In this document: positions 1 through 64,000 of the stretch, in pieces | Numbering within the stretch: position 1 is the first letter of the stretch | How the letters are laid out: every line of letters begins with the position of its first letter | Assembly: GCA_025459175.1 (NCBI GenBank) | Contig: JALORC010000012.1 | Span: 23,978 to 87,977 of the forward strand | Source: Planctomycetota bacterium | GTDB taxonomy: Bacteria > Planctomycetota > UBA1135 > UBA2386 | Direction of reading: 5' to 3' | Length of the DNA stretch: 64,000 bases | Translations under genes and position numbers: made by a program | Notes under the pieces: model-generated | What the model saw: only the letters and a program-made list of their open reading frames with translations | What the model was told of the DNA's origin: nothing | The model's database searches: none

Positions 1-2721
1 CTCGGCGGCGACGCGAAGAAGATCAACCCGCTGGTGCCGTGCGACCTGGTCATCGACCACAGCGTGCAGGTCGATGCGTTCGCCAGCAGCAGCGCCGAAC
101 AGGACAACCTGAAGCTCGAGTTCGAACGCAACCAGGAGCGCTACGAGTTCCTGAAGTGGGGCCAGCAGTCGTTGACCAACTTCCGCGTCGTGCCGCCGGG
201 CATGGGCATCGTGCACCAGGTCAACCTCGAGTACCTGGCCAGCGGCGTGCTGCACAAGCAGGACGGTACCGACACGATCGCCTACCCGGACACCGTGGTC
301 GGCACCGACTCGCACACGACGATGATCAACGGTCTCGGCGTGCTCGGCTGGGGCGTCGGTGGCATCGAGGCCGAGGCAGTGATGCTCGGCCAGCCGACCT
401 ACATGCTGCTGCCCGAGGTCGTCGGCATGGAGCTGCAGGGCAAGCTGCCGGAAGGGGCGACCGCGACCGACCTGGTGCTGACCGCGACGCAGTTGCTGCG
501 CAAGCACGGGGTGGTCAACAAGTTCGTCGAGTTCTACGGCTCCGGCATCGCCGCGATGTCGCTGGCCGACCGCGCCACGATCGCGAACATGGCGCCGGAG
601 TACGGCGCCACGATGGGCTTCTTCCCGGTCGACGCCGAGACCTGCCGCTTCCTCGAGCGCAGCGGCCGCAGCAAGGAGCAGGTGGCGCTGGTCGAGGCGT
701 ACTACAAGGCGCAGGGCCTGTTCTGGACCGCCGACGCGCCGGTGCCCGAGTACAGCAGCAAGCTGGTGCTCGACCTCGGCACCGTGGTGCCGAGCCTCGC
801 CGGCCCCAAGCGCCCGCAGGATCGCGTGCCGCTCGCGGCGATGCAGAAGGACTTCCGGCAGGGCCTGCAGAAGGACGTCAAGGACCGCGGCTTCGGCCTG
901 TTCGGCGAACAGCTCGCCGCCAGCGCCACGGTCGCCGACGGTACCGACGCGAAGATCGCGCACGGCGCGGTCGTGATCGCCGCGATCACGTCGTGCACCA
1001 ACACCAGCAACCCGTCGGTGATGCTCGGCGCCGGCCTGTTGGCGAAAAAGGCCGCGGCCAAGGGCCTGACGCGCAAGCCGTGGGTCAAGACCTCGCTGGC
1101 GCCCGGCTCGCGCGTGGTCACCGACTACCTGCAGAAGGCCGGGGTGATGCCGGCGCTGCAGCAGCTCGGCTTCGACGTGGTCGGCTACGGCTGCACGACC
1201 TGCATCGGCAACAGCGGTCCGCTGCCGGCCCCGGTGTCGGCGGCGATCAAGGACGGCAACCTGGTCGCGGCCGCGGTGCTGTCCGGCAACCGCAACTTCG
1301 AGGGCCGCGTCAATCCCGACGTGAAGGCCAACTACCTCGCTTCGCCGCCGCTGGTGGTCGCCTACGCGCTGGCCGGCACCGTCGACATCGATCTCGAGAC
1401 CCAGCCGCTCGGCAACGGCAGCGACGGCCAGCCGGTGTATCTGCGCGACATCTGGCCGAGCCAGCAGGAGATCGCCGACGCGATCGCGAGCAGCATGTCG
1501 CCGCAGGCGTTCATCAAGCAGTACGGCACCGTCGACCAGGGCCCGCCGCCGTGGCGCAAGATCAAGGCGAAGCAGAGCGACCTGTTCGCGTTCCAGGCCG
1601 CGAGCACCTACATCCAGGAGCCGCCGTTCTTCACCACGATGACGCGCGAGGTCGGCACCATCGGGCGCATCCTCGGCGCCCGCGCGCTCGCGGTGCTCGG
1701 TGACTCGGTGACCACCGACCACATCAGCCCGGCCGGCAACATCAAGAAGGACAGCCCCGCCGGCCGCTTCCTGCTCGACAACGGCGTGCAGCCGGCCGAC
1801 TTCAACCAGTACGGCGCGCGCCGCGGCAACGATCGCGTGATGACGCGCGGCACGTTCGCCAACATCCGGCTGCGCAACTTCCTGGTGCAGCAGGAAGGTG
1901 GCATGACCAAGCACCTGCCGAGCGGCGAGACGATGGCGATCTACGACGCATCGATGAAGTACCAGCAGGAAGGCACGCCGCTGTGTGTGCTCGCCGGCAA
2001 GGAGTACGGCACCGGCAGTTCGCGCGACTGGGCGGCGAAGGGCACGTTCCTGCTCGGCGTCAAGTTCGTGCTCGCCGAGAGCTACGAGCGCATCCACCGC
2101 AGCAACCTGGTCGGCATGGGCGTGCTGCCGCTCGAGTACCTGCCGGGTCAGACCCGCGACAGCCTCGGGCTCACCGGCCACGAGACGTTCGATGTCGCGG
2201 TCGACGACGCGGTGCAGCCGCGCCAGCAGCTGACGGTCACCGCGATCCACCCGGAGACCGGCAAGGTGACGACGTTCCAGGCGCAGTGCCGCATCGACAC
2301 GCCGGTCGAGGTCGACTACTTCCGCAACGGCGGCATCCTGCAGACCGTGCTGCGCAAGCTGCTGGCGCCGGCGGCCGGCAAGACGGTCGCGAAGGCGAAG
2401 GCGAAGGCCGCGCCTGCCAAGGCCAAGGTCGCCGCCAAGCCGAAGGTCGCGACCAAGGGCAAGGCCGCGCCGGTCGCCAAGGCCAGCAAGAAGCCTGCAG
2501 CGAAAGCCGTGACGGCGAAGTCGGTCGGCAAGCCCGCCGCGAGCAAGGTCGCCGCGAAGCCGGCAACCGCGAAGAAGCCGGCCGCCAAGCCGGGCAAGAA
2601 GGTCGACAAGAAGGTGACCGCCAAGCCGGCCACCAAGAAGGCGGTCGCGAAGAAGCCTGCGGCGAAGGCGAAGCCGGTGGCCAAGAAGGCGGCCAAGAAG
2701 GCCAAGGCGCGCGGCCGCTGA
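1..2721 (+). CDS. acnA: Aconitate hydratase A, 5'-truncated at the window edge, with a C-terminal Lys/Ala-rich histone-H1-like extension
   Basis: Frame 1 is open from nt 1. Aconitase motifs are present ([51 protein letters not shown]). The last ~125 aa are KAAK/AKPA repeats ([17 protein letters not shown]...KKAKARGR) in the same frame. Confidence 0.9.
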
Positions 2722-2758
2722 GCGGTCCGCGCCCTTCCGCGCGCACGGCCGCGCGGCG

Positions 2759-3682
2759 ATGCTGGCCGCCATGCTGCGCCACCTCGCTGCGTCGGCCGTG
2801 CTGCTGTTCGCGTCCGCCTGCTCGATGGCTCCGAGGCCGCCGCTCGCCGAACTGACGGCCGACCTGCGTGCCCTCGCCGACACGGTGCGCGGCGACGTCG
2901 GCATCTACGTGCGCGACCTGCGCACCGGCGACGAGGTGGCGATCGCGGCCGACACGCCGTTCCCGACCGCCAGCATGATCAAGGTGCCGATCCTCGGCGC
3001 GTTGCTGGCCAAGGTCGACCGCGGCGAGCTCGACTATCACCAGCAGCTCACCTACACGAAGGATCGGCGCTACGCCGGCGAGGACCTGCTCGGTGCGTTC
3101 GCCGACGGCGAGCAGGTCGAACTGTCGAAGGTCGCGATGCTGATGATCACCACCAGCGACAACACCGCGTCGCTGTGGTGCCAGGAGCTCGCCGGCACGG
3201 GTACCGCGATCAACGACTGGCTCGCGACACTCGGCTTCGCCGTGACCCGCGTCAACTCGCGCACGCCCGGTCGCAGCGCCGAACAGAAGGAGTTCGGCTG
3301 GGGCGTCACCACCCCGCGCGAGATGGCCGAGCTGCTGGTCGCCGCGCGCGACGGGCGGCTCGGCAGCGCGGCGATGTGCGAGGAGCTGCGGCGGTGCCTC
3401 GCGCGCATCTACTGGGACGCCGAGGCGCTGGCGTCGATCCCACCCGAGGTGCACACGCTGAGCAAGCAGGGCGCCGTCAACCGTTCGCGCAGCGAGGCGG
3501 TGCTGGTGCACGCCCCCGCCAGCGACTACGTGTTCTGCGTGATCACGAGGAACCAGCAGGACCAGAGCTGGGGCCGCGACAACGAAGGCTACGTGCTGCT
3601 GCGCGCGGTGTCGGCGCGGCTGTGGCGCCACTTCGCGCCCGAGCGGCCGTATGCGCCGCCGGCCGGACACGAGCGCTTCTGA
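2759..3682 (+). CDS. Class A beta-lactamase-family serine hydrolase, probable lipoprotein
   Basis: S-x-x-K (ASMIK) and SDN (TSDNTA) motifs and a K-x-G triad (KQG). The N-terminal signal has a Cys (LLFASAC). Confidence 0.65.
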   Translation: MLAAMLRHLAASAVLLFASACSMAPRPPLAELTADLRALADTVRGDVGIYVRDLRTGDEVAIAADTPFPTASMIKVPILGALLAKVDRGELDYHQQLTYTKDRRYAGEDLLGAFADGEQVELSKVAMLMITTSDNTASLWCQELAGTGTAINDWLATLGFAVTRVNSRTPGRSAEQKEFGWGVTTPREMAELLVAARDGRLGSAAMCEELRRCLARIYWDAEALASIPPEVHTLSKQGAVNRSRSEAVLVHAPASDYVFCVITRNQQDQSWGRDNEGYVLLRAVSARLWRHFAPERPYAPPAGHERF

Positions 3683-3718
3683 GGCAAACCAGGGAACGGC
3701 GGCCCGGCTGGTCGACGC

Positions 3719-5029
3719 TCACACCAGGCGCCGCTTCACCAACGCCCCGCGCCGCCGCTTCTCGTCGCCGACCGGCATCGCCGCGGCGACCCGTTCTGCC
3801 GCCGCCTGCGCCGCCGCCGCGGTGCGCGCGTGCACGAACGCCAGCGCATCGCCGGTCTGCACGGCGTCGCCGAGGCCGTGCTTGAGCACGATGCCGACCT
3901 GTGGATCGATCGCGTCGCTCGGCTGCCGGCGACCGCCGCCGAGGTCGACGACGACGTGGCCGAGCGCCAGCGGATCGACGTCGACGACGAAGCCGGGCCG
4001 CCGCGCCTCGACCGCGACCACGTGCGGCGCGCGGCCGAGCAGCGACACGTCGTCGAGCACGCGCGGATCCCCGCCCTGCAGTTCGAGGTTGTGGCGGAAC
4101 ACCTGGCGCACGACGCCGTCCTGCCACAACCGCACCAGCGTGGCCCGCGCCGAGTCGAGGTCGCCGGCGACCCCGGCGAGCAGCAGCATCTCGGCACCGA
4201 GCGCCAGCGTGACCTCGCGCAGGTCGTCGGGACACGGCCCGTCCAGCGCCTGCACGACCTCGATCACCTCGAGGCTGTTGCCGAGTGCCTGCCCGAGCGG
4301 GTGATCCATGTCGGTCAGCAGCGCCGCCATCTTGATGCCGGCCGCCCGCCCCACCGCGACCAGGCTCTCCATCAGCGAGATCGCGTCGTGCTCCTGCACC
4401 ATGAACGCCGCGCGCCCGGTCTTCACGTCCATCACCAGCCCGTCGATGCCCTCGGCGAGCTTCTTCGACAGGATCGAACTGGTGATCAGCGGGATGCTCT
4501 CGACGGTGCCGCTGATGTCGCGCGTCGCGTACATGCGGCGGTCGGCCGGCGCGATCTCGGCGCTCGGCGCGGCCATCGCATACCCACACTGCTCGAGCAC
4601 CTGCTGGAAGCGTTCGATCGACAGGTCGGTGCGATAACCGGGCAGCGCGGCGAGTTTGTCGATGGTGCCACCGGTGTGACCGAGCCCTCGCCCACTGACC
4701 ATCGGCACCGCCACCCCGGCCGCAGCGACCAGCGGCGCCAGCAGCAGCGACACCTTGTCACCGACCCCGCCGGTCGAGTGCTTGTCGATCTTCGGTCGGG
4801 TCACGTGCGGGTGCTGCAGCACGCGCCCGGAGTCGCGCATCGCCAGCGTCAGCGCCGCGGTCTCCGCCGGCGTCATGCCGTTGCAGCAGACGGCCATCAG
4901 GAACGCCCCGAGCTGCGCATCGCCGAGCGAACCGTCGACGACACCGCTGACGAGATCGCGGATCTCCGCGGGCCCGAGTTCGCCGGCGTCGCGCTTCCTG
5001 GCGATCAGCCGCGCTGGATGATTGTGCAT
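3719..5029 (-). CDS. deoA: Thymidine/pyrimidine-nucleoside phosphorylase
   Basis: HSTGGVGDK signature, glycosyltransferase family 3 N-terminal region, about 436 aa. Confidence 0.85.
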   Translation of the reverse strand: MHNHPARLIARKRDAGELGPAEIRDLVSGVVDGSLGDAQLGAFLMAVCCNGMTPAETAALTLAMRDSGRVLQHPHVTRPKIDKHSTGGVGDKVSLLLAPLVAAAGVAVPMVSGRGLGHTGGTIDKLAALPGYRTDLSIERFQQVLEQCGYAMAAPSAEIAPADRRMYATRDISGTVESIPLITSSILSKKLAEGIDGLVMDVKTGRAAFMVQEHDAISLMESLVAVGRAAGIKMAALLTDMDHPLGQALGNSLEVIEVVQALDGPCPDDLREVTLALGAEMLLLAGVAGDLDSARATLVRLWQDGVVRQVFRHNLELQGGDPRVLDDVSLLGRAPHVVAVEARRPGFVVDVDPLALGHVVVDLGGGRRQPSDAIDPQVGIVLKHGLGDAVQTGDALAFVHARTAAAAQAAAERVAAAMPVGDEKRRRGALVKRRLV

Positions 5030-5056
5030 GGTGTCTCTTCCCCTACTGCAGGCGCG

Positions 5057-5905
5057 TCACGGTGCGACCGGGTGCCACAGCGTCTTCAGCTCGACGAACG
5101 GCTCGACGAACTGCAGCGAACGCAGCTTGCCGGCCTGCGTCCAGTCGGCGGTCGGCAGGTCGCAGTAGCGCACCCGCTTGCAGTTGTCGGCGGCTGCCGC
5201 GGTCAACGCCGCATCGGGAGCACCGGCGATCAGCAGCGCGTCGATGTCACGATGCGCGGCGAACTGCGGTGCCAACTCGCTGCGCAGGCCGCTCAGCAGG
5301 TTGATCGCACCGGCCGGGATGTCGCTCGATGCACACACCTCGCCGAGTGCCAGGCCCACGAACGGGGCCGGTTCGCTGACCAGCGCCACCACCGCGTTGC
5401 CACCGACCAGCAACGGCAGCACCAGGGCCAGCGTGCCCACCAAGGATGGCGCCGCCGGCGCGATCACCCCGACCACGCCGCACGGTTCGACCGTCGAGAA
5501 GTTGAAGAACGGCCCCTGCACCGCGTTCTGGCTGCCGAGCAGGCTCTGCACCTTGTCGCACAGCCCGGCATACCAGATGGTCAGCGCGATCGCGGTGTCG
5601 AGTTCCTTGCCCGCCGCGGCCTTGCTCGCACCGCCGAGCAGCAGTTCCTGCTGCATCGCCTCGCGCCGCGACTCCAGCATCTCGGCGAGGCGATACAGCA
5701 CCTGACCGCGCAGATACGCGGTGCTGCCCGACCACGCGGCGAGTCCGGCGCGCGCGGCCTGCACCGCATCGCGCAGGTCCTTGCGGCTGCCGCGCGCGAC
5801 GTTGAGCGCCGGATTGCCGGCGGGCTGGTAGCTGCGGCCGGACTCGCTGCGCGGGAACTTGCCTCCCACGTAGAGCTTGTAGGTCTTCGGCACCGGGACG
5901 GTCAT
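5057..5905 (-). CDS. Aldehyde-dehydrogenase-family protein containing only the N-terminal/NAD-binding part (282 aa)
   Basis: N-terminus KLYVGGKF...SESGR and GGNAVVALVSEP resemble the ALDH cofactor domain. No catalytic Cys/Glu region is present. It lies directly upstream of deoA on the same strand. Confidence 0.4.
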   Translation of the reverse strand: MTVPVPKTYKLYVGGKFPRSESGRSYQPAGNPALNVARGSRKDLRDAVQAARAGLAAWSGSTAYLRGQVLYRLAEMLESRREAMQQELLLGGASKAAAGKELDTAIALTIWYAGLCDKVQSLLGSQNAVQGPFFNFSTVEPCGVVGVIAPAAPSLVGTLALVLPLLVGGNAVVALVSEPAPFVGLALGEVCASSDIPAGAINLLSGLRSELAPQFAAHRDIDALLIAGAPDAALTAAAADNCKRVRYCDLPTADWTQAGKLRSLQFVEPFVELKTLWHPVAP

Positions 5906-5981
5906 TGGTGCAAGGTGCCGAGCGGACGGCCGGGAAGCAAGCGCGGCGCGGCGCGTGCTGCGGCGTGCATTGCGCCCGCGG

Positions 5982-7187
5982 CTACCGGATCGTGAACCCG
6001 GCCGCGGTCGCGGCGGAGAACGCCGACGCAGCGCCGACCAGCACCGATTGCAGCACGCCCTGCAGCCCGACCAGCGACGGCTGCAGCGGGATCGCGATCG
6101 GGATCGCGACCGGACCGGTGATCAACCCACCGGTCAGGATGCCGAGATCGCCGCCGACCACCAGTTCGCCCAGCAGGTTCGGCAGCGCAATCGAGCCGAA
6201 GCCGGTGCCGAGCAACAGCACGAACGCCTGGTTGCCGACCTCGGCCCGGACCGTCACCGGGGTCGTGCTGCCGAGTGCGAGTTCGGTGACGCCCAACGGC
6301 AACTCGGTGCGCGCGATGGTGTCGGGCAGGCACGCCATCAGGAACGACGGCGCGCCCTGCACCGCGACCGCCGACGCCGCCGGGTCGGTGGTCAGCAACA
6401 CCGTGGCGCAGCAGCGGATCGAACCGGCGCTGCCGCCCACGTCGTGCACTGCGTGGCCGCCGAGCACGCCGAGCCACGCCCCGACTGGCGGCTGGCCGCC
6501 GACCAGATGGCAATCGACCGCCCACAGCGAGTCGCTGCCGCGGATCGCGATCGCATCGCCACCCTCGATCGACGGCGCATCCGAGCGATTGCCCTGCAGC
6601 ACCGTGCGCGTGAGCTGCACCGGCGTCGAGTCGACGAACAGCGCCGCCAACCCGGCGGTGCCGGCGGCCCCGTTGCAGCGATAGCGATAGTCGCCGGCGC
6701 GCACGCGATCGCACCACAGCGACTCGACGTCGCGCACCTCGATCAGGCCGTCGTAGGCGACGGGGCCGAAGCTGTTCGACAGCACTTCGACGGCCAGCAA
6801 GCGCACGTGGCCGAGCCCGTTGCCGGTGATGACGATCGCCGGCGCGGCGGCGGTCGCGGTCGCGCGCGCATGCGCGATGGTGACCTGCTGGAACGGCTGC
6901 AGGCCGGTGACGGTGATCGCCGGCGCGCCGCTGACCGTGAACACCGCGCCGGCACCGCTGCTCTGGTTGCCGATCACCGCGAGCTGCTTGCCCTGGATCA
7001 CGAACGGCGCGTAGGTGCCCGGGTCGACTTCGATGACGTCCCCGTTGGCGGCCGCATTCACGGCCGCCTGGATGTCGGCGAACGCGCGAGTCGGTCCGAC
7101 CTGTCGCACGATGCCCTGCGCGGCGAGCGGCGCCGGCAAAAACCACCACAGGGTCGCCGAGGCGACGGCAGCGATCCGGATCATCAT
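5982..7187 (-). CDS. Secreted right-handed beta-helix-like protein that shares the family C-terminal module
   Basis: Start chosen at MMIRIAAVASATLWWFLPAPLAAQ (signal peptide). GDVIEVDPGTYAPFVIQG resembles a pectate-lyase-like N-terminal turn. The C-terminus PLQPSLVGLQGVLQSV...AAGFTIR matches the module seen in three other secreted proteins here. Confidence 0.5.
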   Translation of the reverse strand: MMIRIAAVASATLWWFLPAPLAAQGIVRQVGPTRAFADIQAAVNAAANGDVIEVDPGTYAPFVIQGKQLAVIGNQSSGAGAVFTVSGAPAITVTGLQPFQQVTIAHARATATAAAPAIVITGNGLGHVRLLAVEVLSNSFGPVAYDGLIEVRDVESLWCDRVRAGDYRYRCNGAAGTAGLAALFVDSTPVQLTRTVLQGNRSDAPSIEGGDAIAIRGSDSLWAVDCHLVGGQPPVGAWLGVLGGHAVHDVGGSAGSIRCCATVLLTTDPAASAVAVQGAPSFLMACLPDTIARTELPLGVTELALGSTTPVTVRAEVGNQAFVLLLGTGFGSIALPNLLGELVVGGDLGILTGGLITGPVAIPIAIPLQPSLVGLQGVLQSVLVGAASAFSAATAAGFTIR

Positions 7188-7402
7188 CGCACCATCGAAG
7201 CCGGGTTCGTCGCAGCTGGCAATCCACTGCCGACGTCGGTCACCGCACCTCGCTCTGGGTGACGACGGTGCGGATTTTCGACCATGTCGCTGCACCCTTT
7301 GCCGGCGTCCCCGAGATCGTAGGGCACCTCCTGATGGTCGATCCCGCGCCCCCACCCACACACCTGCCCACCCGCGGCGATCGGACCGCGACCGCGGCCG
7401 GC

Positions 7403-7867
7403 ATGCGCCCGGCCCTGTGGCGCTACCTGCGCGTGCTCGGCGCCGATGCGGCGACCGCCGACGACCTGGTGCAGGAGGCGTTCGTCGTGATGCTGCAGCG
7501 CGAGCAGTTCGATGGTTCGGTTCCCGGCGCCGTGTTCACGTTCCTGCGCAGCACGGCGCGGCACCTGTGGCTGCGCTCGCGGCAGCGCCGCAGCAGCGAA
7601 CGGGAGGTCGAGGAAGCGGATGCGGTGTGGACGGCGCGCTGCGGCGAGGGTCCGGGCGACGAGTATGTCGACGCCCTGCGCGCTTGCATGGCACAGCTGC
7701 CCGAACGCAGTCGCGCGCTGCTGGCGGCGACCTACGGCGACGGGGCTGGCCGCGCCGAGGCCGGCGAACGCGTCGGCATCGGCCGCGACGGCGTGAAGAG
7801 CGCGCTGCGGCGGCTGCGCACGTTCTTGCACGACTGCATCACACGGCGATTGGCGAGGACCCGATGA
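7403..7867 (+). CDS. ECF-subfamily RNA polymerase sigma-70 factor
   Basis: Region 2 (DDLVQEAFVVMLQR) and region 4 (GVKSALRRLRTFL). Its stop overlaps the next start (ATGA). Confidence 0.7.
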   Translation: MRPALWRYLRVLGADAATADDLVQEAFVVMLQREQFDGSVPGAVFTFLRSTARHLWLRSRQRRSSEREVEEADAVWTARCGEGPGDEYVDALRACMAQLPERSRALLAATYGDGAGRAEAGERVGIGRDGVKSALRRLRTFLHDCITRRLARTR

Positions 7868-9519
7868 ACCACTCCGATTCCGTCCGCGCGGCCGAAGAAC
7901 GTCTGCTCGACGCCGCACTCGCACAGCACTTCGCGAGCGCGTCCGCGGCAGCGCCGCCGGCGACGACGCCACGATGGCTGCTGGCCGCGCTGGTGCTGCT
8001 CGGCATCGTGGTCACCGCGGCCACGATGTGGCACACGCGCACCGCCCCTCGCGACGAAGCGCAGGACCCGCCGCCAGCCCCCTTGCCCACCGAGGTGACC
8101 GGCTCCGGCAAGACCGAGCTGCTGGCACTGCCGGTCGACACCGAGAACCTGCTCGCCAAGATCGTCGATCCGCGCGACCTGTCCACGGTCACACGCTTCA
8201 CGCAACTGCGCCGTTTGCGGTTGTCGGCGGAGCAGATCCACATCGCCGGCATCAAGTCCGGCAGACTGCATCCCCAGTGGAGCGATCCACCACAAGACCT
8301 GCTGGCCCCGCTTGCCACGCTGCCGCTACTGGAGTCGATCCATCTCCCGACCCAGCTGCGGGTCGCACCGGAGCTGCTGGCCCCGCTGGCCGCACATCAG
8401 ACCTTGCGTGAGGTGACGCTGGCCGGCTACGGGATCACGATCGACGGCAACCTGCGCGCCGTCCTCGCGGCGATCCCGAAGCTGCGCCATCTGCACTTGC
8501 ATGGCGTCGATATCGAGGGGTCTGTACTCGAGCATCTGACGGCCCTACCGCTCCATTCGCTCGAGATGGCATCCTGTTCGGGCCTCGATCCCACCGACTG
8601 GGCAGCACTGGTGACGATGCGCACTCTGCAGCACCTGTCGTTGCAGGACTGGAGCTACGACCAGCTGACTCGCTTCACGTTCCGAGAGGGGACCGAACAA
8701 CACGACGCCGCGTCGAAGCGTGTGTGGCATCCCACCGCGGAGCACATACGTGCACTGGCCGGTCTGCCGAACCTGCGCCGCCTCGAACTGCACCAGTGCA
8801 GCCTCGACGACGAGCAGTTCGCGGCACTGCCGGAGACCTTGAACGGCCTGAGCCTGCGCAACACCAGGCTGACGCCAGAGGGCATCGGCGCGCTCAGCCG
8901 GCTGGTGGCATTGCGCGAACTCCACTTCGACACCAGGGCCCGCGGCTACACGCTCGCCGACTTGTTCGCCCCCGACGACGAACCGGCCGCCGAGGCATTC
9001 GCAATGGCGATCCCCACGCTGCGACTGCGATCCCTCGAGTACCACGGTGCGCTGCCGCCATCGGTTGCGAACGCGATCGGCAAGCAAACGGAGTTGCGCG
9101 AGCTCACCATCGTGAGCAAGCGCCCGGCAGCGGACACGGCCACCACCTTGCTGCGCGCGCTGCGGCTGCACCGCCTGTCGTGGCAGGCGCCCGTCACCAG
9201 CGACCTGCTGCTGGCACTGGCGAAGCAACCGGACCTGCGCGAACTCGAGTTGCGCGCCGACGACATTGCCGACGTGACAGCACTCGCTGCGGCTCCGCTA
9301 CTGCAGAACCTGACCCTGACCAAGATGAGCATCGGTCAGGGCGTGACCACCGCGCTGCTGGCTCCACTCGCCAGCTCGAAGTCGCTGCGCACGATCGCGG
9401 TCGCCGTCAGCATCGAACGCGGCAGCAAGCACCCGACCGAGGCCGAGCTGCAGCGCGCCGTCGGCGAACGCATTCGCCTCCGACTGCACCGGTCCGAGTT
9501 CGTCACCGGCAAACGCTGA
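7864..9519 (+). CDS. Membrane anti-sigma-factor-like protein with an extracytoplasmic leucine-rich-repeat domain
   Basis: ATG overlaps the sigma stop (ATGA at 7864-7867). One TM helix (WLLAALVLLGIVVTAATMW), followed by repeated LxxLxLxxxxI/L units (LRRLRLSAEQIHIAG, LRHLHLHGVDIEG, LQHLSLQDWSY, LRRLELHQCSL...). Confidence 0.55.
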   Translation: MNHSDSVRAAEERLLDAALAQHFASASAAAPPATTPRWLLAALVLLGIVVTAATMWHTRTAPRDEAQDPPPAPLPTEVTGSGKTELLALPVDTENLLAKIVDPRDLSTVTRFTQLRRLRLSAEQIHIAGIKSGRLHPQWSDPPQDLLAPLATLPLLESIHLPTQLRVAPELLAPLAAHQTLREVTLAGYGITIDGNLRAVLAAIPKLRHLHLHGVDIEGSVLEHLTALPLHSLEMASCSGLDPTDWAALVTMRTLQHLSLQDWSYDQLTRFTFREGTEQHDAASKRVWHPTAEHIRALAGLPNLRRLELHQCSLDDEQFAALPETLNGLSLRNTRLTPEGIGALSRLVALRELHFDTRARGYTLADLFAPDDEPAAEAFAMAIPTLRLRSLEYHGALPPSVANAIGKQTELRELTIVSKRPAADTATTLLRALRLHRLSWQAPVTSDLLLALAKQPDLRELELRADDIADVTALAAAPLLQNLTLTKMSIGQGVTTALLAPLASSKSLRTIAVAVSIERGSKHPTEAELQRAVGERIRLRLHRSEFVTGKR

Positions 9520-9630
9520 TCCAGCAAGCTGCGGAACGGCACCACGCCCTGGCAACGGGCCTTGCGAACGCCACTACTCCGCTGCCGAGCGGCTTCCGAG
9601 CGCAGGCTGGCCGGCTGCCGGTTGCACGAA

Positions 9631-9647
9631 CCTAAACCAGTGGTTTA
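9631..9647. promoter_or_regulatory. Perfect 7-3-7 palindrome CTAAACC-AGT-GGTTTAG, a candidate AbiEi autoregulatory operator
   Basis: Seen directly at 9631-9647, 13 bp upstream of the abiEi ATG, in a locally AT-richer stretch. Confidence 0.4.
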
Positions 9648-9659
9648 GTTTTCTGCACC

Positions 9660-10250
9660 ATGCCCAGAGCCAAGAGTCGACCGTCAGGACCTGACTGGGA
9701 GGCACTCTACCAGCGCGCCGAGACCCAGGCCGGCCACTTCACACTCGCTGACGCGAGAGCCTGCGGCTACTCGTCGCAGTTGCTGCAGAAGCACCTCGCA
9801 GCGGGCCGCATGCAACGAGTCCGGCGAGGCATCTACCGACTCGCCCACTTCCCGATCACGGCACACGAAGAACTGGTCGCGCTGTGGCTCTGGTCGGATC
9901 GGCTCGGCGTGTTCTCACACGAGACGTCGCTGGCGCTGCAAGACCTGTCGGACGTCCTGCCGGCGCGCGTGCACATGACGCTACCGACCAATTGCCAGCG
10001 CCGGCGCCAGCAGGTCCCGCCCGGTGTCGTGCTGCACTACGCCGACCTGCCGGCTCACGCCAAGGCGTGGCACGAGGCGATTCCGCTGACGGCGCCGATC
10101 CAGGTTCTCACCGAGTGCGTCGAGGCGAACGTATCGCCTGAGCTCGTCGACCAAGCGATACGGCAGGCGCTGCGCCGCGGGCTGGTGGCTCGCGAGGCGG
10201 CCGCAGCACTGCGGATGCGGATTCGGCATCGAGGACGTCGGACCGCTTGA
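9660..10250 (+). CDS. abiEi: Type IV toxin-antitoxin antitoxin, AbiEi family (wHTH transcriptional regulator)
   Basis: N-terminal AbiEi_4-like pattern (FTLADARACGYSSQLLQKHLAAGRMQRVRRGIYRL). Stop overlaps the downstream start (ATGA). Confidence 0.7.
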   Translation: MPRAKSRPSGPDWEALYQRAETQAGHFTLADARACGYSSQLLQKHLAAGRMQRVRRGIYRLAHFPITAHEELVALWLWSDRLGVFSHETSLALQDLSDVLPARVHMTLPTNCQRRRQQVPPGVVLHYADLPAHAKAWHEAIPLTAPIQVLTECVEANVSPELVDQAIRQALRRGLVAREAAAALRMRIRHRGRRTA

Positions 10251-11158
10251 CACACCCTCGCTACACAACGCCACAAGCCTTCAAGCAGGCGCTCGAGCAG
10301 CGCCTGCGCGCCACCTCCGTCACCGGGATCGACATCGAGCGGCGGCGCCAGCTGCTCGTGTTCGACCGGTTCCTGGCGCGGGTCAATGCGGCCGAAGGGG
10401 ACGCGGTCATCCTGAAGGGAGGGCTCGTGCTCGAACTGCGTTCGGCGCGAGCACGCACCACCAAGGATGTCGATCTGCGGATGATGGGCACCCATGCCGA
10501 GCTCCTGGTTCGCCTCCAAGCGGCCGGGCGCGCCGACCTGCAGGATTTCCTTCGTTTCGAAGTACAGCGCGATCGCCACCACCCGGACATCCGCAGCGAG
10601 GGCATGAAGTACGCCGGCTATCGATTCACGGCCGAATGCCGACTCGCGGGCAAGCCGTATGGACGGCCATTCGGCGTCGACGTGGCATTCGGCGACCCTC
10701 TCGTCGGCGCTCCCGATGAAGTTGTCGGCGACGACCTGCTCAGCTTCGCCGGGATCGAACCGGCCAGATTGCGCCTGTATCCCGTCGTCTCCCACATCGC
10801 CGAGAAGCTGCACGCATACACGTTGCCGCGAACGCGCCCGAACTCACGAATCAAGGACCTGCCGGACCTCGCCTTGCTGGCCAACGTCGGCACCCTGGAC
10901 GCACAGACACTGCGAACGGCGCTCGAACGGACCTTCGCATTCCGCGCCACCCACCCGCTGCCGATCGCGCTCCCGCCACCCGCCATCGACTGGAGCGCCC
11001 CTTATCGGGCGATGGCGCAGACGGATGAGCTGCCGTGGCCGGACCTGGCTGCAGTGACCGCCGCCGCGAGCACCTTTCTCGATCCCATCCTGATCGGCAC
11101 CGTGCACGAAGGCACCTGGCAACCAACATCGTGGCGCTGGCTCACGACACGACGCTGA
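10247..11158 (+). CDS. abiEii: Nucleotidyltransferase toxin, AbiEii/AbiGii family
   Basis: ILKGGLVLEL...TKDVDL nucleotidyltransferase core, about 300 aa, translationally coupled to abiEi. Confidence 0.75.
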   Translation: MTHPRYTTPQAFKQALEQRLRATSVTGIDIERRRQLLVFDRFLARVNAAEGDAVILKGGLVLELRSARARTTKDVDLRMMGTHAELLVRLQAAGRADLQDFLRFEVQRDRHHPDIRSEGMKYAGYRFTAECRLAGKPYGRPFGVDVAFGDPLVGAPDEVVGDDLLSFAGIEPARLRLYPVVSHIAEKLHAYTLPRTRPNSRIKDLPDLALLANVGTLDAQTLRTALERTFAFRATHPLPIALPPPAIDWSAPYRAMAQTDELPWPDLAAVTAAASTFLDPILIGTVHEGTWQPTSWRWLTTRR

Positions 11159-11167
11159 CCTCCCCAC

Positions 11168-12700
11168 TCAGCCCGGCAGCAGGCCACCCTGCAAGCGCAC
11201 ATACCCGCGCATGCCCTGCCGCCCACCCTCGCGCCCGAACCCCGACTCCTTGAAGCCACCGAACGGGCTCGCCGCATCGAAGCGGTTGAAGGTGTTGTTC
11301 CACACCACGCCGGCCTTCATGCGCTCGGCGAGCCACAGGATGCGCGCACCCTTGTCGGTCCAGATGCCGGCGCTCAATCCGTACGCGGTGTTGTTCGCCT
11401 TCTCGACCGCTTCCTCCGGCGTGCGGAACGTCAGCACGCTCAGCACCGGCCCGAAGATCTCCTCGCGCGCGATGCGGTGGCTCATCGTGACGCCGGTGAA
11501 CAGCGACGGCGGGAACCAGAACCCCTGCTTCGGCAGCGCACACTTCGGCTGGTACAGCTCACAACCACTCGCCTGCCCGTCACCGACCAGCTCGCGGATG
11601 CGCGCCAGCTGGGCCGCGCTGTGGATCGCGCCCATGTCGGTGTTCTTGTCCATCGGGTTGCCGACCCGGATCCGCGCCATGCGGCGCCGCAGCTTGTCGA
11701 CGAAGCGATCGTGCACACTCTCCTGCACCAGCAACCGCGAACCGGCGCAGCAGACGTGGCCCTGGTTGAAGAAGATGCCGCGCACGACACCCTCCACCGC
11801 CTGGTCGAGCGCCGCGTCCTCGAACACCAGATGCGCCGCCTTGCCGCCGAGTTCGAGCGTCAGCTCGACGTTGCGGCCGGCGACCGCGCGCTGGATCTCC
11901 TTGCCGACCTCGGTGCTGCCGGTGAACGCGACCTTCGCCAGCCCCGGATGCCGCACCAGCGAAGCACCGGTCTTGCCGTCACCGGTGATCACGTTGACGA
12001 CGCCCGGCGGCAGACCCGCCTGCTGGAACACCTCGCACAGCCGCAGCGCGGTCAGCGGCGACGTCTCGGCGGGCTTCAGCACCACCGTGTTGCCGGCCGC
12101 GAGCGCCGGCGCGATCTTCCACGCCGCCATCAGCAGCGGGAAGTTCCACGGGATCACCTGGCCCACGACGCCGAGCGGCTCGGGGTTCTGCCCTGGGAAC
12201 AGCAGCTCGAGCTTGTCGGCCCAACCAGCGTGGTAGAAGAAATGCTGCGCGGCGAGCGGGATGTCGACGTCACGCGTCTCCTTGATCGGCTTGCCGTTGT
12301 CGAGCGTCTCGAGGCACGCGAACTCACGCTGCCGCTCGAGCAGGATGCGCGCGATGCGGAACAGGTAGCGCGCCCGGTCCTCGCCCGACAGCTTGCGCCA
12401 GCCGACGAAGGCCTTCTGCGCCGCCTTCACCGCCGCGTCGACGTCCTGGTCGCCGGCCAGCGCGACTTCGCTGAGCACCTGCTCGGTCGCCGGATCGATG
12501 GTCGCGAAGTACTTGCCGGTCCTCGGTTTGGTCCACTGCCCACCGACGAACAGTTCGCACCGCTTCGGGATCGTGAAGTGGTCGATGCCCTCCGGCGACG
12601 GCGCGTAGTTCCACACGCCACCGAACGTCAGCTCGCGTTCGCCGCCGACCTCGGTCCCGCCCTTCGTCGCCGTCTCGGTCACAGTCTTCGTCTTGGCCAT
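11168..12700 (-). CDS. NAD-dependent aldehyde dehydrogenase
   Basis: Full ALDH: ELGGKAAHLVFEDA (Glu motif), FFNQGHVCCAGSRLLV (catalytic Cys), GTVVLKPAETSP. Start MAKTKTV at 12700. Confidence 0.85.
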   Translation of the reverse strand: MAKTKTVTETATKGGTEVGGERELTFGGVWNYAPSPEGIDHFTIPKRCELFVGGQWTKPRTGKYFATIDPATEQVLSEVALAGDQDVDAAVKAAQKAFVGWRKLSGEDRARYLFRIARILLERQREFACLETLDNGKPIKETRDVDIPLAAQHFFYHAGWADKLELLFPGQNPEPLGVVGQVIPWNFPLLMAAWKIAPALAAGNTVVLKPAETSPLTALRLCEVFQQAGLPPGVVNVITGDGKTGASLVRHPGLAKVAFTGSTEVGKEIQRAVAGRNVELTLELGGKAAHLVFEDAALDQAVEGVVRGIFFNQGHVCCAGSRLLVQESVHDRFVDKLRRRMARIRVGNPMDKNTDMGAIHSAAQLARIRELVGDGQASGCELYQPKCALPKQGFWFPPSLFTGVTMSHRIAREEIFGPVLSVLTFRTPEEAVEKANNTAYGLSAGIWTDKGARILWLAERMKAGVVWNNTFNRFDAASPFGGFKESGFGREGGRQGMRGYVRLQGGLLPG

Positions 12701-12714
12701 GGCTGTTGTCTCGT

Positions 12715-13620
12715 TCAATCGGCGCTGAAGTCGGTGGCGCGCTGGTAGCGGCCGGTGCGTTCCTTCTCGATCTGCATGCACACGTCGGTCAGCAGCGCGC
12801 TGGCGCCGAACCGGAACCACTGCGGGTGCAGCCACCGATCGCCGCAGGTCTCGGCAACCAGCACCAGGTACTTCAACGCGTCCTTGCCGGTGCGGATGCC
12901 GCCGGCGGCCTTCACGCCGACCATGTGCCCGGTCTCGAGATACCAGTCGCGCACCATCTCGAGCATCAGCAGCACCACCGGCAGCGTGCTCGCCGGCGTC
13001 ACCTTGCCGGTGCTGGTCTTCAGGAAGTCGGCGCCGCCGAGCAACGCGATGTGGCAGGCGCGGCGGATGTTGTCGTAGGTCTTCAGCTCGCCGGTCTCGA
13101 GGATCACCTTCAGGTGGGCGGCGCCGCACGCCTGCTTCACCGCGACGATCTCGTCGTACACGAAGCGATGGTCGCCGGCGAGGAACGCGCCGCGGTCGAT
13201 CACCATGTCGATCTCGGTGGCGCCGGCGGCGACCGCGAGTTCGACCTCGCGCAGCTTGGTCGGCCGATCGGTGCGCCCGGCCGGGAAGCCGGTGGCGACC
13301 GACGCGACCTGCACCGCGGTGCCGCGGCACGCCTGCACCGCGGTCGCCACCAGGTCCGGATAGACGCAGACCGCCGCACAACTCGGCACGTCGTCGCGCT
13401 GCGGCAGCGGCCGGATCGCCTTGCGGCACAGCTGGCGGACCTTGCCCGGCGTGTCCATGCCCTCGAGCGTGGTCAGGTCCATCATCGAGATCGCCAGCTG
13501 CAGCCCCTGCACCTTGCTGGCCTTCTTGATCGACCGGGTGCCGAGGTCGGCGGCGCGGGTCTCGAGCGCGATCGCGTCGACGGGGCTGGTGTGGAACTCG
13601 GACGGCGACAGGGCGGCCAT
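12715..13620 (-). CDS. deoC: Deoxyribose-phosphate aldolase (long form)
   Basis: DeoC motifs (VCVYP..., LKTSTGK Schiff-base Lys region, IDMVIDRG). Lies 14 nt upstream of the ALDH start on the same strand. Confidence 0.8.
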   Translation of the reverse strand: MAALSPSEFHTSPVDAIALETRAADLGTRSIKKASKVQGLQLAISMMDLTTLEGMDTPGKVRQLCRKAIRPLPQRDDVPSCAAVCVYPDLVATAVQACRGTAVQVASVATGFPAGRTDRPTKLREVELAVAAGATEIDMVIDRGAFLAGDHRFVYDEIVAVKQACGAAHLKVILETGELKTYDNIRRACHIALLGGADFLKTSTGKVTPASTLPVVLLMLEMVRDWYLETGHMVGVKAAGGIRTGKDALKYLVLVAETCGDRWLHPQWFRFGASALLTDVCMQIEKERTGRYQRATDFSAD

Positions 13621-13734
13621 GGCAGGCGGGCATCGTGCCCGCGCGGCGGCGCGAAGTCGACCACGAGGCTGGGCTCGAGCGCTCGCGGCAGTCGGATCCG
13701 GATTCGACTGCAACTTCGCGGGACCCGAACGGGG

Positions 13735-14400
13735 ATGTCCCGGCGGAGCCGCGGCGGCGACATGTGCGTGATCCCAACTATCGACCTATGGCCGCGGCTG
13801 CGGCGCTTGCTGCAACGGTTCGCCTACGGCGACCGCGCCGAGGACGTGGTGCAGGAGGCGACGCTGCGGCTGTGGCGGCGCTTCGGCGCCGAGCCGCCGC
13901 TCCGTGATGCCGTGCAGCTCGGCCGCAAGATGGTGCACGACTTGCTGGTCGACGATCACCGCCGACGCCGGCCCCAGCTGCTCGGCGATGCCGATGCCGG
14001 CCTGCCGAGCCGGCCGCCCCACCACGCGTTCGACTCACTGGCGGCGCTGGTCGGCGATGCCGCGCTGGTCCGAGCCCTCGGTCCGCGGGCGCTGCAGTTG
14101 CTCGAACTGCTCCTGGCCGGCGAGCGGCGCAACCGCGTGTTGGCGGTCTTGCTCGGCACGTCGCCGGCCGCGATCCGCCGCCGCCGCGCGCGCATCGCCC
14201 GCATCCTGAACGACCATCTGCGGCGTGAATTGCCCGCCGGCAGCGGCGTCGAGGATCCCTCCGAACGGTCTGTGGACGACGGTTTCCGATCATCCCAAGG
14301 AGGCTTCCAGTGTCACGAGTCCAAGTCCTGTCCACGTCCTTGCCAGCCGGCGGCGCCACCGCCGGGCGACGACGGCCCGCCCAGATCCATGCCAGAGTGA
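13735..14400 (+). CDS. ECF-like sigma factor with a C-terminal extension
   Basis: Sigma region 2-like EDVVQEATLRLWRRF and region 4-like LLELLLAGERRNRVLAVLLGTSPAAIRRRRARIARIL. Its stop TGA 14398-14400 overlaps GTG 14397 of the next gene. Confidence 0.45.
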   Translation: MSRRSRGGDMCVIPTIDLWPRLRRLLQRFAYGDRAEDVVQEATLRLWRRFGAEPPLRDAVQLGRKMVHDLLVDDHRRRRPQLLGDADAGLPSRPPHHAFDSLAALVGDAALVRALGPRALQLLELLLAGERRNRVLAVLLGTSPAAIRRRRARIARILNDHLRRELPAGSGVEDPSERSVDDGFRSSQGGFQCHESKSCPRPCQPAAPPPGDDGPPRSMPE

Positions 14401-17400
14401 GTGCGCTGCTGGCCGCCGCCGCGCTCGGTTCCCTGTGCAGCTCGGCACGGGCCCAAATGGTGCCCGGCAACGTGCCGGTGACGGTGCCGATCAACCAGAG
14501 CGTCGGCGCCGGCGCGACCACGAACGGCAACTTCTTCGACAACACCAAGGGCAACCTGGTGCGCCACCAGCTCGGCCACATCCGCCCGCTGGCACTCGGC
14601 GCCGGCGGCACGCTGCTGGCCCCGAACAACGCCGGGCAACGCCTCTCGATCCTGTTGGCCTCGACCGGCGCCCTGCTCGGCGAGATCCCGACCGGCCCCG
14701 GCATCACGGCGGTGCTGCCGCGGCCCGGCAGCAGCGAGGTCTGGGCCGTCGACAGCGTCAACGGGTGCGTCAGCGTGATCGACCCGGGCACGCTGCGGAT
14801 CGTGCGCACGATCCAGGTCGGCAAGGAACCACATGGCATCGTGTTCACAGCCAACGGCTCGCGCGCCTACGTGACTTGCTCGGCCGCCAACCGCGTCGAC
14901 GTCATCGACTGCGCCAACTACACCGTGCAGAAGAACATCCCGATCCCGGCCATCGGCCCGCGCGGCATCGCGATCACCGCGGCAGCCACGAACACCCCGG
15001 AGATCGTGTGGGTGGCGCCGATCTACTCGGGCAACAACACGGTGAGCAAGCTCACCGCACCGCCGCAGCCGCCCCCGTTGACGCCACCGTTCGCCGGCGC
15101 CCAGTCGGTCGTGGTGCCGAATCCTGCCCTCGGTGAGATCCCGTTGCCGGACCAGGATCTGTTCGCCATCCCGGTGACGGCGAGTGCAACCAGCGACGCA
15201 CTCGATCCGAGCCGCACCCGCACCGGACTCGGCACGATCCTGCTCAACCTGCACGCGCGCCCCGGCACCACGGAGCTGTGGATCCCCAACACCGACGCGC
15301 GCAACCTCACCATCGGCGAAGCCAACTTCGTCGGCGGCAAGGTGGTGTCCAATCGGATCACCATCGTGAACACGGCGACGTCGGTCGGCACGCTCCCGAT
15401 CGTGCTCGATCTCGACCTGATGGCCCCGGCCGGCGCCGCCCAGCCGGCGGCGGTCGCGTTCGATGCCCCGCGCAATCGCGCCTACGTCGCGGCGTTCGGC
15501 AGTGATGTCGTGCTGGTGCTGAACACCGGCGCCGCCGGCTACCCGGTGATCGGTCGTCACACGCTGCGCGCGCGGACGCCGTCGCTGCCGGTCGCCCCGA
15601 ACACCGCCGCCCGCTGCGGGCCGCGCGGCCTGCAGCTGTCGGCGAACGGCAACGAGCTGTTCGTCTATCACGGCATCGACAACTCGTGGACACGCATCAA
15701 CCTCGCCGTGCTGAACTCGGCGGCTCCGCTGGCCTCGACGCTGGGCTTCGATCCGACCCCGGCCGAGGTCAAACGCGGACTCGGCCATCTGGCCAATGCC
15801 GACCACTCGCCTAGCAAGACCAGTTCCTGCATGTCGTGCCACGTCGACGGACACTTCGACATGCTGACCTGGAACCTGGCCGCGTTCCGCGACCCGGCCA
15901 ACACGTCGAACCCGCAGTTCGAGATCGACGACAAGGGGCCGATGGCGACCCAGAGCCTGCGCGGCCTGTTCGAGTCCGGTCGCTTGCACTGGCGCGGCGA
16001 GCAGGTCGGCCTCGACGACTTCAACGTCGACGGCTTCCAGGTCCTGCTGCACCGATCCACGCCGCTGACCGCAGCCGAGTTCGAGGACGTGCGCGCCGGC
16101 ACCAACTCGCTGGTGTATCCGGCCAATCCACGCGCGCCGAACGACCGCGTCTACTCGGGCGCGCTCGGAACCGGACTCGATGCGTTCCGTCGCACCACCG
16201 CCGTCGGTCCCGACACCTGCGCGAGCTGCCACAGCCTGCCGCTCGGCACCAACACCGAACTGCAGGTGTTCGCCGCTTCCGGCATCCCCGCCCACTCGGG
16301 CAAGGTCGCCCAGTTGCGCGGTGTCGGCGACAAGGTTTCCCAGTCGGTACCCGTGTTCACCGACCCTGCGTACCTGGTGAGGGTATCGGCCGGATCGACG
16401 ATCCTGGATCGACGCAGCTGCAACGGCTGGGGCCTGACGCACGGCGCCACCGTCGACTCCATCGCGACCTTCGTCGCCACCTTCCCCGGCATCTTCTTCG
16501 CCGACCTGGTCCCCGAAGTGAGCGCCTTCGTCGACGCCTTCGACACCGGCCTCGCGCCATCGACGACCTGGCAGCGCACGCTGGTGCCCGTCGTGCACAC
16601 GCTCGCCGAATGGCAGGCCGCGCTGGCTGCATTCAAGGCCCAGGCCCAGGCCGGCAACTGCGATGTCGTGGTCGCCACCGCGGTGCTGGTCGGCGGCCTG
16701 CCGACGCCGGTCACCCTCTGCTGGGACCACGCGCTGCAGCGGTGGCAGACCGCGGCCGGTTGGGCGTCGTTCGACGACGCGATGATGGACGCCTTCCTGT
16801 TCGGCGCCGGCTTCACGGTCACGCTGTTCGGTCAACCACTCGGCACCGGCCGTCGCTTCGGGGTCGACCGCGACCTCGACGACCTGCTCGACGACGACGA
16901 GGCGAACTTCACGCCGTTCCTGCCGTCGCACCGCACCGATCCGGACACGGACCGGGACGGGTTCCCCGACGGCCACGAGGCCAAGCACGCGCCGACGATG
17001 AACCCGCGGGCGCTGAACACGACCTCGCCGGACGTGACCGCACCGCAGTTCACGTCCCCCGCCGGGAGCGTCGTCACCTGGGTGACGGCATCCTCCGCGA
17101 AGCTCGAGTTCACGACCGATGAACCGACCACGGCGGCGATCGATCTCGATCTGGAGGCGACCACGAGCCCGACCAGCGGCAAGTTCGACCGCAACCATGT
17201 GATCCTGCTGCGCGACCTGCAGTCGAACACGACCTTCTCGTTCTCGATCAAGATCATCGATGTGAAGGGCAACGCGAACTCCCTCGCGGTCAGCCTGACG
17301 ACGATGCCAACCGGCGACGGCCTGCGAGTGGTATCGATCCAGGCCGCTCCGTTCGTCGCGAGCAACCTCACGGTGACGGTGGCGATCGGGTCGTTGCAGA

Positions 17401-17693
17401 ACCCGACCTCGACCGCCGGTGCCGGCCACAGTGTGTTCGCCTACGCCTACGCCGATGCCAACACCGTGCCGCTGACGCAGATCGCCGCCTCGTTGGCCCC
17501 GGTGACCGCCGGTCCGACCAAGCAGGCGACGTTCACCGTGGCGGTGCCGGCGAACGTGCTCGCCGCTCCGGCCGGCACGCGTCGCCTGCACTTCGGCGTG
17601 CGAAACGTGATCCCGCCGTTCCCGCTCCCGGCCGGCGCCTTGCCATACATCGAGGCCAACGACGTGATCAGTCATCGGGTCATCACGTTCTGA
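14397..17693 (+). CDS. Large secreted protein with a YVTN beta-propeller, two CXXCH heme-binding motifs and an Asp-rich Ca-binding-like repeat
   Basis: GTG 14397 gives a clean signal peptide (SALLAAAALGSLCSSARA|Q); an alternative ATG at 14310 exists. Contains YVTN-type repeats (AYVTCSAANRVDVID), CMSCH at 15828-15842 and CASCH at 16218-16232 (about 130 aa apart), and DRDLDDLLDDDE...DPDTDRDGFPDG. Confidence 0.6.
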   Translation: MSALLAAAALGSLCSSARAQMVPGNVPVTVPINQSVGAGATTNGNFFDNTKGNLVRHQLGHIRPLALGAGGTLLAPNNAGQRLSILLASTGALLGEIPTGPGITAVLPRPGSSEVWAVDSVNGCVSVIDPGTLRIVRTIQVGKEPHGIVFTANGSRAYVTCSAANRVDVIDCANYTVQKNIPIPAIGPRGIAITAAATNTPEIVWVAPIYSGNNTVSKLTAPPQPPPLTPPFAGAQSVVVPNPALGEIPLPDQDLFAIPVTASATSDALDPSRTRTGLGTILLNLHARPGTTELWIPNTDARNLTIGEANFVGGKVVSNRITIVNTATSVGTLPIVLDLDLMAPAGAAQPAAVAFDAPRNRAYVAAFGSDVVLVLNTGAAGYPVIGRHTLRARTPSLPVAPNTAARCGPRGLQLSANGNELFVYHGIDNSWTRINLAVLNSAAPLASTLGFDPTPAEVKRGLGHLANADHSPSKTSSCMSCHVDGHFDMLTWNLAAFRDPANTSNPQFEIDDKGPMATQSLRGLFESGRLHWRGEQVGLDDFNVDGFQVLLHRSTPLTAAEFEDVRAGTNSLVYPANPRAPNDRVYSGALGTGLDAFRRTTAVGPDTCASCHSLPLGTNTELQVFAASGIPAHSGKVAQLRGVGDKVSQSVPVFTDPAYLVRVSAGSTILDRRSCNGWGLTHGATVDSIATFVATFPGIFFADLVPEVSAFVDAFDTGLAPSTTWQRTLVPVVHTLAEWQAALAAFKAQAQAGNCDVVVATAVLVGGLPTPVTLCWDHALQRWQTAAGWASFDDAMMDAFLFGAGFTVTLFGQPLGTGRRFGVDRDLDDLLDDDEANFTPFLPSHRTDPDTDRDGFPDGHEAKHAPTMNPRALNTTSPDVTAPQFTSPAGSVVTWVTASSAKLEFTTDEPTTAAIDLDLEATTSPTSGKFDRNHVILLRDLQSNTTFSFSIKIIDVKGNANSLAVSLTTMPTGDGLRVVSIQAAPFVASNLTVTVAIGSLQNPTSTAGAGHSVFAYAYADANTVPLTQIAASLAPVTAGPTKQATFTVAVPANVLAAPAGTRRLHFGVRNVIPPFPLPAGALPYIEANDVISHRVITF

Positions 17694-17711
17694 CCCGCGG
17701 CGGCGGTCGGG

Positions 17712-18125
17712 CTACTGCCGACCGCGCTCGACGTCGCCGAACGTGAACGGGTCCGGCAGCAGATCGCGCAGCATCGCCTGCCGCCGGACCCCACCGCGGC
17801 CGACCATCACCACCTGCATGCCGAGCCCGAACTCGGCCAGCACCTGGCGACACGCGCCGCACGGCCGCGCCGGCTCGTCGAGGTCGGTGACCACCGCGAC
17901 CGCGACCAGGTCGCGCGCGCCGGCGGCGACCGCGGCGGCGACCGCGTTGCGTTCGGCGCAGACGGTCAGCCCATAGCTCGCGTTCTCGACGTTGCAGCCG
18001 ACGAACACCCGGCCGTCGACCGCCCGCACCGCCGCCCCGACCTGGAACCGCGACGCCGGCGCGTAGGCGTTCGCCCGCACCGCGGTGGCGGCGGTGACCA
18101 GCGCGTCGACCGCGGCGCGATCCAT
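17712..18125 (-). CDS. cdd: Cytidine deaminase
   Basis: CAERNAV and PCGACRQ zinc-binding motifs, 138 aa. Confidence 0.85.
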   Translation of the reverse strand: MDRAAVDALVTAATAVRANAYAPASRFQVGAAVRAVDGRVFVGCNVENASYGLTVCAERNAVAAAVAAGARDLVAVAVVTDLDEPARPCGACRQVLAEFGLGMQVVMVGRGGVRRQAMLRDLLPDPFTFGDVERGRQ

Positions 18126-18592
18126 CACCGCACCTCCCGCCAGCTGCCGAACATCAGCGCCAACAGCGTCGCCGCGTAGCTGCCGAGCTGCAGCGCACAG
18201 ACGCCATAGGCGAGCAGCGAACCGTGGTGGTCGATCGCGACCTCGAGGTCGGCATGCCCCTGCAGCAGCAGGTAGCCGGCCGCGACCGCGCCGATCGACG
18301 CCAGCGCCGCCCACAGCCGCAGGTCGGTGTTGACCCGGTCGAGCAAGCGACCGAGGAACCACAGGATCGGCAGCCCGCCGAGCAACGTCGGCCAGAGCCA
18401 GCTCGGCGGCGCCGTGCCGACCCCGGACAGGAAGCAGGCCCAGATGCCCGCCATCGCGCCGATGCCGAACAGCTGCCCGCCGTGGCCCGGCCACAGCACG
18501 CCCAGCGCGCAGCCGCCGGCGAAGATCGCCGGCAACAGCCACTGGAAGCGCGCCCGCACCGCGGGGCGGGTCAACGTCACGAGCTCGGTCAT
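18125..18592 (-). CDS. Small polytopic membrane protein whose stop overlaps the cdd start
   Basis: Four predicted TM segments, with a TGATG overlap onto cdd. Confidence 0.45.
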   Translation of the reverse strand: MTELVTLTRPAVRARFQWLLPAIFAGGCALGVLWPGHGGQLFGIGAMAGIWACFLSGVGTAPPSWLWPTLLGGLPILWFLGRLLDRVNTDLRLWAALASIGAVAAGYLLLQGHADLEVAIDHHGSLLAYGVCALQLGSYAATLLALMFGSWREVR

Positions 18593-18689
18593 GGCACGGG
18601 GTCGGGCCCGGCTGGGCCGGGCGAGAGGGGCGGAGCATCATGGCGACGCCGGGGGCGCAGGGAAAGCCCGCCGTCGCTAGCATCCGCGC

Positions 18690-19952
18690 GTGACCGATCC
18701 CGCCGCCGTTCCCGCCGCCACCACCCTCGGCGGCATTGCCGCGGCCGAACTGGCCGCGAGATACGGCACCCCACTCTACGTGTTCGACGCGGCGGTGCTG
18801 CGCGCCCGCGTCGCCATGGTGCAGGCGGCACTCGGTCCGCGCGTGCGGCTGCTGTGGTCGATCAAGGCGAACCCGTCGCTCGCCGTCACCACGGTGTTGC
18901 GGCACGCGGGCACCGCTGCCGAGCTCGCCTCGCTCGGCGAACTGCACCTGGCGCTGGCGGCCGGGCACCCCGCGACCGCGCTGCGCTTCGCTGGCCCCGG
19001 CAAGACCGACGCCGAGCTGACCGCGGCGCTGCGCGCCGGCGTCGGCTGCTTCCACGTCGAGTCGTTCGACGAGATCACCGCATTGGCGCGCCTCGCGACG
19101 GCGACCGCGGCACCGGCCCGGGTGGCGCTGCGGATCAACCTGCCGCAGCAACTCGGCGGCGCCCGCATGCGCATGGGCGGCCACGGCGCGCGTTTCGGCA
19201 TCGACGCCGCAGACGCCGTTGCGGCGGCGCGCGCAGTGCAGGCAGCGCCGTCGCTGCAGCTGTGTGGTCTGCACGTCTACGGCGGCACCCAGCTGTTCGA
19301 CGCCGGCGCGTTCGTGCGCCAGGCCGAGCAGCTGTGCGAACTGGCCACGGCCCTGGAGGCCGAGCTCGGCGCGGCGCTGCCCGAACTCGACCTCGGCGGC
19401 GGCTTCGGCGTGCCCGCCTATGAAGGCGACCCCGAGTTCGATCTCGCCGCCGCCGGGCGCGGCCTGCAGGCCGTGCTGCAGCGCTTCGACCGCCCCGACC
19501 GGATCTGGTTCGTCGAACTCGGCCGGTTCCTCGCCGCCCCCGCCGGCACCTATCTGACCCGCGTCGTGCGCACCCGGCACAGCGGCGGCACCGCCCATGC
19601 GATCGTCGACGGCGGCCTGCACCAGCACGCCGCCGCCGCCGGCGTCGGCACCGTGGTGCGGCGACCGCCGTTGCTCGAACGCACCGACGGCCGCCCCGGC
19701 ACCGCGGCCTGCACCATCGGCGGCCCGCTGTGCACCCCGGCCGACCAGTTCGCCGCCGATCTCCCGATCGGACCGCTCGCGATCGGCGATCTGTTGCAGA
19801 TCCGCAACAGCGGCGCCTACGGCCTCAGCTACAGCCCGCACGGCTTCCTGAGCCATGCGACCCCCGCCGAGGTGATGGTCGACGGCGGTGCGGCGCGCAT
19901 CGTGCGCGAGCGCGGCGACGCCGCCGCGGTGCTGGTCGGTCAACGGCCCTGA
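18690..19952 (+). CDS. Fold-type III PLP-dependent decarboxylase (diaminopimelate/ornithine decarboxylase family)
   Basis: TPLYVFD...SIKAN PLP-Lys region and a C-terminal beta-domain with GGPLCTPAD and NSGAYG. Confidence 0.7.
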   Translation: MTDPAAVPAATTLGGIAAAELAARYGTPLYVFDAAVLRARVAMVQAALGPRVRLLWSIKANPSLAVTTVLRHAGTAAELASLGELHLALAAGHPATALRFAGPGKTDAELTAALRAGVGCFHVESFDEITALARLATATAAPARVALRINLPQQLGGARMRMGGHGARFGIDAADAVAAARAVQAAPSLQLCGLHVYGGTQLFDAGAFVRQAEQLCELATALEAELGAALPELDLGGGFGVPAYEGDPEFDLAAAGRGLQAVLQRFDRPDRIWFVELGRFLAAPAGTYLTRVVRTRHSGGTAHAIVDGGLHQHAAAAGVGTVVRRPPLLERTDGRPGTAACTIGGPLCTPADQFAADLPIGPLAIGDLLQIRNSGAYGLSYSPHGFLSHATPAEVMVDGGAARIVRERGDAAAVLVGQRP

Positions 19953-20009
19953 GCGCCGCGGACGAAGCTGCGACACCCGGCGGAGCCGACGCGGCGATAT
20001 CCTGCGGCG

Positions 20010-22211
20010 ATGCGTTCCCGCTTGTTGCTGTCGCTGGTGGTGTCTTGGGTCTCGTCGTCTTCGATCACTTGCCAGGAGGGTGTGCCGGCACCGCAGGGCC
20101 TGGTGCCCGAGCAGATGTGGTTCGCCCCCACTGCCGCGGACTGGCAGAAGCCGGTGGCGATCCGCTGGCAGCGCACCTGGGACGACGCGGTGCGGCTGTC
20201 GCAGCAGACCAAGCGCCCGATCCTGGTCTGCGTCAACATGGACGGCGAGATCGCCAGCGAACACTACGCCGGCGTGCGCTACCGCGACCCGGAGCTGGCC
20301 AAGCTGTGGGAACCGTACGTGTGCGTGATCGCGTCGGTCTACCGCCACACCCCGCGCGACCACGACGACGAAGGTCGCCGCATCCCGTGCCCGCGGCTCG
20401 GCCATGTCACCTGCGGCGAACACATGGCGATGGAGCCGATCGTCTACGAGAAGTTCCTCGACGGCAAACGCATCTCGCCGCGCCACATCATGGTCGAGCT
20501 CGACGGCAGCGAGGTCTACGACGTGTTCTACACGTGGGACACGCAGTCGGTGTTCGACACGCTGCGCGACGGCATCAAGAACCGCAAGCTGCAGGCGCCG
20601 CCGATCGTCAAGGGCGATCGTTCGATCCGCGAGCAGCTGCAGAGTCCCGACAGCGCCGATCGCGAGGCGATCGAGAGCATGTTCCGGGCCGCCACGCCGG
20701 AGCAGCGGCAGGAGCTGATGGCGCTGGCGCTCGCCGAGGGTGAGCGAGCGCCGATCGAGCTGCTGCGGCAGGCGGCGTGGAGCCTCGATCCCGAACTCGT
20801 CAAGCAGGCCCGCGCCGGCATGCTGCAGGCCGCCGATCCCGGCACCGTCGAGCTGATCGCCGACACGCTGAAGGCGCCGCTGCTGGCCGAGGAACGCAAG
20901 GCGTTGGCGCAGTCGCTGCGTCGCTTCGCCGGCAGTTCGGTGCGGGCGCAGAGTCTCGCCGCCGCGCACAGCGGCCTCGCCGGCGGCAGTTCGGCGATCG
21001 ATGCGAACAGCTGGAGCCAGGTGCTGGCCGGGCAGAGCTACGCGAGTGCCGCCGGCGCCGATCCGGCCGCCGCCGCCACCGCGCGCGACGAGGCGCTGCG
21101 CGACAAGCCGATGGACGCGACCGCGCGCCTCGACGTCGCCGAGTCGAACCTGCTGCAGGCGTTCGAGGTCACCGCCGGTGCCGGCCGCGGCAGCGTTCGC
21201 CTCGCCGCGCGGCAGCGCGAACTGCTGCTCGCCGATGCCAGCCGCCATCTCGACGCCGCCGCGGCGGCCGGTGCGGCCGGCTGGCGCCCGCTGGCGCTGC
21301 AGGCGCTTCTGCACTGCGAGCGGCAGCAGATGCCGAAGGCCTACGAGCTGGCGATCCAGGCCGCACCGTTGCTGCCGCCCGACGCGCCGGGCCGCGTGGC
21401 GATGGAGGTGCTGGCGCTGTTCGCCGCCGCCCGCCAGGAAGCCATCGTCGCCGCGGTGCGCAGCAAGCAGGAGTGGGACCCTGCGTGGATGACCGACATC
21501 CACACGACCTACAGCCTGCTGCGCCAGCACCCGCTCGGCACCGACCGGCAGGTCGCGATGCACTTCGACTTCCTGCAGTTCTTCGGCGCGCCGGACCTCG
21601 ACCAGCTGCTGCAAGCGGGGCTCGAGCGCTTCCCGGCCTCGGCGCTGCTGCACGAACGGTGGCGCCAGCGGCTGCTCGAGCAGCGCGGTCCGGATGGCCT
21701 CGAAGCCGCCTACGCCGAGCGCCTCGCCGCGACCTCGGCGACACCGGCCGAGGCGTGGTTCGCCGGCTATGCGAGCCTGTGCGCCGCCGAGGCGCATCGC
21801 CGCACCTCGCAGCCGGACGCGGCCGCGGCGGCCTACCAACGCGGCATCGGCCATTTCGAACGCTATGCCGCGGCCAGCGGCAACAGCGACGGTGCGCACT
21901 ACGTGGCGATGGCACACGGCGGTCTGGCGCGGCTCCGGCTGCAGCAGGACGACCTGCCCGGCACGTTCGCCGCGCTGCAGCGCGTGTTCGCGATCGCGCC
22001 GGCGGCCGCCGCCGCCACCGACGGTCTCGGCATCACCGCGATGCAGACCGCCGAGATGCTGCGCGGCAAGGCCCTCGACCGGAAGGACGAGGCGCTGCTG
22101 GCGCAACTGCAGGCGGCGCTGCAAGAGCTGCCGCCGGAGGCGTTCGAACTGCCCGAGTACGAGCGGGCGTCGCGCGGTCAGGGCAACGGCGGCGCTCGCC
22201 GCCGCCGCTGA
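20010..22211 (+). CDS. Secreted thioredoxin-fold (Thioredoxin_7-like, no CxxC) domain protein with a long alpha-helical repeat region
   Basis: Signal peptide. KRPILVCVNMDGE...YVCVIASV resembles a DUF255/Thioredoxin_7 fold lacking the redox Cys pair, followed by about 500 aa of Ala/Leu-rich helices. Confidence 0.4.
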   Translation: MRSRLLLSLVVSWVSSSSITCQEGVPAPQGLVPEQMWFAPTAADWQKPVAIRWQRTWDDAVRLSQQTKRPILVCVNMDGEIASEHYAGVRYRDPELAKLWEPYVCVIASVYRHTPRDHDDEGRRIPCPRLGHVTCGEHMAMEPIVYEKFLDGKRISPRHIMVELDGSEVYDVFYTWDTQSVFDTLRDGIKNRKLQAPPIVKGDRSIREQLQSPDSADREAIESMFRAATPEQRQELMALALAEGERAPIELLRQAAWSLDPELVKQARAGMLQAADPGTVELIADTLKAPLLAEERKALAQSLRRFAGSSVRAQSLAAAHSGLAGGSSAIDANSWSQVLAGQSYASAAGADPAAAATARDEALRDKPMDATARLDVAESNLLQAFEVTAGAGRGSVRLAARQRELLLADASRHLDAAAAAGAAGWRPLALQALLHCERQQMPKAYELAIQAAPLLPPDAPGRVAMEVLALFAAARQEAIVAAVRSKQEWDPAWMTDIHTTYSLLRQHPLGTDRQVAMHFDFLQFFGAPDLDQLLQAGLERFPASALLHERWRQRLLEQRGPDGLEAAYAERLAATSATPAEAWFAGYASLCAAEAHRRTSQPDAAAAAYQRGIGHFERYAAASGNSDGAHYVAMAHGGLARLRLQQDDLPGTFAALQRVFAIAPAAAAATDGLGITAMQTAEMLRGKALDRKDEALLAQLQAALQELPPEAFELPEYERASRGQGNGGARRRR

Positions 22212-22241
22212 ACCGGCCGCTCGCGCCCGCTCGCCGGCGCC

Positions 22242-24095
22242 TCAGTCCGGGCTGATGTACGAGCGGATGCCGTTGCTGGTCACCAGCCCGAAGCCGTTCT
22301 GGCCGTTCGGCAGGCTGAACGGCACCACCAGCGCACACGACTGCGCGAACAGCTCGAAGCCGGTCGGCACGCCGGCCGGAATGTCGAACGTGACCGCCAA
22401 CATAGGCGAGCCGCCGACCAGGGTCTGCGTGAGGTTGAGCGCCAGCACGTGCGCACGGCAGCCGGGCGCGCCGAGGAAGCTGAGTTCGACACCCGGCACC
22501 GGCACGCCGGCGAGGCTGAGGATGTTGGCGCCGAGGTAGATGCCGCTGCCGGGCGCGGCTTCCGGGATGTTGGTGGTCGTGTAGGTCACCGTGGTGCCCG
22601 AGCTCGCGGTCGACCGCGGCGCCGGCGTGGCCGACAGCTGCAGCGCCTGCCGATCGGGCGAGGTCGTGCGCGGCAGTGCCGTGGCCAGCACGATCGAGCC
22701 CGGATCCGCCGAGGCGCCGCCCGGCGAGAAGCCGATCACGTGGCCCGAACCGAACTGGCTGGTGGTGTTGTCGTCGATGTCGACCCAGACCAACCGGACC
22801 TGGCCGGAGCCGAGGTTCAGCTGGAACTGCAGCGTGCTCGGATTCGCGATCGGCGCGGGCGGGAAGTTCTCGACGCCGTCCCAGGTGATGCAGGCGACGG
22901 TGTCGGCACCGACCAGCACTTCCTCGTACTTCACCCGACCGCTGCCGACCTCGGTCGGGTTGTAGTCGTGCCAGGACCAGAACGCGGTGCGGCCGGCGGC
23001 GAGCAGGGCCGCTGGCGTCGGCGTGTAGGGATTGGTGCCAGGGAAGTTCTGCGGCACCGGCCCCAGCGACACGATGCCATTCGCGTGCACCCGGAGGTCG
23101 GTGGCGGCACCGAACGGCGACGGCAGCGGCTGCGACGGCGTGACGGTCGTGTCGCCGTCATCGGCGATCACCAACGTCGTGGCGGCGCCGGTCGGCGCGA
23201 TGTAGCTGCCACCACCCCAGACCGCGGTGTAGCCGTTCGTGGTCGGCGTCAGCACCATCGACTGGCCGGTCAACGCCGCGGCCGCTGGCACGGCGGTCGC
23301 GAAGCCCTGATAGAACGACTCGACCGCCATGTCATAGCAGCCCTGGCCGTAGCTGGTGTGCGACGCCGGCAGCGAGCTCAGCACGTCGAAGCCACCACCG
23401 CCGTTCGGCGTGAAGCGCAGGCAGCGCAGCGCGAGATCGAAGGCACCGCCCGGGAACCGCTCGAACATCAGCTGCGTGGAGCCGCTGGTGTTGGCCTGCG
23501 AGAAATCGACCCCGGGCACCGCCGCGATGCCGTTGCCGGCCGAGACCCCGAGGATCACCGGGGCCACTGAATCGGTCGTCGGGCCGTAGGCGAACGACAC
23601 CTCGCCGGTGGCGAACAGTTGCGCCTGGATCGTGAACAGCGGCCCAGGGGTCTGGAACTGGATCGCGTTCTGCCAGGTGACGACGAATTTGCCGGGCAGC
23701 GTGTTGTTGATCCAGACGGCGCCATTGTTCGCCGCATCGAGCACCAGATCGCGCCAGAACGGAGCGATGCGCGGCGGCTGGCCGGAGTTGCCACGCAAGT
23801 TGGTGAGCTGGGCCGCGGCGTTGGTCGAGAAGCCGGTCGTGGTGGCGCCCGACAGCGCGCCATTGGTCAGGAACACCACGCCGTTGGTCTGCACGTGTGC
23901 GTGGGTGTAGCTGGCGGCGACCCCACCGATCGGAAAGGCGAAGTTCAACGGCTGCAGGTCGAACAGCTCGTCGTCACCGACGCCCGGTGCGTTGGCGCCG
24001 CGCGGGGCCAACACGCCGAGGTTGGTTTCGAAACACTGGGCCGACAATGCGGGCACCAGCAAGACTGGCAACAAAACGGAGGCGAGAGACTTCAT
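22242..24095 (-). CDS. Secreted protein with NIDO-like motifs and the shared C-terminal module (paralog of the 43911-45638 protein)
   Basis: Signal MKSLASVLLPVLLVPALSAQ. ETNLG...GDD, QTNGVVFL and PRIAPFWRDL motifs. C-terminus LFAQ...GLVTSNGIRSYISPD. Confidence 0.55.
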   Translation of the reverse strand: MKSLASVLLPVLLVPALSAQCFETNLGVLAPRGANAPGVGDDELFDLQPLNFAFPIGGVAASYTHAHVQTNGVVFLTNGALSGATTTGFSTNAAAQLTNLRGNSGQPPRIAPFWRDLVLDAANNGAVWINNTLPGKFVVTWQNAIQFQTPGPLFTIQAQLFATGEVSFAYGPTTDSVAPVILGVSAGNGIAAVPGVDFSQANTSGSTQLMFERFPGGAFDLALRCLRFTPNGGGGFDVLSSLPASHTSYGQGCYDMAVESFYQGFATAVPAAAALTGQSMVLTPTTNGYTAVWGGGSYIAPTGAATTLVIADDGDTTVTPSQPLPSPFGAATDLRVHANGIVSLGPVPQNFPGTNPYTPTPAALLAAGRTAFWSWHDYNPTEVGSGRVKYEEVLVGADTVACITWDGVENFPPAPIANPSTLQFQLNLGSGQVRLVWVDIDDNTTSQFGSGHVIGFSPGGASADPGSIVLATALPRTTSPDRQALQLSATPAPRSTASSGTTVTYTTTNIPEAAPGSGIYLGANILSLAGVPVPGVELSFLGAPGCRAHVLALNLTQTLVGGSPMLAVTFDIPAGVPTGFELFAQSCALVVPFSLPNGQNGFGLVTSNGIRSYISPD

Positions 24096-24182
24096 GTTCT
24101 TCTTCCCGAATGGTGGACTGGTGACAGGGCCGCAGCAGCATTCCTCATCCCGCTGCGCGCCGGCACGCTACCAACCCGACCG

Positions 24183-24992
24183 TCAAGCGTCGATCAGCAT
24201 CGCGTGAAGATCTCGCGCGGCTCGCCATTCCCCGACCAGCGCGGCGTCGCGCGGGCGTTCCGGATCCTGGCACTCGACCGGCAGCAGGAGCGCGGCATCG
24301 AGGCCGTGCGCCGCGGCGAACCGCTGGCCGAACTGGAACCGCGACACTCGCTCCGGTCCCGGCAGGTGCAGCAACGGCGGCCCGTCCGGCTGCACGACCT
24401 CGGCCACCAGCGCGGCGGCGGCGTCGGCGGCGTGCAACGGGGTGCGGTACTCATTGGTGAACAGCATCACCGGGCCGCTCCGGAGCGCGGCGCGCAGCTG
24501 CGCCGAAGCGCCACGGCCACTCGGATCGGGCCCGAACAACAGCGGCAGCCTCGCCACGCGACCGCCGTGGCAACGCACCCGCTCCTCACCGTCCGCCTTG
24601 GTGGCGCCATAGACCGACAGTGGCGCCACCGGGTCGGTCGGACCGTACGGCGCGCGATTCCCGTCGAACACGAGATCGGTCGAGACCATCAGCAGCCGCG
24701 CACCGAACCGTTCGGCCAGCTGTTCGGGCAACCACGCGTTGACGCGCGCCGCCAGGTCTGGCTGCCGCGCACAGTCGGTGAGTCTGGCCATCGCGGCGAG
24801 GTGCAGGACCAGGTCGGGGCGCAGCGCCTCGGCGACCGCGGCCACCATGCCCGGCGCGGTCAGGTCGACCTGGATGTCGCCGGCCCTGCGTGACGTCGCG
24901 AGCGGCGTGTGCCCGGCGGCGCGCACCGCGGCGAGAACATGACCGCCGAGGAACCCGGCGGTGCCGGTGACGAGGATGCGCAGCGGAGCCAT
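24183..24992 (-). CDS. NAD(P)-dependent epimerase/reductase (RmlD/dTDP-4-dehydrorhamnose-reductase-like SDR)
   Basis: ILVTGTAGFLG Rossmann motif and SVYGATK (YxxxK). Confidence 0.65.
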   Translation of the reverse strand: MAPLRILVTGTAGFLGGHVLAAVRAAGHTPLATSRRAGDIQVDLTAPGMVAAVAEALRPDLVLHLAAMARLTDCARQPDLAARVNAWLPEQLAERFGARLLMVSTDLVFDGNRAPYGPTDPVAPLSVYGATKADGEERVRCHGGRVARLPLLFGPDPSGRGASAQLRAALRSGPVMLFTNEYRTPLHAADAAAALVAEVVQPDGPPLLHLPGPERVSRFQFGQRFAAAHGLDAALLLPVECQDPERPRDAALVGEWRAARDLHAMLIDA

Positions 24993-25006
24993 GCGACCGC
25001 GTATGG

Positions 25007-25921
25007 TTGCGCCGACCCCCCGTGAACGGAAGCACCAGCCCGCGTCGCTTGTTGCTGATCGCCAACCCGATCTCCGGCGGTGGCCGTGGCCGCCTGCTGG
25101 CGCCGCAGCTGGCTGCGGCGCTGCGCGCCCGCGGCGCCGAGGCCGAGGTGCATCTGACCACCAGCGCCGGCGATGCGACCGCGCGCGCCGCCGCCGCCGG
25201 TGCCGAACCGTGGCACGCGCTGGTCGCGATCGGCGGCGACGGCACCGTCAACGAAGTGTTGAACGGCATGCCCGATCCGACCCGCCCGCTCGGCGTGTTG
25301 CCGGTCGGCACCGCCAACGTGCTGGCGCTGGAGCTGGGCCTGCCGCGGCGGGTCGAGGCCGCCGCCGCGGTGCTGGCCGCCGGCCACACCCGCGCGCTGG
25401 CGATCGGTCGCGCCGGCGACCGGCGCTTCCTGCTGTTCTGCGGTCACGGCGTCGACGGCGCCGTCGTCGCGCGCCTGAGCGAGGTGCGCTCCGGCACGCT
25501 CGGCAAGCACAAGTGGCTCGGTCCGATCTGGCACACGCTGCGGCACTGGCCGGACTTCCACCTGCGCGCCACGCTGGCGTCCGGCGAGGTGCTCGACGGG
25601 CTCAGCTCGGTGCTGGTGACGCGGGTGCGCAACTATGGCGGGGTCGTGCAGCTGCCGGCCGACGTCGATTGCGACAGCGGCCTGCTGCACGTGCTGGCGT
25701 TCCGCCAGCGCTCCCGCTCGGCGTGGCTGTGGCAGGGCCTGCGCGGCCTGTGCCGACGCATGCGCGCCGGCCCGGGGCTCGAGCTGCGCCGCACCACGTC
25801 GCTGCGCATCGACGGCGACGCGCCGTTCCAGATCGACGGCGACCACGGCGGCCGCGGTCCGGTCGCGATCGACCTGCTGCCGGTCCACGCGCGCTTGCTC
25901 TGCCCCCGGCCGCGGCCCTGA
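25007..25921 (+). CDS. Diacylglycerol-kinase-catalytic-domain lipid kinase (YegS/LCB5 family)
   Basis: LLLIANPISGGG and GGDGT motifs. Confidence 0.75.
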   Translation: MRRPPVNGSTSPRRLLLIANPISGGGRGRLLAPQLAAALRARGAEAEVHLTTSAGDATARAAAAGAEPWHALVAIGGDGTVNEVLNGMPDPTRPLGVLPVGTANVLALELGLPRRVEAAAAVLAAGHTRALAIGRAGDRRFLLFCGHGVDGAVVARLSEVRSGTLGKHKWLGPIWHTLRHWPDFHLRATLASGEVLDGLSSVLVTRVRNYGGVVQLPADVDCDSGLLHVLAFRQRSRSAWLWQGLRGLCRRMRAGPGLELRRTTSLRIDGDAPFQIDGDHGGRGPVAIDLLPVHARLLCPRPRP

Positions 25922-25974
25922 ATCCTGCAGCCCGGCGTCGGCCCGGCGTCCGCGATGCAGTAGCATCGACCGCC

Positions 25975-26814
25975 ATGAGCGATGCTGCGGCAGTGCGTGC
26001 GGTCAACGTCGGCAAGGTCCGTTTCGGCGCGGGCCTGCCGTTCGCGCTGATCGCCGGCCCGTGTGTGATCGAGAGCCGCGACCACTGCCTGCGCCACGCC
26101 GAGGCGCTGCAGCGGATCACCACCGAGCTGGCGGTGCCGCTGGTGTTCAAGTGCAGCTTCGACAAGGCCAACCGCACCTCCGGTCAGGCGTTCCGCGGCC
26201 CCGGCCTCGACGAGGGCCTCGCCATCCTCGCCACCGTGAAGCGCGAGCTCGGCCTGCCGGTGCTGACCGACGTGCACGAACGCGAACAGTGTGCGGCGGT
26301 CGGCGAGGTCGTCGACTGCCTGCAGATCCCGGCGTTCCTGTCGCGGCAGACCGACCTGCTGCTCGCGGCGGCGGCGACCGGCCGCGCGGTCAACATCAAG
26401 AAGGGCCAGTTCATGGCCCCCGAGGACACCGGCAACGTGCTCGGCAAGGTGCTCGCGAGCGGCAACCCGAACGTGATGATCACCGAGCGCGGCGTGTCGT
26501 TCGGCTACCGCACGCTGGTGGTCGACTTCACCGGCTTCCCGACCATGCGCCAGCATGGCCAACCGCTGGTGTTCGACGCCACCCACGCCGTGCAGCGGCC
26601 GGGCGGGGCCGGCACCGCGACCGGCGGCGACCGCAGCAAGGTGCCCTACCTCGCCCGCGCCGCGGTCGCCTGCGGCGTCGACGGGCTGTTCCTCGAGGTG
26701 CACGAGAACCCCGACCAGGCGCCGAGCGACGGGCCGAACATGCTGCGGCTCGCGGACCTGCCGGGCCTGCTGCGGCAGCTGCTGGCGATCCAGCGGGCGC
26801 TGGCGAGCGCGTGA
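25975..26814 (+). CDS. kdsA: 3-deoxy-8-phosphooctulonate synthase (KDO-8-P synthase)
   Basis: Full-length similarity pattern (LIAGPCVIES, KCSFDKANRTS, FLEVHENPD), 280 aa. Confidence 0.9.
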   Translation: MSDAAAVRAVNVGKVRFGAGLPFALIAGPCVIESRDHCLRHAEALQRITTELAVPLVFKCSFDKANRTSGQAFRGPGLDEGLAILATVKRELGLPVLTDVHEREQCAAVGEVVDCLQIPAFLSRQTDLLLAAAATGRAVNIKKGQFMAPEDTGNVLGKVLASGNPNVMITERGVSFGYRTLVVDFTGFPTMRQHGQPLVFDATHAVQRPGGAGTATGGDRSKVPYLARAAVACGVDGLFLEVHENPDQAPSDGPNMLRLADLPGLLRQLLAIQRALASA

Positions 26815-28730
26815 ACGGGGCGGCCGACAGCGCGCCAGCCAGCGGCGACGAGCCGGACTTCGGCCTGCGGCGCGACTTCTACACCTTCGCGCCGGAGACG
26901 CTGGCCCAGGACCTGCCCGAGTTCGAACTCGGCCGCGAGGTCGGCAAGGGCTCGATGGGCATCGTGTTCGAAGCGCGCGTGCTGGCCACCGGCCAGCGCA
27001 TCGCGCTGAAGGTGCTGCCGCCGAGCCTGACCCTGACCGAGCGCGCGCTGGCGCGGTTCCTGCGCGAGGGTCGGATCATGGCCCGCGTGCGCCATCCCGA
27101 CATCGTCGGCTTCGTCGACCAGGGCAGCCGCGGCCGTCTGCACTGGTTCGCGATGGACTTCGTCGACGGCGTGACGCTCGAGGAACGACTGCGGGTCGGC
27201 CCGCTGCCGGTGCAGAAGGCCTGCGCGATCGCCGCCAAGGTCGGCCGCGCGCTGCAGTTCGCCCACGACCACGGCGTCGTGCACCGCGACATCAAGCCGG
27301 GCAACATCATGCTGCGCGACACCGCCGACCCCGGCGGCGAGCCGCGGATCGCCATCACCGACTTCGGCCTCGCCCGCGAGACCGGCACCGGTTCGATGAC
27401 CGACAGCGGCGCGATCGTCGGCACGCCGATGTTCATGGCGCCCGAGGTCGTGCTCGGCGGCACCGGCGAAGCGGGCACGCTGGCCGACGTCTATTCGCTC
27501 GGCGCCTCGCTGTATGCGCTGGTCACCGGCACGCCGCCGTTCGACGGCCCCACCGCGCAGAGCGTGCTGAAGGCCGTGCTGGCGCAGGACCCGATGTCGC
27601 CGCGGCGGCGGCGCGCCGACCTGCCGGAGGCAGTGGAAGCCATCATCGGCAAGGCGATGGCCCGCGACCCGGCGCGGCGCTACGGCTCGGCCCTCGAATT
27701 GGCCGAGGACCTCGAACGCTTCCTGCGCGGCGAGCGCGTGCTGGCGCGGCGACCCGGCGTGCTGCAGCGCGGCCTGCGCTGGTGCGCGCAACGGCCGCTG
27801 ATCACCGCGCTGATGGCAGCGGTGCTGCTGCTCCTGATCGGCTCGCTGCTGCTGGTGCAGGAGCGGCACCGCACCAACATCGAACGCGACCTGGCCCAGG
27901 CCGAACGCCTGCTGGCGCTGGCGTCGACCGAGCGCAACGACCAGGACCGGCCGCGCTCCGCGACCGAACGACGCGACCTGTTGCTGGCGGCCGTGGCGGC
28001 GGCGTCGGCGATGATCGCGCGCGATGACGGCCAGACCCAGGCCTGGTTCGTGCGCGCCCGCGCCCACCACCGGCTGCAGCAGTATGCCGCCGCGATCTTC
28101 GACCTCGACATGGCCGAGCGGCTGCACGGCGCCCCGATCGCCGAGCTGCTGCACTTCCGCATCGACGCGCTGCGCCACCAGCCGGACGCCGACGCGCGGC
28201 GCCGCCTGCAGGTGGACCTGACCACGCTGCTCGAGCTCGACCCGTCGCCGCACACCAGGGCCCTGGTCGCCGAGCACCTGCTCGACTACGCCGCCGGTCA
28301 GACCGGCAACACCCGCGCCGACGCCGTGGCCCGCGTGCAGGAGATGCTCGGCCAGGTCCGCGACGACGACCCGCGCGCCGCGGTGGCCCGCGCGCGCGCC
28401 CTCGAGCTCTCGGGCGCGACCGAACAGGCGCTCACCGCGATCCGAAGCGCCTGCACCCGCCACGACGGCAATCCGTCGGTGCACCTGCAGGCCGCCGCGA
28501 TGTTCGACCGCCACGGCCTGTACGACGAAGGCGCCCGCGAACACGAACTGGCGCGGCGTCTGCAGCCCGAGGGCGCCGCCCCGCCGGTGCCGCCGCCGGT
28601 CGATGTCGATGGCTTCGGCAAGTTCCTCGGCGACGTCGACCGGGTGCTGCGGACCCTCGATGGCCGGGGCGAACCCCAGCCCGTGCTCGCGCCGCCGCTG
28701 CCGACCGAGCCGGAACCGAAGCGGCGCTGA
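26811..28730 (+). CDS. Membrane Ser/Thr protein kinase with a periplasmic helical-repeat (TPR-like) C-terminal domain
   Basis: GTG overlaps the kdsA stop (GTGA). GKGSMGIV, ALKVL, HRDIKPGNIML, DFGLA and APE motifs. A TM helix (LITALMAAVLLLLIGSLLLV) is followed by helical repeats. Confidence 0.8.
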   Translation: MNGAADSAPASGDEPDFGLRRDFYTFAPETLAQDLPEFELGREVGKGSMGIVFEARVLATGQRIALKVLPPSLTLTERALARFLREGRIMARVRHPDIVGFVDQGSRGRLHWFAMDFVDGVTLEERLRVGPLPVQKACAIAAKVGRALQFAHDHGVVHRDIKPGNIMLRDTADPGGEPRIAITDFGLARETGTGSMTDSGAIVGTPMFMAPEVVLGGTGEAGTLADVYSLGASLYALVTGTPPFDGPTAQSVLKAVLAQDPMSPRRRRADLPEAVEAIIGKAMARDPARRYGSALELAEDLERFLRGERVLARRPGVLQRGLRWCAQRPLITALMAAVLLLLIGSLLLVQERHRTNIERDLAQAERLLALASTERNDQDRPRSATERRDLLLAAVAAASAMIARDDGQTQAWFVRARAHHRLQQYAAAIFDLDMAERLHGAPIAELLHFRIDALRHQPDADARRRLQVDLTTLLELDPSPHTRALVAEHLLDYAAGQTGNTRADAVARVQEMLGQVRDDDPRAAVARARALELSGATEQALTAIRSACTRHDGNPSVHLQAAAMFDRHGLYDEGAREHELARRLQPEGAAPPVPPPVDVDGFGKFLGDVDRVLRTLDGRGEPQPVLAPPLPTEPEPKRR

Positions 28731-29017
28731 CGGCCCGCCCCGCAATCTTCATGCGGAGTTCGCCGCGGGCTCGCGAGCGCCTGCAAGCTGGTCCCCCGAT
28801 GGCAATCACCACCCCACCCGAGTTCTGGCCCCTGTTCGTCAGTGGCGTGCTGCTGCTCACGGCCTCGGCCCAGCGGTGGCGGCGCCCGCAGAAGCCGTTG
28901 CCGCCGGCCTGACGGCCCGGCCCCCAGGTCCCGCACCGGGAACCCGAGCCGTTGCCTCCGGCCGGTGGGTTACTATTCGCTGCGCAGCAGCCCAGCGTTG
29001 CGCGACCCCTGCCCCCT

Positions 29018-30151
29018 ATGCGACCACGTGATCTGGCAGTCCTCTGTGGCGTGTTGTGCCTCGGTGCCGCCGCTGGCATGGTGATCCTGAGCCAGGAGAC
29101 CTTCGCCGACCAGCTGATTCCACCGGCGCCGGCCGAGGTCACCGCGCCGACGCCGGCTGCGCTGCCGCTCGAGGCGATGCAGCAACCGGCGCCGGCAGCC
29201 GTGGCCGAACTCGGCCGCGCCGGCGACGTGCTGCCGGCCACCGCCGGCGAGCGCCGGCCCCGGACCGAGACCAGCGGTTGGACCAAGGGCGTGATCCGCG
29301 GCGACATCCAGCTGGCGGTGTCGGTGCTCAATCGCCTGCAGTCGATCAGCATCGTGGTCGAGGAGGCGCGCAGCGCGATCGGTCAGGACAACCGCTTCCA
29401 TCGCACCAACAAGCTGATCGTGCCGGTGACCCTCGGGGTCGGCACGCCGACCTTCGAAGTGACCGACGTGCCGTTCTCGGACTACCCGTACCGCGTCATG
29501 GTGCAGGCGCCGGGCCTCAACGGCAGCTGGCGCCACGTGAACATCGATCAGCACCAGCCGCTGGTCGACGACGTGGTGCTGACGATCACCCCCGGCACGC
29601 CGTTCTCGCTGCTGGTGCGCGATCAGGACACGGCGCCGTATCCGAAGCTCGACATCGTCATGCAGCCGATCGGCGAGCCGCTCGGCCGCGCCTGGCAGAA
29701 GGGCACCACCGACAACTTCGGCAGCATCGTGTTCGAGGACGTGCTGGCCGGCGACTACTCGCTGCAGGTCACCGAGAACGGCCAGTCGCTGCTGGAGCCG
29801 CGCACGATCACCGTGCAGCCCGGCACCCGTGGCCACAACGCGGCCGTGATCGGCCAGAGCCAGAGCCTGCTGATCCCGCGCGGCATCCCGGTGCGCGTCC
29901 AGGTCCACGACCCGGCCGGCTATGGCATCGCCGATGCGAAGGTGGTCGCCACCAACAAGGACCGCATCAAGCTGCACGAGGTGCCGCTGGTGAGCGACGC
30001 CGGCGGCTTCGCCGACTTCGCCCAGCTGCAGGTCGGTTCGTGGCACATCGTCGTCGAGAAGGACGGCTTCCATCGGATCGACTTCACACTGACGTTGAAG
30101 GCCGGGCAGGATCCGGTCAACAAGCAGGTCAAGCTGATCCGGGCCTATTGA
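29018..30151 (+). CDS. Membrane-anchored or secreted protein with carboxypeptidase-regulatory-like beta-sandwich repeats
   Basis: Hydrophobic N-terminus (LAVLCGVLCLGAAAGMVIL). Repeated approximately 80-aa units with GxxxDxxG...Y patterns typical of CarboxypepD_reg-like domains. Confidence 0.4.
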   Translation: MRPRDLAVLCGVLCLGAAAGMVILSQETFADQLIPPAPAEVTAPTPAALPLEAMQQPAPAAVAELGRAGDVLPATAGERRPRTETSGWTKGVIRGDIQLAVSVLNRLQSISIVVEEARSAIGQDNRFHRTNKLIVPVTLGVGTPTFEVTDVPFSDYPYRVMVQAPGLNGSWRHVNIDQHQPLVDDVVLTITPGTPFSLLVRDQDTAPYPKLDIVMQPIGEPLGRAWQKGTTDNFGSIVFEDVLAGDYSLQVTENGQSLLEPRTITVQPGTRGHNAAVIGQSQSLLIPRGIPVRVQVHDPAGYGIADAKVVATNKDRIKLHEVPLVSDAGGFADFAQLQVGSWHIVVEKDGFHRIDFTLTLKAGQDPVNKQVKLIRAY

Positions 30152-30251
30152 GCCGACCCGCCGCGCGGCGACCCGGCTCAGCGGTTGCTGCCCATCGGCG
30201 GTTCCATGCTTCCGAGCCCCTGCCGAGGTCGCTAGACTCGCGGCCCGAATC

Positions 30252-30731
30252 ATGGGCCAACCGCTCGTCGACCTGCAGAGTCTCGACCTGAGTCGCGATG
30301 TCGTCACCGAGGACGAACTGCGTCGCTGTCTCCCCCATCGGGACTTCTTCCAGCTGCTCGACGGCATCTGCTTCTTCGATCGCGAACGCGGTCTGGCGGT
30401 CGGCTACAAGGACTGGGACGCGGAACCGTGGTGGGCCAGCGGTCACGTGCCGGGCCGTCCGCTGATGCCGGGCGTGCTGATGATCGAGGGCGCGGCGCAG
30501 ATCGCGACGTTCCTGGTCAAGCAGCTCAGCGGCTGGGCGATGGACCAGATGATCGGACTCGCCGGCCTCGACGACGTGCGCATCCGCGGCCAGGTGGTGC
30601 CGCCGGCGCGCGTCTACTTCGTCAGCGGCAACGTGCAGATCTCCGGCCGCCGGCTCGCGCGCATGAGTGCGCAGGTGTTCAGCGGCGGCCAGATGAAGCT
30701 CGAGACGACGATCATGGGCGTCATGCTGTGA
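30252..30731 (+). CDS. FabZ/FabA-like 3-hydroxyacyl-ACP dehydratase (hotdog fold)
   Basis: GHVPGRPLMPGVLMIEGAAQ matches the FabZ active-site His/Glu neighbourhood. Confidence 0.7.
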   Translation: MGQPLVDLQSLDLSRDVVTEDELRRCLPHRDFFQLLDGICFFDRERGLAVGYKDWDAEPWWASGHVPGRPLMPGVLMIEGAAQIATFLVKQLSGWAMDQMIGLAGLDDVRIRGQVVPPARVYFVSGNVQISGRRLARMSAQVFSGGQMKLETTIMGVML

Positions 30732-30789
30732 GGCGGCGCCCGGACGTGACGCAGTGCCCGTGGTCCGGCGCCAGCGCGACCGGCGCGCC

Positions 30790-32703
30790 ATGACCCCGGC
30801 CCCGATGCCGCGCTGGTTCTGGCTGCTGCCGCTGCTGGCGATGCTCGCCTGGTGGCCGATCGATCCCTATTGGCAGAGCGACGACTACATCGCGCTGCAC
30901 TACGCCAGCGACCTGCAGCGTGTGGGCAGCGATTTCGTGGGCCCGCAGTACGGCGCCACCGACGTCTGGCGGTTCTACCGGCCGCTGATCACGGCGTCGT
31001 TCTGGCTCGACCAGCGACTCGGCGGTGGGACCTGGCCGCTGTCGCTGTACAGCAACGTGCTGGCGCACGGCATCTCGACGCTGCTCGCCGCGCTGCTGTG
31101 GCGGCGGTTCGTCGGCGCCGGCCAGGCGTTCGCCGCCGCATTGCTGTGGGCGCTGCTGCCGAGCCACCTCGCCACGATCGCCTGGGGCGTCGGCCGCGTC
31201 GATGGACACACCGCGGTGTGGTGCCTGCTGGCGCTGCTGCTGCTGCTGCGCCGCCACGAACGCCTCGCGGCCGGCGACCGCGCGCCCGCCTGGCCGCTGC
31301 TGCTGACCACGCTGCTCGCCCTGGCCAGCAAGGAACTGGCGCTCGTGGTGCCGCCGTTGGCGGTCGCGCTCGCGGCCTTGCGCGGCGGTCCGGCCACGCC
31401 CTGGCAGCGGCTCGAACGCACGATGGCGGTCGCGTGGCCGGCGTGGCTGGCGCTCGGCCTCTACCTGCCGCTGCGTTGGCTCGCGCTCGGCAGCTTCGGT
31501 GGCTACAGCGCGGCGCAGTGGTCGTTGCCGGCGATCGGCAGCGGCGGCTCGACCACGCTCGCCAACCTCGCGGTGCCGCTGCGCTGGTGCGGCGAACTGC
31601 CGCCGTCGTCGGTGCCGCCGGCGGCGTGGCTGTGGGCCGCGGCGCTGCCGCCGGCGCTCGCGCTGCTGGTCGCGCTGTGGCGACGACCGCGGCTGGTCGG
31701 GGCGGCCGCACTGCTCGCGGTGCTGGCCAGCGTGCCGATGGCCAACTTCCTGGCCGAGTCGAACAACCCGCACAACCTGCGCTACTGGTACCTGCCGACC
31801 GTGGCGCTGGCCGGGGCGCTGGTCGCCGGCGGCCGCTGGGTGCTGCCGGCCATGGCACTCGCCCTGGCCCTGCCGTTGGTGCTGGTGCGCGGCGCACAAC
31901 GAACTGCCGACCTGCAGTCGGCGGCGATGCACCGGGCGCTGCTGCGCGAAGCCGCCGATGCCGCGCCGTCGCCGATGTTCGTGGCCGGCCTGCCGCACGC
32001 CAACCGGCTCGGCACCACCGTGCAACTGCACTTCGGCATCGACCGCCTGCTGGCGGCGCCGTTCGGCGCCGATGCCGCGCGGCTCTATGCACTGCGGCCG
32101 CTGGACGCAGGGCCCTCGGCGTTCCGACTCACCGCCGACGGCGAGCTGCCGTTCGCGCTGCCGGCGGGTTCGACGTGGTTCTTCGCCGACGCCACCGCGC
32201 TCGGCCGCGCGCCCGACGGTCCACAGCTGCCGCCGCTCGAGGTGACCGGCGACCAGGACGGCGAACTCGATCTGTCGACGCCGGTGCTGTTCGCGATGGC
32301 GAAGGGCGAACGGCGGCCCGGCCTGCGCACCCCCGGGGTGCGGCCAGCGGCGTTCCGGCTGACGCTGTGCACCGCCAACGGCTACCTGGCGACGCTGTTC
32401 GTCGACCACGGCGATGGCAGCGGCAGCGACGGCACCATCGACATCCTCAGCTGGTTCAGCGCCATCGGCACGCCGCGCATCGGCAGCTACGCGCCGGGCG
32501 CCTACATCGGTGACGCGCTCGACGTGCCGACCACCATCGACCGCGAGCCGGTGTTCCCGGTGCTGCTCGAGGCCGGCACCTACCAGCTCGCCGCAGGTAG
32601 CGCGGTGTTCACCCCGACCCACCGTTGCCGCCGGCTGCTGCGCTTCCGTTTCGATCGCGACTACCCGCAGTGGCGCCGAGCGGTGCAGGGAGTCTCGCGG
32701 TGA
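30790..32703 (+). CDS. Polytopic membrane protein of the GT-C fold (ArnT/PMT-family-39-like glycosyltransferase)
   Basis: At least 10 TM segments. Trp/Leu-rich with an Asp-containing first loop. Paired with a downstream GT2. Confidence 0.45.
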   Translation: MTPAPMPRWFWLLPLLAMLAWWPIDPYWQSDDYIALHYASDLQRVGSDFVGPQYGATDVWRFYRPLITASFWLDQRLGGGTWPLSLYSNVLAHGISTLLAALLWRRFVGAGQAFAAALLWALLPSHLATIAWGVGRVDGHTAVWCLLALLLLLRRHERLAAGDRAPAWPLLLTTLLALASKELALVVPPLAVALAALRGGPATPWQRLERTMAVAWPAWLALGLYLPLRWLALGSFGGYSAAQWSLPAIGSGGSTTLANLAVPLRWCGELPPSSVPPAAWLWAAALPPALALLVALWRRPRLVGAAALLAVLASVPMANFLAESNNPHNLRYWYLPTVALAGALVAGGRWVLPAMALALALPLVLVRGAQRTADLQSAAMHRALLREAADAAPSPMFVAGLPHANRLGTTVQLHFGIDRLLAAPFGADAARLYALRPLDAGPSAFRLTADGELPFALPAGSTWFFADATALGRAPDGPQLPPLEVTGDQDGELDLSTPVLFAMAKGERRPGLRTPGVRPAAFRLTLCTANGYLATLFVDHGDGSGSDGTIDILSWFSAIGTPRIGSYAPGAYIGDALDVPTTIDREPVFPVLLEAGTYQLAAGSAVFTPTHRCRRLLRFRFDRDYPQWRRAVQGVSR

Positions 32704-32830
32704 ACGAGCGACCCCATCGGCGCTGGCCCACTCCGGGACGACCCGGCGACCTCGGCCGCCAGCGGGCGGTACGTTTCTCCGTGTCGATACTGCGCTCGGC
32801 TCCAACCGCCGATACAGCGCCCTGATCCCC

Positions 32831-33589
32831 GTGACGACGTCGCCTCACCCGCACTACGACCTCTCGGTCGTCATCGCCTGCTACCAGGAAGAAGGTCACC
32901 TCGTCGAGTCGGTGCGACAGCTGGTCGCCACGCTCGACGGCACCGGCCGCAGCTACGAACTGATCTTCGTCGAGGACAAGAGCCGCGATCGCACCGCCGC
33001 GATCATCGCCGAGCTGGTCGCCGGCCACCCCAACCGCCGCGCGGTCTACCACCAGCACAACCTCGGCCGCGGCGGCACCGTCACCGAAGGCTTCCAGCTC
33101 GCCACCGGCGACATCGTCGGTTTCCTCGACATCGACCTCGAGGTGCACTGCAAGTTCCTGCCGGCGGTGCTGCAGGCGATCGACCACGGCAAGGACGGCG
33201 CCACCGCCTACCGGCACTACGCGGTCGGCTGGCGCCCCACCGCGATCCTGCGCCACTTCCTGAGCAGCGGCTACCGCTGGCTGTTCCGACGGCTGTTCGA
33301 CGTGCCGTTCCGCGACCCGGAGACCGGCTTCAAGTTCTTCCGGCGCGCGAAGATCCTGCCGGTGGTGAACAAGACCCGGGATCCGGGCTGGTTCTGGGAC
33401 AGCGAGATCATGATCCTCGCCCACCAGCACGGGCTGTCGATCGAGGAAGTGCCGTGCCGCTTCGAGCGCCGCGCCGACAAGCAGTCGACGGTGCGCATCT
33501 TTCGTGACGTATGGCGCTATCTGGTCGCGATCCGGGCGTTCCGCGCCCGGCAGCGCGCCGAACGCCGGAGCCGGGCCGCGGTCGGCTGA
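32831..33589 (+). CDS. Family-2 glycosyltransferase (polyprenol-phosphate sugar synthase, DPM1/ArnC-like)
   Basis: DLSVVIACYQEE, FVEDKSRD, DIDLE motifs. GTG start. Confidence 0.7.
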   Translation: MTTSPHPHYDLSVVIACYQEEGHLVESVRQLVATLDGTGRSYELIFVEDKSRDRTAAIIAELVAGHPNRRAVYHQHNLGRGGTVTEGFQLATGDIVGFLDIDLEVHCKFLPAVLQAIDHGKDGATAYRHYAVGWRPTAILRHFLSSGYRWLFRRLFDVPFRDPETGFKFFRRAKILPVVNKTRDPGWFWDSEIMILAHQHGLSIEEVPCRFERRADKQSTVRIFRDVWRYLVAIRAFRARQRAERRSRAAVG

Positions 33590-33596
33590 CGGCCGC

Positions 33597-34229
33597 TCAA
33601 TCGACTCCGAGTTCGAGGTCGAGCGCCAGCGACAATCCGGCCAGGTCCGCGACCAAAGTCGGCTCGAGCGCGAACCCTCCGGGCCGTTCGACACAACCGC
33701 GCAGCTTCACGGTGATGCCGGCCCAGGTCACCCCGCGCGCGGCCAGCACCTCGCGCAGGCGCGGTCGGGCGCGCAGCAGCGCCACCAGCTCGGCGACCTT
33801 CTCCTCGGCGAACTGGAAGCCGTGCGGCCACACCTCGTGGATCCACAGCCCCTCGTCGTGCCCGGCACTGCCCCGGCTGCCGTTGGCGCGCTTGCCGAAC
33901 GCACGCGTCGGCACCAGGTCGAGCGCCCGCGTGATCGCCGCCGGGTCGACGTCGTCGAGCACCAACCGCAGCGCCACCACCGCCCCCGGCACCACGACGA
34001 CCTCACGTTCGTCCCAGGCCTCGCCGCTCCAGCGCCAGTGCACCTGCAGGCAGAACGAGCCCGGGGCGCTGCGGTAGCTGGTCACCCCACGATCGCCGGT
34101 GACCACGGCGGCGGCGGGGGTCGCGTGCACGAAGGCCGGCTGTCGTTCGAGCAACGTGCGCAGCAGGTCGGTCCGGCTCGCCCGCAGCCGCACCAGGGGC
34201 AGGGCGGGCAACGCGACGGCCGGGACCAT
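33597..34229 (-). CDS. Hypothetical protein (DUF4279-like), last gene of the Pus10-like operon
   Basis: Starts 3 nt after the Pus10-like stop. No recognisable catalytic motif. Confidence 0.35.
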   Translation of the reverse strand: MVPAVALPALPLVRLRASRTDLLRTLLERQPAFVHATPAAAVVTGDRGVTSYRSAPGSFCLQVHWRWSGEAWDEREVVVVPGAVVALRLVLDDVDPAAITRALDLVPTRAFGKRANGSRGSAGHDEGLWIHEVWPHGFQFAEEKVAELVALLRARPRLREVLAARGVTWAGITVKLRGCVERPGGFALEPTLVADLAGLSLALDLELGVD

Positions 34230-34231
34230 GG

Positions 34232-35068
34232 TCACGCCTCGGCCGGTGCTGCCGGCGGTTCCAACCGGGGGCCGTCGACGTCGTCGGTCAGGATCTCCTC
34301 GACGTCGAGCTGGCGGCACTTGCAGGCGGTGCCGAGCAGCGTCGCCAGCGACGGCTGCGTGCGTTCCTCGTCGCCGGAGATCCACTCCTTCACGTAGGTG
34401 CCGTGCTGGCAGACGACCCGCAACTCGTAGGCACCGTCGGCCATCGGCGTCAACGCCAGCACCTTCAGCTGGCGCGGCCGCTCCAGGTCGGCGCGGCGGT
34501 GCGACACCCGCTGCGGCGTGCGCTGCAGGATGGTGCCCGGGAACGCGAGCGCCGCGGCGAGCGCGTCGGGACTCGGCGGCGCCGCCACCGCGACCTCGGC
34601 CCGGTAGACCTTGTCGAAGTGCGTCTCCTTCCAGTAGACGACGCGGGCGCGGCCGACGCGCACGAACGGCTGCAGCTCGATCTGGCCCTCGCTGCGGGCC
34701 TCGATGTCCCGGCGCAGCGCCTCGAGATCGACGTCGGGATTGCGGGCCCCCACCACCTCGAACACGAACGGCCGCCCGCGCCCGAGCATCAGCACGTCGA
34801 TGTCCTCGCGGCCAGCACCGTGGAAGCGCCCTTCCTTGGCCTGCATCAGCGGCACCACCCGCCGCCCGATCAGCTCCTGCACCGACTCCCGGGTCAGCTT
34901 GCCGAAGCCCTGGCAATCGGGGCAGTCGCGCTTGCGCCGGCGATCGCCCTTGCAGCGCGGGCAGAAGAACACGGTCTGGGGCAGGCCGCGCCGCAGCTTG
35001 CGGTAGCGCGACTCGAGCCAGAGGTTGGAACGCGGGCGCTGGCCCGGCAGCGGAACGGCATCGGCCAT
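34232..35068 (-). CDS. Pus10-like tRNA pseudouridine synthase (archaeal/eukaryotic type)
   Basis: Zn-ribbon CPRCKG...CPDCQG followed by GREDIDVLMLGRGRPFVFEVVGARNP, which matches the Pus10 catalytic-Asp block. Confidence 0.55.
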   Translation of the reverse strand: MADAVPLPGQRPRSNLWLESRYRKLRRGLPQTVFFCPRCKGDRRRKRDCPDCQGFGKLTRESVQELIGRRVVPLMQAKEGRFHGAGREDIDVLMLGRGRPFVFEVVGARNPDVDLEALRRDIEARSEGQIELQPFVRVGRARVVYWKETHFDKVYRAEVAVAAPPSPDALAAALAFPGTILQRTPQRVSHRRADLERPRQLKVLALTPMADGAYELRVVCQHGTYVKEWISGDEERTQPSLATLLGTACKCRQLDVEEILTDDVDGPRLEPPAAPAEA

Positions 35069-35138
35069 CGATCGGCGCAAGCGAACCGCCGCCGGCTCGC
35101 GGAGGCAAGAGGCGAGCTGCGCCGGCGGCGCTCGCGGC

Positions 35139-35570
35139 TCAGCTGGTGCGACCGCCCGCTGGCGCCGGCGACCGCGCCGGCTTGCGCAACGAGGAGTTCT
35201 GGCGCTCGGTGCGGCGCTCGAGGAAGCGCCCGAGCAGGCCGAAGAACTCACGCGCCGCGATCGGCGTCGGCACGAACGAATGGATGTTGTACTTCGTCTT
35301 GTCGACCGCCATGTCGCGCACGTTGCGCGGCGCCGTCAGCACGAACAGCTCGGTCGTGGTGTCGAACGAGCGCAGGTGGTGCAGCAGCTTGACGGTCTCC
35401 TTCAGGCGCGGATCGACGCCGAGGAACACCGCGTCGAAGTGCCGTCCGCGCACCTCGTTGATGCCGGCATGGCCCTGGCCGACGGTGACCTGGAACTCGG
35501 GAAACTGCTGCAATCCGACCTTCACCTGGTCGCGGATCAGCGGGTCCTTCTCGACGAGCAGCACTTCCAT
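35139..35570 (-). CDS. Stand-alone response-regulator receiver domain
   Basis: LLVEKD...D54-like FDAVFLGVDP and TxxK (FVLT...K) layout, 143 aa. Confidence 0.7.
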   Translation of the reverse strand: MEVLLVEKDPLIRDQVKVGLQQFPEFQVTVGQGHAGINEVRGRHFDAVFLGVDPRLKETVKLLHHLRSFDTTTELFVLTAPRNVRDMAVDKTKYNIHSFVPTPIAAREFFGLLGRFLERRTERQNSSLRKPARSPAPAGGRTS

Positions 35571-35672
35571 GTGGGAACTCCGCAGCGGCTATCGGCAGCC
35601 CCCCGCCGTCGGCTGGGGCCCGTCCGGTGGCACCACTGGCAACGAACCTTGACCACGCGGCTCCGGCGCGGA

Positions 35673-36638
35673 ATGGTGGCCGGCATGAACTTCCTCGCCG
35701 GCGTCGACGAAGCCGGGCTCGGCCCGATCCTGGGCCCGCTGGTGGTCGGCGGGGTCGCCATGGCCGGCCCCGAGGGCACCGACCCCTGGCAGGTGCTGCG
35801 CCAGCACGCGAGCCGCCACAAGCACGAGAAGGGCAAGGTCCGCGTCGCCGACAGCAAGAAGGTCAACCAGGGTCCTCACGGCCTGCGCCGCCTCGAGGAG
35901 ACGGCGCTGGTGTTCTGGACCGCCCACTGCGGCGAACTGCCGGTGAGTCTCGGCGCGTGGCTGCAGCAGCTCGACGCCGACCTGCCGGCGCTGGCGCGCT
36001 GCCCGTGGTACGAGGACCTGTCCCTGCCGCTGCCGCTGCTCGCCGACGCCGACTGGGTGCAGCTGCAGGCCGAGTTGGTCGCCCGCACGCTGCGCCAGCA
36101 CGAGATCACGCTGCTCGACATCGCCGTGCGCCCGGTCGACGTCGAGGAGTGGAACACGCTGATCGCCGACACCGACAACAAGAGTCGGGCCCACTTCCAT
36201 GCCTATGCGGAAGTGCTCGGCCGGCTGCTGCAACGGGTACCGATCGGCAGCGGCGGGCACCTGGTCGCCGACCGGTGCGGTGGCCGCATGCACTACGGCC
36301 ACGACCTGCGCCAGCTGTGCCCCGACGCGCGGGTCGAGGTCCGCAGCGAAGAGCCGGCGGCCTCGTCGTACGTGCTGCACCGCGCCACCGGCGCTGTCAC
36401 CGTGACCTTCGCCGAACGCGGCGAGGACCGCGCCTTCCCGACCGCACTCGCCAGCTGCTTCGCCAAGTACCTGCGCGAGCTGATGGTCGAGTGCCTCAAC
36501 CGCTGGTTCCAGGCCCGCGTGCCCGGCCTGCAGCCGACCGCCGGCTACTACACGGACGGGCACCGTTTCCTCGACGATGTCGGACCGCATCTGCAGGCGG
36601 CCGGGCTGCCGCGGCACCGCCTCGTGCGCGTGCGCTGA
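35673..36638 (+). CDS. RNase HII-like (type 2 RNase H fold) domain protein with a long unique C-terminal region
   Basis: FLAGVDEAGLGPILGPLVV and VADSKKV resemble the RNase HII DEAGRG and DSKKL motifs. The remaining 200 aa are unassigned. Confidence 0.45.
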   Translation: MVAGMNFLAGVDEAGLGPILGPLVVGGVAMAGPEGTDPWQVLRQHASRHKHEKGKVRVADSKKVNQGPHGLRRLEETALVFWTAHCGELPVSLGAWLQQLDADLPALARCPWYEDLSLPLPLLADADWVQLQAELVARTLRQHEITLLDIAVRPVDVEEWNTLIADTDNKSRAHFHAYAEVLGRLLQRVPIGSGGHLVADRCGGRMHYGHDLRQLCPDARVEVRSEEPAASSYVLHRATGAVTVTFAERGEDRAFPTALASCFAKYLRELMVECLNRWFQARVPGLQPTAGYYTDGHRFLDDVGPHLQAAGLPRHRLVRVR

Positions 36639-36666
36639 CGGCGGCCGTGGCTAGCATGAAGAAGCC

Positions 36667-37818
36667 ATGAAGATGCTCGCCTCGCTCGTCGCCACCGCCG
36701 CGGTGGCAATTCCCTTCCTGCCGGCGCAGAACCAGGCCCTGCAGCTGACCACCGGTACCGACGGCGGCGTCGAATACCAGTTCGACGCGCGCATGGTGCC
36801 ACCGACCGGCATCACCGTCGAAGCCTGGATCACCTACGACGACAGCACGGTGCCGACCGGCCAGGGCTACTACCCGACGATCGCCCGCCAGAACATCGCG
36901 CCCAGCACCGAGAGCTGGAACTTCCGCGTCTCCGCCGCCACCACCGGGGCGCGCAACCTGCAGCTGATCATCCGCACCAACAACGGCTTCTTCGCGGCCA
37001 CCTACAACTTCGCCCCCGGCGAGTTCCTGGCGCCGACCCACGTCGCGGGCACGTTCGACGGCACCACGATCCGCGTGTTCAAGAACGGCCTGCAGGTTGC
37101 GCAGGGCGCGGTGCCGGTGCTCAGCGAAGTGCTCAACAACGGCGGTCTGATGCGGATCGGCAACGGCGATCCGGTGGCGCCGGGCAACGAGACCTGGAAC
37201 GGCACCATCGACGAGGTGCGCATCTGGCCGATGGCGCGCAGCGCCGGCGAGATCACCGCGACCCTGAACCAGGAGCTGCTCGGCCTGCCCGGCGGCGTGC
37301 TGACGTTCCCGCTGAACGGCAGCTACGACTCGAGCGACCTGACCGTGGTCGGCACCGCGTTCGGCACCAGCGCGTTCGTCGCCGGCACCACGCTGCCGCC
37401 GGCCGCCGCGGTGCTGGTGCCGCTGGCGCAGCCGTCCAGCAACTGCGCGCGCAAGCCGCAGATCCTGGTCGGCAGCCTGCCGCAGATCGGCAACCCCGCG
37501 TTCGCGTTCTGGTGCGTGCGCGGCCCACGACCGGCGACTTCGCCGGCCGGTGTCGTGTTCGCCGCCGACAGCCCGGCCCCGGTCGGTCAGCCGCCGGTCC
37601 TGGGTCTCGACCTCGCCTTCGACCTGGCGACGATCGCCGCCTCGGCGGTGCTGGCGCCGCCGACCAACGCGCTCGGCAATGCGACCTTCCCGCTGCCGAT
37701 CCCGAACCAGCCGTCGCTGGTCGGACTGGGCTGGGTGTTCCAGTTCGGCTTCCTCGACGCGCAGTGCGGCCCGCAGGGCATCACCACCAGCGACGGCCTG
37801 CAGTTCGTGATCCAGTGA
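36667..37818 (+). CDS. Secreted LamG/concanavalin-like lectin-domain protein carrying the shared C-terminal module
   Basis: Signal MKMLASLVATAAVAIPFLPAQ. LamG_3-like VEAWITYDD...FDGTTIRVFKNGLQ...NGTIDEVRIW. C-terminus PNQPSLVGLGWVFQ...TTSDGLQFVIQ. Confidence 0.6.
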   Translation: MKMLASLVATAAVAIPFLPAQNQALQLTTGTDGGVEYQFDARMVPPTGITVEAWITYDDSTVPTGQGYYPTIARQNIAPSTESWNFRVSAATTGARNLQLIIRTNNGFFAATYNFAPGEFLAPTHVAGTFDGTTIRVFKNGLQVAQGAVPVLSEVLNNGGLMRIGNGDPVAPGNETWNGTIDEVRIWPMARSAGEITATLNQELLGLPGGVLTFPLNGSYDSSDLTVVGTAFGTSAFVAGTTLPPAAAVLVPLAQPSSNCARKPQILVGSLPQIGNPAFAFWCVRGPRPATSPAGVVFAADSPAPVGQPPVLGLDLAFDLATIAASAVLAPPTNALGNATFPLPIPNQPSLVGLGWVFQFGFLDAQCGPQGITTSDGLQFVIQ

Positions 37819-37843
37819 CCACCGCGGCGCGACCCGCGCCGGC

Positions 37844-38314
37844 TCAACCGTCGAAGCCGGCGTCGTCGAGCAGTTCGGGCCCGTTGGCGGCGGCGACCGC
37901 GAGCTGATCGCAGCGCTCGTTCTCCGGATTGCCGGTGTGACCGCGCACCCACCGCCAGTCGACCTCGTGTTCGCCGATCGCGCGCAGCAGCCGTTCCCAC
38001 AGGTCGCGGTTCTTGACGGGCTCCTTCTGCGAGGTGCGCCAGCCGCGCCGCTGCCAGCCATCGAGCCACTTCTGCGTGAACGCGTGCACGACGTACTGCG
38101 AGTCCGACCACAGCTCCACGTGGCACGGCCGCGTCAGCGCCTCGAGGCCGACGATCGCGCCGAGCAGTTCCATCCGGTTGTTGGTGGTGCGGCGGAAGCC
38201 GCCGGACAGCTCCTTGCGGTGCGCGCCGAACAGCAGCACGGTGCCGTAGCCGCCGGGTCCCGGGTTGCCCAGGCACGCGCCATCGCTGTAGATCGTCACC
38301 GGGGACTGCGCCAT
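37844..38314 (-). CDS. rnhA: Ribonuclease HI
   Basis: [31 protein letters not shown] and [16 protein letters not shown] motifs. Confidence 0.85.
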
Positions 38315-38316
38315 GC

Positions 38317-38943
38317 TCACGGCATAGCCGGGCGGCAGGCGCCGGACAACGGCGGGGCTCGGTCGGCGCCGACGCGGGCGGTGTGCTCGAGCAGCTGCGG
38401 CCACAGCGCCGCGAAGTCGGCGGCGAACGCGTCGTAGTGCCGGCGCAACGGCTCGGCGCCGGCCGCCAATGGCGCGATCCGCGCGCGCCGGGCCGCCATC
38501 AGACCGAACACCCGTTCGAGGCCGTCGAGCTGCGCATAGCCCTCGATCCAGCCGTCCGCGCACAGCCGCGGCGCCACCCGCTGCAGCGCCGGCGGCAGCA
38601 GCTCGTGGTGCGTGCGCAACGCCGCGTGCACCTCGCCGAGGAAGGCGTCGAGCGGTTGCCCGGCGCCGAGCCGGTCCCAGTCGCGGGCGAGGAAGTGATC
38701 GCAGTAGACATCGATCAGCACCCCAGCGAACCGGCGCAGCGGCGGCGGCACGCGCGCCCGCGCCGAATCCACCAGCGGATGCGCATCGACGAAGCGGTCG
38801 ACGGCGCGGTGCATCGCGATGCCGCGCTGCAGCTCCGGATGCAGCGTGGCGAGGTCGACGCCCTGCACGAAGTCGGCGGCGAGGTTGCCGAGGCGCAGCA
38901 ACGGTGCCGGCGGCGACAGCCGCAGGTGCGCGAGCCAGTTCAT
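38317..38943 (-). CDS. acpH: Acyl-carrier-protein phosphodiesterase
   Basis: MNWLAHL...[12 protein letters not shown]-terminus typical of AcpH (DUF479). Confidence 0.7.
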
Positions 38944-38950
38944 GGTCGCG

Positions 38951-39694
38951 TCACGGCCCGGGCGCCGCCGCCGCGGCCTGCCGCAGCGCGCGCGCCGCCA
39001 GCCGGCCGATCACCACCACCGCCGCGACCGTGGCGGCGATCGCCGACACGGTGAGCCACGGCGAGGAACGGGCGTCCCAGTCGAGCTCGGCGAGCCCCGC
39101 GCCGATGATCGCGCCGGCGATCACGCGCGGCGTGATGCCGAGCATCGTCGCCAGCAGGAACACCGGCCGGCGCACACCGAACGCCGCCAGCAGCAGGTTG
39201 GTGGCCGCGAACGGCAGCAGCGGCGACAAGCGCAGCAGCGCGATCACCTGCACGGCGCGCGCGCTGCCGGCGCCGAGCAACACGCGGTGCACGGCGAGTC
39301 CACGCGGCGAATCGGCGAGCGCGCGCAACGCCCGTTCGCCGACCAGCGGCGTCCACAGCGCGTAGCCGAGCACCGCCGCCAGCAGCGCCACCAGCAACGC
39401 CAGCACCGAGCCCGTGGCGCTGCCGAACACGAAACCCGCCACCATCGAAGTGACGTGGGTCGGCAGCAAGCAGGCCCCGGCCGCGACGGCCCCGGCCAGC
39501 ACGAAGCCGAACGCCGACCCGAGCCCGCCATCGAACCAAGGCCGCCAGGTGTCGACCGCAGCCGCCACCACCACCGAACCGAGCAGCGGCCCGGCCATCG
39601 CCACCACGAACCACGGCGCCGCCGGCCCCAGCTCGCGCAGCGTGCGCCGCCAGCGGGCGAATCGGGGCGGCTTCTGCGCATCGGCGGCGGACAT
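38951..39694 (-). CDS. TVP38/TMEM64 (DedA-related) family membrane protein
   Basis: Five or six TM helices with the family-typical FxxG...P pattern. Start MSAADAQ at 39694. Confidence 0.55.
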   Translation of the reverse strand: MSAADAQKPPRFARWRRTLRELGPAAPWFVVAMAGPLLGSVVVAAAVDTWRPWFDGGLGSAFGFVLAGAVAAGACLLPTHVTSMVAGFVFGSATGSVLALLVALLAAVLGYALWTPLVGERALRALADSPRGLAVHRVLLGAGSARAVQVIALLRLSPLLPFAATNLLLAAFGVRRPVFLLATMLGITPRVIAGAIIGAGLAELDWDARSSPWLTVSAIAATVAAVVVIGRLAARALRQAAAAAPGP

Positions 39695-39776
39695 GCGGCG
39701 ACAAGGTCGGCCATCGCCGGGTCGCTGGCAAGGGGCGCGTTGCATCTCGCGCCGAGCGGGCAGCGAACGGCGGCGC

Positions 39777-40337
39777 ATGCGCAATCGACGACTGCCGCTG
39801 TGGATGCTGGTGCCGCTGCTGCTGGCGGTCGCGATCGCATCGGTCTCCTGCGGCACCACCTACCCGCGCCGCGACCCGACCGGCGAGCCGTTCCCGACCG
39901 TGACCGGCACCTCGTTGGCCGGCACCGAGCTGCAGCTGCCGGCGGCCGGCAACGGCGCGCCGCTGCTGCTGCTGGTCGGTTACGAGCAGGAAGCGCAGTT
40001 CGATCTCGACCGCTGGCTGCTCGGGCTCGACGCCACCGGCTGGCGGGTGCGCACGTTCGAGGTGCCGACGCTGCCCGGCCTGTTCCCCCGCTTGCTCGCG
40101 GGCACCATCGACGGCGGCATGCGGCGCGGCATCCCGGCCGAGGACTGGGCGTCGGTGGTCACGGTCTACGGCGATGCCGCGGCGATCGCCGCGTTCACCG
40201 GCAACGACGACGGCCTGACCGGCCGCGTGCTGCTGCTCGACGGCGCCGGCAAGGTCGTGTTCTTCCACGACCGCGGCTTCTCGGTCGGTTCGCTGCAGCG
40301 GCTGCAGCAGGCCTTGGCGGCGCTGCCGGCGCGCTGA
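39777..40337 (+). CDS. Hypothetical lipoprotein
   Basis: MRNRRLPLWMLVPLLLAVAIASVSC signal with a Cys, about 186 aa. Confidence 0.4.
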   Translation: MRNRRLPLWMLVPLLLAVAIASVSCGTTYPRRDPTGEPFPTVTGTSLAGTELQLPAAGNGAPLLLLVGYEQEAQFDLDRWLLGLDATGWRVRTFEVPTLPGLFPRLLAGTIDGGMRRGIPAEDWASVVTVYGDAAAIAAFTGNDDGLTGRVLLLDGAGKVVFFHDRGFSVGSLQRLQQALAALPAR

Positions 40338-40420
40338 GCGGCCCCCACGACGGCGGGCTGGTGCCGGCGGACGCAGTGCGTGCCTCGCCGCGGGTCGGTC
40401 CCTAGACTGTTCGCCCGCCG

Positions 40421-43400
40421 ATGAGCACCGAACTGCCGACCAAATACGAACCGCAGACCCTCGAGCCCGCCGTGACCGCGCGCTGGCTCACCACCAAGGC
40501 GTTCGCGGCGCTGCCCGACCAGCGGCAGCACCGCTACGTCGTGATGATGCCGCTGCCGAACGTCACCGGCGCGCTGCACATGGGGCACGCGATGGACAAC
40601 GTGATGCAGGATCTGCTGATCCGCTGGCACCGCATGCAGGGTGACAACACGCTGTGGCAGGCGGGCACCGACCACGCCGGCATCGCCACCCAGGCGGTGG
40701 TCGAGAAGCGGCTCAAGGAGCTCGAGGGCAAGACCCGCCACGACGTCGGCCGCCAGGCGCTGGTCGCCCGCATCCACGACTGGGCGGCGCAGAGCCAGCA
40801 GCGCATCCGCAGCCAGCAGCAGGCGATGGGCTGCTCGTGCGACTGGGACCGCGCCCGCTTCACGATGGACGAGGTGTGTGCACCGGCGGTGCGGCAGACG
40901 TTCTTCGCGATGTTCCGCGACGGCCTGATCTTCCGCGGCAACCGGCTGGTCAACTGGGACTGCGCGCTGCAGACCGCGGTCGCCGACGACGAGCTCTACA
41001 CCGAGAGCGTGCAGGGCAAGTTCTACTACCTGCGCTACCCGGTGCTCGACCCGCAGCCCGGGGAGCCCACGCACGTGATGGTGGCGACCACGCGGCCGGA
41101 GACGATGCTCGGCGACACCGCGGTGGCGGTGCACCCCGATCCGGCGGCGGCGATGCAGGCGGCGATCGCCGCCGCCGCGCAGAAGCTGGCCGAGGCGCCG
41201 GCCAAGGACAAGGCCGCGGCCGAACAGGAGCTCGAGCGGCTGCGCACGCGCCAGGCCGAGGACCTGCCGCAACTGCTGCGCATCAGCGCGCTGGCGCAGG
41301 CCGGCCGCAAGGTCAAGCTGCCGCTGGTCGACCGCACGATCCCGATCCTCGCCGACAGCTGGGCCGATCCGAGCCTCGGCACCGGCGTGGTCAAGATCAC
41401 GCCGGCGCACGACCCCAACGACTACGCGGTGTGGCAGCGCCACCAGCACATCGGCGCCGTCAACGTGCTGAACGCCGACGGCACCATCAACCAGCACGGC
41501 GGCAGCTACCAGGGCCTCGATCGCTTCGCTGCGCGCCAGCGCGTGATGGCGGACCTGCAGGCGCTCGGCCTCGTCGAGCGCGTCGAGGACCGCGTCATCG
41601 AGATCGCGCACAGCGATCGCAGCAAGACGATCGTCGAGCCGTACCTGAGCAAGCAGTGGTTCGTGCGAATGGCCGACCTCGACGGCGGCGTCGTGATGGG
41701 CCGCGGCACGCAGAAGGAGTTCCGCGGCAAGGGCCTGGCGCAGGTCGCGATCGACGCCAGCGCCGGCGCGCTGCCGCCGTTCGCCGATGGCACGCCGCGC
41801 GCGAAGGTGGCGTTCCATCCGGATCCGGAGCGCTACCGCAAGATGTACGACCAGTGGCTCGCCGAGAAGCGCGACTGGTGCATCAGCCGCCAGCTCTGGT
41901 GGGGTCACCGGATCCCGGTCTGGCGCGGTGACATGGTCGTGCAGCAGCTGCTGATGCTCGAGCCGATGCTGGCCAGCCAGCTGCAGCGCGACGACGTCGC
42001 GGCGTGGATCCTGCTGCCCGACGGCACCCGGCTGTCGCCGCGCGACGCCTTCGCGCACTTGAAGGGACCGAACGCCCCCACCACCGTCGAGGTGCAGGTG
42101 TGCTTCCGCGACGCCAGCGCCGACGGCAGCATCGGCGCGATGCTGCAGGGCGTCGGCCTCGAGCTCGACCCCGACGTGCTCGACACCTGGTTCAGCTCGG
42201 CGCTGTGGCCGCACAGCACGCTCGGCTGGCCGCACCCCGACCGCGCCAAGGTCGATGCCGGCCAGACACCGCTCGGTGCCGCCGCCGGGCGACCCGATGC
42301 GCTGTCGTACTACTACCCGGGTTCGTGCCTGGTCACCGGCCGCGACATCATCACGCTGTGGGTCGCGCGCATGGTGCTGACCGGGCTCTACAACCTCGGC
42401 GACGTGCCATTCACCGACGTGTTCCTGCACGCGACGATCCTCGACGGCAAGGGCGAGCGGATGAGCAAGAGCAAGGGCAACGGCATCGACCCGCTCGACA
42501 TCATCAGCCGCTACGGCGCCGACGCGCTGCGCTACGTGGTCTGCGAGCTGCAGACCGGCACCCAGGACATCCGGCTGCCGGTGGCGGCGATCTCGCCGTT
42601 CACCGCGCCGGGCGAACCGGAGCGCCTGGTCGACCTCGCCACCGCGAAGCCCGGCCCGTACCTCGGCACGTTCCTCGATCCCGAGACCAAGCAGCCGATG
42701 GACCTGATCGGCCAGTACGGCAAGCAGGGCATCGCGCCGGCCAAGGCCACCAGCGAACGCTTCGTGGTCGGCGCCAACTTCTGCAACAAGCTGTTCAACG
42801 CGGCGCGGTTCGCGTTCCTGAACCTGAGCGGCGCGCCGTTCCGGCCGCTCGATCCGCGCGCACTCGCACTCGAGGACCGCTGGATCCTGTCGCGGCTGCA
42901 GAACGCGATCACGACCGTGCAGCAGCAGCTGCAGGGCTACAACCCGTCGGCGGCGATCGGCGCGCTGCGCGACTTCTTCTGGAACGAGCTGTGCGACTGG
43001 TATCTCGAGATGATCAAGCCGCGCTGCCGCGACGGCGCCGAGCCGGCCGCGCGCGCCACAGCCGAGCAGGTGCTGGCGGCGGTGCTCGACCAGACGCTGC
43101 GGCTGCTGCACCCGTTCGTGCCGTTCCTGACCGAGACGCTGTGGCAGAAGCTGTGCGAACTGGCGCCGGTGCGCGGCATCGTCACAGGACTGCCGACCAG
43201 TGAGCAGCTGGTGCACGCGGCGTGGCCGCGCGGTGACGCTGGTTGGCGCGCGACGGACGTCGAACAGCAGGTGGCGCTGATGCAGCAGTGGTGCGTCGCG
43301 ATCCGCGAGACGCGGGCCCGCTACCAGGTGCCGCCGAAGGACCGGCCGGCGGCGCGTTTCGTCGCCGACGGCGAGGCGGCGACGCTGCTGCGCGCGGTGG

Positions 43401-43723
43401 CGCCGCTGCTCGCGCACATGAGCGGGCTCGGTGAGGTGACGATCGGTCCGGCGGTCGAACGCACCAAGGACAGCGCCACCGTGCTGTGCGGCAGCGGCAA
43501 GGCCTACCTGCTCGGCACCGTCGATCTGGCGAAGGAGCAGCAGAAGCTGCTGAAGGAGGCCGAGAAGCTGCGCGGCCAGGTCGCCGGCATCGAGAAGAAG
43601 CTCGGCAACGAGGGCTTCGTCGCGAAGGCGCCGCCGGCGGTCATCGACAAGGAGCGCGCCAGCCTGGCGGCGCTGCAGACGCAGCTCGCCGGCATCGAAC
43701 AGAGCCTGCGCGAATTGGGCTGA
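40421..43723 (+). CDS. valS: Valine--tRNA ligase
   Basis: PNVTGALHMGHA (HIGH), RMSKSKGN (KMSKS), and a C-terminal coiled coil. 1100 aa. Confidence 0.95.
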   Translation: MSTELPTKYEPQTLEPAVTARWLTTKAFAALPDQRQHRYVVMMPLPNVTGALHMGHAMDNVMQDLLIRWHRMQGDNTLWQAGTDHAGIATQAVVEKRLKELEGKTRHDVGRQALVARIHDWAAQSQQRIRSQQQAMGCSCDWDRARFTMDEVCAPAVRQTFFAMFRDGLIFRGNRLVNWDCALQTAVADDELYTESVQGKFYYLRYPVLDPQPGEPTHVMVATTRPETMLGDTAVAVHPDPAAAMQAAIAAAAQKLAEAPAKDKAAAEQELERLRTRQAEDLPQLLRISALAQAGRKVKLPLVDRTIPILADSWADPSLGTGVVKITPAHDPNDYAVWQRHQHIGAVNVLNADGTINQHGGSYQGLDRFAARQRVMADLQALGLVERVEDRVIEIAHSDRSKTIVEPYLSKQWFVRMADLDGGVVMGRGTQKEFRGKGLAQVAIDASAGALPPFADGTPRAKVAFHPDPERYRKMYDQWLAEKRDWCISRQLWWGHRIPVWRGDMVVQQLLMLEPMLASQLQRDDVAAWILLPDGTRLSPRDAFAHLKGPNAPTTVEVQVCFRDASADGSIGAMLQGVGLELDPDVLDTWFSSALWPHSTLGWPHPDRAKVDAGQTPLGAAAGRPDALSYYYPGSCLVTGRDIITLWVARMVLTGLYNLGDVPFTDVFLHATILDGKGERMSKSKGNGIDPLDIISRYGADALRYVVCELQTGTQDIRLPVAAISPFTAPGEPERLVDLATAKPGPYLGTFLDPETKQPMDLIGQYGKQGIAPAKATSERFVVGANFCNKLFNAARFAFLNLSGAPFRPLDPRALALEDRWILSRLQNAITTVQQQLQGYNPSAAIGALRDFFWNELCDWYLEMIKPRCRDGAEPAARATAEQVLAAVLDQTLRLLHPFVPFLTETLWQKLCELAPVRGIVTGLPTSEQLVHAAWPRGDAGWRATDVEQQVALMQQWCVAIRETRARYQVPPKDRPAARFVADGEAATLLRAVAPLLAHMSGLGEVTIGPAVERTKDSATVLCGSGKAYLLGTVDLAKEQQKLLKEAEKLRGQVAGIEKKLGNEGFVAKAPPAVIDKERASLAALQTQLAGIEQSLRELG

Positions 43724-43910
43724 GGCCGGGCGATGCGTCGGTCCGATGGCGACTTCGCCGCCATCGCGTCGGGCGGCCGCCCGGACGACCGCGGCAGCAT
43801 CGGCGGCGCGCATCTGTCCCAGCTTTGCCATCCGCCGAGCAGCGCATTGTCGCGTCGCGCCGATCGGTTAGCAGAGGAGCCTGCGCGGTGCCCCACCGCG
43901 TCCAACCTCC

Positions 43911-45638
43911 ATGCGCACCACCACTCTGCTCGCCGCCGCGGCGTGCTTGACTTCCTCTCTCCTTGCCCAGGGCGCCCTGTCGGCCCCCTGCTTCGTCACC
44001 AACCTCGGCGCCCCGCTCGGTCTCGGCGACGACCAGGTCGCGGCCAACAACGCCCTCGGCTTCACGTTCCCCGGCCCGGGCGGCACGTCGGTGACCAGCA
44101 TCGACATCAGCAGCAACGGCTTCGTCTGGCTCGGCAGCAATGCGAGCGCGGACTGCTGCAACGGCGACGTCACCACCTTCCTGACCGATACCCCGCGCAT
44201 CGCGGCGATGTGGACGGACCTCTACCCGCCGGGCAACGGCGACGTGTACTTCAACACGTTCCCGGCCAGCGGCACACAGCCCGCCAGCGCCGTGATCACC
44301 TGGAACGACTGCCCCGAGATCGGCACCACCGACCTGCAGAGCATCCAGCTGCAGCTGTTCGCCGACGGCTCGTTCGTGATCGCGTACGACCTGCGTTGCG
44401 GCAACCTGAACCACGACGCACTGGTCGGGGTCACCGAAGGCGTGGCGGCCGTCGCCAACCCGATCGACTTCGCCGCCATCACGGGAGGTGCACCGCACCT
44501 CAGTGGCACCAACCCGACCATCCACGAGCTGCTGCCGTTCTCGTGGGACCTCGCCGGCAAGTCGTTCGCGTTCGTGCCGAACGGCAGCGGCGGCTACATC
44601 GTGCTCGATCGGCCGAGCTGCGCATACGCGGACGTCCGCACGCTCGGCGCCGGGTGCCCGCAACCGCTGGTGGCCTACGAGCTGTTCCAGACCCCGGCCA
44701 CGATCGACCTCGCGAACACCGCGCTGGAGTTCATCCCGACCGGCGGCGGCTACGTGACGCTGCCCTCCACCGGCTTCTTCACCGGCTACGCCGGCGCGCA
44801 GACGTTCTTCGACGACGAGGTGAAGGGCCCGTTCGCGTTGCCGTTCCAGTTCCCGTTCGGCGGCGGGCTCGTCAACTCGATCGACATCAGCAGCAACGGC
44901 TTCGTCTGGCTGTCGGCCGGCAACGCCGATGCGCGCTGCTGCAACGGCGACCCGGCCACCTTCCTGGCCGACCCGGCGAGCATCGCCCCGCTGTGGCAGG
45001 ACCTCAATCCGTTCGCCGGTGGCACGATCTACTTCGACCTCGACCCCAACGGCGTCGAAGCCCACGTCACCTGGCTCAACGTGCCGGAGTACCTCACCAA
45101 CAACCTGAACACGGCCCAGCTGACGCTGCGCAGCAACGGCAGCTTCCGGTTCTCGTACGGCAACGTGGTGAACCAGAACCACGACCTGCTGGTCGGCGTC
45201 TGCCAAGGTGCCGCCCAGATCGATCCGGGCAGCTCGGACTTCAGCGCCGGTCCGGTGGTGGTGAACTCGGGTGGCATCCCGCTGCGCCTGCAGGCCCAGG
45301 CCAATGTCCGCCCGGTGCTCGGCACGACGTTCGCGATGGACGTCGACCAGATCACCGCCGGCTCGCTGATCGGCATCATGGCGTTCGGTGCCACCACCTT
45401 CACGCCGGGCCTCGACATCTCGTCGATCGGCATGCCGGGCTGCCAGCTCTACGCGTCGCTGGACGCACTGCTGTCGTTCCCGCTGACCGGCTCACCGACC
45501 ACCTACTCGTTCCCGGTGCCGAGCAGCCCGACGCTGACCGGGCTCGTGTTCTACGCCCAGGCCGCGACGCTGACGCCCGGCGTCAACCAGCTCGGCCTCA
45601 CGGCGTCGAACGGCCTCGAGCTGACGCTCGGCCTGTAG
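43911..45638 (+). CDS. Secreted protein with tandem NIDO-like domains and the shared C-terminal module
   Basis: Signal MRTTTLLAAAACLTSSLLAQ. Two copies of IDISSNGFVWL...CCNGD...IAAMW/IAPLWQDL. C-terminus GLVFYAQ...TASNGLELTLGL. Confidence 0.55.
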   Translation: MRTTTLLAAAACLTSSLLAQGALSAPCFVTNLGAPLGLGDDQVAANNALGFTFPGPGGTSVTSIDISSNGFVWLGSNASADCCNGDVTTFLTDTPRIAAMWTDLYPPGNGDVYFNTFPASGTQPASAVITWNDCPEIGTTDLQSIQLQLFADGSFVIAYDLRCGNLNHDALVGVTEGVAAVANPIDFAAITGGAPHLSGTNPTIHELLPFSWDLAGKSFAFVPNGSGGYIVLDRPSCAYADVRTLGAGCPQPLVAYELFQTPATIDLANTALEFIPTGGGYVTLPSTGFFTGYAGAQTFFDDEVKGPFALPFQFPFGGGLVNSIDISSNGFVWLSAGNADARCCNGDPATFLADPASIAPLWQDLNPFAGGTIYFDLDPNGVEAHVTWLNVPEYLTNNLNTAQLTLRSNGSFRFSYGNVVNQNHDLLVGVCQGAAQIDPGSSDFSAGPVVVNSGGIPLRLQAQANVRPVLGTTFAMDVDQITAGSLIGIMAFGATTFTPGLDISSIGMPGCQLYASLDALLSFPLTGSPTTYSFPVPSSPTLTGLVFYAQAATLTPGVNQLGLTASNGLELTLGL

Positions 45639-45673
45639 TCGCGCCGCGATCTCGATGCGCGGCGGCGGCCGCC

Positions 45674-47350
45674 CTAGTGATCCCGCCAGGGATTCGGCCG
45701 CCGCTGCAGATCGCGCGTGTGGAACGACTCGGTGGCGCGGTAGATCCAGACCACGAAGCGATCGCCCGGCTGCCCGTCCAACGGCCGGCGGCCGGAGTAG
45801 TAGTGGAACAGCAGCGAGAACGGCACCGGGTCACCGACGCCGATCTCCGTCACGCTCTCCATCAGCCCGGTCCACTGGAACCACGGCTCCTCGGCGCCGT
45901 CGATGCTGCCGATCGCGATCAGGTCGCCCTTGCGCACCTCGCTCGCGCCCTCGAGCAACGGCCGCATGCCGGCGCGCGGCGCGTAGAACTCGAAGCCCCA
46001 GCCGCCGGTGAACCACACGGTCGCGCCCGGCGCGTGCTGTTCCGCGTAGGCCTTGGCGCGGTCGACGGCGACCACGCAGGCGCGCCCCTCGAGAGCATCG
46101 ACGCCCTGGTAGAACAGCCCCATCAGCACGGTGCCGATGGCGACCAGGCGCAGCGCCCGCGGCGGTCGCAGCCGGCGCACGGCGAGCCAGCCGGCGACCA
46201 CCGTGAACGCGATCACCACCAGCATCGCCCGCCGCGCCGCCGGGAACGGCGACACCACGAGACTCGAGATCACTTCGCCGAGCAGCCAGCCGACCAGCAG
46301 CGTGCGGTTCGCGGCGGCCTGGCCGAAACCGCCCCGACGCCAGGCGCCCACGGCCGAGCCGGCGATCCGCACCACCACCCCGGCCAGCACCGACCAGGTC
46401 AGCGTCGCCATCACCACGTAGGCGATCGAATCGACGGCGCCGTCGGCGATGGTCCGCGCGTCCCGATCCGGGAACCACGCGATCAGCAGGTGGCCGACGC
46501 AGTAGATGGCGACCGCCCACCACCAGATCGTCTGGCGCAGGCCCAGCGCGCGCAGGCCGAGCAGCGCCGCCGGCAACCCGAGCACACCCACGTGCAGGTA
46601 GAGCCCACGCAGCAGATGCGGCCAGTCGCGCCGCTGCGTGATCTCGAGCTGGCGCATGAAGTACGAGCCGCCGCCGTGCGACCACGCCACCAGCCCCTCG
46701 ATCGACAGCGCGGTCGCGATCGCCACCGCGAGCCCCACCGCCAGCTCGCGCCAGCGCCGGTAGACCAGCCCGCTGAGGCACCACGGCGCGAAGAACCCCA
46801 TCGCCGAGTACTTGGTCTGGAACGCCAGCCCGAACAGCACGCCCGCCAGCACCGCGAGGCCGAGCTGCCGCCGTTCGTAGGCACGCAGCAGCACCGCGAA
46901 GCCGGCGAAGCCGAGCGCCAGCATCGGCACCTCGAGCATCAGGTTGACGCCGGGCAGCACCGCCGGACCGAGCGCGATGGTCGCCAGCAGCGGCACCGTG
47001 TGCCGTCGCACCAGGCGCTGCAGCAGGCACAGGATCGCGTAGCAGAACAGCCACTGCAGCGGCAGGTACCACGCCTTCCAGGCCACCGGCGACTCGCCGA
47101 ACAGCGCGATCGCCGGCGCCCAGTAGTACGAGTTGACCGGCGCCACCATCACGTTCCAGGCCGCCTCCGGCTGCTGGTGCCAGACGATGTCGAACTCGAA
47201 CGGCTGCAGCGGGGCCCGGGCTACCTGCGCGGCGTAGTAGTGATGGCAGACGTCATCGACGGTCAACGGCTCGAAGAGGTTGACCAGGTTCATCACCAGC
47301 GCCACGACCAGGGCGCACAGCGGCAGGGAGCGAGAGGTCGGGGCCGGCAT
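45674..47350 (-). CDS. GT-C fold membrane glycosyltransferase (ArnT/PMT-like), second copy in the window
   Basis: At least 11 TM helices, Trp/Tyr-rich, with a C-terminal soluble domain. The overlapping plus-strand ORF is compositional noise. Confidence 0.5.
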   Translation of the reverse strand: MPAPTSRSLPLCALVVALVMNLVNLFEPLTVDDVCHHYYAAQVARAPLQPFEFDIVWHQQPEAAWNVMVAPVNSYYWAPAIALFGESPVAWKAWYLPLQWLFCYAILCLLQRLVRRHTVPLLATIALGPAVLPGVNLMLEVPMLALGFAGFAVLLRAYERRQLGLAVLAGVLFGLAFQTKYSAMGFFAPWCLSGLVYRRWRELAVGLAVAIATALSIEGLVAWSHGGGSYFMRQLEITQRRDWPHLLRGLYLHVGVLGLPAALLGLRALGLRQTIWWWAVAIYCVGHLLIAWFPDRDARTIADGAVDSIAYVVMATLTWSVLAGVVVRIAGSAVGAWRRGGFGQAAANRTLLVGWLLGEVISSLVVSPFPAARRAMLVVIAFTVVAGWLAVRRLRPPRALRLVAIGTVLMGLFYQGVDALEGRACVVAVDRAKAYAEQHAPGATVWFTGGWGFEFYAPRAGMRPLLEGASEVRKGDLIAIGSIDGAEEPWFQWTGLMESVTEIGVGDPVPFSLLFHYYSGRRPLDGQPGDRFVVWIYRATESFHTRDLQRRPNPWRDH

Positions 47351-47399
47351 CCTTGGGGCGTCGCAACATAGCGTTCATCGCCCTAGGCTCCGCCCAGTC

Positions 47400-49082
47400 T
47401 TGACCGAACTATCGACAGCCCTGCGCGACCGGTTCGGGTTCGCGGCGTTCCGCGGCCCGCAACAGGCGATCTGCGAACATTTCCTCGGCGGCGGCTCGGG
47501 CCTCGTGCTGATGGCGACCGGCGGCGGCAAGTCGCTGTGCTACCAACTGCCGGCGCTGGTCGGAACCGGCCTCACCATCGTCGTCTCACCGCTGATCGCG
47601 CTGATGGACGACCAGGTCGCGGCGCTGGTCGCGCGTGGTCTGCCGGCGACCTGCATCCACAGCCAGCTCGACCGGGCCGAGCGCCAGCAGCGCCTCGACC
47701 TGGCCCGCAGCGGCGCGGTCAAACTGCTCTACGTGACGCCGGAGCGGTTCCGCGTCGACGGCTTCCTCGCCGCGATGCAGGCGATCGGCGTGCAGCGGCT
47801 GGCGGTCGACGAGGCCCACTGCGTGAGCCAATGGGGCCACGACTTCCGCCCCGACTACGCGCGCCTCGGCGAGGTGCGGGAGGCGCTCGGCGTGCCACCG
47901 TGCCTGGCGCTGACGGCGACCGCGACGCCGGCGGTGCAGGACGACATCCGGAGCGTGCTCCGGCTCGGCAGCGCGCCCTGCTTCCGGACCGGCATCGATC
48001 GCCCGAACCTGTTCCTGTCGGTGCGCGAGTGCGACGGCGACGAGGCGAAGCTGGCGCGGCTGCTGGCGCTGCTCGAGCGCACCGGCGGCCCGGCGATCGT
48101 CTACTTCGCGCTGATCCGCGATCTGCTGCGCACCGAGGGCGAACTGCAGCGCCGCGGCCTGCGGCCGCTGGTCTATCACGGCGACCTGTCGGCCGACGAA
48201 CGGCGCACGCAACAGCAGCGGTTCCAGCGCAGCGACGATGCGCTGATGCTGGCGACGCCGGCGTTCGGCATGGGCGTCGACAAACCCGACCTCCGCGCCA
48301 TCGTGCACTGGCAGCTGCCGCGCACGCTCGAGGCCTACTACCAGGAAGTCGGGCGCGCCGGCCGCGACGACCTGGGCGCGTGCTGCGAACTGCTCTACCA
48401 CGGCGACGATCTGGCGATCCAGCGCGACTTCACCGAGTGGGCCAACCCGTCGGCCGCGTTCGCGCACGAGGTCGCCGTGCACCTGTACGGGCTCGGCGAG
48501 CGGCTGCAGGCCGTCGACCTCGACACCCTGCGCGCGACGTTCCTGCACCAGAACCGCCACGACGGCCGCATCGACACCGTGCTGCGGCTGTTGCGTTCGT
48601 CCGGCTGCACCGACGGCGAGATCGGCACGGACCTGCGCGTGCTGCGGGTGCCCGAGCTCACCGAGGTCGAGGCGTGGCTGCCCGCCGACAAACGCCAGCA
48701 CGACCTGATGGCCCTGCTGCGCATGGTGCGCTACGCGACCGAGAACGTGTGTCGCAAGCAGACGATCCACGATCACTTCGGCCTGCCGCTGGCGAGCGAC
48801 TCGTGCGGCGCGTGCGACGTGTGCACCGACGCGGCTAGCTGGCAGGACGCGCACTTGCCGTCGGTGCGGCCGCTGTCCCGCAGCCCGACCGCGTCGACCG
48901 ATGCCGATCGCGCGCCGCTGCAACGCGGCGACTGGATCGAAGTGTCCGGGCTCGGTCCGTGCTGCGTGCGGCGGGTGCACCGCCGCGGCCGGGGCTGGAC
49001 CGCCGACGTCGAACGGGCGAGCGACCTCGCCACCCGCAGCATCGACCTGCAGCGCCGCCGCTGGCGACGGATCGAGCCCTGA
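47400..49082 (+). CDS. recQ: RecQ-family ATP-dependent DNA helicase
   Basis: FRGPQQAI, MATGGGKSLCYQLPA (Walker A), DEAH, HDFRPDY and a helicase C domain. TTG 47400 is the proposed start because ATG 47280 would overlap the divergent gene. Confidence 0.75.
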   Translation: MTELSTALRDRFGFAAFRGPQQAICEHFLGGGSGLVLMATGGGKSLCYQLPALVGTGLTIVVSPLIALMDDQVAALVARGLPATCIHSQLDRAERQQRLDLARSGAVKLLYVTPERFRVDGFLAAMQAIGVQRLAVDEAHCVSQWGHDFRPDYARLGEVREALGVPPCLALTATATPAVQDDIRSVLRLGSAPCFRTGIDRPNLFLSVRECDGDEAKLARLLALLERTGGPAIVYFALIRDLLRTEGELQRRGLRPLVYHGDLSADERRTQQQRFQRSDDALMLATPAFGMGVDKPDLRAIVHWQLPRTLEAYYQEVGRAGRDDLGACCELLYHGDDLAIQRDFTEWANPSAAFAHEVAVHLYGLGERLQAVDLDTLRATFLHQNRHDGRIDTVLRLLRSSGCTDGEIGTDLRVLRVPELTEVEAWLPADKRQHDLMALLRMVRYATENVCRKQTIHDHFGLPLASDSCGACDVCTDAASWQDAHLPSVRPLSRSPTASTDADRAPLQRGDWIEVSGLGPCCVRRVHRRGRGWTADVERASDLATRSIDLQRRRWRRIEP

Positions 49083-49164
49083 CCGGCTGTACCGGCCGTC
49101 GGCACCGCCGCGTCGAGATCCGCAGCGCACCCGCTAGGCTGTGCCGCCTCGCCAGGTAACCGAC

Positions 49165-50661
49165 ATGGGCCTCTACACCCGCACCACCCGCGCCTGGCTC
49201 GACCAGCGCTTCCGACGCCGCTCCGCCGACGGGGTCTACTTCGCCCACATGCCCGTCTACGGCATCGGCCACCCCGACGCCGAAGGCGGGCACACCGCGC
49301 GGCTCGCGCGCTTCCTGCGCATCCTGCGCGCGCTCGACGGGCTGTCGTTCCACACGCTGCTCGACGTCGGCGGTGCCGAGGGCTATCTGGCGCACGTCGT
49401 CCGCACCATGTTCGGGGCCGAGGTCGCCAGCACCGACCTGTCGCTCGCCGCCTGCCAGCGCGCGCGCGAGCTGTTCGCCGTGTCGGGTGCGGCACTCGAC
49501 AGCGCCCGCCTGCCGTTCGCCGACGGTGCGTTCGACGTGGTCGTCTGCAGCGAGGTGCTCGAGCACGTCGAGAACCCGGTCGAGACGCTGCTCGAGCTGC
49601 AGCGCGTGGCGCGGGTCGCCGCGATCGTTACCACCGAGGAGGTGCGCTACGACCGGTTCTGGTTGGATCAGTATCTGTTCAAGCGACCCGGCTGGCCGCA
49701 CATGGAACGCAACCTGTTCCACCCGGACGATCTCCGCGACACGCTGCCCGGCGCGACGCTGCTGCCGCAGTGCGACACGCCACCACCGCAACAACCACTC
49801 GACGCGGCGGCGGCGACGGCCTGGATCCTCGCCAACACCTCCAGCACCTCGCTGCAACCGGGCCGGATCGGCGTCTGCGCCGTGATTCCGGGCCGGGAGT
49901 TCGCGAGCCGGCCGCGCACCCGGGACGACGCTTCGCTGCTGGCCGAGCTGCTGGCGATCCACGTGCAACCGGGGCATGTCGCCACGGCTCCCACCGCCGC
50001 GGCCGAGGCCGCCTGGCTCGCAAAGCTGCGCGACCCGAGCACCGGCGCACCGCTGCACCACGGTGCCGGCGCGTTGCTCGGCTCCCGGCGCTATCCCGTG
50101 GTCGACGGGGTGCCGGACTTCGTCGACGTCGAGGCACCGCCGCCCGAACGCGAGGCGTTGCTCGCTCGCCTCGCCGGCCACGCGCCGGCCCACCGCGACG
50201 CGCTGCTGCGGCTGCGCGACCGCCTGCACCTGCCGGATCGCTGGTCCCAGGACGTGTTCGATCTCACGCAGCGGGAGGCGCGGCGCGGCTTCTGGCCCAA
50301 CGAGCAGCTGGTGCCGCGCGGCGAGGGCTTCCGGTGGCAGGCGACCGGCGACGATCCCTGGGTGGTGACACCGTGCCTGCAGCGCTCGCTGCGGGCGCTG
50401 CGGCTGGTGATGCGCATCCACGCCCCCGGCGTGCCGATCGACGCCGGCACCGGCCAGGTGTTCTGGAAGGGACCGGACGACGAGACGTTCACGGAGGCCG
50501 GTTCGGTGAAGTTCCCGCTCGTCAACGACGGCCAGCTGCACACCTACGACATCGTGCTGGCCGGACACCCGAACCTGCCGCGCGAGGTGCAGTGGCTGCG
50601 CCTCGACCTCGCCGACGGGCCCTGTGAGATCGACCTGGAGCGGCTCGAGCTGCAGTCCTGA
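49165..50661 (+). CDS. Class I SAM-dependent methyltransferase with a Trm112-like motif and a C-terminal domain of unknown function
   Basis: LLDVGGAEGYL (motif I) and DVVVCSEVLEHVENP (motif II/III). Later YPVVDGVPDFV resembles Trm112/DUF343. Confidence 0.5.
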   Translation: MGLYTRTTRAWLDQRFRRRSADGVYFAHMPVYGIGHPDAEGGHTARLARFLRILRALDGLSFHTLLDVGGAEGYLAHVVRTMFGAEVASTDLSLAACQRARELFAVSGAALDSARLPFADGAFDVVVCSEVLEHVENPVETLLELQRVARVAAIVTTEEVRYDRFWLDQYLFKRPGWPHMERNLFHPDDLRDTLPGATLLPQCDTPPPQQPLDAAAATAWILANTSSTSLQPGRIGVCAVIPGREFASRPRTRDDASLLAELLAIHVQPGHVATAPTAAAEAAWLAKLRDPSTGAPLHHGAGALLGSRRYPVVDGVPDFVDVEAPPPEREALLARLAGHAPAHRDALLRLRDRLHLPDRWSQDVFDLTQREARRGFWPNEQLVPRGEGFRWQATGDDPWVVTPCLQRSLRALRLVMRIHAPGVPIDAGTGQVFWKGPDDETFTEAGSVKFPLVNDGQLHTYDIVLAGHPNLPREVQWLRLDLADGPCEIDLERLELQS

Positions 50662-50671
50662 CCAGCCGCGG

Positions 50672-51031
50672 TCAGGGCAGCGGCTCGAGCCCGGGGCAGG
50701 TCCGCTGCACGCGGGCCGACAGTTCCGGGTCGTCGCGCAGCTCGGGCCAGAACGGGAACGACGCACACTTGGCGGGCCGCACCGGATAGATCGCGCAACC
50801 GGCGGGCGCCCCGTCCTGCAGGAACACGCAGCGGTTGCCGAGGCCGTCCTTCAGACGTTCGCCGTCGGGCTGCAGGTAGCGCGAACGGAACGCGGCCTCG
50901 TCGAGGCCCAGGAACGCGGCGATCGCCGCGGCCTCGCCGGCGTCGACGCGCACGAAGCCGCCGGGGATCGCGCAGCAGTTGCCGGAGCGCCGGCACTGCC
51001 AGCGGAACGGGTAGCCGGCTCGCGTCTCCAT
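50672..51031 (-). CDS. YkgJ-family Cys-cluster (Fe-S/Zn-binding) protein
   Basis: WQCRRSGNCC...CVFL...GCAIYPVRPAKC Cys pattern. Confidence 0.6.
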   Translation of the reverse strand: METRAGYPFRWQCRRSGNCCAIPGGFVRVDAGEAAAIAAFLGLDEAAFRSRYLQPDGERLKDGLGNRCVFLQDGAPAGCAIYPVRPAKCASFPFWPELRDDPELSARVQRTCPGLEPLP

Positions 51032-51042
51032 CGCCGTGCCCG

Positions 51043-52107
51043 TCACGATCGCCGCCGGCGCGAACGCCGGTCGAACATCGAACCCTTGCCCGGCGGCCGA
51101 CCACCCAGGCGCGGCCGTTCGCGCTGCTGCCGTTCCTCGAGCTCGCGCTGCTGGCGCCGCTGCACCAGGAACGCCTCGATCTCGCGCTGCAGCACCTGCG
51201 GGTCCTGGAACCGCATCGCCGGGTCCTTGGCCATCATCTTCTCGAGGAAGTAGTGCAGCTGCGGCGACAGCGACAGCGCGCGGATGCGTTCGCCGGACAG
51301 CGACTCGAGCACCTGCTTCGCCAGCACCTCCTCGCTGGTGCGGCCCTCGAACGGCAGCGAACCGGTGACCAGGTGATACAGCGTGGCGCCGAGCGAGTAG
51401 ATGTCGGCGCGCACGTCGAGCTGGCCGCTGCCGCGCGCCTGCTCCGGGGCGATGTAGTGCACGGTGCCGGCGGTGGTGTCGCCGGCGGTCGCGCGGTCGG
51501 CGCCGGTGGCGAAGCCGAGGTCGATCAGCACCGCGCCGCGCTCCTCGGACCAGATCACGTTGCCGGGTTTGACATCGCGGTGCACCAGCCCGCGCCCGTG
51601 CAGCACCGACAGCGCCTGCGCGACCTCGACCACGATCTGCAGCGCCGACTCCTCGTCGAGCCGCTCCTCCTCGGCCAGCACGTCCTGCAGCACGCGGCCG
51701 GGCAGCCGTTCCATCGCGAAGAAGATCGTGTCGCCCTCCTTGGCGACGCGCAGGCCCTTGACCAGGTGCGGGTGCGACAGCTCCATCAACAGCCGCGCCT
51801 CGTGCACGAACCGCTCCGCCTGCACCGGATCGGCGGCGAGCTCGGCGCGCAGCACCTTCAGCGCCACCTCCTTGTTGCTGTCGGCGCGGTCGACGGCCGC
51901 GAACACGCGCCCGACCCCGCCCTCGCCGAGCAGCTCGCGCACCTCGTAGCGACGCAGCTCGGGCCGCGTGCCCGCCTCGGTGCGCAACCATTGCTCCCAC
52001 TGCGCCTGGGTGCAGTGACCGCGCTGCACCAGCCACGATCCGGGCGCACCGGATGCGAGCGCCTCGTGGGCCACGGTCGGCGACACCAATCCTCGATGCA
52101 CCAGCAT
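51043..52107 (-). CDS. Ser/Thr protein kinase (cytoplasmic)
   Basis: GEGGVGRVF, ALKVL, HRDVKPGNVI, DLGFA and APE motifs. An alternative upstream ATG at 52209 exists. Confidence 0.75.
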   Translation of the reverse strand: MLVHRGLVSPTVAHEALASGAPGSWLVQRGHCTQAQWEQWLRTEAGTRPELRRYEVRELLGEGGVGRVFAAVDRADSNKEVALKVLRAELAADPVQAERFVHEARLLMELSHPHLVKGLRVAKEGDTIFFAMERLPGRVLQDVLAEEERLDEESALQIVVEVAQALSVLHGRGLVHRDVKPGNVIWSEERGAVLIDLGFATGADRATAGDTTAGTVHYIAPEQARGSGQLDVRADIYSLGATLYHLVTGSLPFEGRTSEEVLAKQVLESLSGERIRALSLSPQLHYFLEKMMAKDPAMRFQDPQVLQREIEAFLVQRRQQRELEERQQRERPRLGGRPPGKGSMFDRRSRRRRS

Positions 52108-52250
52108 CGCCAGCAGCTTGGTCGGTGAGATCACGATCGTTCCATGGCAGGCAGTCGTGGGCACTTGGAGGTTTCGCGTGCGCAGCGTCAAGTCGCTGCC
52201 GCGGCACACCCGAAACAGTCTCGGTCAAGAACAGGCCGAGGACACACGAC

Positions 52251-53606
52251 TTGAAGCATCCAGGGGCGGCGTTCGTCATCAAGTACTTCGACCTGATCGA
52301 CGAGTTCATCAAGGTTCGGTGCTGCTCGGACGAGCTGTTGCAGGAACTGCACGGCACGCCGATCACCAACAAGTCGAACTACCGGCAGCGGGTCGTTCGC
52401 GCCTGCGTGCCGACGTTCGACGCCGAGGTGCTGGCGGCGGTGCGCAAGATGGACGAGGGCTACGACCTCGAGATCGTCGAGGAGCTGCTCTACCAGATCT
52501 GCATCGACGTCAACCCGTCGCTCGAGATCCACCAGGTCAGCATCCCGCAGCCGAACGGCCAGCAGAAGGGCCAGAGCGAGGTCGACGACCCGTTCCTGCC
52601 CCGGCCGGGCAACGATCAGGCCCGGCAGAGCCTGTTCAAGCGCGTCAACAACCTCGACCGCAACCTGCGCCAGCAGATCATCGGCCAGGACGACGCGATC
52701 ACGGCGCTGGTGCGCGCGGTCAAGAAGGCCGCGGTCGGCCTAAAGCGCCCGACCAACCCGGTCGGCACGTTCCTGCTGGTCGGCCGCACCGGCACCGGCA
52801 AGACCGAGCTGGCGAAGTCGCTGGCGCGCAACCTGTTCGACGACCCGCAGGCGATGATCCGCGTCGACTGCAGCGAGTATGCGCTGCCACACGAGTACGC
52901 GAAGCTGATCGGCTCGCCGCCCGGCTACATCGGCCACAACGAAGGTGGCTTCCTGACCGAGGCGATCAAGAAGAAGCCCAACAGCGTGGTGCTGTTCGAC
53001 GAGGTCGAGAAGGCCCACTACAAGGTCCACAACCTGCTGCTGCAGCTGCTCGACGAGGGCATCATCACCGACAGCAAGGGCCAGACGGTGCAGTTCCACC
53101 AGGCGCTGATCCTGATGACCAGCAACCTCGGCATCGAGAAGATCGACGCGGTGCGCACCCGCATGGGCTTCTCGGCCGCGCACCGGCGCCAGAGCCTGAA
53201 GGACGTCGACCTGCGCGCGGTCACCAACGAGGCGCTGCGCGAGTTCTTCCGGCCCGAGTTCGTCAACCGCATCGACGAAGTCATCATGTTCAACCCGCTC
53301 GACGAGAAGGTGTGCCAACGCATCGCCGGCAACATGCTGCGCGAAGTCGGCGACCTGCTGAAGCGCCGCGGCATCACCGCGACGTTCTCGCCGGGCGTGC
53401 GGGTGCTGCTGGCCAAGCAGGGCTTCTCCGAGGAGTTCGGCGCCCGCGAACTGCGCCGCCTGATCAAGCGCCGGATCGAGGACCCGCTCACCGAGCTGAT
53501 CCTCGACCACGACCTCGGCCAGGGCTCGGTGGTCACCGTGCGGGTCCGCAACGGCGACTACGCGTTCGCCTGCGGCGAGCCGCAGAAGCAGATGCAGCCG
53601 GCGTGA
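52251..53606 (+). CDS. Stand-alone ClpA/ClpB-type D2 AAA+ ATPase with a unique, locally lower-GC N-terminal region
   Basis: IIGQDDAI...LLVGRTGTGKTELAK (Walker A), VVLFDEVEKAH (Walker B), LMTSNLG (sensor 1) and the ClpB_D2-small C-terminus. TTG start is inferred. There is no N-domain, D1 or middle domain. Confidence 0.65.
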   Translation: MKHPGAAFVIKYFDLIDEFIKVRCCSDELLQELHGTPITNKSNYRQRVVRACVPTFDAEVLAAVRKMDEGYDLEIVEELLYQICIDVNPSLEIHQVSIPQPNGQQKGQSEVDDPFLPRPGNDQARQSLFKRVNNLDRNLRQQIIGQDDAITALVRAVKKAAVGLKRPTNPVGTFLLVGRTGTGKTELAKSLARNLFDDPQAMIRVDCSEYALPHEYAKLIGSPPGYIGHNEGGFLTEAIKKKPNSVVLFDEVEKAHYKVHNLLLQLLDEGIITDSKGQTVQFHQALILMTSNLGIEKIDAVRTRMGFSAAHRRQSLKDVDLRAVTNEALREFFRPEFVNRIDEVIMFNPLDEKVCQRIAGNMLREVGDLLKRRGITATFSPGVRVLLAKQGFSEEFGARELRRLIKRRIEDPLTELILDHDLGQGSVVTVRVRNGDYAFACGEPQKQMQPA

Positions 53607-53699
53607 GCTGGCCCGGCCGGACCGGCCGGGCGGCGATGGACGCCGCCCGGGGCCAGGCCTAGCCTGTGACCCCGGCGCCCCCCTCGCGCCGGCCGCCCC

Positions 53700-54968
53700 A
53701 TGCTGCTGTTCGTCGTCGCCGTCGCGCTGTCGCTGCTGTTCTCGTTCGTCTGCTCGCTCGCCGAGGCGACGCTGCTGAGCGTCAGCCACGCGCGCATCGA
53801 GTCGCTCGCCCAGGCCGGCAGCCGGGCCGGCGCCATCCTGCGGCGATTCCGCCGCGAACCCGACCGGCCGATCGCCGCGATCCTGGTGCTGAACACGGTC
53901 GCCAACTCGGGCGGGGCGGCGATCGCGACCGACCAGTTCGCGCACGCGTTCCCGGGCGTGTCGCCGGCCTGGTTCGCGGCCGCGTTCGTGGTCACCGTGC
54001 TGACGCTGACCGAGATCCTGCCGAAGACGATCGGCGTCGTGCACGCGAACGCGCTGGCGGCCCCGGTCGCGCACCTGGTGCTGTGGATGACGCGAGCGCT
54101 CGGTCCGGTGCTCGCCATGACGCGGCTGGTGTCGCGGCTGATCACCCGCCCGCAGGCACACCCCGGTGCGACCTCGCTCGACGACATCCGGGTGATGGCC
54201 ACGCTCGGCATGAGCCAGGGCGCGTTCGGCCCCATCACCGCCGAGCTGATCCGCAACGCGACCCAGCTGCGCGAGACCAAGGCGCGCGACGTGATGGTCG
54301 GCCGCGATCGCATCGCCTGGCTGTCCGGCAACGCCTCGACCGAGACCAACCTGCGGCGCGTGCGCGACAGCGGCCACAGCCGCTTCCCGTTCACGCCGAC
54401 CGGCGAACTCGACGACGTCAGCGGCGTGATCCTGACCAAGGAGCTGCTGTTCAGCCTGCGCGAACGGGTCGAGCCGGACTGGGCCTCGTTGCTGGTGCCG
54501 ATCCTGATCGTGCCGGAGACGGCGACGCTGAACCACGTGCTGCGGCGCTTCCAGAGCGAGAAGCGCCACCTCGCCATCGTCGTCGACGAGTACGGCTCCA
54601 CGCGCGGCCTGATCACGCTCGAGGACGTGCTCGAGGAGATCGTCGGCGAGATCGAGGACGAGTCGGACACCGACGAGACCCACATGCTCGAACGGCCGGA
54701 CGGCTCGCTGCTGTGCCGCGGCATCGCCGAGACCGAGAAGGTGTTCGCCAGGCTGCAGCTGACCGGCATCGACACCGACAGCACGACGCTGTCGGGCTTC
54801 CTGGCCGAGCGGCTCGGGTCGGTGCCGACCCCCGGCGCCGCCATCGACGTCGGTGGCTACCGGTTCCAGGTCACCAAGGCCAACAACCGCCGCGCCGAAC
54901 GGGTGCGCATCCACCGCCTCGACGCCGTGGCGGAAGCGACCGACGGCGGCCCGCCCGCCGACCCGTGA
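53700..54968 (+). CDS. CNNM/CorB-family transporter (DUF21 + CBS pair + CorC_HlyC)
   Basis: DUF21 TM region, two CBS motifs and a C-terminal transporter-associated domain. Confidence 0.8.
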   Translation: MLLFVVAVALSLLFSFVCSLAEATLLSVSHARIESLAQAGSRAGAILRRFRREPDRPIAAILVLNTVANSGGAAIATDQFAHAFPGVSPAWFAAAFVVTVLTLTEILPKTIGVVHANALAAPVAHLVLWMTRALGPVLAMTRLVSRLITRPQAHPGATSLDDIRVMATLGMSQGAFGPITAELIRNATQLRETKARDVMVGRDRIAWLSGNASTETNLRRVRDSGHSRFPFTPTGELDDVSGVILTKELLFSLRERVEPDWASLLVPILIVPETATLNHVLRRFQSEKRHLAIVVDEYGSTRGLITLEDVLEEIVGEIEDESDTDETHMLERPDGSLLCRGIAETEKVFARLQLTGIDTDSTTLSGFLAERLGSVPTPGAAIDVGGYRFQVTKANNRRAERVRIHRLDAVAEATDGGPPADP

Positions 54969-55115
54969 GTCCGCGGCGCCCACGGTCGGCAGTCGCTTCC
55001 GGGTCGCACCCCGGTAAAAATCTCGCAACCGATTCCACGTAGGTTCTCCCGTGCGCGCCGGCCAAACTGCGCGCGCCACGGAAGTCCAACGCGGCCAACC
55101 ACGAGGTCACGGAAC

Positions 55116-55667
55116 ATGGGAAGCCTGTTTCTCTACTGCGCAGTCATCGGCGGCACGATCCTGGTCGCCCAGTTCCTGATGCTGCTGTTCGGCTTCGGCG
55201 GCGACACCGACCTCGAGCACGGTCCCGCCGGCGACCACCAGGTCGGCCACGACCAGGGCGCCTTCCTGAAGCTGTTCTCGCTGCAGACGGTGTCGACGTT
55301 CCTGACCTTCTTCGGCCTGGTCGGCCTCGGCACCCTCGAACTCGGCTGGTCGCCGCTCAGCGTCGCCGCCGCCGCCGCCGCCGCCGGTAGCGCGGCACTG
55401 TTCTTCACAGGCAAGCTGATGCGCGGGCTGTCGAAGCTGCAGTCGCAGGGCAATCTCGACCTCACCAACGCGGTCGGCCACACCGGCAGCGTCTACCTGC
55501 GCATCCCCGCACCTGGCCAGGGCCACGGCCGCGTGCTGATGCAGGTGCAGGGCCGCAACGTCGAGTGCCGCGCCATCAGCCGCACCGACGAGATCCCGAC
55601 CGGCGCGATGATCCGCGTCGTCGAACGCACCGACGGCGACGTGCTGGTCGTCGACCCGATCGCCTGA
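55116..55667 (+). CDS. NfeD-family membrane protein
   Basis: N-terminal TM helices plus a C-terminal OB-fold-like domain. Immediately upstream of flotillin. Confidence 0.6.
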   Translation: MGSLFLYCAVIGGTILVAQFLMLLFGFGGDTDLEHGPAGDHQVGHDQGAFLKLFSLQTVSTFLTFFGLVGLGTLELGWSPLSVAAAAAAAGSAALFFTGKLMRGLSKLQSQGNLDLTNAVGHTGSVYLRIPAPGQGHGRVLMQVQGRNVECRAISRTDEIPTGAMIRVVERTDGDVLVVDPIA

Positions 55668-55704
55668 CCATTCTTCTTCTCGACCCCTCGCCCAGGAGAA
55701 CTCC

Positions 55705-57372
55705 ATGCTCGCCTTCCTCGCCCCCACCACCGACGAACTGATCCCGGTGCTGATCGCCGGCGCCGCGGCGCTGATCCTGCTCGGTTTCGTGATCCTCGTC
55801 GTCAAGCGCTACAAGCGCTGCCCGAGCAACAAGATCCTCGTCATCTACGGCAAGGTCGCGTCCGGCCAGTCGGCGCGCTGCCTGCACGGCGGCGGCGCGT
55901 TCGTGTGGCCGCTGATCCAGGACTACGAGTTCCTGTCGCTCGACCCGATGCAGATCGAGATCCCGCTGCGCGGCGCGCTGTCGGCCGAGAACATCCGCGT
56001 CAACGTGCCGTCGGTGTTCACGGTCGCGGTCGGCACCGACGCCGCGGTGATGCAGACCGCCGCGATCCGCCTGCTCGGCCTGGATCCGCGCCAGGTCATG
56101 AAGCAGGCCGAGGACATCATCCTGGGCCAGCTGCGGCAGGTGATCGCGTCGATGACGATCGAGGACATCAACCGCAACCGCGACAAGTTCCTCGACAGCG
56201 TGCAGAACTCGCTGACCCCGGAGCTCGAGAAGATCGGTCTGGTGCTGATCAACGTCAACATCACCGACATCACCGACGAGTCGGGCTACATCGAGGCGAT
56301 GGGCCGCAAGGCCGCGTCGGAGGCGATCCAGTCGGCCGAGATCGACGTCGCCAAGCAGCAGATGCGCGGTTCGATCGGCGTCGCCGAGGCCAAGCGCGAA
56401 CAGGACGTGATGGTCGCCAACGCCGACAAGGTGCGTGAGATCGGCACCAAGGAGGCCGAGCGCGAGAAGCTGGTGCGGCTGGCCGACCTGGCCAAGGACG
56501 CCGGCATCGGCAAGAGCCGCGCCGAGCTCGAACAGCAGAGCGCGATCAAGGACCAGGAGCGCCAGATGCGCGTGCAGGTCGCCGACGCGGAGGCCGCGGC
56601 AGTCACCGGCGAGAACCTCGCCCGCGCCAAGGTCGTCGACGCCGAGGCGACGCTGAAGGTGCGCCAGGCCGAGGCCTACCAGGTCGCCGAGACCAGGAAG
56701 CGCGAGGCCGAGGCCAAGGTGCGCGAGGCGCAGTACCTCGCCGAGGCGCGCGCCGCCGACGCGATGGCGACCAAGATCGAGAGCGAACAGCGCGCCGAAC
56801 TCGAGGCCAAGGCCAAGGCCAGCAAGGCCAAGCTGATCGTCGATGCCGAGGCCGAGGCCGAGCAGGTCCGCCTGCGCGCGCAGGCCGAGGCGGCGGCGAC
56901 GTTCGCGCGGCTCGAGGCCCAGGCGCGCGGCGAGTACGAGATCCTGGCCAAGAAGGCCGAAGGTCTGGCGCGCCTGGTCGAGGGCTGCGGCGGCGCCCAG
57001 CAGGCGTTCCAGCTGCTGCTGCTCGAGCACCTGCCGCAGATGGCGGAGACCGCGGCGAAGGCGATCGCCAACGTCAAGTTCGACAAGGTCGTGGTCTGGG
57101 ACGGCGGTGCCGGCAACGGCGGCAAGAACGCCACCGCCGGCTTCCTGCAGGGCCTCGCCGGCAGCCTGCCGCCGCTGCTGCAGATGATGCGCGACATCGG
57201 TGGCGTCGAGATGCCGGCCTACTTCGGCAAGCTCGCCGAGTCGCCACAGGCGATGGCCACCGCGGGCAAGGACGGTGTCAGCGCCGCGGCCGCACCGGTC
57301 GCCGCGGCACCCGCACCGATCGCCGCTGCGCCGGCCGCGCGCCCGCCGGCGGGCCCTGGGCCGAAGTCCTGA
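55705..57372 (+). CDS. Flotillin / SPFH (band-7) domain protein
   Basis: An N-terminal TM helix and SPFH domain are followed by a long EA-rich coiled coil and an Ala/Pro tail. Confidence 0.8.
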   Translation: MLAFLAPTTDELIPVLIAGAAALILLGFVILVVKRYKRCPSNKILVIYGKVASGQSARCLHGGGAFVWPLIQDYEFLSLDPMQIEIPLRGALSAENIRVNVPSVFTVAVGTDAAVMQTAAIRLLGLDPRQVMKQAEDIILGQLRQVIASMTIEDINRNRDKFLDSVQNSLTPELEKIGLVLINVNITDITDESGYIEAMGRKAASEAIQSAEIDVAKQQMRGSIGVAEAKREQDVMVANADKVREIGTKEAEREKLVRLADLAKDAGIGKSRAELEQQSAIKDQERQMRVQVADAEAAAVTGENLARAKVVDAEATLKVRQAEAYQVAETRKREAEAKVREAQYLAEARAADAMATKIESEQRAELEAKAKASKAKLIVDAEAEAEQVRLRAQAEAAATFARLEAQARGEYEILAKKAEGLARLVEGCGGAQQAFQLLLLEHLPQMAETAAKAIANVKFDKVVVWDGGAGNGGKNATAGFLQGLAGSLPPLLQMMRDIGGVEMPAYFGKLAESPQAMATAGKDGVSAAAAPVAAAPAPIAAAPAARPPAGPGPKS

Positions 57373-57397
57373 GCGGCGGCGCGCCGATGAGGCGCGC

Positions 57398-58105
57398 ATG
57401 GACACCAGCCTGTGGATGGCGCGCGACCTGCTGACCATCGGCCCCGCGACCACGCTGTCGACCGCGGCCCGCCAGATGGCCGCGCGCCGGGTGCGGCACC
57501 TGCTGGTCGTCGACCCGCCCGATTCCCGACACCTGGTCGGCGTGGTCTCGAGCCACGATCTGTATCTCGCCGCCGACGCGGGCGTGAAGCCGACCTCACC
57601 CCAGGCGCTGGCGCGCGCCGCGAGCCAGGGCGAACTGGCGGTGGCGACCATCATGACGCCGCGACCGACCACGATCGCGTCGACGACGTCGATCGCCGAT
57701 GCGGCGCGCCTGCTGCGCGACAAGAAGTTCGGCTGCCTGCCGGTGGTCGACCGCGGCGAACTGGTCGGCGTATTGACCGAACACGACCTGCTGCGCGCGT
57801 TCCTCGCCATGTCCGGCGCCGACCAGGACGGCTACGAGATCACCTGCGAACTGGCGCCCGGCGAGAACGTGATCGGCGGCATCGACGAACTGGCGCGGCG
57901 GCGCGGCCTGGACCTCGGCAGCGCGTCGTCGTTCGAGCTCGGCGGCAAACGCCTCGGCGTGGTGCACTTCCTCGGCGCACAGGACGACGCGTTCGTCGAC
58001 GCGCTGTGGCAGTCGGGGCACCGGATCCTGCGCGTGCGGGCGACCGGTCGCGGCGCGCCGTCGACGATCCCCGCGCCGGCTCTGGCCGGCGACCGTCGGG
58101 ACTGA
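57398..58105 (+). CDS. CBS-domain pair protein
   Basis: Two CBS motifs (LLVVD...GVVSSHDL and LPVVDRGELVGVLTEHDLL). Confidence 0.7.
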   Translation: MDTSLWMARDLLTIGPATTLSTAARQMAARRVRHLLVVDPPDSRHLVGVVSSHDLYLAADAGVKPTSPQALARAASQGELAVATIMTPRPTTIASTTSIADAARLLRDKKFGCLPVVDRGELVGVLTEHDLLRAFLAMSGADQDGYEITCELAPGENVIGGIDELARRRGLDLGSASSFELGGKRLGVVHFLGAQDDAFVDALWQSGHRILRVRATGRGAPSTIPAPALAGDRRD

Positions 58106-58204
58106 TCCGCGGCAAGCTCCGGCGCCGGCCACGGCCGTGCGCCGCGGCCGACGAACGGCTACCGTGCCGCGCTGGCTGCGGCCACACCGCACCGGGAGTC
58201 CATC

Positions 58205-60292
58205 ATGTTGCGCCATCGTGCCGCGGTCGTTCTCGCTCTGCTCGGTTCCCTGCCGGCCCAGGCCACGTTCGTGCCGGAAGCGTCGATCCGGCTGCGGGTC
58301 GATGGCCTGACTGAACTGTTCGCGGCGCTGCCGGCCACCCACATTGGCCGCCTGCTCGGCGAGCCGGTGGCGCACGCCGCGCTGCAGCAAGCGCTGGTGC
58401 GATATCGCGCCCTGGTGCAGCGTCGCAACGCTCTGCTCGGGCCGCTGCGCCCGGTGTTGGCGGAGCAACCTGTTTGGCTGCAGAGCAGCTTCGCCGAGAA
58501 GGAAGCCTGGCGCTTCTGGCAGGAAGTCGACTGGTCCGACCTGCGCAGCGTCGAGCTGGCCTTCACGCCGCCGACCGATCTAGCGACCCCGCCCCGCCAC
58601 GTGCTGACATTCCAGTGCACGCCGCGCGCCGAGGGACGGCTCACCGCCCGCTTCGAGCGGCTCGCCAATGAGCTCCGGCAGAGCGGGGTCTGGCGCCCCG
58701 CCGACAACGAGAAGATCGCGGGCGTGCCCGGCCACGTGCTGCGCGGGCCGCAACCCGAGGCCAGCGAGCACAACGGCGAACCGATGGCCCCGGCGGCGCT
58801 GTGGCTGCTGCACACGCCGGGCCAGTTCGCGCTCGCCGGCGGCGAGCCGGGGCCCGGCACCCTGGTCGAGCAACCGACGCCACGGCCGGCGGGCGCGAGC
58901 CTCGAATTCGACGTTCCCGCCCTGCTGCAGGCCAGCGCGAACCCGGACGGCACGGTCGACCCGGTCGCGGTGGCGCTGGGCCTCGACGCCGTCCAGCGGG
59001 TCGCCTGGTCCGCGCGCATCGCCGGCGAACTGCTGCTCGAGGAAGTCGAGCTCATCAACCTGCGCGCACCGTCCGGCCTGATCGGCGCGATGCTGGGCGG
59101 CACCGCCGACTTGCCGGCGCAGGCCCTGCCGAAGGGCGCCCTGCTGCAGCTGCGCGTGGCCGCCGATCTCGCCCAGCTGCCGGCGATCCTCGAGGCGCTG
59201 GAAGTGCCGCTGCCACCCGAAGCGCTCACCGGCCTGTTGCCGCACCTGACCGGCGGCATCGCGCTCGGCACCGCCGCGCCGGCCACCGGCGGTGTGATCC
59301 CGCGCCTGTTCGCGACGCTCGGACTGCGTTCGGCCGAAGCAGCCGCGACCGCGCTCGCCGAGCTGGTGCCGCCGACGTTGCTCGGTCGCCCGGTCACCTA
59401 CAGCGGCGTGCGCTGCACGACGCTGAAGCTGCCGGACGTGCCCGCCGGCCTGCAGCCCGCGTTCGCCGTGCACGACGGTCGCCTGTGGCTCGCCGAGTCC
59501 CCGCGCAGCCTGCGCGACCTGCTGGCCGCGCAGACGGATGGCGCCACCGCGATGGACACCGCCGACGCGCCGCTGCCCCCCGGCGAAGGCGAGCCGCTGC
59601 CGACGTTCGACCTGCGCTTCGACGAAGCGGCGATCTACCGCACGCTCTACGACGTCTGGCTGCCGCTGTATGCGCTGACGGCCGCGACCCAGCCCGGCAT
59701 GAAGGCGTTGCTCGAACGCGCCGATCTGCCGACTCCGGACGAGGCGAGCCCCCACCTCGGGCGCACCCGCGGCGTGCTGCGGCGCCGCGGCGACCACCAT
59801 GTCGTGCAGCACCTCGGCCGGCTCGGTGGCCCGCTGCTGTGCGGCTACGCGATGACGTGGGGACCGATCACCAGCGCCAGCATCGCCGAGCCGTGGTTCT
59901 ACGACTCGATGCGCGGCGCCCTGGCCAGGCTGCAGCTCGAGGCCGCCTGGACGGCGCTGTCGAAGTGGAAGGACCAGCACGGCAGCTTCCCGCCCGACCT
60001 CGGCGCCCTCGTGAAGGCGGGGCTGCTGCAGCCCGACCAGCTGCTGGTGCCCGCGGATCCGGCCCCCGACGTGCTGAAGCTCGACGACGGCCGCGTGGTC
60101 CGCAGCTCGTATCGCTACTTCCGCGAGCCGGTCGCGGTCAACGCGGCCGAGGGCAGCGGCCGCATGCTGCTGATCGGGATCGAGGTGCAGCAGAGTCCCT
60201 TCTCCCAGCGGCCGATGCTCGCCGACGACGGCACCCAGCCGCAGGTCTGGGGCAACACCGCCAACCAGCCGATCGACGAATTCGGCAAGTAG
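58205..60292 (+). CDS. Secreted hypothetical protein (695 aa)
   Basis: Signal MLRHRAAVVLALLGSLPAQA. No recognisable motifs. Coding-like codon usage. Confidence 0.45.
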   Translation: MLRHRAAVVLALLGSLPAQATFVPEASIRLRVDGLTELFAALPATHIGRLLGEPVAHAALQQALVRYRALVQRRNALLGPLRPVLAEQPVWLQSSFAEKEAWRFWQEVDWSDLRSVELAFTPPTDLATPPRHVLTFQCTPRAEGRLTARFERLANELRQSGVWRPADNEKIAGVPGHVLRGPQPEASEHNGEPMAPAALWLLHTPGQFALAGGEPGPGTLVEQPTPRPAGASLEFDVPALLQASANPDGTVDPVAVALGLDAVQRVAWSARIAGELLLEEVELINLRAPSGLIGAMLGGTADLPAQALPKGALLQLRVAADLAQLPAILEALEVPLPPEALTGLLPHLTGGIALGTAAPATGGVIPRLFATLGLRSAEAAATALAELVPPTLLGRPVTYSGVRCTTLKLPDVPAGLQPAFAVHDGRLWLAESPRSLRDLLAAQTDGATAMDTADAPLPPGEGEPLPTFDLRFDEAAIYRTLYDVWLPLYALTAATQPGMKALLERADLPTPDEASPHLGRTRGVLRRRGDHHVVQHLGRLGGPLLCGYAMTWGPITSASIAEPWFYDSMRGALARLQLEAAWTALSKWKDQHGSFPPDLGALVKAGLLQPDQLLVPADPAPDVLKLDDGRVVRSSYRYFREPVAVNAAEGSGRMLLIGIEVQQSPFSQRPMLADDGTQPQVWGNTANQPIDEFGK

Positions 60293-60328
60293 CCGCCCGC
60301 CCGTTACACTCCCGCCCCGGACATCCCC

Positions 60329-61273
60329 ATGCGATTCGAGAACCAGGAAGAGAGTCAGAACGTCGACGACCGCCGCGGCGGCGGCGGCGGTGCCCCGAGC
60401 GGCGGCGGCCCGGGCTTCGGCGGTTTCCAGCTGCCGATGGGCAGAGGCGGCATGGGCATCGGCGGCCTGCTGATCATGCTGGTCGTGGCCTGGTTCGCCG
60501 GCATCAACCCGCTGCAGCTGCTGAGTGGCAACGCCCAGCTGCCGCAGGCGAACGCGAGCCAGCAGCAGCGCCGCGGCGGCTCGGCGCCGGTGCAGGAGTC
60601 CGCAGTCGAGGGCGCCCGCGCGGTGTTCGTCAAGAAGGTGCTGGCGACCACCGAGACCTGCTGGCGCGACCTGTTCCCGAAGGCGTTCGGCAAGGCCTAC
60701 CAGGATCCGGTGCTGGTGCTGTTCCGCGACCAGGTCAACAGCGCCTGCGGCGAAGCCGGCGCCTCGGTCGGGCCGTTCTACTGCCCCGGCGACAAGCAGG
60801 TGTACATCGACCTGTCGTTCTTCGACGTGATGGAGCGCCAGCTCGGCGCCAAGGGTGACTTCGCGCAGGCCTACGTGGTCGCGCACGAGGTCGGCCACCA
60901 CGTGCAGAACCTGCTCGGCACCAACCGCAAGGTCCAGGCGATGCAGCGGCTGGGCGAACGCGAGTACAACCGCGCCTCGGTCAAGCTGGAGCTGCAGGCC
61001 GACTACTACGCGGGTGTCTGGGCCCACTACGTCGACAAGAACTTGCGCGGCGACAAGACCAAGGAGCGCGTCACCATCGAGCCGGGCGACTTCGAGGAAG
61101 CGATCAACGCCGCGCAGCAGATCGGCGACGACACCTTGCAGAGGAAGTCGACCGGCACCGTGGTGCCGGAGAAGTTCACGCACGGCACCTCGGCGCAGCG
61201 CATGAAGTGGTTCCGGCTCGGCTTCGAGACCGGCGACCCGACCGCGCACGATCCGTTCGTCGAGGAGAAGTGA
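60329..61273 (+). CDS. YpfJ-family neutral zinc metallopeptidase
   Basis: Gly-rich N-terminus plus a TM helix. HEVGHHVQ zinc-binding motif and a downstream E...Y pattern. Confidence 0.75.
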   Translation: MRFENQEESQNVDDRRGGGGGAPSGGGPGFGGFQLPMGRGGMGIGGLLIMLVVAWFAGINPLQLLSGNAQLPQANASQQQRRGGSAPVQESAVEGARAVFVKKVLATTETCWRDLFPKAFGKAYQDPVLVLFRDQVNSACGEAGASVGPFYCPGDKQVYIDLSFFDVMERQLGAKGDFAQAYVVAHEVGHHVQNLLGTNRKVQAMQRLGEREYNRASVKLELQADYYAGVWAHYVDKNLRGDKTKERVTIEPGDFEEAINAAQQIGDDTLQRKSTGTVVPEKFTHGTSAQRMKWFRLGFETGDPTAHDPFVEEK

Positions 61274-61316
61274 GCGCGGCCCGCGCAGCGCCACGGGGCG
61301 CCGTGCGGCCTCGAGA

Positions 61317-62261
61317 TCACTTGGCCTTTTCCTCGCCGCCGGCCTTGGCCTCATCGAGCAGCTTCTGCCAGTTCTGCTTCTGGCGCTCGATGCCCGGCGC
61401 CTTCTCGTCGGCATAGCGCTTCTGCAGCGCATCGAACGCCTGCTGCGCCAGCGCCGGGTCCTTCTGCTTGCTGGCGTGCGTCAGCACCTGGTTCCAGAAC
61501 ATGCCGCTCATCGCGGCGCTCGGCACCTTGCCGGCCTTCGCCATCTCGGCCACCGCGGCCGCGGTCTTCTCGGGACCGTTCTCGCGGATCTTGCCGAACA
61601 GCGCCTGCACCTCGGCATCGACGAGCTTGCCGGCGACCAGCGCCTTCTCGCTGTCGTCGAGCTTCAGCTGGTCGGCGCGCGCCTGGATCTGCTCGGCGGC
61701 GATCAGGTCGAGCTTCAGCTCGGCGAGGAACAGCTGCTTGTTCTCGGCCGCGGAACGATCGCTCTTGCCGCGCAGCTTGGCCAGCGACAGCGTCTCGGCG
61801 TGCGTGTCGACGAACGCCTGCACCGAACGACCGGGCTTGGTCAACACGTTGCCTTCCGCGTCCATGAAGCAGATCGACGGGAAGCCGCGGAAGCCCTTGT
61901 CCTGCAGCAGGGTCGGGTACTTCTCGTCCTCGACGCGCGAGGTGTTGTGCAGGAACAGCACGACGGACTTGGCGAACTCGGGGAACTTGGGATCGGAGAG
62001 CGGACCGCCCTCCAGTGCATCACAAGGGCCTCAAGCCGCGTAGCTGCGGGTGAAGTAGGCGAAGATCAGCTTGCCGTCCTTCTTGGCCTGTTCACGCGCC
62101 AGGTCGTAGTCGTGGACCCAGGGCGCCTTTTGGAACACCGGCTTCGCCAGCTTCTCGGTGCGCTTCTGTTTGAGGTCGTCCTGGCTCGGCTGGGGACGGT
62201 TCTGCGCCGGCAGCAACGCGCCGAGCAGCGCGGCCATCGGGAGTACGTGACGTAGTTTCAT
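61317..62261 (-). CDS. Periplasmic thioredoxin-fold (Thioredoxin_7-like) protein; candidate selenoprotein with in-frame TGA at 62031-62033 giving a U-G-P-C motif
   Basis: The two listed ORFs (62031..62336 and 61317..61961) are in the same frame, separated only by one TGA. Read through, the frame gives ...KKDGKLIFAYFTRSYAA-[TGA]-GPCDALEGGPLSDPKFPEFAKSVVLFLHNTSRVEDEKYPTLLQDKGFRGFPSICFMDAEGNV, a thioredoxin fold with the TGA at the CxxC first-Cys position. Signal peptide MKLRHVLPMAALLGALLPAQ. Confidence 0.55.
61995..62013 (-). ncRNA. Candidate bacterial SECIS hairpin 18 nt downstream of the in-frame UGA
   Basis: mRNA GGAGGGC-GGUCC-GCUCUCC forms a 7-bp stem (one G.U pair) with a 5-nt loop containing GGU. 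A possible outer CUUG/CAAG pairing extends it. Confidence 0.35.
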
Positions 62262-62384
62262 GGTTGGGCCGGGCATCGTGCCGGGCCGGGACGCGGCTGG
62301 CGAACGGGGAAGCCCCACGTTGCAAAGGCCATACACACGCGCCGCCCACCACCTTCAGCAGCCCGGCCTCGATACCATGGGCCG

Positions 62385-63590
62385 ATGCGCACCTGTCTCG
62401 CGGCTCTGCTCTGCGCCGCCGTCGCCGGCAGCCAGACCCCGGGAACCACTCCGCCGGCCGCGACTCCGACCGCGACCTTGACCGGCCGCATCGACAGCCC
62501 CGGCCAGGGCCGGATCCGCGTCACCGTCTGGCACAACGACATGGAGAAGCGCTCGATCGACGCGATCGCCGAGGGTTTCGCCGACGCGGACGGCACCTTC
62601 ACGCTGCGCGACGTGCCATGGCGACGAGCGCAACAATGGGGGCAGCACAAGATGATCCTGGTCGGTCGCCAGACCGGCCACGCCGGCCTGCTCGAGCTGC
62701 GCTTCGACGACGCGCCGATCGACGCGATCCGCCTGCAGTTGAGACCGACCGTGGCGCTGCGCGGCACGCTGCGCGCCGCCGACACCGGGGCCCCGCTCGC
62801 CGACGCCTGGATCTGGCCCGCGATCTTCGGCGATGCCGCCGGTGGTCGCCATGCCGCATGGCTCACCGCCCCACTGCTGCCGTGGCTCGCGCGCACCGAC
62901 GCCGACGGCAACTTCACGTTGAACGGGCTGCCGCCGCTGTTCCCGTGCAAGCTGGTCGCCGGGCACGCCGACTTCGCCCGCACCTGGGTCGCGGCACCGG
63001 CCGCCGACCAGCCGATCGAAGCTCGGTTGCCGCGCGGCGGCCGCATCCGCGGCAGGGTCCTGCTGCCGGACGGCAGGCCGGCGGTGCGCGTGCTGGTCGC
63101 CACCGCGGCACAAGGCCTCGGCTACGGCGACAGCACGACCGACGAGCAAGGCCGGTACGAGCTGAGCAGCCTGCCCGCGGACACCTACAAGGTCTGGGCC
63201 GAGGCCGAGGGCCTGACCGTGATCGCGGTGCAGAACCTCGTCGTCGAAGCGGGCGGTGAGCTCGACGCGCAGGTGGTGCAGCTCGTGCACGGCGGCTTCA
63301 TCGAAGGCCGCCTCGTCGACGCCGCGACCGGGGCGCCGATCGCCCCAGGACCACACACCGATGTCGCGATGTACGGCCCCGCCCGCGGCGATGGCGGCGC
63401 GTGCGAATGCACGCCGGTGCGACCCGACGGCACGTTCAAGATCCGCGCGCCGGCAGGCCGCAACCGCATCTACCTGCGCGCGGCCGAGGGCTGGAGCGAA
63501 CCGAGCGAGGAGGTCGAAGTCCGCGAGGGCGAAGTGACACAAGTCGCGTGGAAGTTGCGGCGCGCGAAGAACGGGGAAGAACGTCGCTAA
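62385..63590 (+). CDS. Secreted protein with carboxypeptidase-regulatory-like beta-sandwich repeats
   Basis: Signal MRTCLAALLCAAVAGSQ. Repeated GRIRGRV...DG...Y..L units. Confidence 0.45.
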   Translation: MRTCLAALLCAAVAGSQTPGTTPPAATPTATLTGRIDSPGQGRIRVTVWHNDMEKRSIDAIAEGFADADGTFTLRDVPWRRAQQWGQHKMILVGRQTGHAGLLELRFDDAPIDAIRLQLRPTVALRGTLRAADTGAPLADAWIWPAIFGDAAGGRHAAWLTAPLLPWLARTDADGNFTLNGLPPLFPCKLVAGHADFARTWVAAPAADQPIEARLPRGGRIRGRVLLPDGRPAVRVLVATAAQGLGYGDSTTDEQGRYELSSLPADTYKVWAEAEGLTVIAVQNLVVEAGGELDAQVVQLVHGGFIEGRLVDAATGAPIAPGPHTDVAMYGPARGDGGACECTPVRPDGTFKIRAPAGRNRIYLRAAEGWSEPSEEVEVREGEVTQVAWKLRRAKNGEERR

Positions 63591-63603
63591 GTCACGCCAC
63601 GAG

Positions 63604-63972
63604 TCAGCCCCTCCCACCAGTCCAGCCGAACATCACGTCCTCCGGATGTTCGGGCAGCATCGACAGAGCAGCTGCCACGAAAATGAGCCCAGCAGCCCAC
63701 CCGAGTCTGCCCGGGCGCTGCTGCGCGATCGTCGCCAGCTGTTCGTTGTTGAACACGGCATAGACGGGCACGCGCTCGCTCTCGGCGAACTGCTTGCGCA
63801 GTTCGCGCAGGCGACTGAACACGACGAATTCCGCCGGGCGCAAGATCTCGCGGTAGTCGATGCGGTTCCTGCGATCGCCGTGCGCGTAGGCGGCGCCACC
63901 GCTGCGGGCGACGCCGACTTCGAGGTACTCGACCGCCACGCACCACAGCACGCGGTCGCCAGTAGTCGCCAA
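63604..63972 (-). CDS. HRDC-like domain protein fragment (the gene probably continues beyond the window end)
   Basis: LRELRKQFAESERVPVYAVFNNEQLATIAQQRP resembles an HRDC helix bundle. The upstream extent is not visible. Confidence 0.3.
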   Translation of the reverse strand: MATTGDRVLWCVAVEYLEVGVARSGGAAYAHGDRRNRIDYREILRPAEFVVFSRLRELRKQFAESERVPVYAVFNNEQLATIAQQRPGRLGWAAGLIFVAAALSMLPEHPEDVMFGWTGGRG

Positions 63973-64000
63973 CTGCGGCAGGACCGAGACGGTGCGGTCG

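Follow-up and report, generated by a model that had tools for sequence, protein, structure and literature searches.

Aconitase A (AcnA) in a clade of uncultured Planctomycetota ends in a long polycationic tail rich in lysine, alanine, and proline, which was encountered at the start of a 64-kb window (the whole stretch of DNA analyzed, 64,000 nucleotides). The tail is a real, in-frame part of the enzyme. Because some Alphaproteobacteria (the Ferrovibrio group) have independently gained a similar extension at the opposite terminus of AcnA, the tail probably tethers aconitase to DNA, RNA, or another polyanion. To the narrower reading, in which it would bind nucleic acid electrostatically and without sequence specificity, we assign a probability of about 0.5, an estimate based on composition and analogy.

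The aconitase core

The acnA frame is open from the window edge (base 1) to a TGA codon, and the part of the gene that lies within the window is 1–2721. The N-terminal 110 residues are encoded upstream of the window start. The complete protein of 1,016 residues was recovered as P0001 from JGI metagenome contig 3300037462, and the identical protein is on file at NCBI and JGI. Pfam searches of the window frame returned Aconitase (6.4e-152) followed by Aconitase_C (1.7e-40), and the AcnA equivalog model of NCBIfam, TIGR01341, scored 1346.6 bits (trusted cutoff 945), with model positions 2–876 of 876 placed on residues 19–898; the domain order is 1-2-3-linker-4, as in the AcnA/IRP1 family. As this match is complete at residue 898, the end of the aconitase was set at the last helix, at nt 2364 (Table 1).

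In a 56-sequence alignment, the Fe-S cysteines C442, C508, and C511 were invariant, as were long runs of active-site sequence. The nearest solved structures were those of IRP1 (2b3x and 3sn2), aligned over residues 22–897. Given the full equivalog match and the invariant Fe-S cysteines, we take the enzyme to be intact: by its sequence, the acnA product looks like a functional, catalytically competent IRP1-type aconitase A. Rfam and tRNA scans of the 64-kb window gave no match, and a scan for promoters and terminators around the acnA gene end gave nothing above shuffled sequences.

Table 1. Features of acnA and its C-terminal tail, in window coordinates
Feature	Position	Strand	Basis
AcnA catalytic core	1..2364	+	residues 111–898 of 1016-aa protein
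Last helix of domain 4 ([12 protein letters not shown])	2329..2364	+	AlphaFold helix 889–898; C-termini of other AcnA
K/A/P-rich polycationic tail, predicted disordered, 118 aa, net charge +38	2365..2718	+	composition, AlphaFold, codon usage, orthologs
Short imperfect tandem DNA repeats in tail	2389–2408 (period 6); 2411–2468 (period 18); 2537–2593 (period 30); 2679–2702 (period 12)	+	Tandem Repeats Finder
Arg-containing C-terminal end KARGR	2704..2718	+	last residues of long tails
acnA stop codon TGA	2719..2721	+	sequence

Composition and predicted disorder of the tail

The 118 residues of the tail comprise A 41, K 37, P 12, V 11, T 6, G 5, S 3, R 2, and D 1, which corresponds to 31% K, 35% A, and 10% P (K+A+P = 76%) with one acidic residue. 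Obtaining at least 37 lysines in 118 codons has a probability of 1e-43 in random sequence of 71% GC, and of 9e-33 if the lysine frequency of the window (2.1%) is used instead, a value taken from the other proteins of the window under rough gene calls. Lysine and arginine account for 31% and 1.7% of the tail (37:2), compared with 5% and 5% of the AcnA core and 2.1% and 7.7% of the window proteome. Lysine thus far outnumbers arginine in the tail despite the 71% GC of the genome, which points to selection favoring lysine as such.

AlphaFold modeling with the 56-sequence alignment gave a confident core, and residues 901–1016 had a pLDDT of ~30 and no secondary structure; from this model, the tail is predicted to be intrinsically disordered. 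At the DNA level, four repeats of two to three copies each span 2389..2702. These are likely a substrate for slippage-driven changes in length. They do not amount to a regular tetra- or pentapeptide array, and the K-to-K spacings in the tails are a mixture of 1, 2, and 4. Across the clade, the tail termini are mostly R/K-rich (RGR, KRR, GRR, GKR, and others), arginine being otherwise rare in the tail.

The tail as an in-frame part of AcnA

No stop codon lies between the AcnA core and the tail, and there is therefore no need for a separate gene defined by its own Met and ribosome-binding site (RBS). Codon usage was closely matched on both sides of the junction: the tail has a GC3 of 0.95 and the AcnA body one of 0.965, both parts use AAG for 36 lysines and AAA for one, and the choice of alanine and arginine codons is likewise the same. 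Two more members of the cluster that groups the window protein with its relatives at ≥90% identity, from JGI and ENA assemblies, are also tailed. Since 51 orthologs share the junction, both a frameshift and a separate small gene are excluded, and the tail is confirmed as a real, in-frame part of AcnA. That acnA was joined to a small histone-like gene through the loss of a stop codon, or through a frameshift in sequencing or assembly, was an a priori possibility raised by an earlier note on this DNA and nothing more, and it can be set aside as vanishingly improbable given that the same architecture occurs in dozens of independent JGI, NCBI, and ENA assemblies, that codon statistics are continuous over the junction, and that no free-standing K-rich gene was found beside acnA in tail-less relatives (734 kb scanned, with a single match that was itself fused to AcnA).

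In its other statements about the tail, the earlier note was partly borne out. It had described an extension of AcnA that was in frame, strongly basic, and low in complexity, and the open frame, the continuous codon usage, the 51 orthologs, and the net charge of +38 all agree with this. Its length of roughly 125 residues and the tail sequence that it quoted are correct, with 118 residues lying after the end of the AcnA model. The comparison of orthologs that it had called for gave the shared junction described above and hence neither a frameshift nor a separate small protein. Two details required correction: position 2340, given as the tail start, still belongs to the last aconitase helix and precedes the true junction (2364/2365) by 25 nt, and the term "KAAK repeat" does not fit a region that holds just short imperfect DNA repeats with periods of 6–30.

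Two further reading frames that overlap this region were rejected as genes. The antisense ORF at 2316–2705 (FLAAFLA...) simply mirrors the Lys/Ala codons of the tail; both its GC3 pattern and that of the +2-frame ORF at 1983–2855 are those of an off-frame shadow.

Distribution and divergence of the tail among orthologs

We examined the 120 best homologs of the window protein. A K/A/P-rich tail of 63–171 residues (median 100) follows directly after RKLL in 51 of them; a further 11 have an extension of 12–59 residues, ten of these being K-rich at 14–46 residues, and 55 end 0–5 residues after the last helix. The homologs were drawn from many independent JGI, NCBI, and ENA assemblies, and those that carry a name are nearly all from metagenome-assembled genomes (MAGs) of Planctomycetota. 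One homolog cluster carries inconsistent bin labels.

Over the 51 long tails, the mean composition is 28% K, 29% A, 14% P, 5.5% R, and 1.2% D+E, with F, W, Y, I, L, M, and C together making up 1.3% on average. Net charge ranges from +19 to +59, and the commonest 4-mers are KPAA, AKKP, and AAKK. The cores of these orthologs have diverged by up to ~30%, and the tails have been kept without frameshifts or premature stops. Within the window protein's own ≥90% identity cluster, cores are 97–98% identical and gapless, tails are 62–64% identical with ~20 gap columns, and tail lengths are 110, 118, and 133 residues. Comparison of these predicted proteins shows that, throughout a whole clade of uncultured Planctomycetota, the tail keeps its composition, its length class, and its place on the enzyme. 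The best explanation is that selection acts on the charge and composition of the tail, and not on its sequence.

In a neighbor-joining tree of the cores, the long-tailed proteins form one large clade, which includes the window protein, and a second, smaller clade, with tail-less and short-tailed groups sitting between the two. One protein, P0042, is without a tail, yet is nested inside a tailed clade. With sister groups that have no long tail and a tail-less member among the tailed proteins, the tail is dispensable in evolution. This dispensability speaks against a tethering role.

The acnA loci of GTDB genomes, taken from among the matches listed and consisting mostly of distant AcnA with three clade members, served as a negative control. 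At the 74 loci in which an aligned 14-residue motif was found, which belong to Planctomycetota outside the clade and to other phyla, the stop codon falls 2–11 residues past this motif. Together with the 55 tail-less relatives, these loci place the end of AcnA outside the tailed lineages at 0–11 residues after the last helix. We also used the core alone to search clusters formed at 50% identity from 1.84 billion proteins. The terminal helix is present in 47 of the top 150 family representatives, and one of these 47 has a K-rich tail, being a fragment from the same clade; as the clade is collapsed at 50% identity, this count shows just that tails are uncommon among representatives.

Within these genomes, the tail was specific to AcnA over the DNA that was scanned. 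A six-frame scan of the 64-kb window for K/A/P-rich stretches returned the AcnA tail as its sole match, and 129 kb of clade acnA loci (L001, taken from the contig of the window protein and overlapping the window, plus six clade relatives; GC 67–75%) held no such stretch except the AcnA tail. A proteome-wide habit of K-rich tails was rejected within the 64-kb window and the 129 kb of clade loci. Further tailed proteins may exist elsewhere in these genomes.

A lysine-rich N-terminal extension in Alphaproteobacteria

The K/A/P scan was also applied to 734 kb of other GTDB acnA loci and gave a single match, at locus L073 from a Ferrovibrio terrae MAG (Alphaproteobacteria). The acnA ORF at this locus (3662–6679, 1,005 residues) starts with ~100 K/A/V-rich residues. 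This extension is in frame with AcnA and uninterrupted by a stop, and the canonical start position lacks a Met; an RBS-like AAAGGA lies 8 nt upstream of the GTG at 3662, and GC3 is 0.845 in the extension versus 0.874 in the core. A search with the L073 protein yielded 19 cluster representatives with a K-rich N-terminal extension reaching ~35–100 residues beyond the canonical N-terminus. The extended proteins fall into two alphaproteobacterial clades, and ~100 close relatives have no extension. P0318, an NCBI model of 893 residues that is nested among the extended sequences, begins just past the extension, which means that annotation can hide an N-terminal extension of this kind. Short alphaproteobacterial isoforms of AcnA are possibly made from an internal start. 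As it occupies the opposite terminus and belongs to a different phylum, the alphaproteobacterial extension was gained by this enzyme independently. Cultured strains of Ferrovibrio exist.

Comparison with known basic tails and moonlighting aconitases

The earlier note had likened the tail to histone H1 and AlgP. This likeness stands for composition and does not extend to detectable homology to H1, Hc2, or AlgP: Pfam found no family on the window tail even at E ≤ 10, and a tail-only phmmer search of 5.8 billion proteins gave 8,000 word-sharing candidates with none at E ≤ 1e-3, a search in which composition correction removes everything and which therefore cannot reveal other families of tailed proteins. 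The chlamydial Hc2 model (PF07382) scored 34.2 bits on the tail of the ortholog P0003, below the gathering score of 40, and four ortholog tails are flagged as PF07382 in precomputed annotation; the window tail is without a match. Hc2 is similarly a Lys/Ala-rich and repetitive protein, of the nucleoid, but it is built as a pentamer array, and the sub-threshold match is compositional only. [quoted passage not shown]

Among actinobacterial proteins, HupB/MDP1 has a lysine-rich tail, and TopA of Mycobacterium tuberculosis is said to have a basic C-terminal tail. In M. smegmatis, the PAKKA tail of Ku modulates DNA binding (PMC3553676). The tails of Ku, TopA, and HupB resemble that of AcnA in being basic, low-complexity C-terminal additions that a high-GC lineage has made to a conserved globular protein and that orthologs elsewhere lack. 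Their hosts, however, already bind DNA, whereas AcnA is a TCA-cycle Fe-S dehydratase of Planctomycetota.

There is also a resemblance to AlgP/PhaF of Pseudomonas and the histone H1 CTD, which share with the AcnA tail the dominance of Lys, Ala, and Pro, 4-mers of the KPAA/AKKP type, a length of ~100–150 residues, predicted disorder, a very high positive charge, and hypervariable length. The KPAA domains of AlgP and PhaF bind DNA and polyphosphate (polyP) granules; AlgP is enriched in the polyP granule proteome, and its C-terminal domain is required for polyP granule spacing (PMC9239181). The disordered region of PhaF also binds RNA (PMC12818456). AlgP differs in having 25 perfect KPAA units (PMC9239181), in contrast to the short imperfect repeats of the AcnA tail. 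AlgP, PhaF, and H1 are, moreover, small structural or regulatory hosts, whereas AcnA is a large metabolic enzyme, and no sequence homology was detected between them.

Aconitase itself is a textbook case of moonlighting: as IRP1 it acts on mRNA, as Aco1 it associates with mitochondrial DNA, and in Caulobacter it forms part of the degradosome. Both IRP1 and bacterial apo-AcnA bind RNA. Yeast Aco1 binds and stabilizes mtDNA independently of catalysis (PMC7463775), and Caulobacter aconitase, a core component of the degradosome, contacts RNase E directly and is a marker of BR-bodies (PMC9882336). These moonlighting enzymes belong to the same family as the Planctomycetota protein, for which IRP1 is the nearest solved structure. 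They differ in that the globular protein makes the contact, with no polycationic disordered region, and the Planctomycetota enzyme is known here from its sequence.

Discussion

We propose that the tail would keep aconitase attached to the nucleoid, or else within RNA-rich assemblies of the degradosome or RNP-body type. Alternatively, it may raise the affinity of the RNA-binding mode already known for apo-aconitase. The length of the tail would shift through replication slippage, while selection would see its charge and composition. Parallels would be found in the K/A/P tails of AlgP, PhaF, mycobacterial Ku, HupB, TopA, and histone H1, and in aconitase itself, as present in yeast mitochondrial nucleoids and the Caulobacter degradosome. 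Nucleic acid would be the most likely target because the characterized bacterial K/A/P tails (AlgP, PhaF, and Ku) bind DNA or RNA, and because aconitase has already been found on nucleic acid and in RNA-decay bodies. The case, and with it the suggestion in the earlier note that the tail could alter nucleic-acid binding or localization, is strengthened by the conservation of the tail over the clade, by the retention of lysine against mutational bias, and by the independent N-terminal extension. It is an argument from composition and analogy, since there is no detectable homology to characterized DNA- or RNA-binding tails. Polyphosphate, acidic proteins, and anionic lipids would be equally good ligands for a polycation of this kind.

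Because of AlgP, polyP is a serious alternative ligand, albeit an unlikely one. The tail would here bind polyP granules or chains, and so place aconitase there or regulate it in starvation. Interactions between polyP and lysine are known, and the preference for lysine over arginine in the tail fits them, as its composition and charge fit AlgP; lysine-rich stretches reportedly recur among polyP-binding proteins. Neither in the window nor in related loci, however, is acnA linked to polyP genes, and nothing specific to polyP was found. AlgP binds DNA too, so that a polyP tether and a nucleic-acid tether would be compatible.

We consider it improbable that the tail serves as a purely electrostatic aid to the enzyme, attracting citrate or isocitrate, bridging acidic metabolon partners, raising solubility, or protecting the Fe-S enzyme, with no polymer as its ligand. 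Such a role would suit an enzyme that appears catalytically intact and a tail that sits on the mobile domain 4, the gate of the active-site cleft (AlphaFold; IRP1 structures), and the fact that either terminus can carry an extension fits a bulk charge that acts independently of position. No precedent was found, however, for K/A/P tails in a role of this kind, the other enzymes sampled beside acnA are all tail-less, and a charge of +38 far exceeds what substrate steering would need.

Similarly improbable is that the tail is a functionless, disordered appendix which arose by replication slippage at a GC-rich gene end, is tolerated, and is subject to neutral drift. The short tandem DNA repeats, the fast turnover and indels among close relatives, and the absence of the tail from sister groups, with one apparent loss, would all be expected of such a process. 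It would not readily account for 51 orthologs that keep the tail at up to ~30% core divergence and free of frameshifts and premature stops, for the maintenance of K/A/P content, of a scarcity of acidic and hydrophobic residues, and of an R/K-rich terminus, for lysine (AAG) at ~30% in the tail versus 2% in the proteome, or for a second origin on the same enzyme in Alphaproteobacteria. Conservation of composition, lysine bias, and convergence make both a purely metabolic or solubility role and neutral slippage less likely.

H1-like tails on bacterial proteins and moonlighting by aconitase are both known already; what is new is their combination, its conservation over a clade, and its convergent recurrence. 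No description of a lysine-rich extension on any aconitase was found in the literature, and the Planctomycetota proteins are named simply "aconitate hydratase AcnA" in the databases. Annotation pipelines overlook such extensions, as these plain names and the start of P0318 after its extension illustrate.

If AcnA has gained a polycationic disordered arm at least twice independently, its association with nucleoids or RNA-decay condensates may be widespread and selected in bacteria, coupling TCA, iron, and redox state to RNA and DNA handling, and would be hard-wired as constitutive in these lineages, possibly with long and short isoforms in Alphaproteobacteria. We put this broader view forward tentatively, as a possibility short of even odds. 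Tailed and tail-less AcnA offer a natural system for the role of aconitase at the nucleoid, RNP bodies, or polyP granules, and the cultured strains of Ferrovibrio bring part of this question within reach of experiment.

Features of the tail and its apparent loss

We examined the C-termini of the polycationic tails carried by AcnA. Most of the 51 orthologue tails finish on an Arg/Lys-rich terminus (RGR, KRR, GRR, GKR, RSR, or ARR), as does the window AcnA, whereas these tails otherwise contain little Arg. The Arg/Lys-rich end may represent a short terminal motif. In the neighbor-joining tree, the AcnA P0042 (900 aa; 11 member sequences) has no tail yet lies inside the long-tailed clade, an apparent secondary tail loss. 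Separately, the cluster (≥90% identity) of the short-tailed AcnA P0055 has members labeled Neolewinella sp. (Bacteroidota), Planctomycetota bacterium, and Hyphomicrobiaceae bacterium, and its MAG binning or taxonomy is inconsistent. Two further long open reading frames across the tail, one antisense and one Arg/Gly-rich in the +2 frame, were rejected as genes; they are shadows that a stretch of Lys/Ala codons casts in a genome of 71% GC.

Genomic context of acnA

A predicted lipoprotein of 215–243 aa (signal peptide plus Cys) is conserved upstream of acnA, outside the window, and its gene is divergent from acnA and directly upstream in four of five clade loci. The copies share 36–60% mutual identity, with no Pfam match. 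Downstream, a class A beta-lactamase-like gene, whose product has a lipoprotein-type N-terminus, begins 38 nt beyond the acnA stop in the window, but a different gene follows acnA in L082–L085, the loci of clade relatives. The other window genes sampled were ordinary housekeeping genes. Within the 1,470-aa ORF, which is probably over-called, a cytidine deaminase domain is confined to the C-terminal end. Neither tRNA genes nor Rfam families at gathering score were found in window positions 1–64000.

Coordinates of features in the window and in acnA loci (L001, the query's own contig; L073, Ferrovibrio terrae)
Feature	Location	Strand	Accession or match
Extended acnA ORF, MAG Ferrovibrio terrae	L073 3662-6679	+	NZ_CALSAN010000013.1
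Predicted lipoprotein	L001 5128-5775	-	
Predicted lipoprotein	L082 9181-9867	-	
Predicted lipoprotein	L083 9170-9883	-	
Predicted lipoprotein	L084 6016-6684	-	
Predicted lipoprotein	L085 9181-9912	-	
+2-frame ORF over tail	window 1983-2855	+	
Antisense ORF over tail, reads [17 protein letters not shown]...	window 2316-2705	-	
Arg/Lys-rich tail end	window 2704-2718		
Beta-lactamase-like gene	window 2759-3682	+	Pfam Beta-lactamase2, 1.7e-48
Thymidine phosphorylase	window 3719-5029	-	
Aldehyde dehydrogenase	within window 11168-13777	-	
1,470-aa ORF	window 17712-22124	-	
ValRS	window 40421-43723		
SPFH/Band 7 protein	window 55705-57372		

An N-terminal arm in Alphaproteobacteria

Alphaproteobacterial AcnA proteins (P0306–P0317, P0319, P0323, P0328, P0333, P0363, P0375, and P0376) carry a K/A/V-rich N-terminal extension of ~35–100 aa that reads in frame into the canonical N-terminus. 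At L073, acnA has a GTG start with an RBS-like AAAGGA 8 nt upstream. P0318 (893 aa; NCBI “aconitate hydratase AcnA [Ferrovibrio sp.]”) groups inside the extended proteins, and its model begins MAVGQDTLK..., immediately past the extension, reflecting either a downstream start-site call or a real short isoform. Extended proteins are spread over two clades, with ~100 close relatives lacking the extension. In these Alphaproteobacteria the same enzyme, AcnA, gained its polycationic arm independently.

Follow-up and report, generated by a model that had tools for sequence, protein, structure and literature searches.

C-terminal folded tags on secreted proteins are, as a kind, already known. The T9SS CTDs of Bacteroidota (PF18962/TIGR04183; type B, TIGR04131) are Ig-like sandwiches of about 70-100 aa that stand at the very end of cargo proteins exported by Sec, one per protein and behind varied passengers (adhesins, proteases, lectin-like modules), on tens to hundreds of scattered carriers per genome and within one phylum-level lineage. 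In T11SS (Slam/DUF560), which is proteobacterial, a variable N-terminal effector is followed by an all-beta C-terminal domain of about 8 strands, a TbpB-like barrel, that is recognised by an outer-membrane translocon. The LPXTG/sortase, PEP-CTERM/exosortase, MYXO-CTERM and GlyGly-CTERM/rhombosortase systems also place one type of C-terminal tag on diverse secreted passengers and show lineage-specific paralog expansions. Their signals are tripartite and measure only 25-40 aa, a TM helix and a basic tail coming after a short motif. The Planctomycetota domain described here resembles the T9SS CTDs in all the respects listed, follows the same logic as T11SS cargo in joining a variable N-terminal part to a conserved all-beta C-terminal domain, and shares with the tripartite signals both the single tag on diverse passengers and the lineage-specific expansion. 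Unlike the tripartite signals, it is a soluble fold of about 120 aa. It differs from T9SS CTDs in its greater length, in its own set of motifs (GxGC, GMPGC, IPNxPxLxG, Q, PGxN, SNG) with a conserved Cys pair, and in sequence, there being no detectable relationship and no match to PF18962, TIGR04183 or TIGR04131. T9SS is not known from Planctomycetota. Ig-like and FN3 domains of bacterial surface proteins, or associated with CBMs, are usually internal or tandem, whereas the Planctomycetota domain is single and terminal.

The window analysed here, a stretch of DNA of 64 kb with a GC content of 71%, carries four genes (A to D, Table 1) that an earlier reading, made from the letters of the window (the sequence-only reading), had described as otherwise different secreted proteins sharing a recurrent C-terminal module of roughly 40 aa. 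The NCBI record of the contig is titled 'Planctomycetes bacterium', with locus tags from MUC36_04915 on. All four ORFs are present and end where that reading had placed them, and the calls agree with the NCBI proteins. Each begins with a Sec-type signal peptide with a likely cleavage at …A|Q, located by eye and with no prediction tool: MMIRIAAVASATLWWFLPAPLAA|QG in A, …VPALSA|QC in B, …IPFLPA|QN in C and …TSSLLA|QG in D. The N-terminal domains had been said to differ (beta-helix, LamG, NIDO-like), and this holds in part. The LamG domain of C is clear (Laminin_G_3, PF13385, aa 38-196, E 1.4e-19), while the beta-helix of A is a weak NosD/beta-helix-like match (E 8.6e-4). In both B and D the signal peptide is followed by a NIDO-like passenger with two repeats, for which there is no direct Pfam match, NIDO being known from other family members. 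B and D are paralogous over their full length (E 1e-25, with 28% identity across some 600 aa), which leaves three independent architectures in the window and not four. Protein D is 56% identical to a family member from other Planctomycetota MAGs (P0026). No further copies of the domain were found in the window beyond these four.

Table 1. Carrier genes A to D and their C-terminal domains, with positions counted from the first letter of the window.
Feature	Position	Strand	Length	NCBI protein	Description
Gene A	5982-7187	(-)	401 aa	MCU0863112.1	'hypothetical protein'
C-terminal domain of A	5985-6299	(-)			degenerate/marginal; from profile, hhalign and AF2
Part of A tail matched by the family profile	5997-6137				IPLQPSLVGLQGVLQ and flanks; the only part matched
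Gene B	22242-24095	(-)	617 aa	MCU0863125.1	'hypothetical protein'
C-terminal domain of B	22245-22631	(-)			GAPGC…IPAGVPTGFELFAQ…TSNGIRSYISPD
Gene C	36667-37818	(+)	383 aa	MCU0863138.1	'LamG domain-containing protein'
C-terminal domain of C	37441-37815	(+)			divergent; without GMPGC, retains IPNQPSLVGL…Q…TSDGLQFVIQ
Gene D	43911-45638	(+)	575 aa	MCU0863144.1	'hypothetical protein'
C-terminal domain of D	45273-45635	(+)			canonical 8-strand beta sandwich, RPVLGTTF…DISSIGMPGC…VPSSPTLTGLVFYAQ…PGVNQLG…SNGLELTLGL

The pattern [IV]P..P[ST]L.G[LF]..[FVY].Q, which had been given for all four tails, is found exactly in A, C and D; B departs from it by a one-residue deletion. These three occurrences in the six-frame translation compare with none in 200 shuffled sets. 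Against shuffled controls, with which the sequence-only reading had proposed to compare the tails, three pairs stand clear in local alignments with 500 shuffles (z 8.2 for A-C, 11.7 for C-D and 9.1 for B-D, 120 aa), and the pairs A-B and B-C do not reach significance by themselves. The profile search that the same reading had suggested bears out three of the four copies. A profile built without the window's sequences, for which the best of 1,000 shuffled control tails reached 9.6 bits, matches the tails of D (136 bits), B (54 bits, E 1e-18) and C (34 bits, E 1e-12), and that of A at only 11.5 bits; hhalign gives 98.9% for B and 97.3% for C. The tail similarity in B, C and D is true homology, and all three are members of one domain family. 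The whole domain measures about 115-130 aa and not about 40, the motif first noticed being its last two strands.

The family is large. Word-indexed homology searches returned 11-13 metagenomic fragments only, and an exhaustive profile search was required. HMMER run over 1.84 billion representatives yielded 11,330 clusters at E<=1e-3, which gives the family count that the sequence-only reading had proposed to make; at E<=1e-10 there are 4,723. The consensus is GxGC…L.LaAsaRPvlGTT…NiPag…PGiDLt.lGMPGC.lyvslD…IPN.PsL.Gl.vy.QsaalaPGaNplG.vtSNGl.l.iG, and the cysteine of GMPGC is present in 159-162 of 166 members, depending on the pattern used. Among these 166 retrieved proteins, the end of the domain is the last residue in 149 and lies at most two residues away in 164; none contains two domains. 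Between 80 and 90 of them, by the test applied, have a hydrophobic N-terminus like that of a signal peptide, and in 66 of 90 complete members A/G-Q occurs near the expected cleavage site. The signal peptides of the Planctomycetota carriers thus tend to leave a Gln at the new N-terminus, in the manner of the 'Q-rule' of Bacteroidetes (PMC5837995). The recurrent, beta-rich C-terminal module that had been claimed for signal-peptide proteins is thus borne out well beyond the window.

Passengers are highly varied and include Kelch, NIDO, RCC1, DUF5122, sortilin/BNR, PKD, S8 peptidase (subtilase), C-type lectin, LamG and glycosyl hydrolase. Kelch propellers gave the commonest passenger match among 60 relatives sampled, a glycosyl hydrolase was seen in one of the 60, and many passengers are unrecognisable. 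Proteins made up of a signal peptide and the domain only are rare (about 2 of 80, P0008 and P0047), and P0047 is the one protein in which the domain is placed N-terminally. A local search for paralogs lacking the C-terminal domain gave three cases and was uninformative.

AF2 predicts the domain with confidence (pLDDT 87) as a compact and generic Ig/FN3-like sandwich, in keeping with the beta-rich tail of the sequence-only reading, which had asked for such a prediction; the tail of A reached only 49. The model superposes on FN3/Ig sandwiches, among them Ig-like domains of CBM proteins and chitinases, and not on barrels such as that of T11SS cargo, for which there is also no Pfam match. Foldseek returned no match below E 0.02. 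A partner for the GMPGC cysteine usually lies 50-70 residues upstream, in GxGC, and 80-170 residues upstream in the NIDO type; from this spacing, the two cysteines are probably joined by a disulfide. A free GMPGC cysteine that would serve for covalent anchoring was rejected as the default, an upstream partner Cys being present in most complete proteins.

The libraries searched were a 2025 copy of Pfam and NCBIfam release 20.0 (library dates 2025 and June 2026). Over the tails, neither gave a match for A to D (E<=1) or for the 60 relatives. With Pfam relaxed to E<=10, nine of ten isolated domains hit no family at all, and the tail of A gave a sub-threshold chance match to DUF543 (E 5.7). The PPC (PF04151), fn3, Big, PKD and CBM models do not match over the tail, the PKD matches lying in passengers, and the profile finds no chain in the PDB at E<=10. 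No relevant description of a C-terminal sorting domain from planctomycetes turned up in the literature. The family of about 120 aa appears to be undescribed so far. The domain marks thousands of exported proteins but has no entry in Pfam (2025) or NCBIfam (20.0), and all named members found are called hypothetical or after their passengers, an annotation gap in which one curated model would annotate more than 10,000 protein clusters.

The tails also lack the marks of the tripartite signals. In the last 40 aa of A to D the maximum KD (17-aa window) is 1.1-1.6 (family median 1.04), the last 10 residues hold 0-1 K/R, and PEP or LPxTG motifs are absent. The lack of a C-terminal TM helix and basic tail excludes signals of the LPXTG, PEP-CTERM, MYXO-CTERM and GlyGly-CTERM types, and any tag must accordingly be read as a folded domain. 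The earlier statement that the tail is not recognisable as PEP-CTERM, MYXO-CTERM, T9SS-CTD or LPXTG is upheld on these grounds and by the searches of Pfam, NCBIfam and PDB; no described sorting domain in Pfam or NCBIfam, a match to which that reading would have taken as refutation, corresponds to the tails.

To see which organisms carry the domain, 185,579 species genomes were scanned with the narrow motif D[LI][TS][SP][IL]GMPGC, and since the motif is narrow, the taxonomic picture is a lower bound. Of 56 confirmed loci, 52 are titled Planctomycetota or a lineage thereof and 4 only 'bacterium'; the carriers are MAGs throughout, with no isolates, and the GC content of the loci is 58-75%. Three cluster look-ups gave a consistent result, every named protein being a 'hypothetical protein' of a Planctomycetota or Planctomycetes bacterium. 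As far as sampled, the domain occurs only in uncultured Planctomycetota of one high-GC clade. Judging only by a similar GC content (67-70.5%), our hunch is that this clade might be the Saltatorellus group. Two MAGs have 8 loci each, found with a motif that is present in only 10 of 148 family representatives. In 25 of the 56 twelve-kb loci there are 2-4 members, and the window has 4 in 64 kb. Together these densities suggest, as a rough extrapolation, about 10^2 scattered members per genome.

The genes next to A to D are housekeeping genes (aconitase, thymidine phosphorylase, valS, recQ, RNase H genes, KDO-8-P synthase and an ECF sigma factor). When the window and the flanking parts of its contig were examined for sorting machinery, they likewise yielded housekeeping genes only, and nothing of the type of the T9SS core (SprA, PorV, PorU, GldKLMN) is encoded in the window. 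An all-against-all BLAST of the ORFs at the 56 loci revealed no conserved neighbour; the sole recurrent 'family' is the domain's own antisense frame, and the remainder is local synteny within three-locus groups. No partner machinery or processing enzyme, and no PorU-, PorV- or SprA-like partner, was seen in the window, the contig flanks or about 660 kb of related loci. The partners of PEP-CTERM (exosortase) and GlyGly-CTERM (rhombosortase) were revealed by profiling across genomes (PMC1569441, PMC3237569). The same approach, with the domain set against every protein family in genome after genome, could expose its partner machinery.

Little is understood of how Planctomycetota carry their very large repertoires of surface and secreted proteins over the outer membrane or place them on it. 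Terminal position, single copy, Sec export, varied passengers, some 10^2 scattered paralogs and restriction to one lineage together make up the pattern characteristic of a tag for sorting or anchoring, and the scatter of carrier genes among housekeeping genes is as expected of the cargo of a genome-wide system. Our preferred reading, which we hold as an evenly balanced proposition, is that the domain would be a lineage-specific sorting or surface-anchoring tag, similar to T9SS CTDs in function but not a member of them. In such a scheme, Sec would export the carriers, which bear signal peptides that seem by eye to be cleaved usually before Gln. The domain would fold in the periplasm, where the GMPGC-GxGC disulfide suggested by the spacing statistics would probably stabilise it. 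A shared lineage-specific partner, which might be an outer-membrane translocon, an attachment machinery or an envelope component, would then recognise the folded and free C-terminal end. Going by the architecture only, this partner would bring the variable passenger to the cell surface and retain it there. A more specific version, in which the domain would be the cargo tag of an independently arisen outer-membrane secretion and surface-attachment system, a T9SS analogue with about 100 cargo proteins per genome, is possible but doubtful. If the domain is indeed a tag, it would provide a computational catalogue of the carriers' cell-surface proteome and might be put to use in surface display.

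Some observations count against a tag, among them that no partner machinery, processing enzyme or conserved neighbour turned up in the DNA covered. The passengers are mainly binding modules with few enzymes, which fits an adhesion protein with one more binding domain, and the two proteins composed of a signal peptide and the domain, together with the N-terminal placement of the domain in P0047, would suit a binding domain better. The domain could accordingly be a binding or adhesion module (lectin-like, CBM-like or for protein-protein contacts) directed at a ligand outside the cell, for instance prey, polysaccharide on particles or biofilm matrix, its terminal position being a historical habit of the family. 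The Ig/FN3-like fold is common in CBMs and adhesin domains, passengers such as Kelch, lectin, LamG and NIDO themselves bind, the stand-alone proteins P0008 and P0047 exist, and the conserved surface motifs IPNxPxL, PGxN and SNG could make a binding site. We nevertheless regard this as rather unlikely: CBMs and the Ig domains of adhesins are usually found in tandem and at varied positions, whereas here 149 of 166 are terminal and none is repeated, carbohydrate-active enzymes are rare among the passengers (the one glycosyl hydrolase in 60), and no CBM or lectin family matches. Docking or oligomerisation, with the logic of dockerin and cohesin, into a scaffold or S-layer-like lattice, or service as a plain stalk, is improbable to a greater degree. 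It would share the many-to-one architecture of a tag and suit an extracytoplasmic domain with a putative stabilising disulfide, and older reports describe planctomycete envelopes as proteinaceous and cystine-rich; against it, no scaffold with a series of receptor modules was seen in about 660 kb of related loci. Docking also has much in common with the anchoring part of the tag reading and is inseparable from it here.

Two further explanations concern the identity of the domain itself. It is like T9SS CTDs in position, in size class and in its class of beta-rich fold, and might be taken for a highly divergent form of a known domain, be it a T9SS type A/B CTD, a PPC domain or a T11SS cargo beta domain; given the differences in motifs and the fruitless model searches described above, we rate this very unlikely. 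That the tails are alike by chance or composition, in a genome of 71% GC whose frames are rich in Ala, Gly, Pro and Leu, is hardly credible. The A-B and B-C pairs do not rise above shuffles and A alone is marginal, but the motif is absent from all 200 shuffled sets, A-C, C-D and B-D reach z = 8-12, C, B and D score 34-136 bits with an independent profile, there are thousands of relatives with the domain at the same position, and the fold is predicted with confidence. Chance likeness is refuted for B, C and D; in A it is conceivable, and there only in the N-terminal half of the tail.

Copy A, which the sequence-only reading had listed as copy 1 of 4, turned out to be the weakest of the four. 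Its 11.5 bits come from the IPxxPxLxG...Q part only, and the tail is without the GMPGC cysteine and the PGxN and SNG motifs. Aligned to the family profile with hhalign, it reaches 70% (P 3.9e-5) over 56 columns, with the alignment in register. We treat A as a putative, decayed and marginal member of the family, one that may no longer work as a tag. Its low AF2 score was obtained despite the use of the family alignment, and the last 45 residues or so of the model stand at a pLDDT of about 54-78.

Signal-peptide cleavage sites were read by eye. On this reading, glutamine directly follows the apparent site in all four secreted window proteins that share the C-terminal domain (A to D), and A/G-Q stands at the expected position in 66 of the 90 family members with signal-peptide-like N-termini (family proteins P0019-P0166). 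The 'Q-rule' (N-terminal pyroglutamate) is presented in PMC5837995 as specific to Bacteroidetes; the glutamine pattern seen by eye in the window and the family is similar.

B (22242-24095, minus strand) and D (43911-45638, plus strand) are paralogs over their full length (28% identity, E 1e-25), each with two NIDO-like repeats carrying the motifs …SSNGFVWL… and …W.DL.P…, and both conserve a cysteine immediately behind the signal peptide (AQCFETNLG in B, APCFVTNLG in D). Elsewhere, NIDO is known mainly as a metazoan extracellular domain.

Features of the window (/ marks the apparent cleavage site)
Feature	Position	Strand	Remark
Signal peptide of A	7119-7187	-	…LAA/QG, by eye
Signal peptide of B	24039-24095	-	…LSA/QC, by eye
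Signal peptide of C	36667-36726	+	…LPA/QN, by eye
Signal peptide of D	43911-43967	+	…LLA/QG, by eye
ECF-type sigma factor (Sigma70_r2/r4)	7259-7867	+	divergent from, adjoining gene A
549-aa protein, TM segment and leucine-rich repeats	7870-9519	+	next after sigma factor gene
AbiEii-family (PF08843) toxin-like gene	10247-11158	+	6030-6941 in locus L058
1154-aa ORF	14229-17693	+	coding frame; no Pfam family
752-aa ORF	19953-22211	+	coding frame; no Pfam family
728-aa ORF	58106-60292	+	coding frame; no Pfam family
558-aa polytopic membrane protein	45674-47350	-	convergent with gene D
Long antisense ORF	5905-6684	+	
Long antisense ORF	44222-44560	-	

Three family proteins have unusual architectures. 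In P0011 (198 aa) a pilin/pseudopilin-like N-terminal TM helix leads directly into the domain, and in P0047 (279 aa) the domain lies immediately behind the signal peptide and is followed by 117 more residues. P0013 (284 aa) joins the domain to a GroES (PF00166) region, probably a gene-call artefact.

Next to gene A, the sigma factor and the leucine-rich-repeat protein possibly form an anti-sigma or sensor pair. The membrane protein beside gene D has no Pfam match at E<=1e-4 and by eye looks like an ArnT/PMT-type glycosyltransferase. The AbiEii-family gene, adjoined by a small 146-aa gene as its upstream partner, is likely one half of a toxin-antitoxin or abortive-infection pair; housekeeping genes surround the two. 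The N-terminal 600 aa of the 1154-aa ORF are common to an ORF of carrier locus L042 (6417-9311), which terminates in a weak copy of the C-terminal domain (E 2e-4); the 1154-aa ORF itself lacks the domain.

A recurrent ORF 'family' suggested by all-against-all BLAST proved false, consisting of ORFs antisense to domain-coding DNA. Such long ORFs recur on the minus strand in 11 loci (L002-L057, about 5750-6300). They are a high-GC artefact, worth remembering when these genomes are mined.

Follow-up and report, generated by a model that had tools for sequence, protein, structure and literature searches.

The 575-aa protein and its 617-aa paralog, both encoded in a 64,000-nucleotide stretch of DNA from a Planctomycetota bacterium (hereafter, the window), are best explained, with a probability of about 70%, as secreted, all-beta, two-unit NIDO surface binding proteins with a C-terminal surface module. 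The products of both genes would be surface proteins with several domains, in an uncultured Planctomycetota bacterium of high GC. The architecture would run from a Sec signal peptide through two tandem units of ~150 aa, with a small beta linker between them, to a lineage-typical terminal module of ~130 aa. The repeated ~150-aa domain would belong to the NIDO (nidogen-like) superfamily, in a divergent and minimal form. The two units would act as ligand-binding or adhesive modules at the surface rather than as enzymes, and the C-terminal module may direct the protein to the cell surface or retain it there. The features are listed in Table 1.

Table 1. Positions in the window of the two NIDO-like proteins, their parts and a third protein with the same C-terminal module
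Feature	Position	Strand	Composition or basis
Gene of the 575-aa secreted protein	43911..45638	+	Signal peptide, NIDO-like unit 1, small beta linker, NIDO-like unit 2, C-terminal module
Predicted Sec signal peptide, residues 1-20, MRTTTLLAAAACLTSSLLAQ	43911..43970	+	Read from sequence
NIDO-like unit 1, residues 28-185	43992..44465	+	Internal repeat; unit HMM E 9.4e-73; Pfam NIDO match of orthologs; hhalign
Linker beta domain, residues 186-299	44466..44807	+	
NIDO-like unit 2, residues 300-442	44808..45236	+	Internal repeat; Pfam NIDO 17.9 bits alone; orthologs match NIDO there
C-terminal module of ~130 aa, residues 445-575, ends the protein	45243..45635	+	Module HMM
Paralog gene, 617 aa, same architecture as the 575-aa protein	22242..24095	-	BLASTP E 1e-25; family HMM E 7.3e-92
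Paralog NIDO-like unit 1, residues ~23-192, with QTNGVVFL and PRIAPFWRDL	23520..24029	-	Unit HMM E 2.9e-32
Paralog NIDO-like unit 2, residues ~317-468	22692..23147	-	Unit HMMs E 2.4e-11 and 7.6e-17
Paralog C-terminal module, residues ~473-617	22245..22679	-	Module HMM E 4.7e-14
Third protein with the C-terminal module, behind a Laminin_G_3 (concanavalin-like) domain	36667..37818	+	Pfam and module HMM

Both ORFs were found at the positions given in the initial annotation. The 575-aa protein was identical to the NCBI entry 'MAG: hypothetical protein MUC36_05085 [Planctomycetes bacterium]'. Unit 1 reads SIDISSNGFVWLGSNASADCCNGDVTTFLTDTPRIAAMWTDL and unit 2 reads SIDISSNGFVWLSAGNADARCCNGDPATFLADPASIAPLWQDL. 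The initial annotation had described two copies of one unit in this protein, and the repeat was borne out. The motifs that it quoted were present, and residues 40-181 aligned with residues 301-438 at 48% identity over 143 aa (E 6e-34). This internal duplication is far beyond chance. AlphaFold2 on the single sequence gave a pLDDT of 34 and was discarded, and a model based on an alignment of 64 homologs was used instead. The latter had a mean pLDDT of 92.9 and was almost all beta, with the secondary-structure elements in the same order in both units. In the linker beta domain, the short motif YE.F...DL....F.P.G.GGY.V was found twice, in addition to the conserved C237 and C249.

A secreted nature had also been proposed, and it was consistent with the N-terminal hydrophobic signal-like sequence, the invariant A-Q site and the conserved cysteines. 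The protein would be exported by the Sec route, and the signal peptide is probably cleaved after Ala19, before the invariant Gln20. In the 64-member family, A19 was nearly invariant and Q20 was invariant, and both were invariant in the 12 closest members. Residues 2-18 formed a low-confidence helix in the AlphaFold2 model. A hydrophobic stretch followed by A-Q was also found in the 617-aa paralog and in the LamG protein.

The 617-aa protein was a real paralog, as had been claimed. It aligned with the 575-aa protein over the full length at 28% identity (BLASTP, E 1e-25), and the motifs HVQTNGVVFL...PRIAPFWRDL were present. The unit HMMs matched it twice, with E-values of 2.9e-32 and 2.4e-11 for the unit 1 model (N1) and 4.4e-21 and 7.6e-17 for the unit 2 model (N2). 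The second unit had been missed by the initial annotation, which saw one motif set only; it was more divergent and lacked the CC pair. The module HMM match ended no more than 4 residues before the stop codon.

Conserved positions were examined in the 64 family members. D40, D41, N69, W101, D103, Q146 and Q148, together with D301, D302, N329, W362, D364 and Q403 of unit 2, were kept in 55-64 of the 64, and the conserved polar positions aligned with GDD, NG, DLD and NTFQ of nidogen. C27, C237, C249 and C511 were at least 94% conserved. An adjacent Cys pair was present in 56 of the 64 members in unit 1 and in 42 in unit 2, and it was never reduced to a single Cys. Disulfides would stabilise the protein, and a vicinal Cys-Cys bond is probable in each unit.

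A purely structural scaffold would rarely be conserved to this extent between kingdoms, and the invariant polar residues, aligned as they are with the nidogen motifs, could be read as a catalytic or cation site kept from bacteria to animals. We regard an enzymatic or metal-dependent role of the NIDO units as unlikely. No catalytic activity was reported for any NIDO domain in the literature found, and no similarity to enzyme families was detected in Pfam, NCBIfam or PDB. In addition, the partners of the unit elsewhere were adhesin-like and anchor-like.

Pfam scans were performed with the NIDO model PF06119, which has 186 positions and a curated gathering cut-off of 25 bits. The HMM check gave a divided result: it was negative for the window proteins and positive for their family. 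Neither whole window protein matched the model, even at E<=10. Among the isolated units, unit 2 of the 575-aa protein scored 17.9 bits (E 0.0033) and unit 1 of the paralog scored 14.5 bits (E 0.037), both below the cut-off, and unit 1 of the 575-aa protein and unit 2 of the paralog gave no match. However, 52 of the 64 homologs, which were 31-73% identical, matched PF06119 at E<=1. The eight homologs that were checked scored 25.1-42.1 bits, with matches in both unit regions. The top homolog reached 42.1 bits (E about 1e-10; 5.8e-11), and residues 67-155 of the ortholog P0029, whose whole-protein score was 42.1 bits, matched NIDO in the region equivalent to unit 1. About half of the homologs carried a precomputed PF06119 label.

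The initial annotation had named the lack of a significant NIDO HMM hit, together with an unrelated fold, as evidence against its reading; taken literally, the Pfam part of this statement nearly describes the two window proteins. Other profiles were rejected in the same scans. Pfam Reg_prop, CBM96 and KH_6 were far below their cut-offs and covered short motifs only, and an NCBIfam dehydrogenase scored 16 bits against a cut-off of 330.

Profile-profile comparison was performed with hhalign. The human nidogen-1 query was a fragment taken to represent the human protein, and Pfam recognised it as a complete NIDO domain with 207 bits. The bacterial unit profile aligned with this fragment with a probability of 80.6% (E 1.3e-5, 134 columns). 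With nine vertebrate nidogen sequences, the probability was 88.1% (E 3.1e-6). A broader bacterial profile of 58 sequences gave 86% against nidogen (E 4.8e-6), and the negative control, an unrelated profile from the same proteins, gave 0.1%. The value fell to 45% with the full-length family profile, and a single RemZ fragment gave no alignment with a shallow nidogen profile (0.4%). Because the probabilities were under the conventional 95%, the hhalign support was moderate on its own. The search with the human NIDO sequence returned vertebrate fragments only, with no bacterial proteins, and no animal proteins were among the matches of the bacterial profile searches. Since neither search gave direct sequence hits across, the link between bacteria and animals comes from profile methods.

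The nidogen alignment was collinear through seven motifs over 118-134 columns. The motif order in animal NIDO is GDD, xNG, (I/V)APFxxDLD, GxVYY/F, VTWxxV, NTFQxxL and VxFSxG, and the bacterial unit follows it with GDD, SNG, IAPxWxDL, GxVxF, ITWxxV, TxQxQL and LVGxxxG. Metazoan NIDO domains (PF06119/SM00539), as in nidogen-1/2, alpha-tectorin, MUC4, SNED1, Drosophila mesh and C. elegans DEX-1, are extracellular, beta-rich and ~150-190 aa long. The bacterial unit resembles them in size and beta-rich nature and is probably extracellular too. Tandem duplication is also found in animals, since C. elegans DEX-1 has two NIDO domains. However, the bacterial unit amounts to a reduced core without the ~20-residue helical insert that lies between the GxVYF and VTW strands in animal NIDO, and its adjacent Cys-Cys pair is lineage-specific. 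The partner domains also differ, with an Ig-like linker and the C-terminal module in the bacterial proteins and EGF, AMOP, vWD and ZP in animal ones. The HMMER matches of the orthologs covered positions ~3-112 of the 186 of PF06119, and hhalign extended the match to the VxFSQG motif at about position 150, so that, measured against the animal model, part of the domain is missing in the bacterial unit. The last ~35 positions had no counterpart in the bacterial unit. To our knowledge, no NIDO structure has been solved.

It could be argued that the likeness to NIDO lies at the level of motifs, arising by chance or convergence in beta-rich secreted proteins, and that the units form an unrelated bacterial family. 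The missing Pfam match of the whole window proteins, the sub-threshold isolated units, the 45% obtained with the full-length profile and the failure of the single RemZ fragment to align would all fit such a reading. However, the 52 homologs matched PF06119 independently and in both units, all eight that were checked reached the cut-off, and the alignment with nidogen ran collinearly through all seven motifs at an E-value of ~3e-6 beside a control of 0.1%. A purely motif-level likeness thus appears quite improbable. Real homology of the bacterial unit to NIDO was supported at the family level, as the initial annotation had proposed. NIDO membership of the two window proteins is argued by transitivity through their orthologs and by profile-profile scores below the conventional 95%.

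The distribution of the family was consistent with bona fide bacterial members. A search with a 12-sequence alignment found 28 loci among species-representative genomes. MAGs whose label was Planctomycetota or a subgroup of planctomycetes held 26 of them, and one each was in a WOR-3 MAG and an unclassified bacterium. The two-unit architecture was shown to be restricted to uncultured Planctomycetota, in which tandem paralog arrays also occur. The unit, coupled to bacterial sorting signals, was found in at least five bacterial phyla, and as a single copy it also occurred outside Planctomycetota. It preceded PEP-CTERM in P0124 and P0144 and a type 9 secretion tail in P0179, and it adjoined CarboxypepD_reg in P0174. 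In the first three, the unit lay directly behind the signal peptide and matched the unit profile with E 1e-14 to 1e-47. These single-unit proteins came from a Pseudomonadota MAG, Planobispora and metagenomes, and some matched PF06119, weakly or significantly. They differ from the window proteins in having one unit, a length of ~250-300 aa, other C-terminal sorting signals and other phyla of origin.

A further relative was found through PDB chain 8gl6_D, of which residues 51-176 matched the bacterial unit profile (E 6.7e-12), including ISENG and FPFWDD. The substrate in these structures is RemZ, which is homologous to the gliding adhesin RemA (PMC10994853). RemA itself has been described as a lectin-containing surface adhesin. 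RemZ (Flavobacterium johnsoniae Fjoh_0803) carries a NIDO-like unit at its N-terminus; it is a substrate that is secreted to the cell surface and has a secretion domain at its C-terminus. It differs in its length of 1436 aa, its single unit, its type 9 secretion C-terminal domain and its origin in Bacteroidota. Since the C-terminal domain alone is resolved, the RemZ structure offers no template for the unit. Pfam and NCBIfam scans of the window proteins gave no Por_Secre_tail, CHU_C or lectin match. The window proteins do not belong to the RemA/RemZ gliding adhesins, with which they have the N-terminal unit alone in common.

The genomic setting was that of the host. The GC content of the window was 71%, and both ORFs lay in the frame that had a GC3 of 0.91-0.94. 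Housekeeping genes were found on the flanks, among them valS and the gene of a RecQ-like helicase, and this neighbourhood gave no functional clue. The closest orthologs showed the same order valS-NIDO-membrane protein, and two further loci retained part of it. PDB sequence searches with the neighbouring membrane protein and the 733-aa neighbour gave no relatives, and tblastn against plasmids gave one marginal, unannotated match. Although the literature knows NIDO from animal proteins, recent horizontal acquisition of the genes from an animal, or assembly contamination, is hardly credible in view of the host-typical composition (71% GC, GC3 0.94), the predicted bacterial signal peptide, the valS synteny maintained in other MAGs, the depth of the family (31-73% identity) with its tandem paralog arrays, the spread of the unit behind sorting signals in at least five bacterial phyla, and the absence of the animal-specific insert. 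Because the unit occurs in other phyla with PEP-CTERM and type 9 signals, as well as in a Flavobacterium gliding-adhesin homolog, the NIDO unit is a widespread bacterial surface-protein module and not a recent animal import.

The C-terminal module was shared with a third protein of the window. This protein carried Laminin_G_3 at residues 38-196 (Pfam, 71 bits, E 1.4e-19) and no NIDO units, and the module HMM matched its last ~115 residues (E 2.9e-7). The module had 13,869 relatives in a representative library. In all of the 150 best of these relatives, the match ended 0-5 residues from the C-terminus. The module was common to LamG and beta-propeller passenger domains, and all named members of its family were Planctomycetota. 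When 26 module sequences were compared with Pfam and NCBIfam, including PEP-CTERM and Por_Secre_tail, no relevant match was found at E<=1-10, and a PDB sequence search with the module gave no relative. The type 9 secretion domains (Por_Secre_tail, PF18962) are an analog only: like the module, they are beta-rich, occur solely at the C-terminus and accompany many unrelated secreted passengers. In contrast to these, the module is longer (~130 aa), and no sequence similarity between the two was detected. By this analogy, the C-terminal module may be a sorting or anchoring domain. Its ~13,900 relatives are covered by no model of Pfam or NCBIfam, and it is the more novel by-product of the analysis.

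The initial annotation had held that bacterial NIDO members would be notable, and this stood in part. The literature found treats NIDO as an animal matrix domain without an established function, and no relevant paper on bacterial NIDO turned up in literature searches. However, routine Pfam scans already mark many bacterial proteins as NIDO, so that the result fills a gap in the literature and is not the discovery of a principle. The find is modest rather than startling. We put forward, as a tentative idea that is more doubtful than probable, that NIDO was originally a widespread bacterial surface module that was later adopted for the animal matrix, and that it expanded in this Planctomycetota lineage into tandem gene arrays, coupled there to the C-terminal module, which would be a new sorting or anchoring signal, analogous to type 9 tails and PEP-CTERM. 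Neither the NIDO homologs nor the C-terminal module alters current understanding without experimental follow-up.

The NIDO domain sits in medically relevant animal proteins, namely nidogens, MUC4, alpha-tectorin and SNED1. The bacterial homologs, which are numerous and diverse, provide an evolutionary outgroup that reveals the universally conserved residues (GDD, NG, WxDL, TxQ), and the small single-domain proteins among them should lend themselves better to expression and crystallisation than their animal counterparts. The homologs also hint at an ancestral role of NIDO at cell surfaces, and the C-terminal module may be a marker of the secreted or surface proteome in a Planctomycetota lineage about which little is known.

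The window had a GC content of 71%, and genuine reading frames were recognisable by GC3 above 0.9. Two frames that the initial annotation had marked as NIDO-like were borne out exactly, as proteins of 575 and 617 aa, and all of the quoted motifs were found in the sequences. The 575-aa protein had an identical counterpart in GenBank, named 'MAG: hypothetical protein MUC36_05085 [Planctomycetes bacterium]'. Its proposed internal duplication was confirmed by BLASTP of the N-terminal part against the remainder, where residues 40-181 and 301-438 shared 48% identity (E 6e-34). The proposed paralogy was also upheld, with 28% identity (E 1e-25) and both lengths fully aligned. HMMs of unit 1 (N1; E 2.9e-32, 2.4e-11) and unit 2 (N2; E 4.4e-21, 7.6e-17) each matched the paralog twice. 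Therefore, both window proteins contained two units, the second of which had been overlooked in the paralog.

Pfam scans of both whole proteins gave no match to NIDO (PF06119) even at E ≤ 10. Isolated units also fell short of the 25-bit cut-off, with 17.9 bits (E 0.0033) for unit 2 of the 575-aa protein and 14.5 bits (E 0.037) for paralog unit 1. Among 128 homologs retrieved for the 575-aa protein, about half carried a precomputed PF06119 label, and NIDO was matched by 52 of the 64 aligned homologs at E ≤ 1 (best 5.8e-11). Eight homologs checked singly gave 25.1-42.1 bits. Their matches lay in both units; residues 67-155, for instance, aligned with PF06119 positions 5-112, and residues 325-419 with positions 5-90. 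The resemblance to NIDO first read from the motifs was recovered by the profile in the homolog family, while the window proteins themselves stayed below the cut-off.

Profile comparisons were performed using nidogen. The first reference was an N-terminal fragment of human nidogen-1, which Pfam recognised as a complete NIDO domain at 207 bits (positions 2-186 of 186). In hhalign, the profile built from 32 bacterial units (A2) matched this fragment at 80.6% (E 1.3e-5, 134 columns), and matched an alignment of nine fetched vertebrate nidogens (A3) at 88.1% (E 3.1e-6). A broader bacterial profile of 58 sequences matched nidogen at 86% (E 4.8e-6). The negative control, a profile of the C-terminal module of the same proteins, gave 0.1% against A3. 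The alignments were collinear across seven motif pairs (bacterial/nidogen: GDD/GDD, SSNG/TTNG, IAPxWxDL/VAPFLADL, GxVYF/GKVYY, ITWxxV/VTWESV, TxQxQL/NTFQAVL and LVGxSxG/VVAFSQG). Animal NIDO was longer, with an insert of about 20 residues between the GxVYF and VTW strands that was missing from the bacterial unit, and the last 35 or so PF06119 positions had no bacterial counterpart. From these sequence comparisons, we concluded that the bacterial units probably belong to the NIDO superfamily as divergent, minimal members.

Domain borders in the 575-aa protein were set from an AlphaFold2 model, the repeat boundaries and domain HMMs. The model built from 64 homologs was nearly all beta with a mean pLDDT of 92.9, whereas that from the single sequence was useless (pLDDT 34). 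In this model, both units had the same order of secondary-structure elements, with three strands, a short helix and six strands. The linker contained a short motif, YE.F..DL...F.P.G.GGY.V, in two copies (BLASTP E 0.003), and in distant family members the motif recurred after unit 2, ahead of the C-terminal module.

Features of the NIDO-like proteins and of other genes in window coordinates
Feature	Window position	Strand	Residues	Remarks
575-aa protein gene	43911-45638	+		ORF
Signal-peptide-like N-terminus			1-20	575-aa protein
NIDO-like unit 1			28-185	575-aa protein
Cys82-Cys83 pair, unit 1	44154-44159		82-83	575-aa protein
Small beta linker			186-299	575-aa protein
Linker motif copy 1	44523-44606		205-232	575-aa protein
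Linker motif copy 2	44676-44762		256-284	575-aa protein
NIDO-like unit 2			300-442	575-aa protein
Cys343-Cys344 pair, unit 2	44937-44942		343-344	575-aa protein
C-terminal module	45243-45635	+	445-575	575-aa protein
Predicted membrane protein, 558 aa	45674-47350	-		Hydrophobic sequence; convergent to NIDO gene
Paralog gene, 617 aa	22242-24095	-		ORF
C-terminal module, paralog	22245-22679	-		HMM of 575-aa protein residues 445-575
733-aa protein, signal-like N-terminus	20010-22211	+		Adjoins paralog gene
Secreted LamG protein	36667-37818	+		Laminin_G_3 (concanavalin-like) domain, then C-terminal module; no NIDO units
C-terminal module, LamG protein	37462-37809	+		HMM of 575-aa protein residues 445-575

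Adjacent cysteines (CCNGD) were present in unit 1 of 56 and unit 2 of 42 of the 64 family members. The pair was either intact or wholly missing, usually replaced by D-F or D-Y, and a single Cys never occurred. This suggested a vicinal disulfide in each unit, a pair that animal NIDO does not have. C27, C237, C249 and C511 were each conserved in at least 94%, as expected for an extracytoplasmic protein. Across the family Q20 was invariant and A19 nearly so. The 575-aa protein would be exported by Sec with cleavage before Gln20, and disulfides would stabilise it.

Asp-Asp, Asn-Gly, Trp-x-Asp and Gln-x-Gln were near-invariant in both units and aligned with the animal motifs, which leaves room for a conserved site that binds metal or ligand or is even catalytic. 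These polar motifs are what would favour an enzymatic role of the units, which we consider quite improbable. We infer instead that the two units may be binding or adhesive modules, because of the analogy with RemA-family adhesins and animal matrix proteins. The unit profile matched residues 51-176 of PDB chain 8gl6_D (E 6.7e-12), labelled RemA by its depositors. RemA is described as an adhesin that bears a lectin domain. The substrate trapped in the translocon structures was identified as RemZ (Fjoh_0803), which is homologous to this gliding adhesin (PMC10994853). Since RemZ was resolved in its C-terminal domain only (PMC10994853), its NIDO-like residues 51-176 lie outside the resolved part.

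A search of one genome per species yielded 28 loci with the two-unit architecture. Of these, 26 lay in uncultured MAGs whose label was Planctomycetota or one of the planctomycete subgroups, and the others were in one WOR-3 MAG and one unclassified bacterium. Tandem arrays of two to four NIDO-module genes (loci L011, L012, L017, L018, L019 and L025) indicated local expansion of the gene family in related Planctomycetota MAGs. A search with the unit profile showed that the single unit was far more widespread. It was combined with PEP-CTERM in P0124 and P0144, proteins of about 250-300 aa (the latter named 'PEPxxWA-CTERM sorting domain-containing protein [Pseudomonadota bacterium]'). In P0179 its partner was a type 9 secretion tail, and in the Planobispora protein P0174 a CarboxypepD_reg domain. 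The unit thus spanned at least five bacterial phyla, and in every case its protein was exported or surface-directed. This spread and the host-like base composition of the genes were strong arguments against a recent acquisition from animals. On the same grounds, contamination was excluded.

The gene order of valS, NIDO gene and convergent membrane-protein gene was retained in the closest orthologs (L002, L009), and the latter two genes also adjoined each other in L001 and L015. The 558-aa membrane protein had no Pfam or PDB sequence match, and the 733-aa protein beside the paralog lacked both a Pfam family and a relative among PDB sequences. The neighbours of the NIDO gene were housekeeping genes (valS, RecQ-like helicase, methyltransferase, RNase HII, AcpH and RmlD-like reductase), and they offered no operon clue to function. 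Elsewhere in the window, ORF 34235-35335(-) matched Pus10_C strongly (186 bits, E 1.1e-54). Pseudouridine synthases of the Pus10 type typically belong to archaea and eukaryotes, so the bacterial copy may merit attention.

The C-terminal module, a beta domain of about 130 aa common to three secreted proteins of the window, had no match in Pfam, NCBIfam or PDB sequences. Its HMM matched 47 ORFs in the window and fetched loci; in nearly all, only a few residues separated the end of the match from the stop codon, with L021 7708-10041 as the clearest exception. Among 1.84 billion representative proteins, a profile search gave 13,869 relatives at E ≤ 1e-3, of which 5,529 remained at E ≤ 1e-10. In all of the top 150 (100-1002 aa), the match stopped 0-5 residues before the C-terminus. 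The passengers included NIDO-like units, Rax2/DUF5122-type beta-propellers and many parts without a Pfam match, and the named carriers were Planctomycetota MAGs without exception. In the case of the LamG protein, the signal peptide ended in A-Q, as in the 575-aa protein. The C-terminal end of ORF 5985-7535(-), which had no Pfam family, matched the module weakly (E 0.017), so this ORF may encode a divergent fourth carrier. In other phyla, the NIDO-like unit precedes PEP-CTERM or type 9 secretion tails where this lineage has the C-terminal module. By analogy in position and behaviour, the module looks like the Planctomycetota counterpart of a sorting or anchoring domain, which would direct the protein to the cell surface or retain it there.

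Bacterial NIDO entries are listed in Pfam and InterPro. Routine Pfam scans already assign PF06119 to numerous proteins from bacteria, among them close homologs of the 575-aa protein. Therefore, the finding adds a new, divergent member and a new architecture to an already known family of domains rather than something new in kind. NIDO is described as an animal matrix domain without clear function (e.g., the SNED1 study, bioRxiv 10.1101/2020.07.27.223107), and no paper on bacterial NIDO was found in the searchable literature. The notability claimed for bacterial members was reduced by the existing PF06119 labels. A bacterial origin of NIDO together with a new Planctomycetota sorting domain seems to us rather doubtful. 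The undescribed C-terminal module is a more original by-product than the NIDO assignment.
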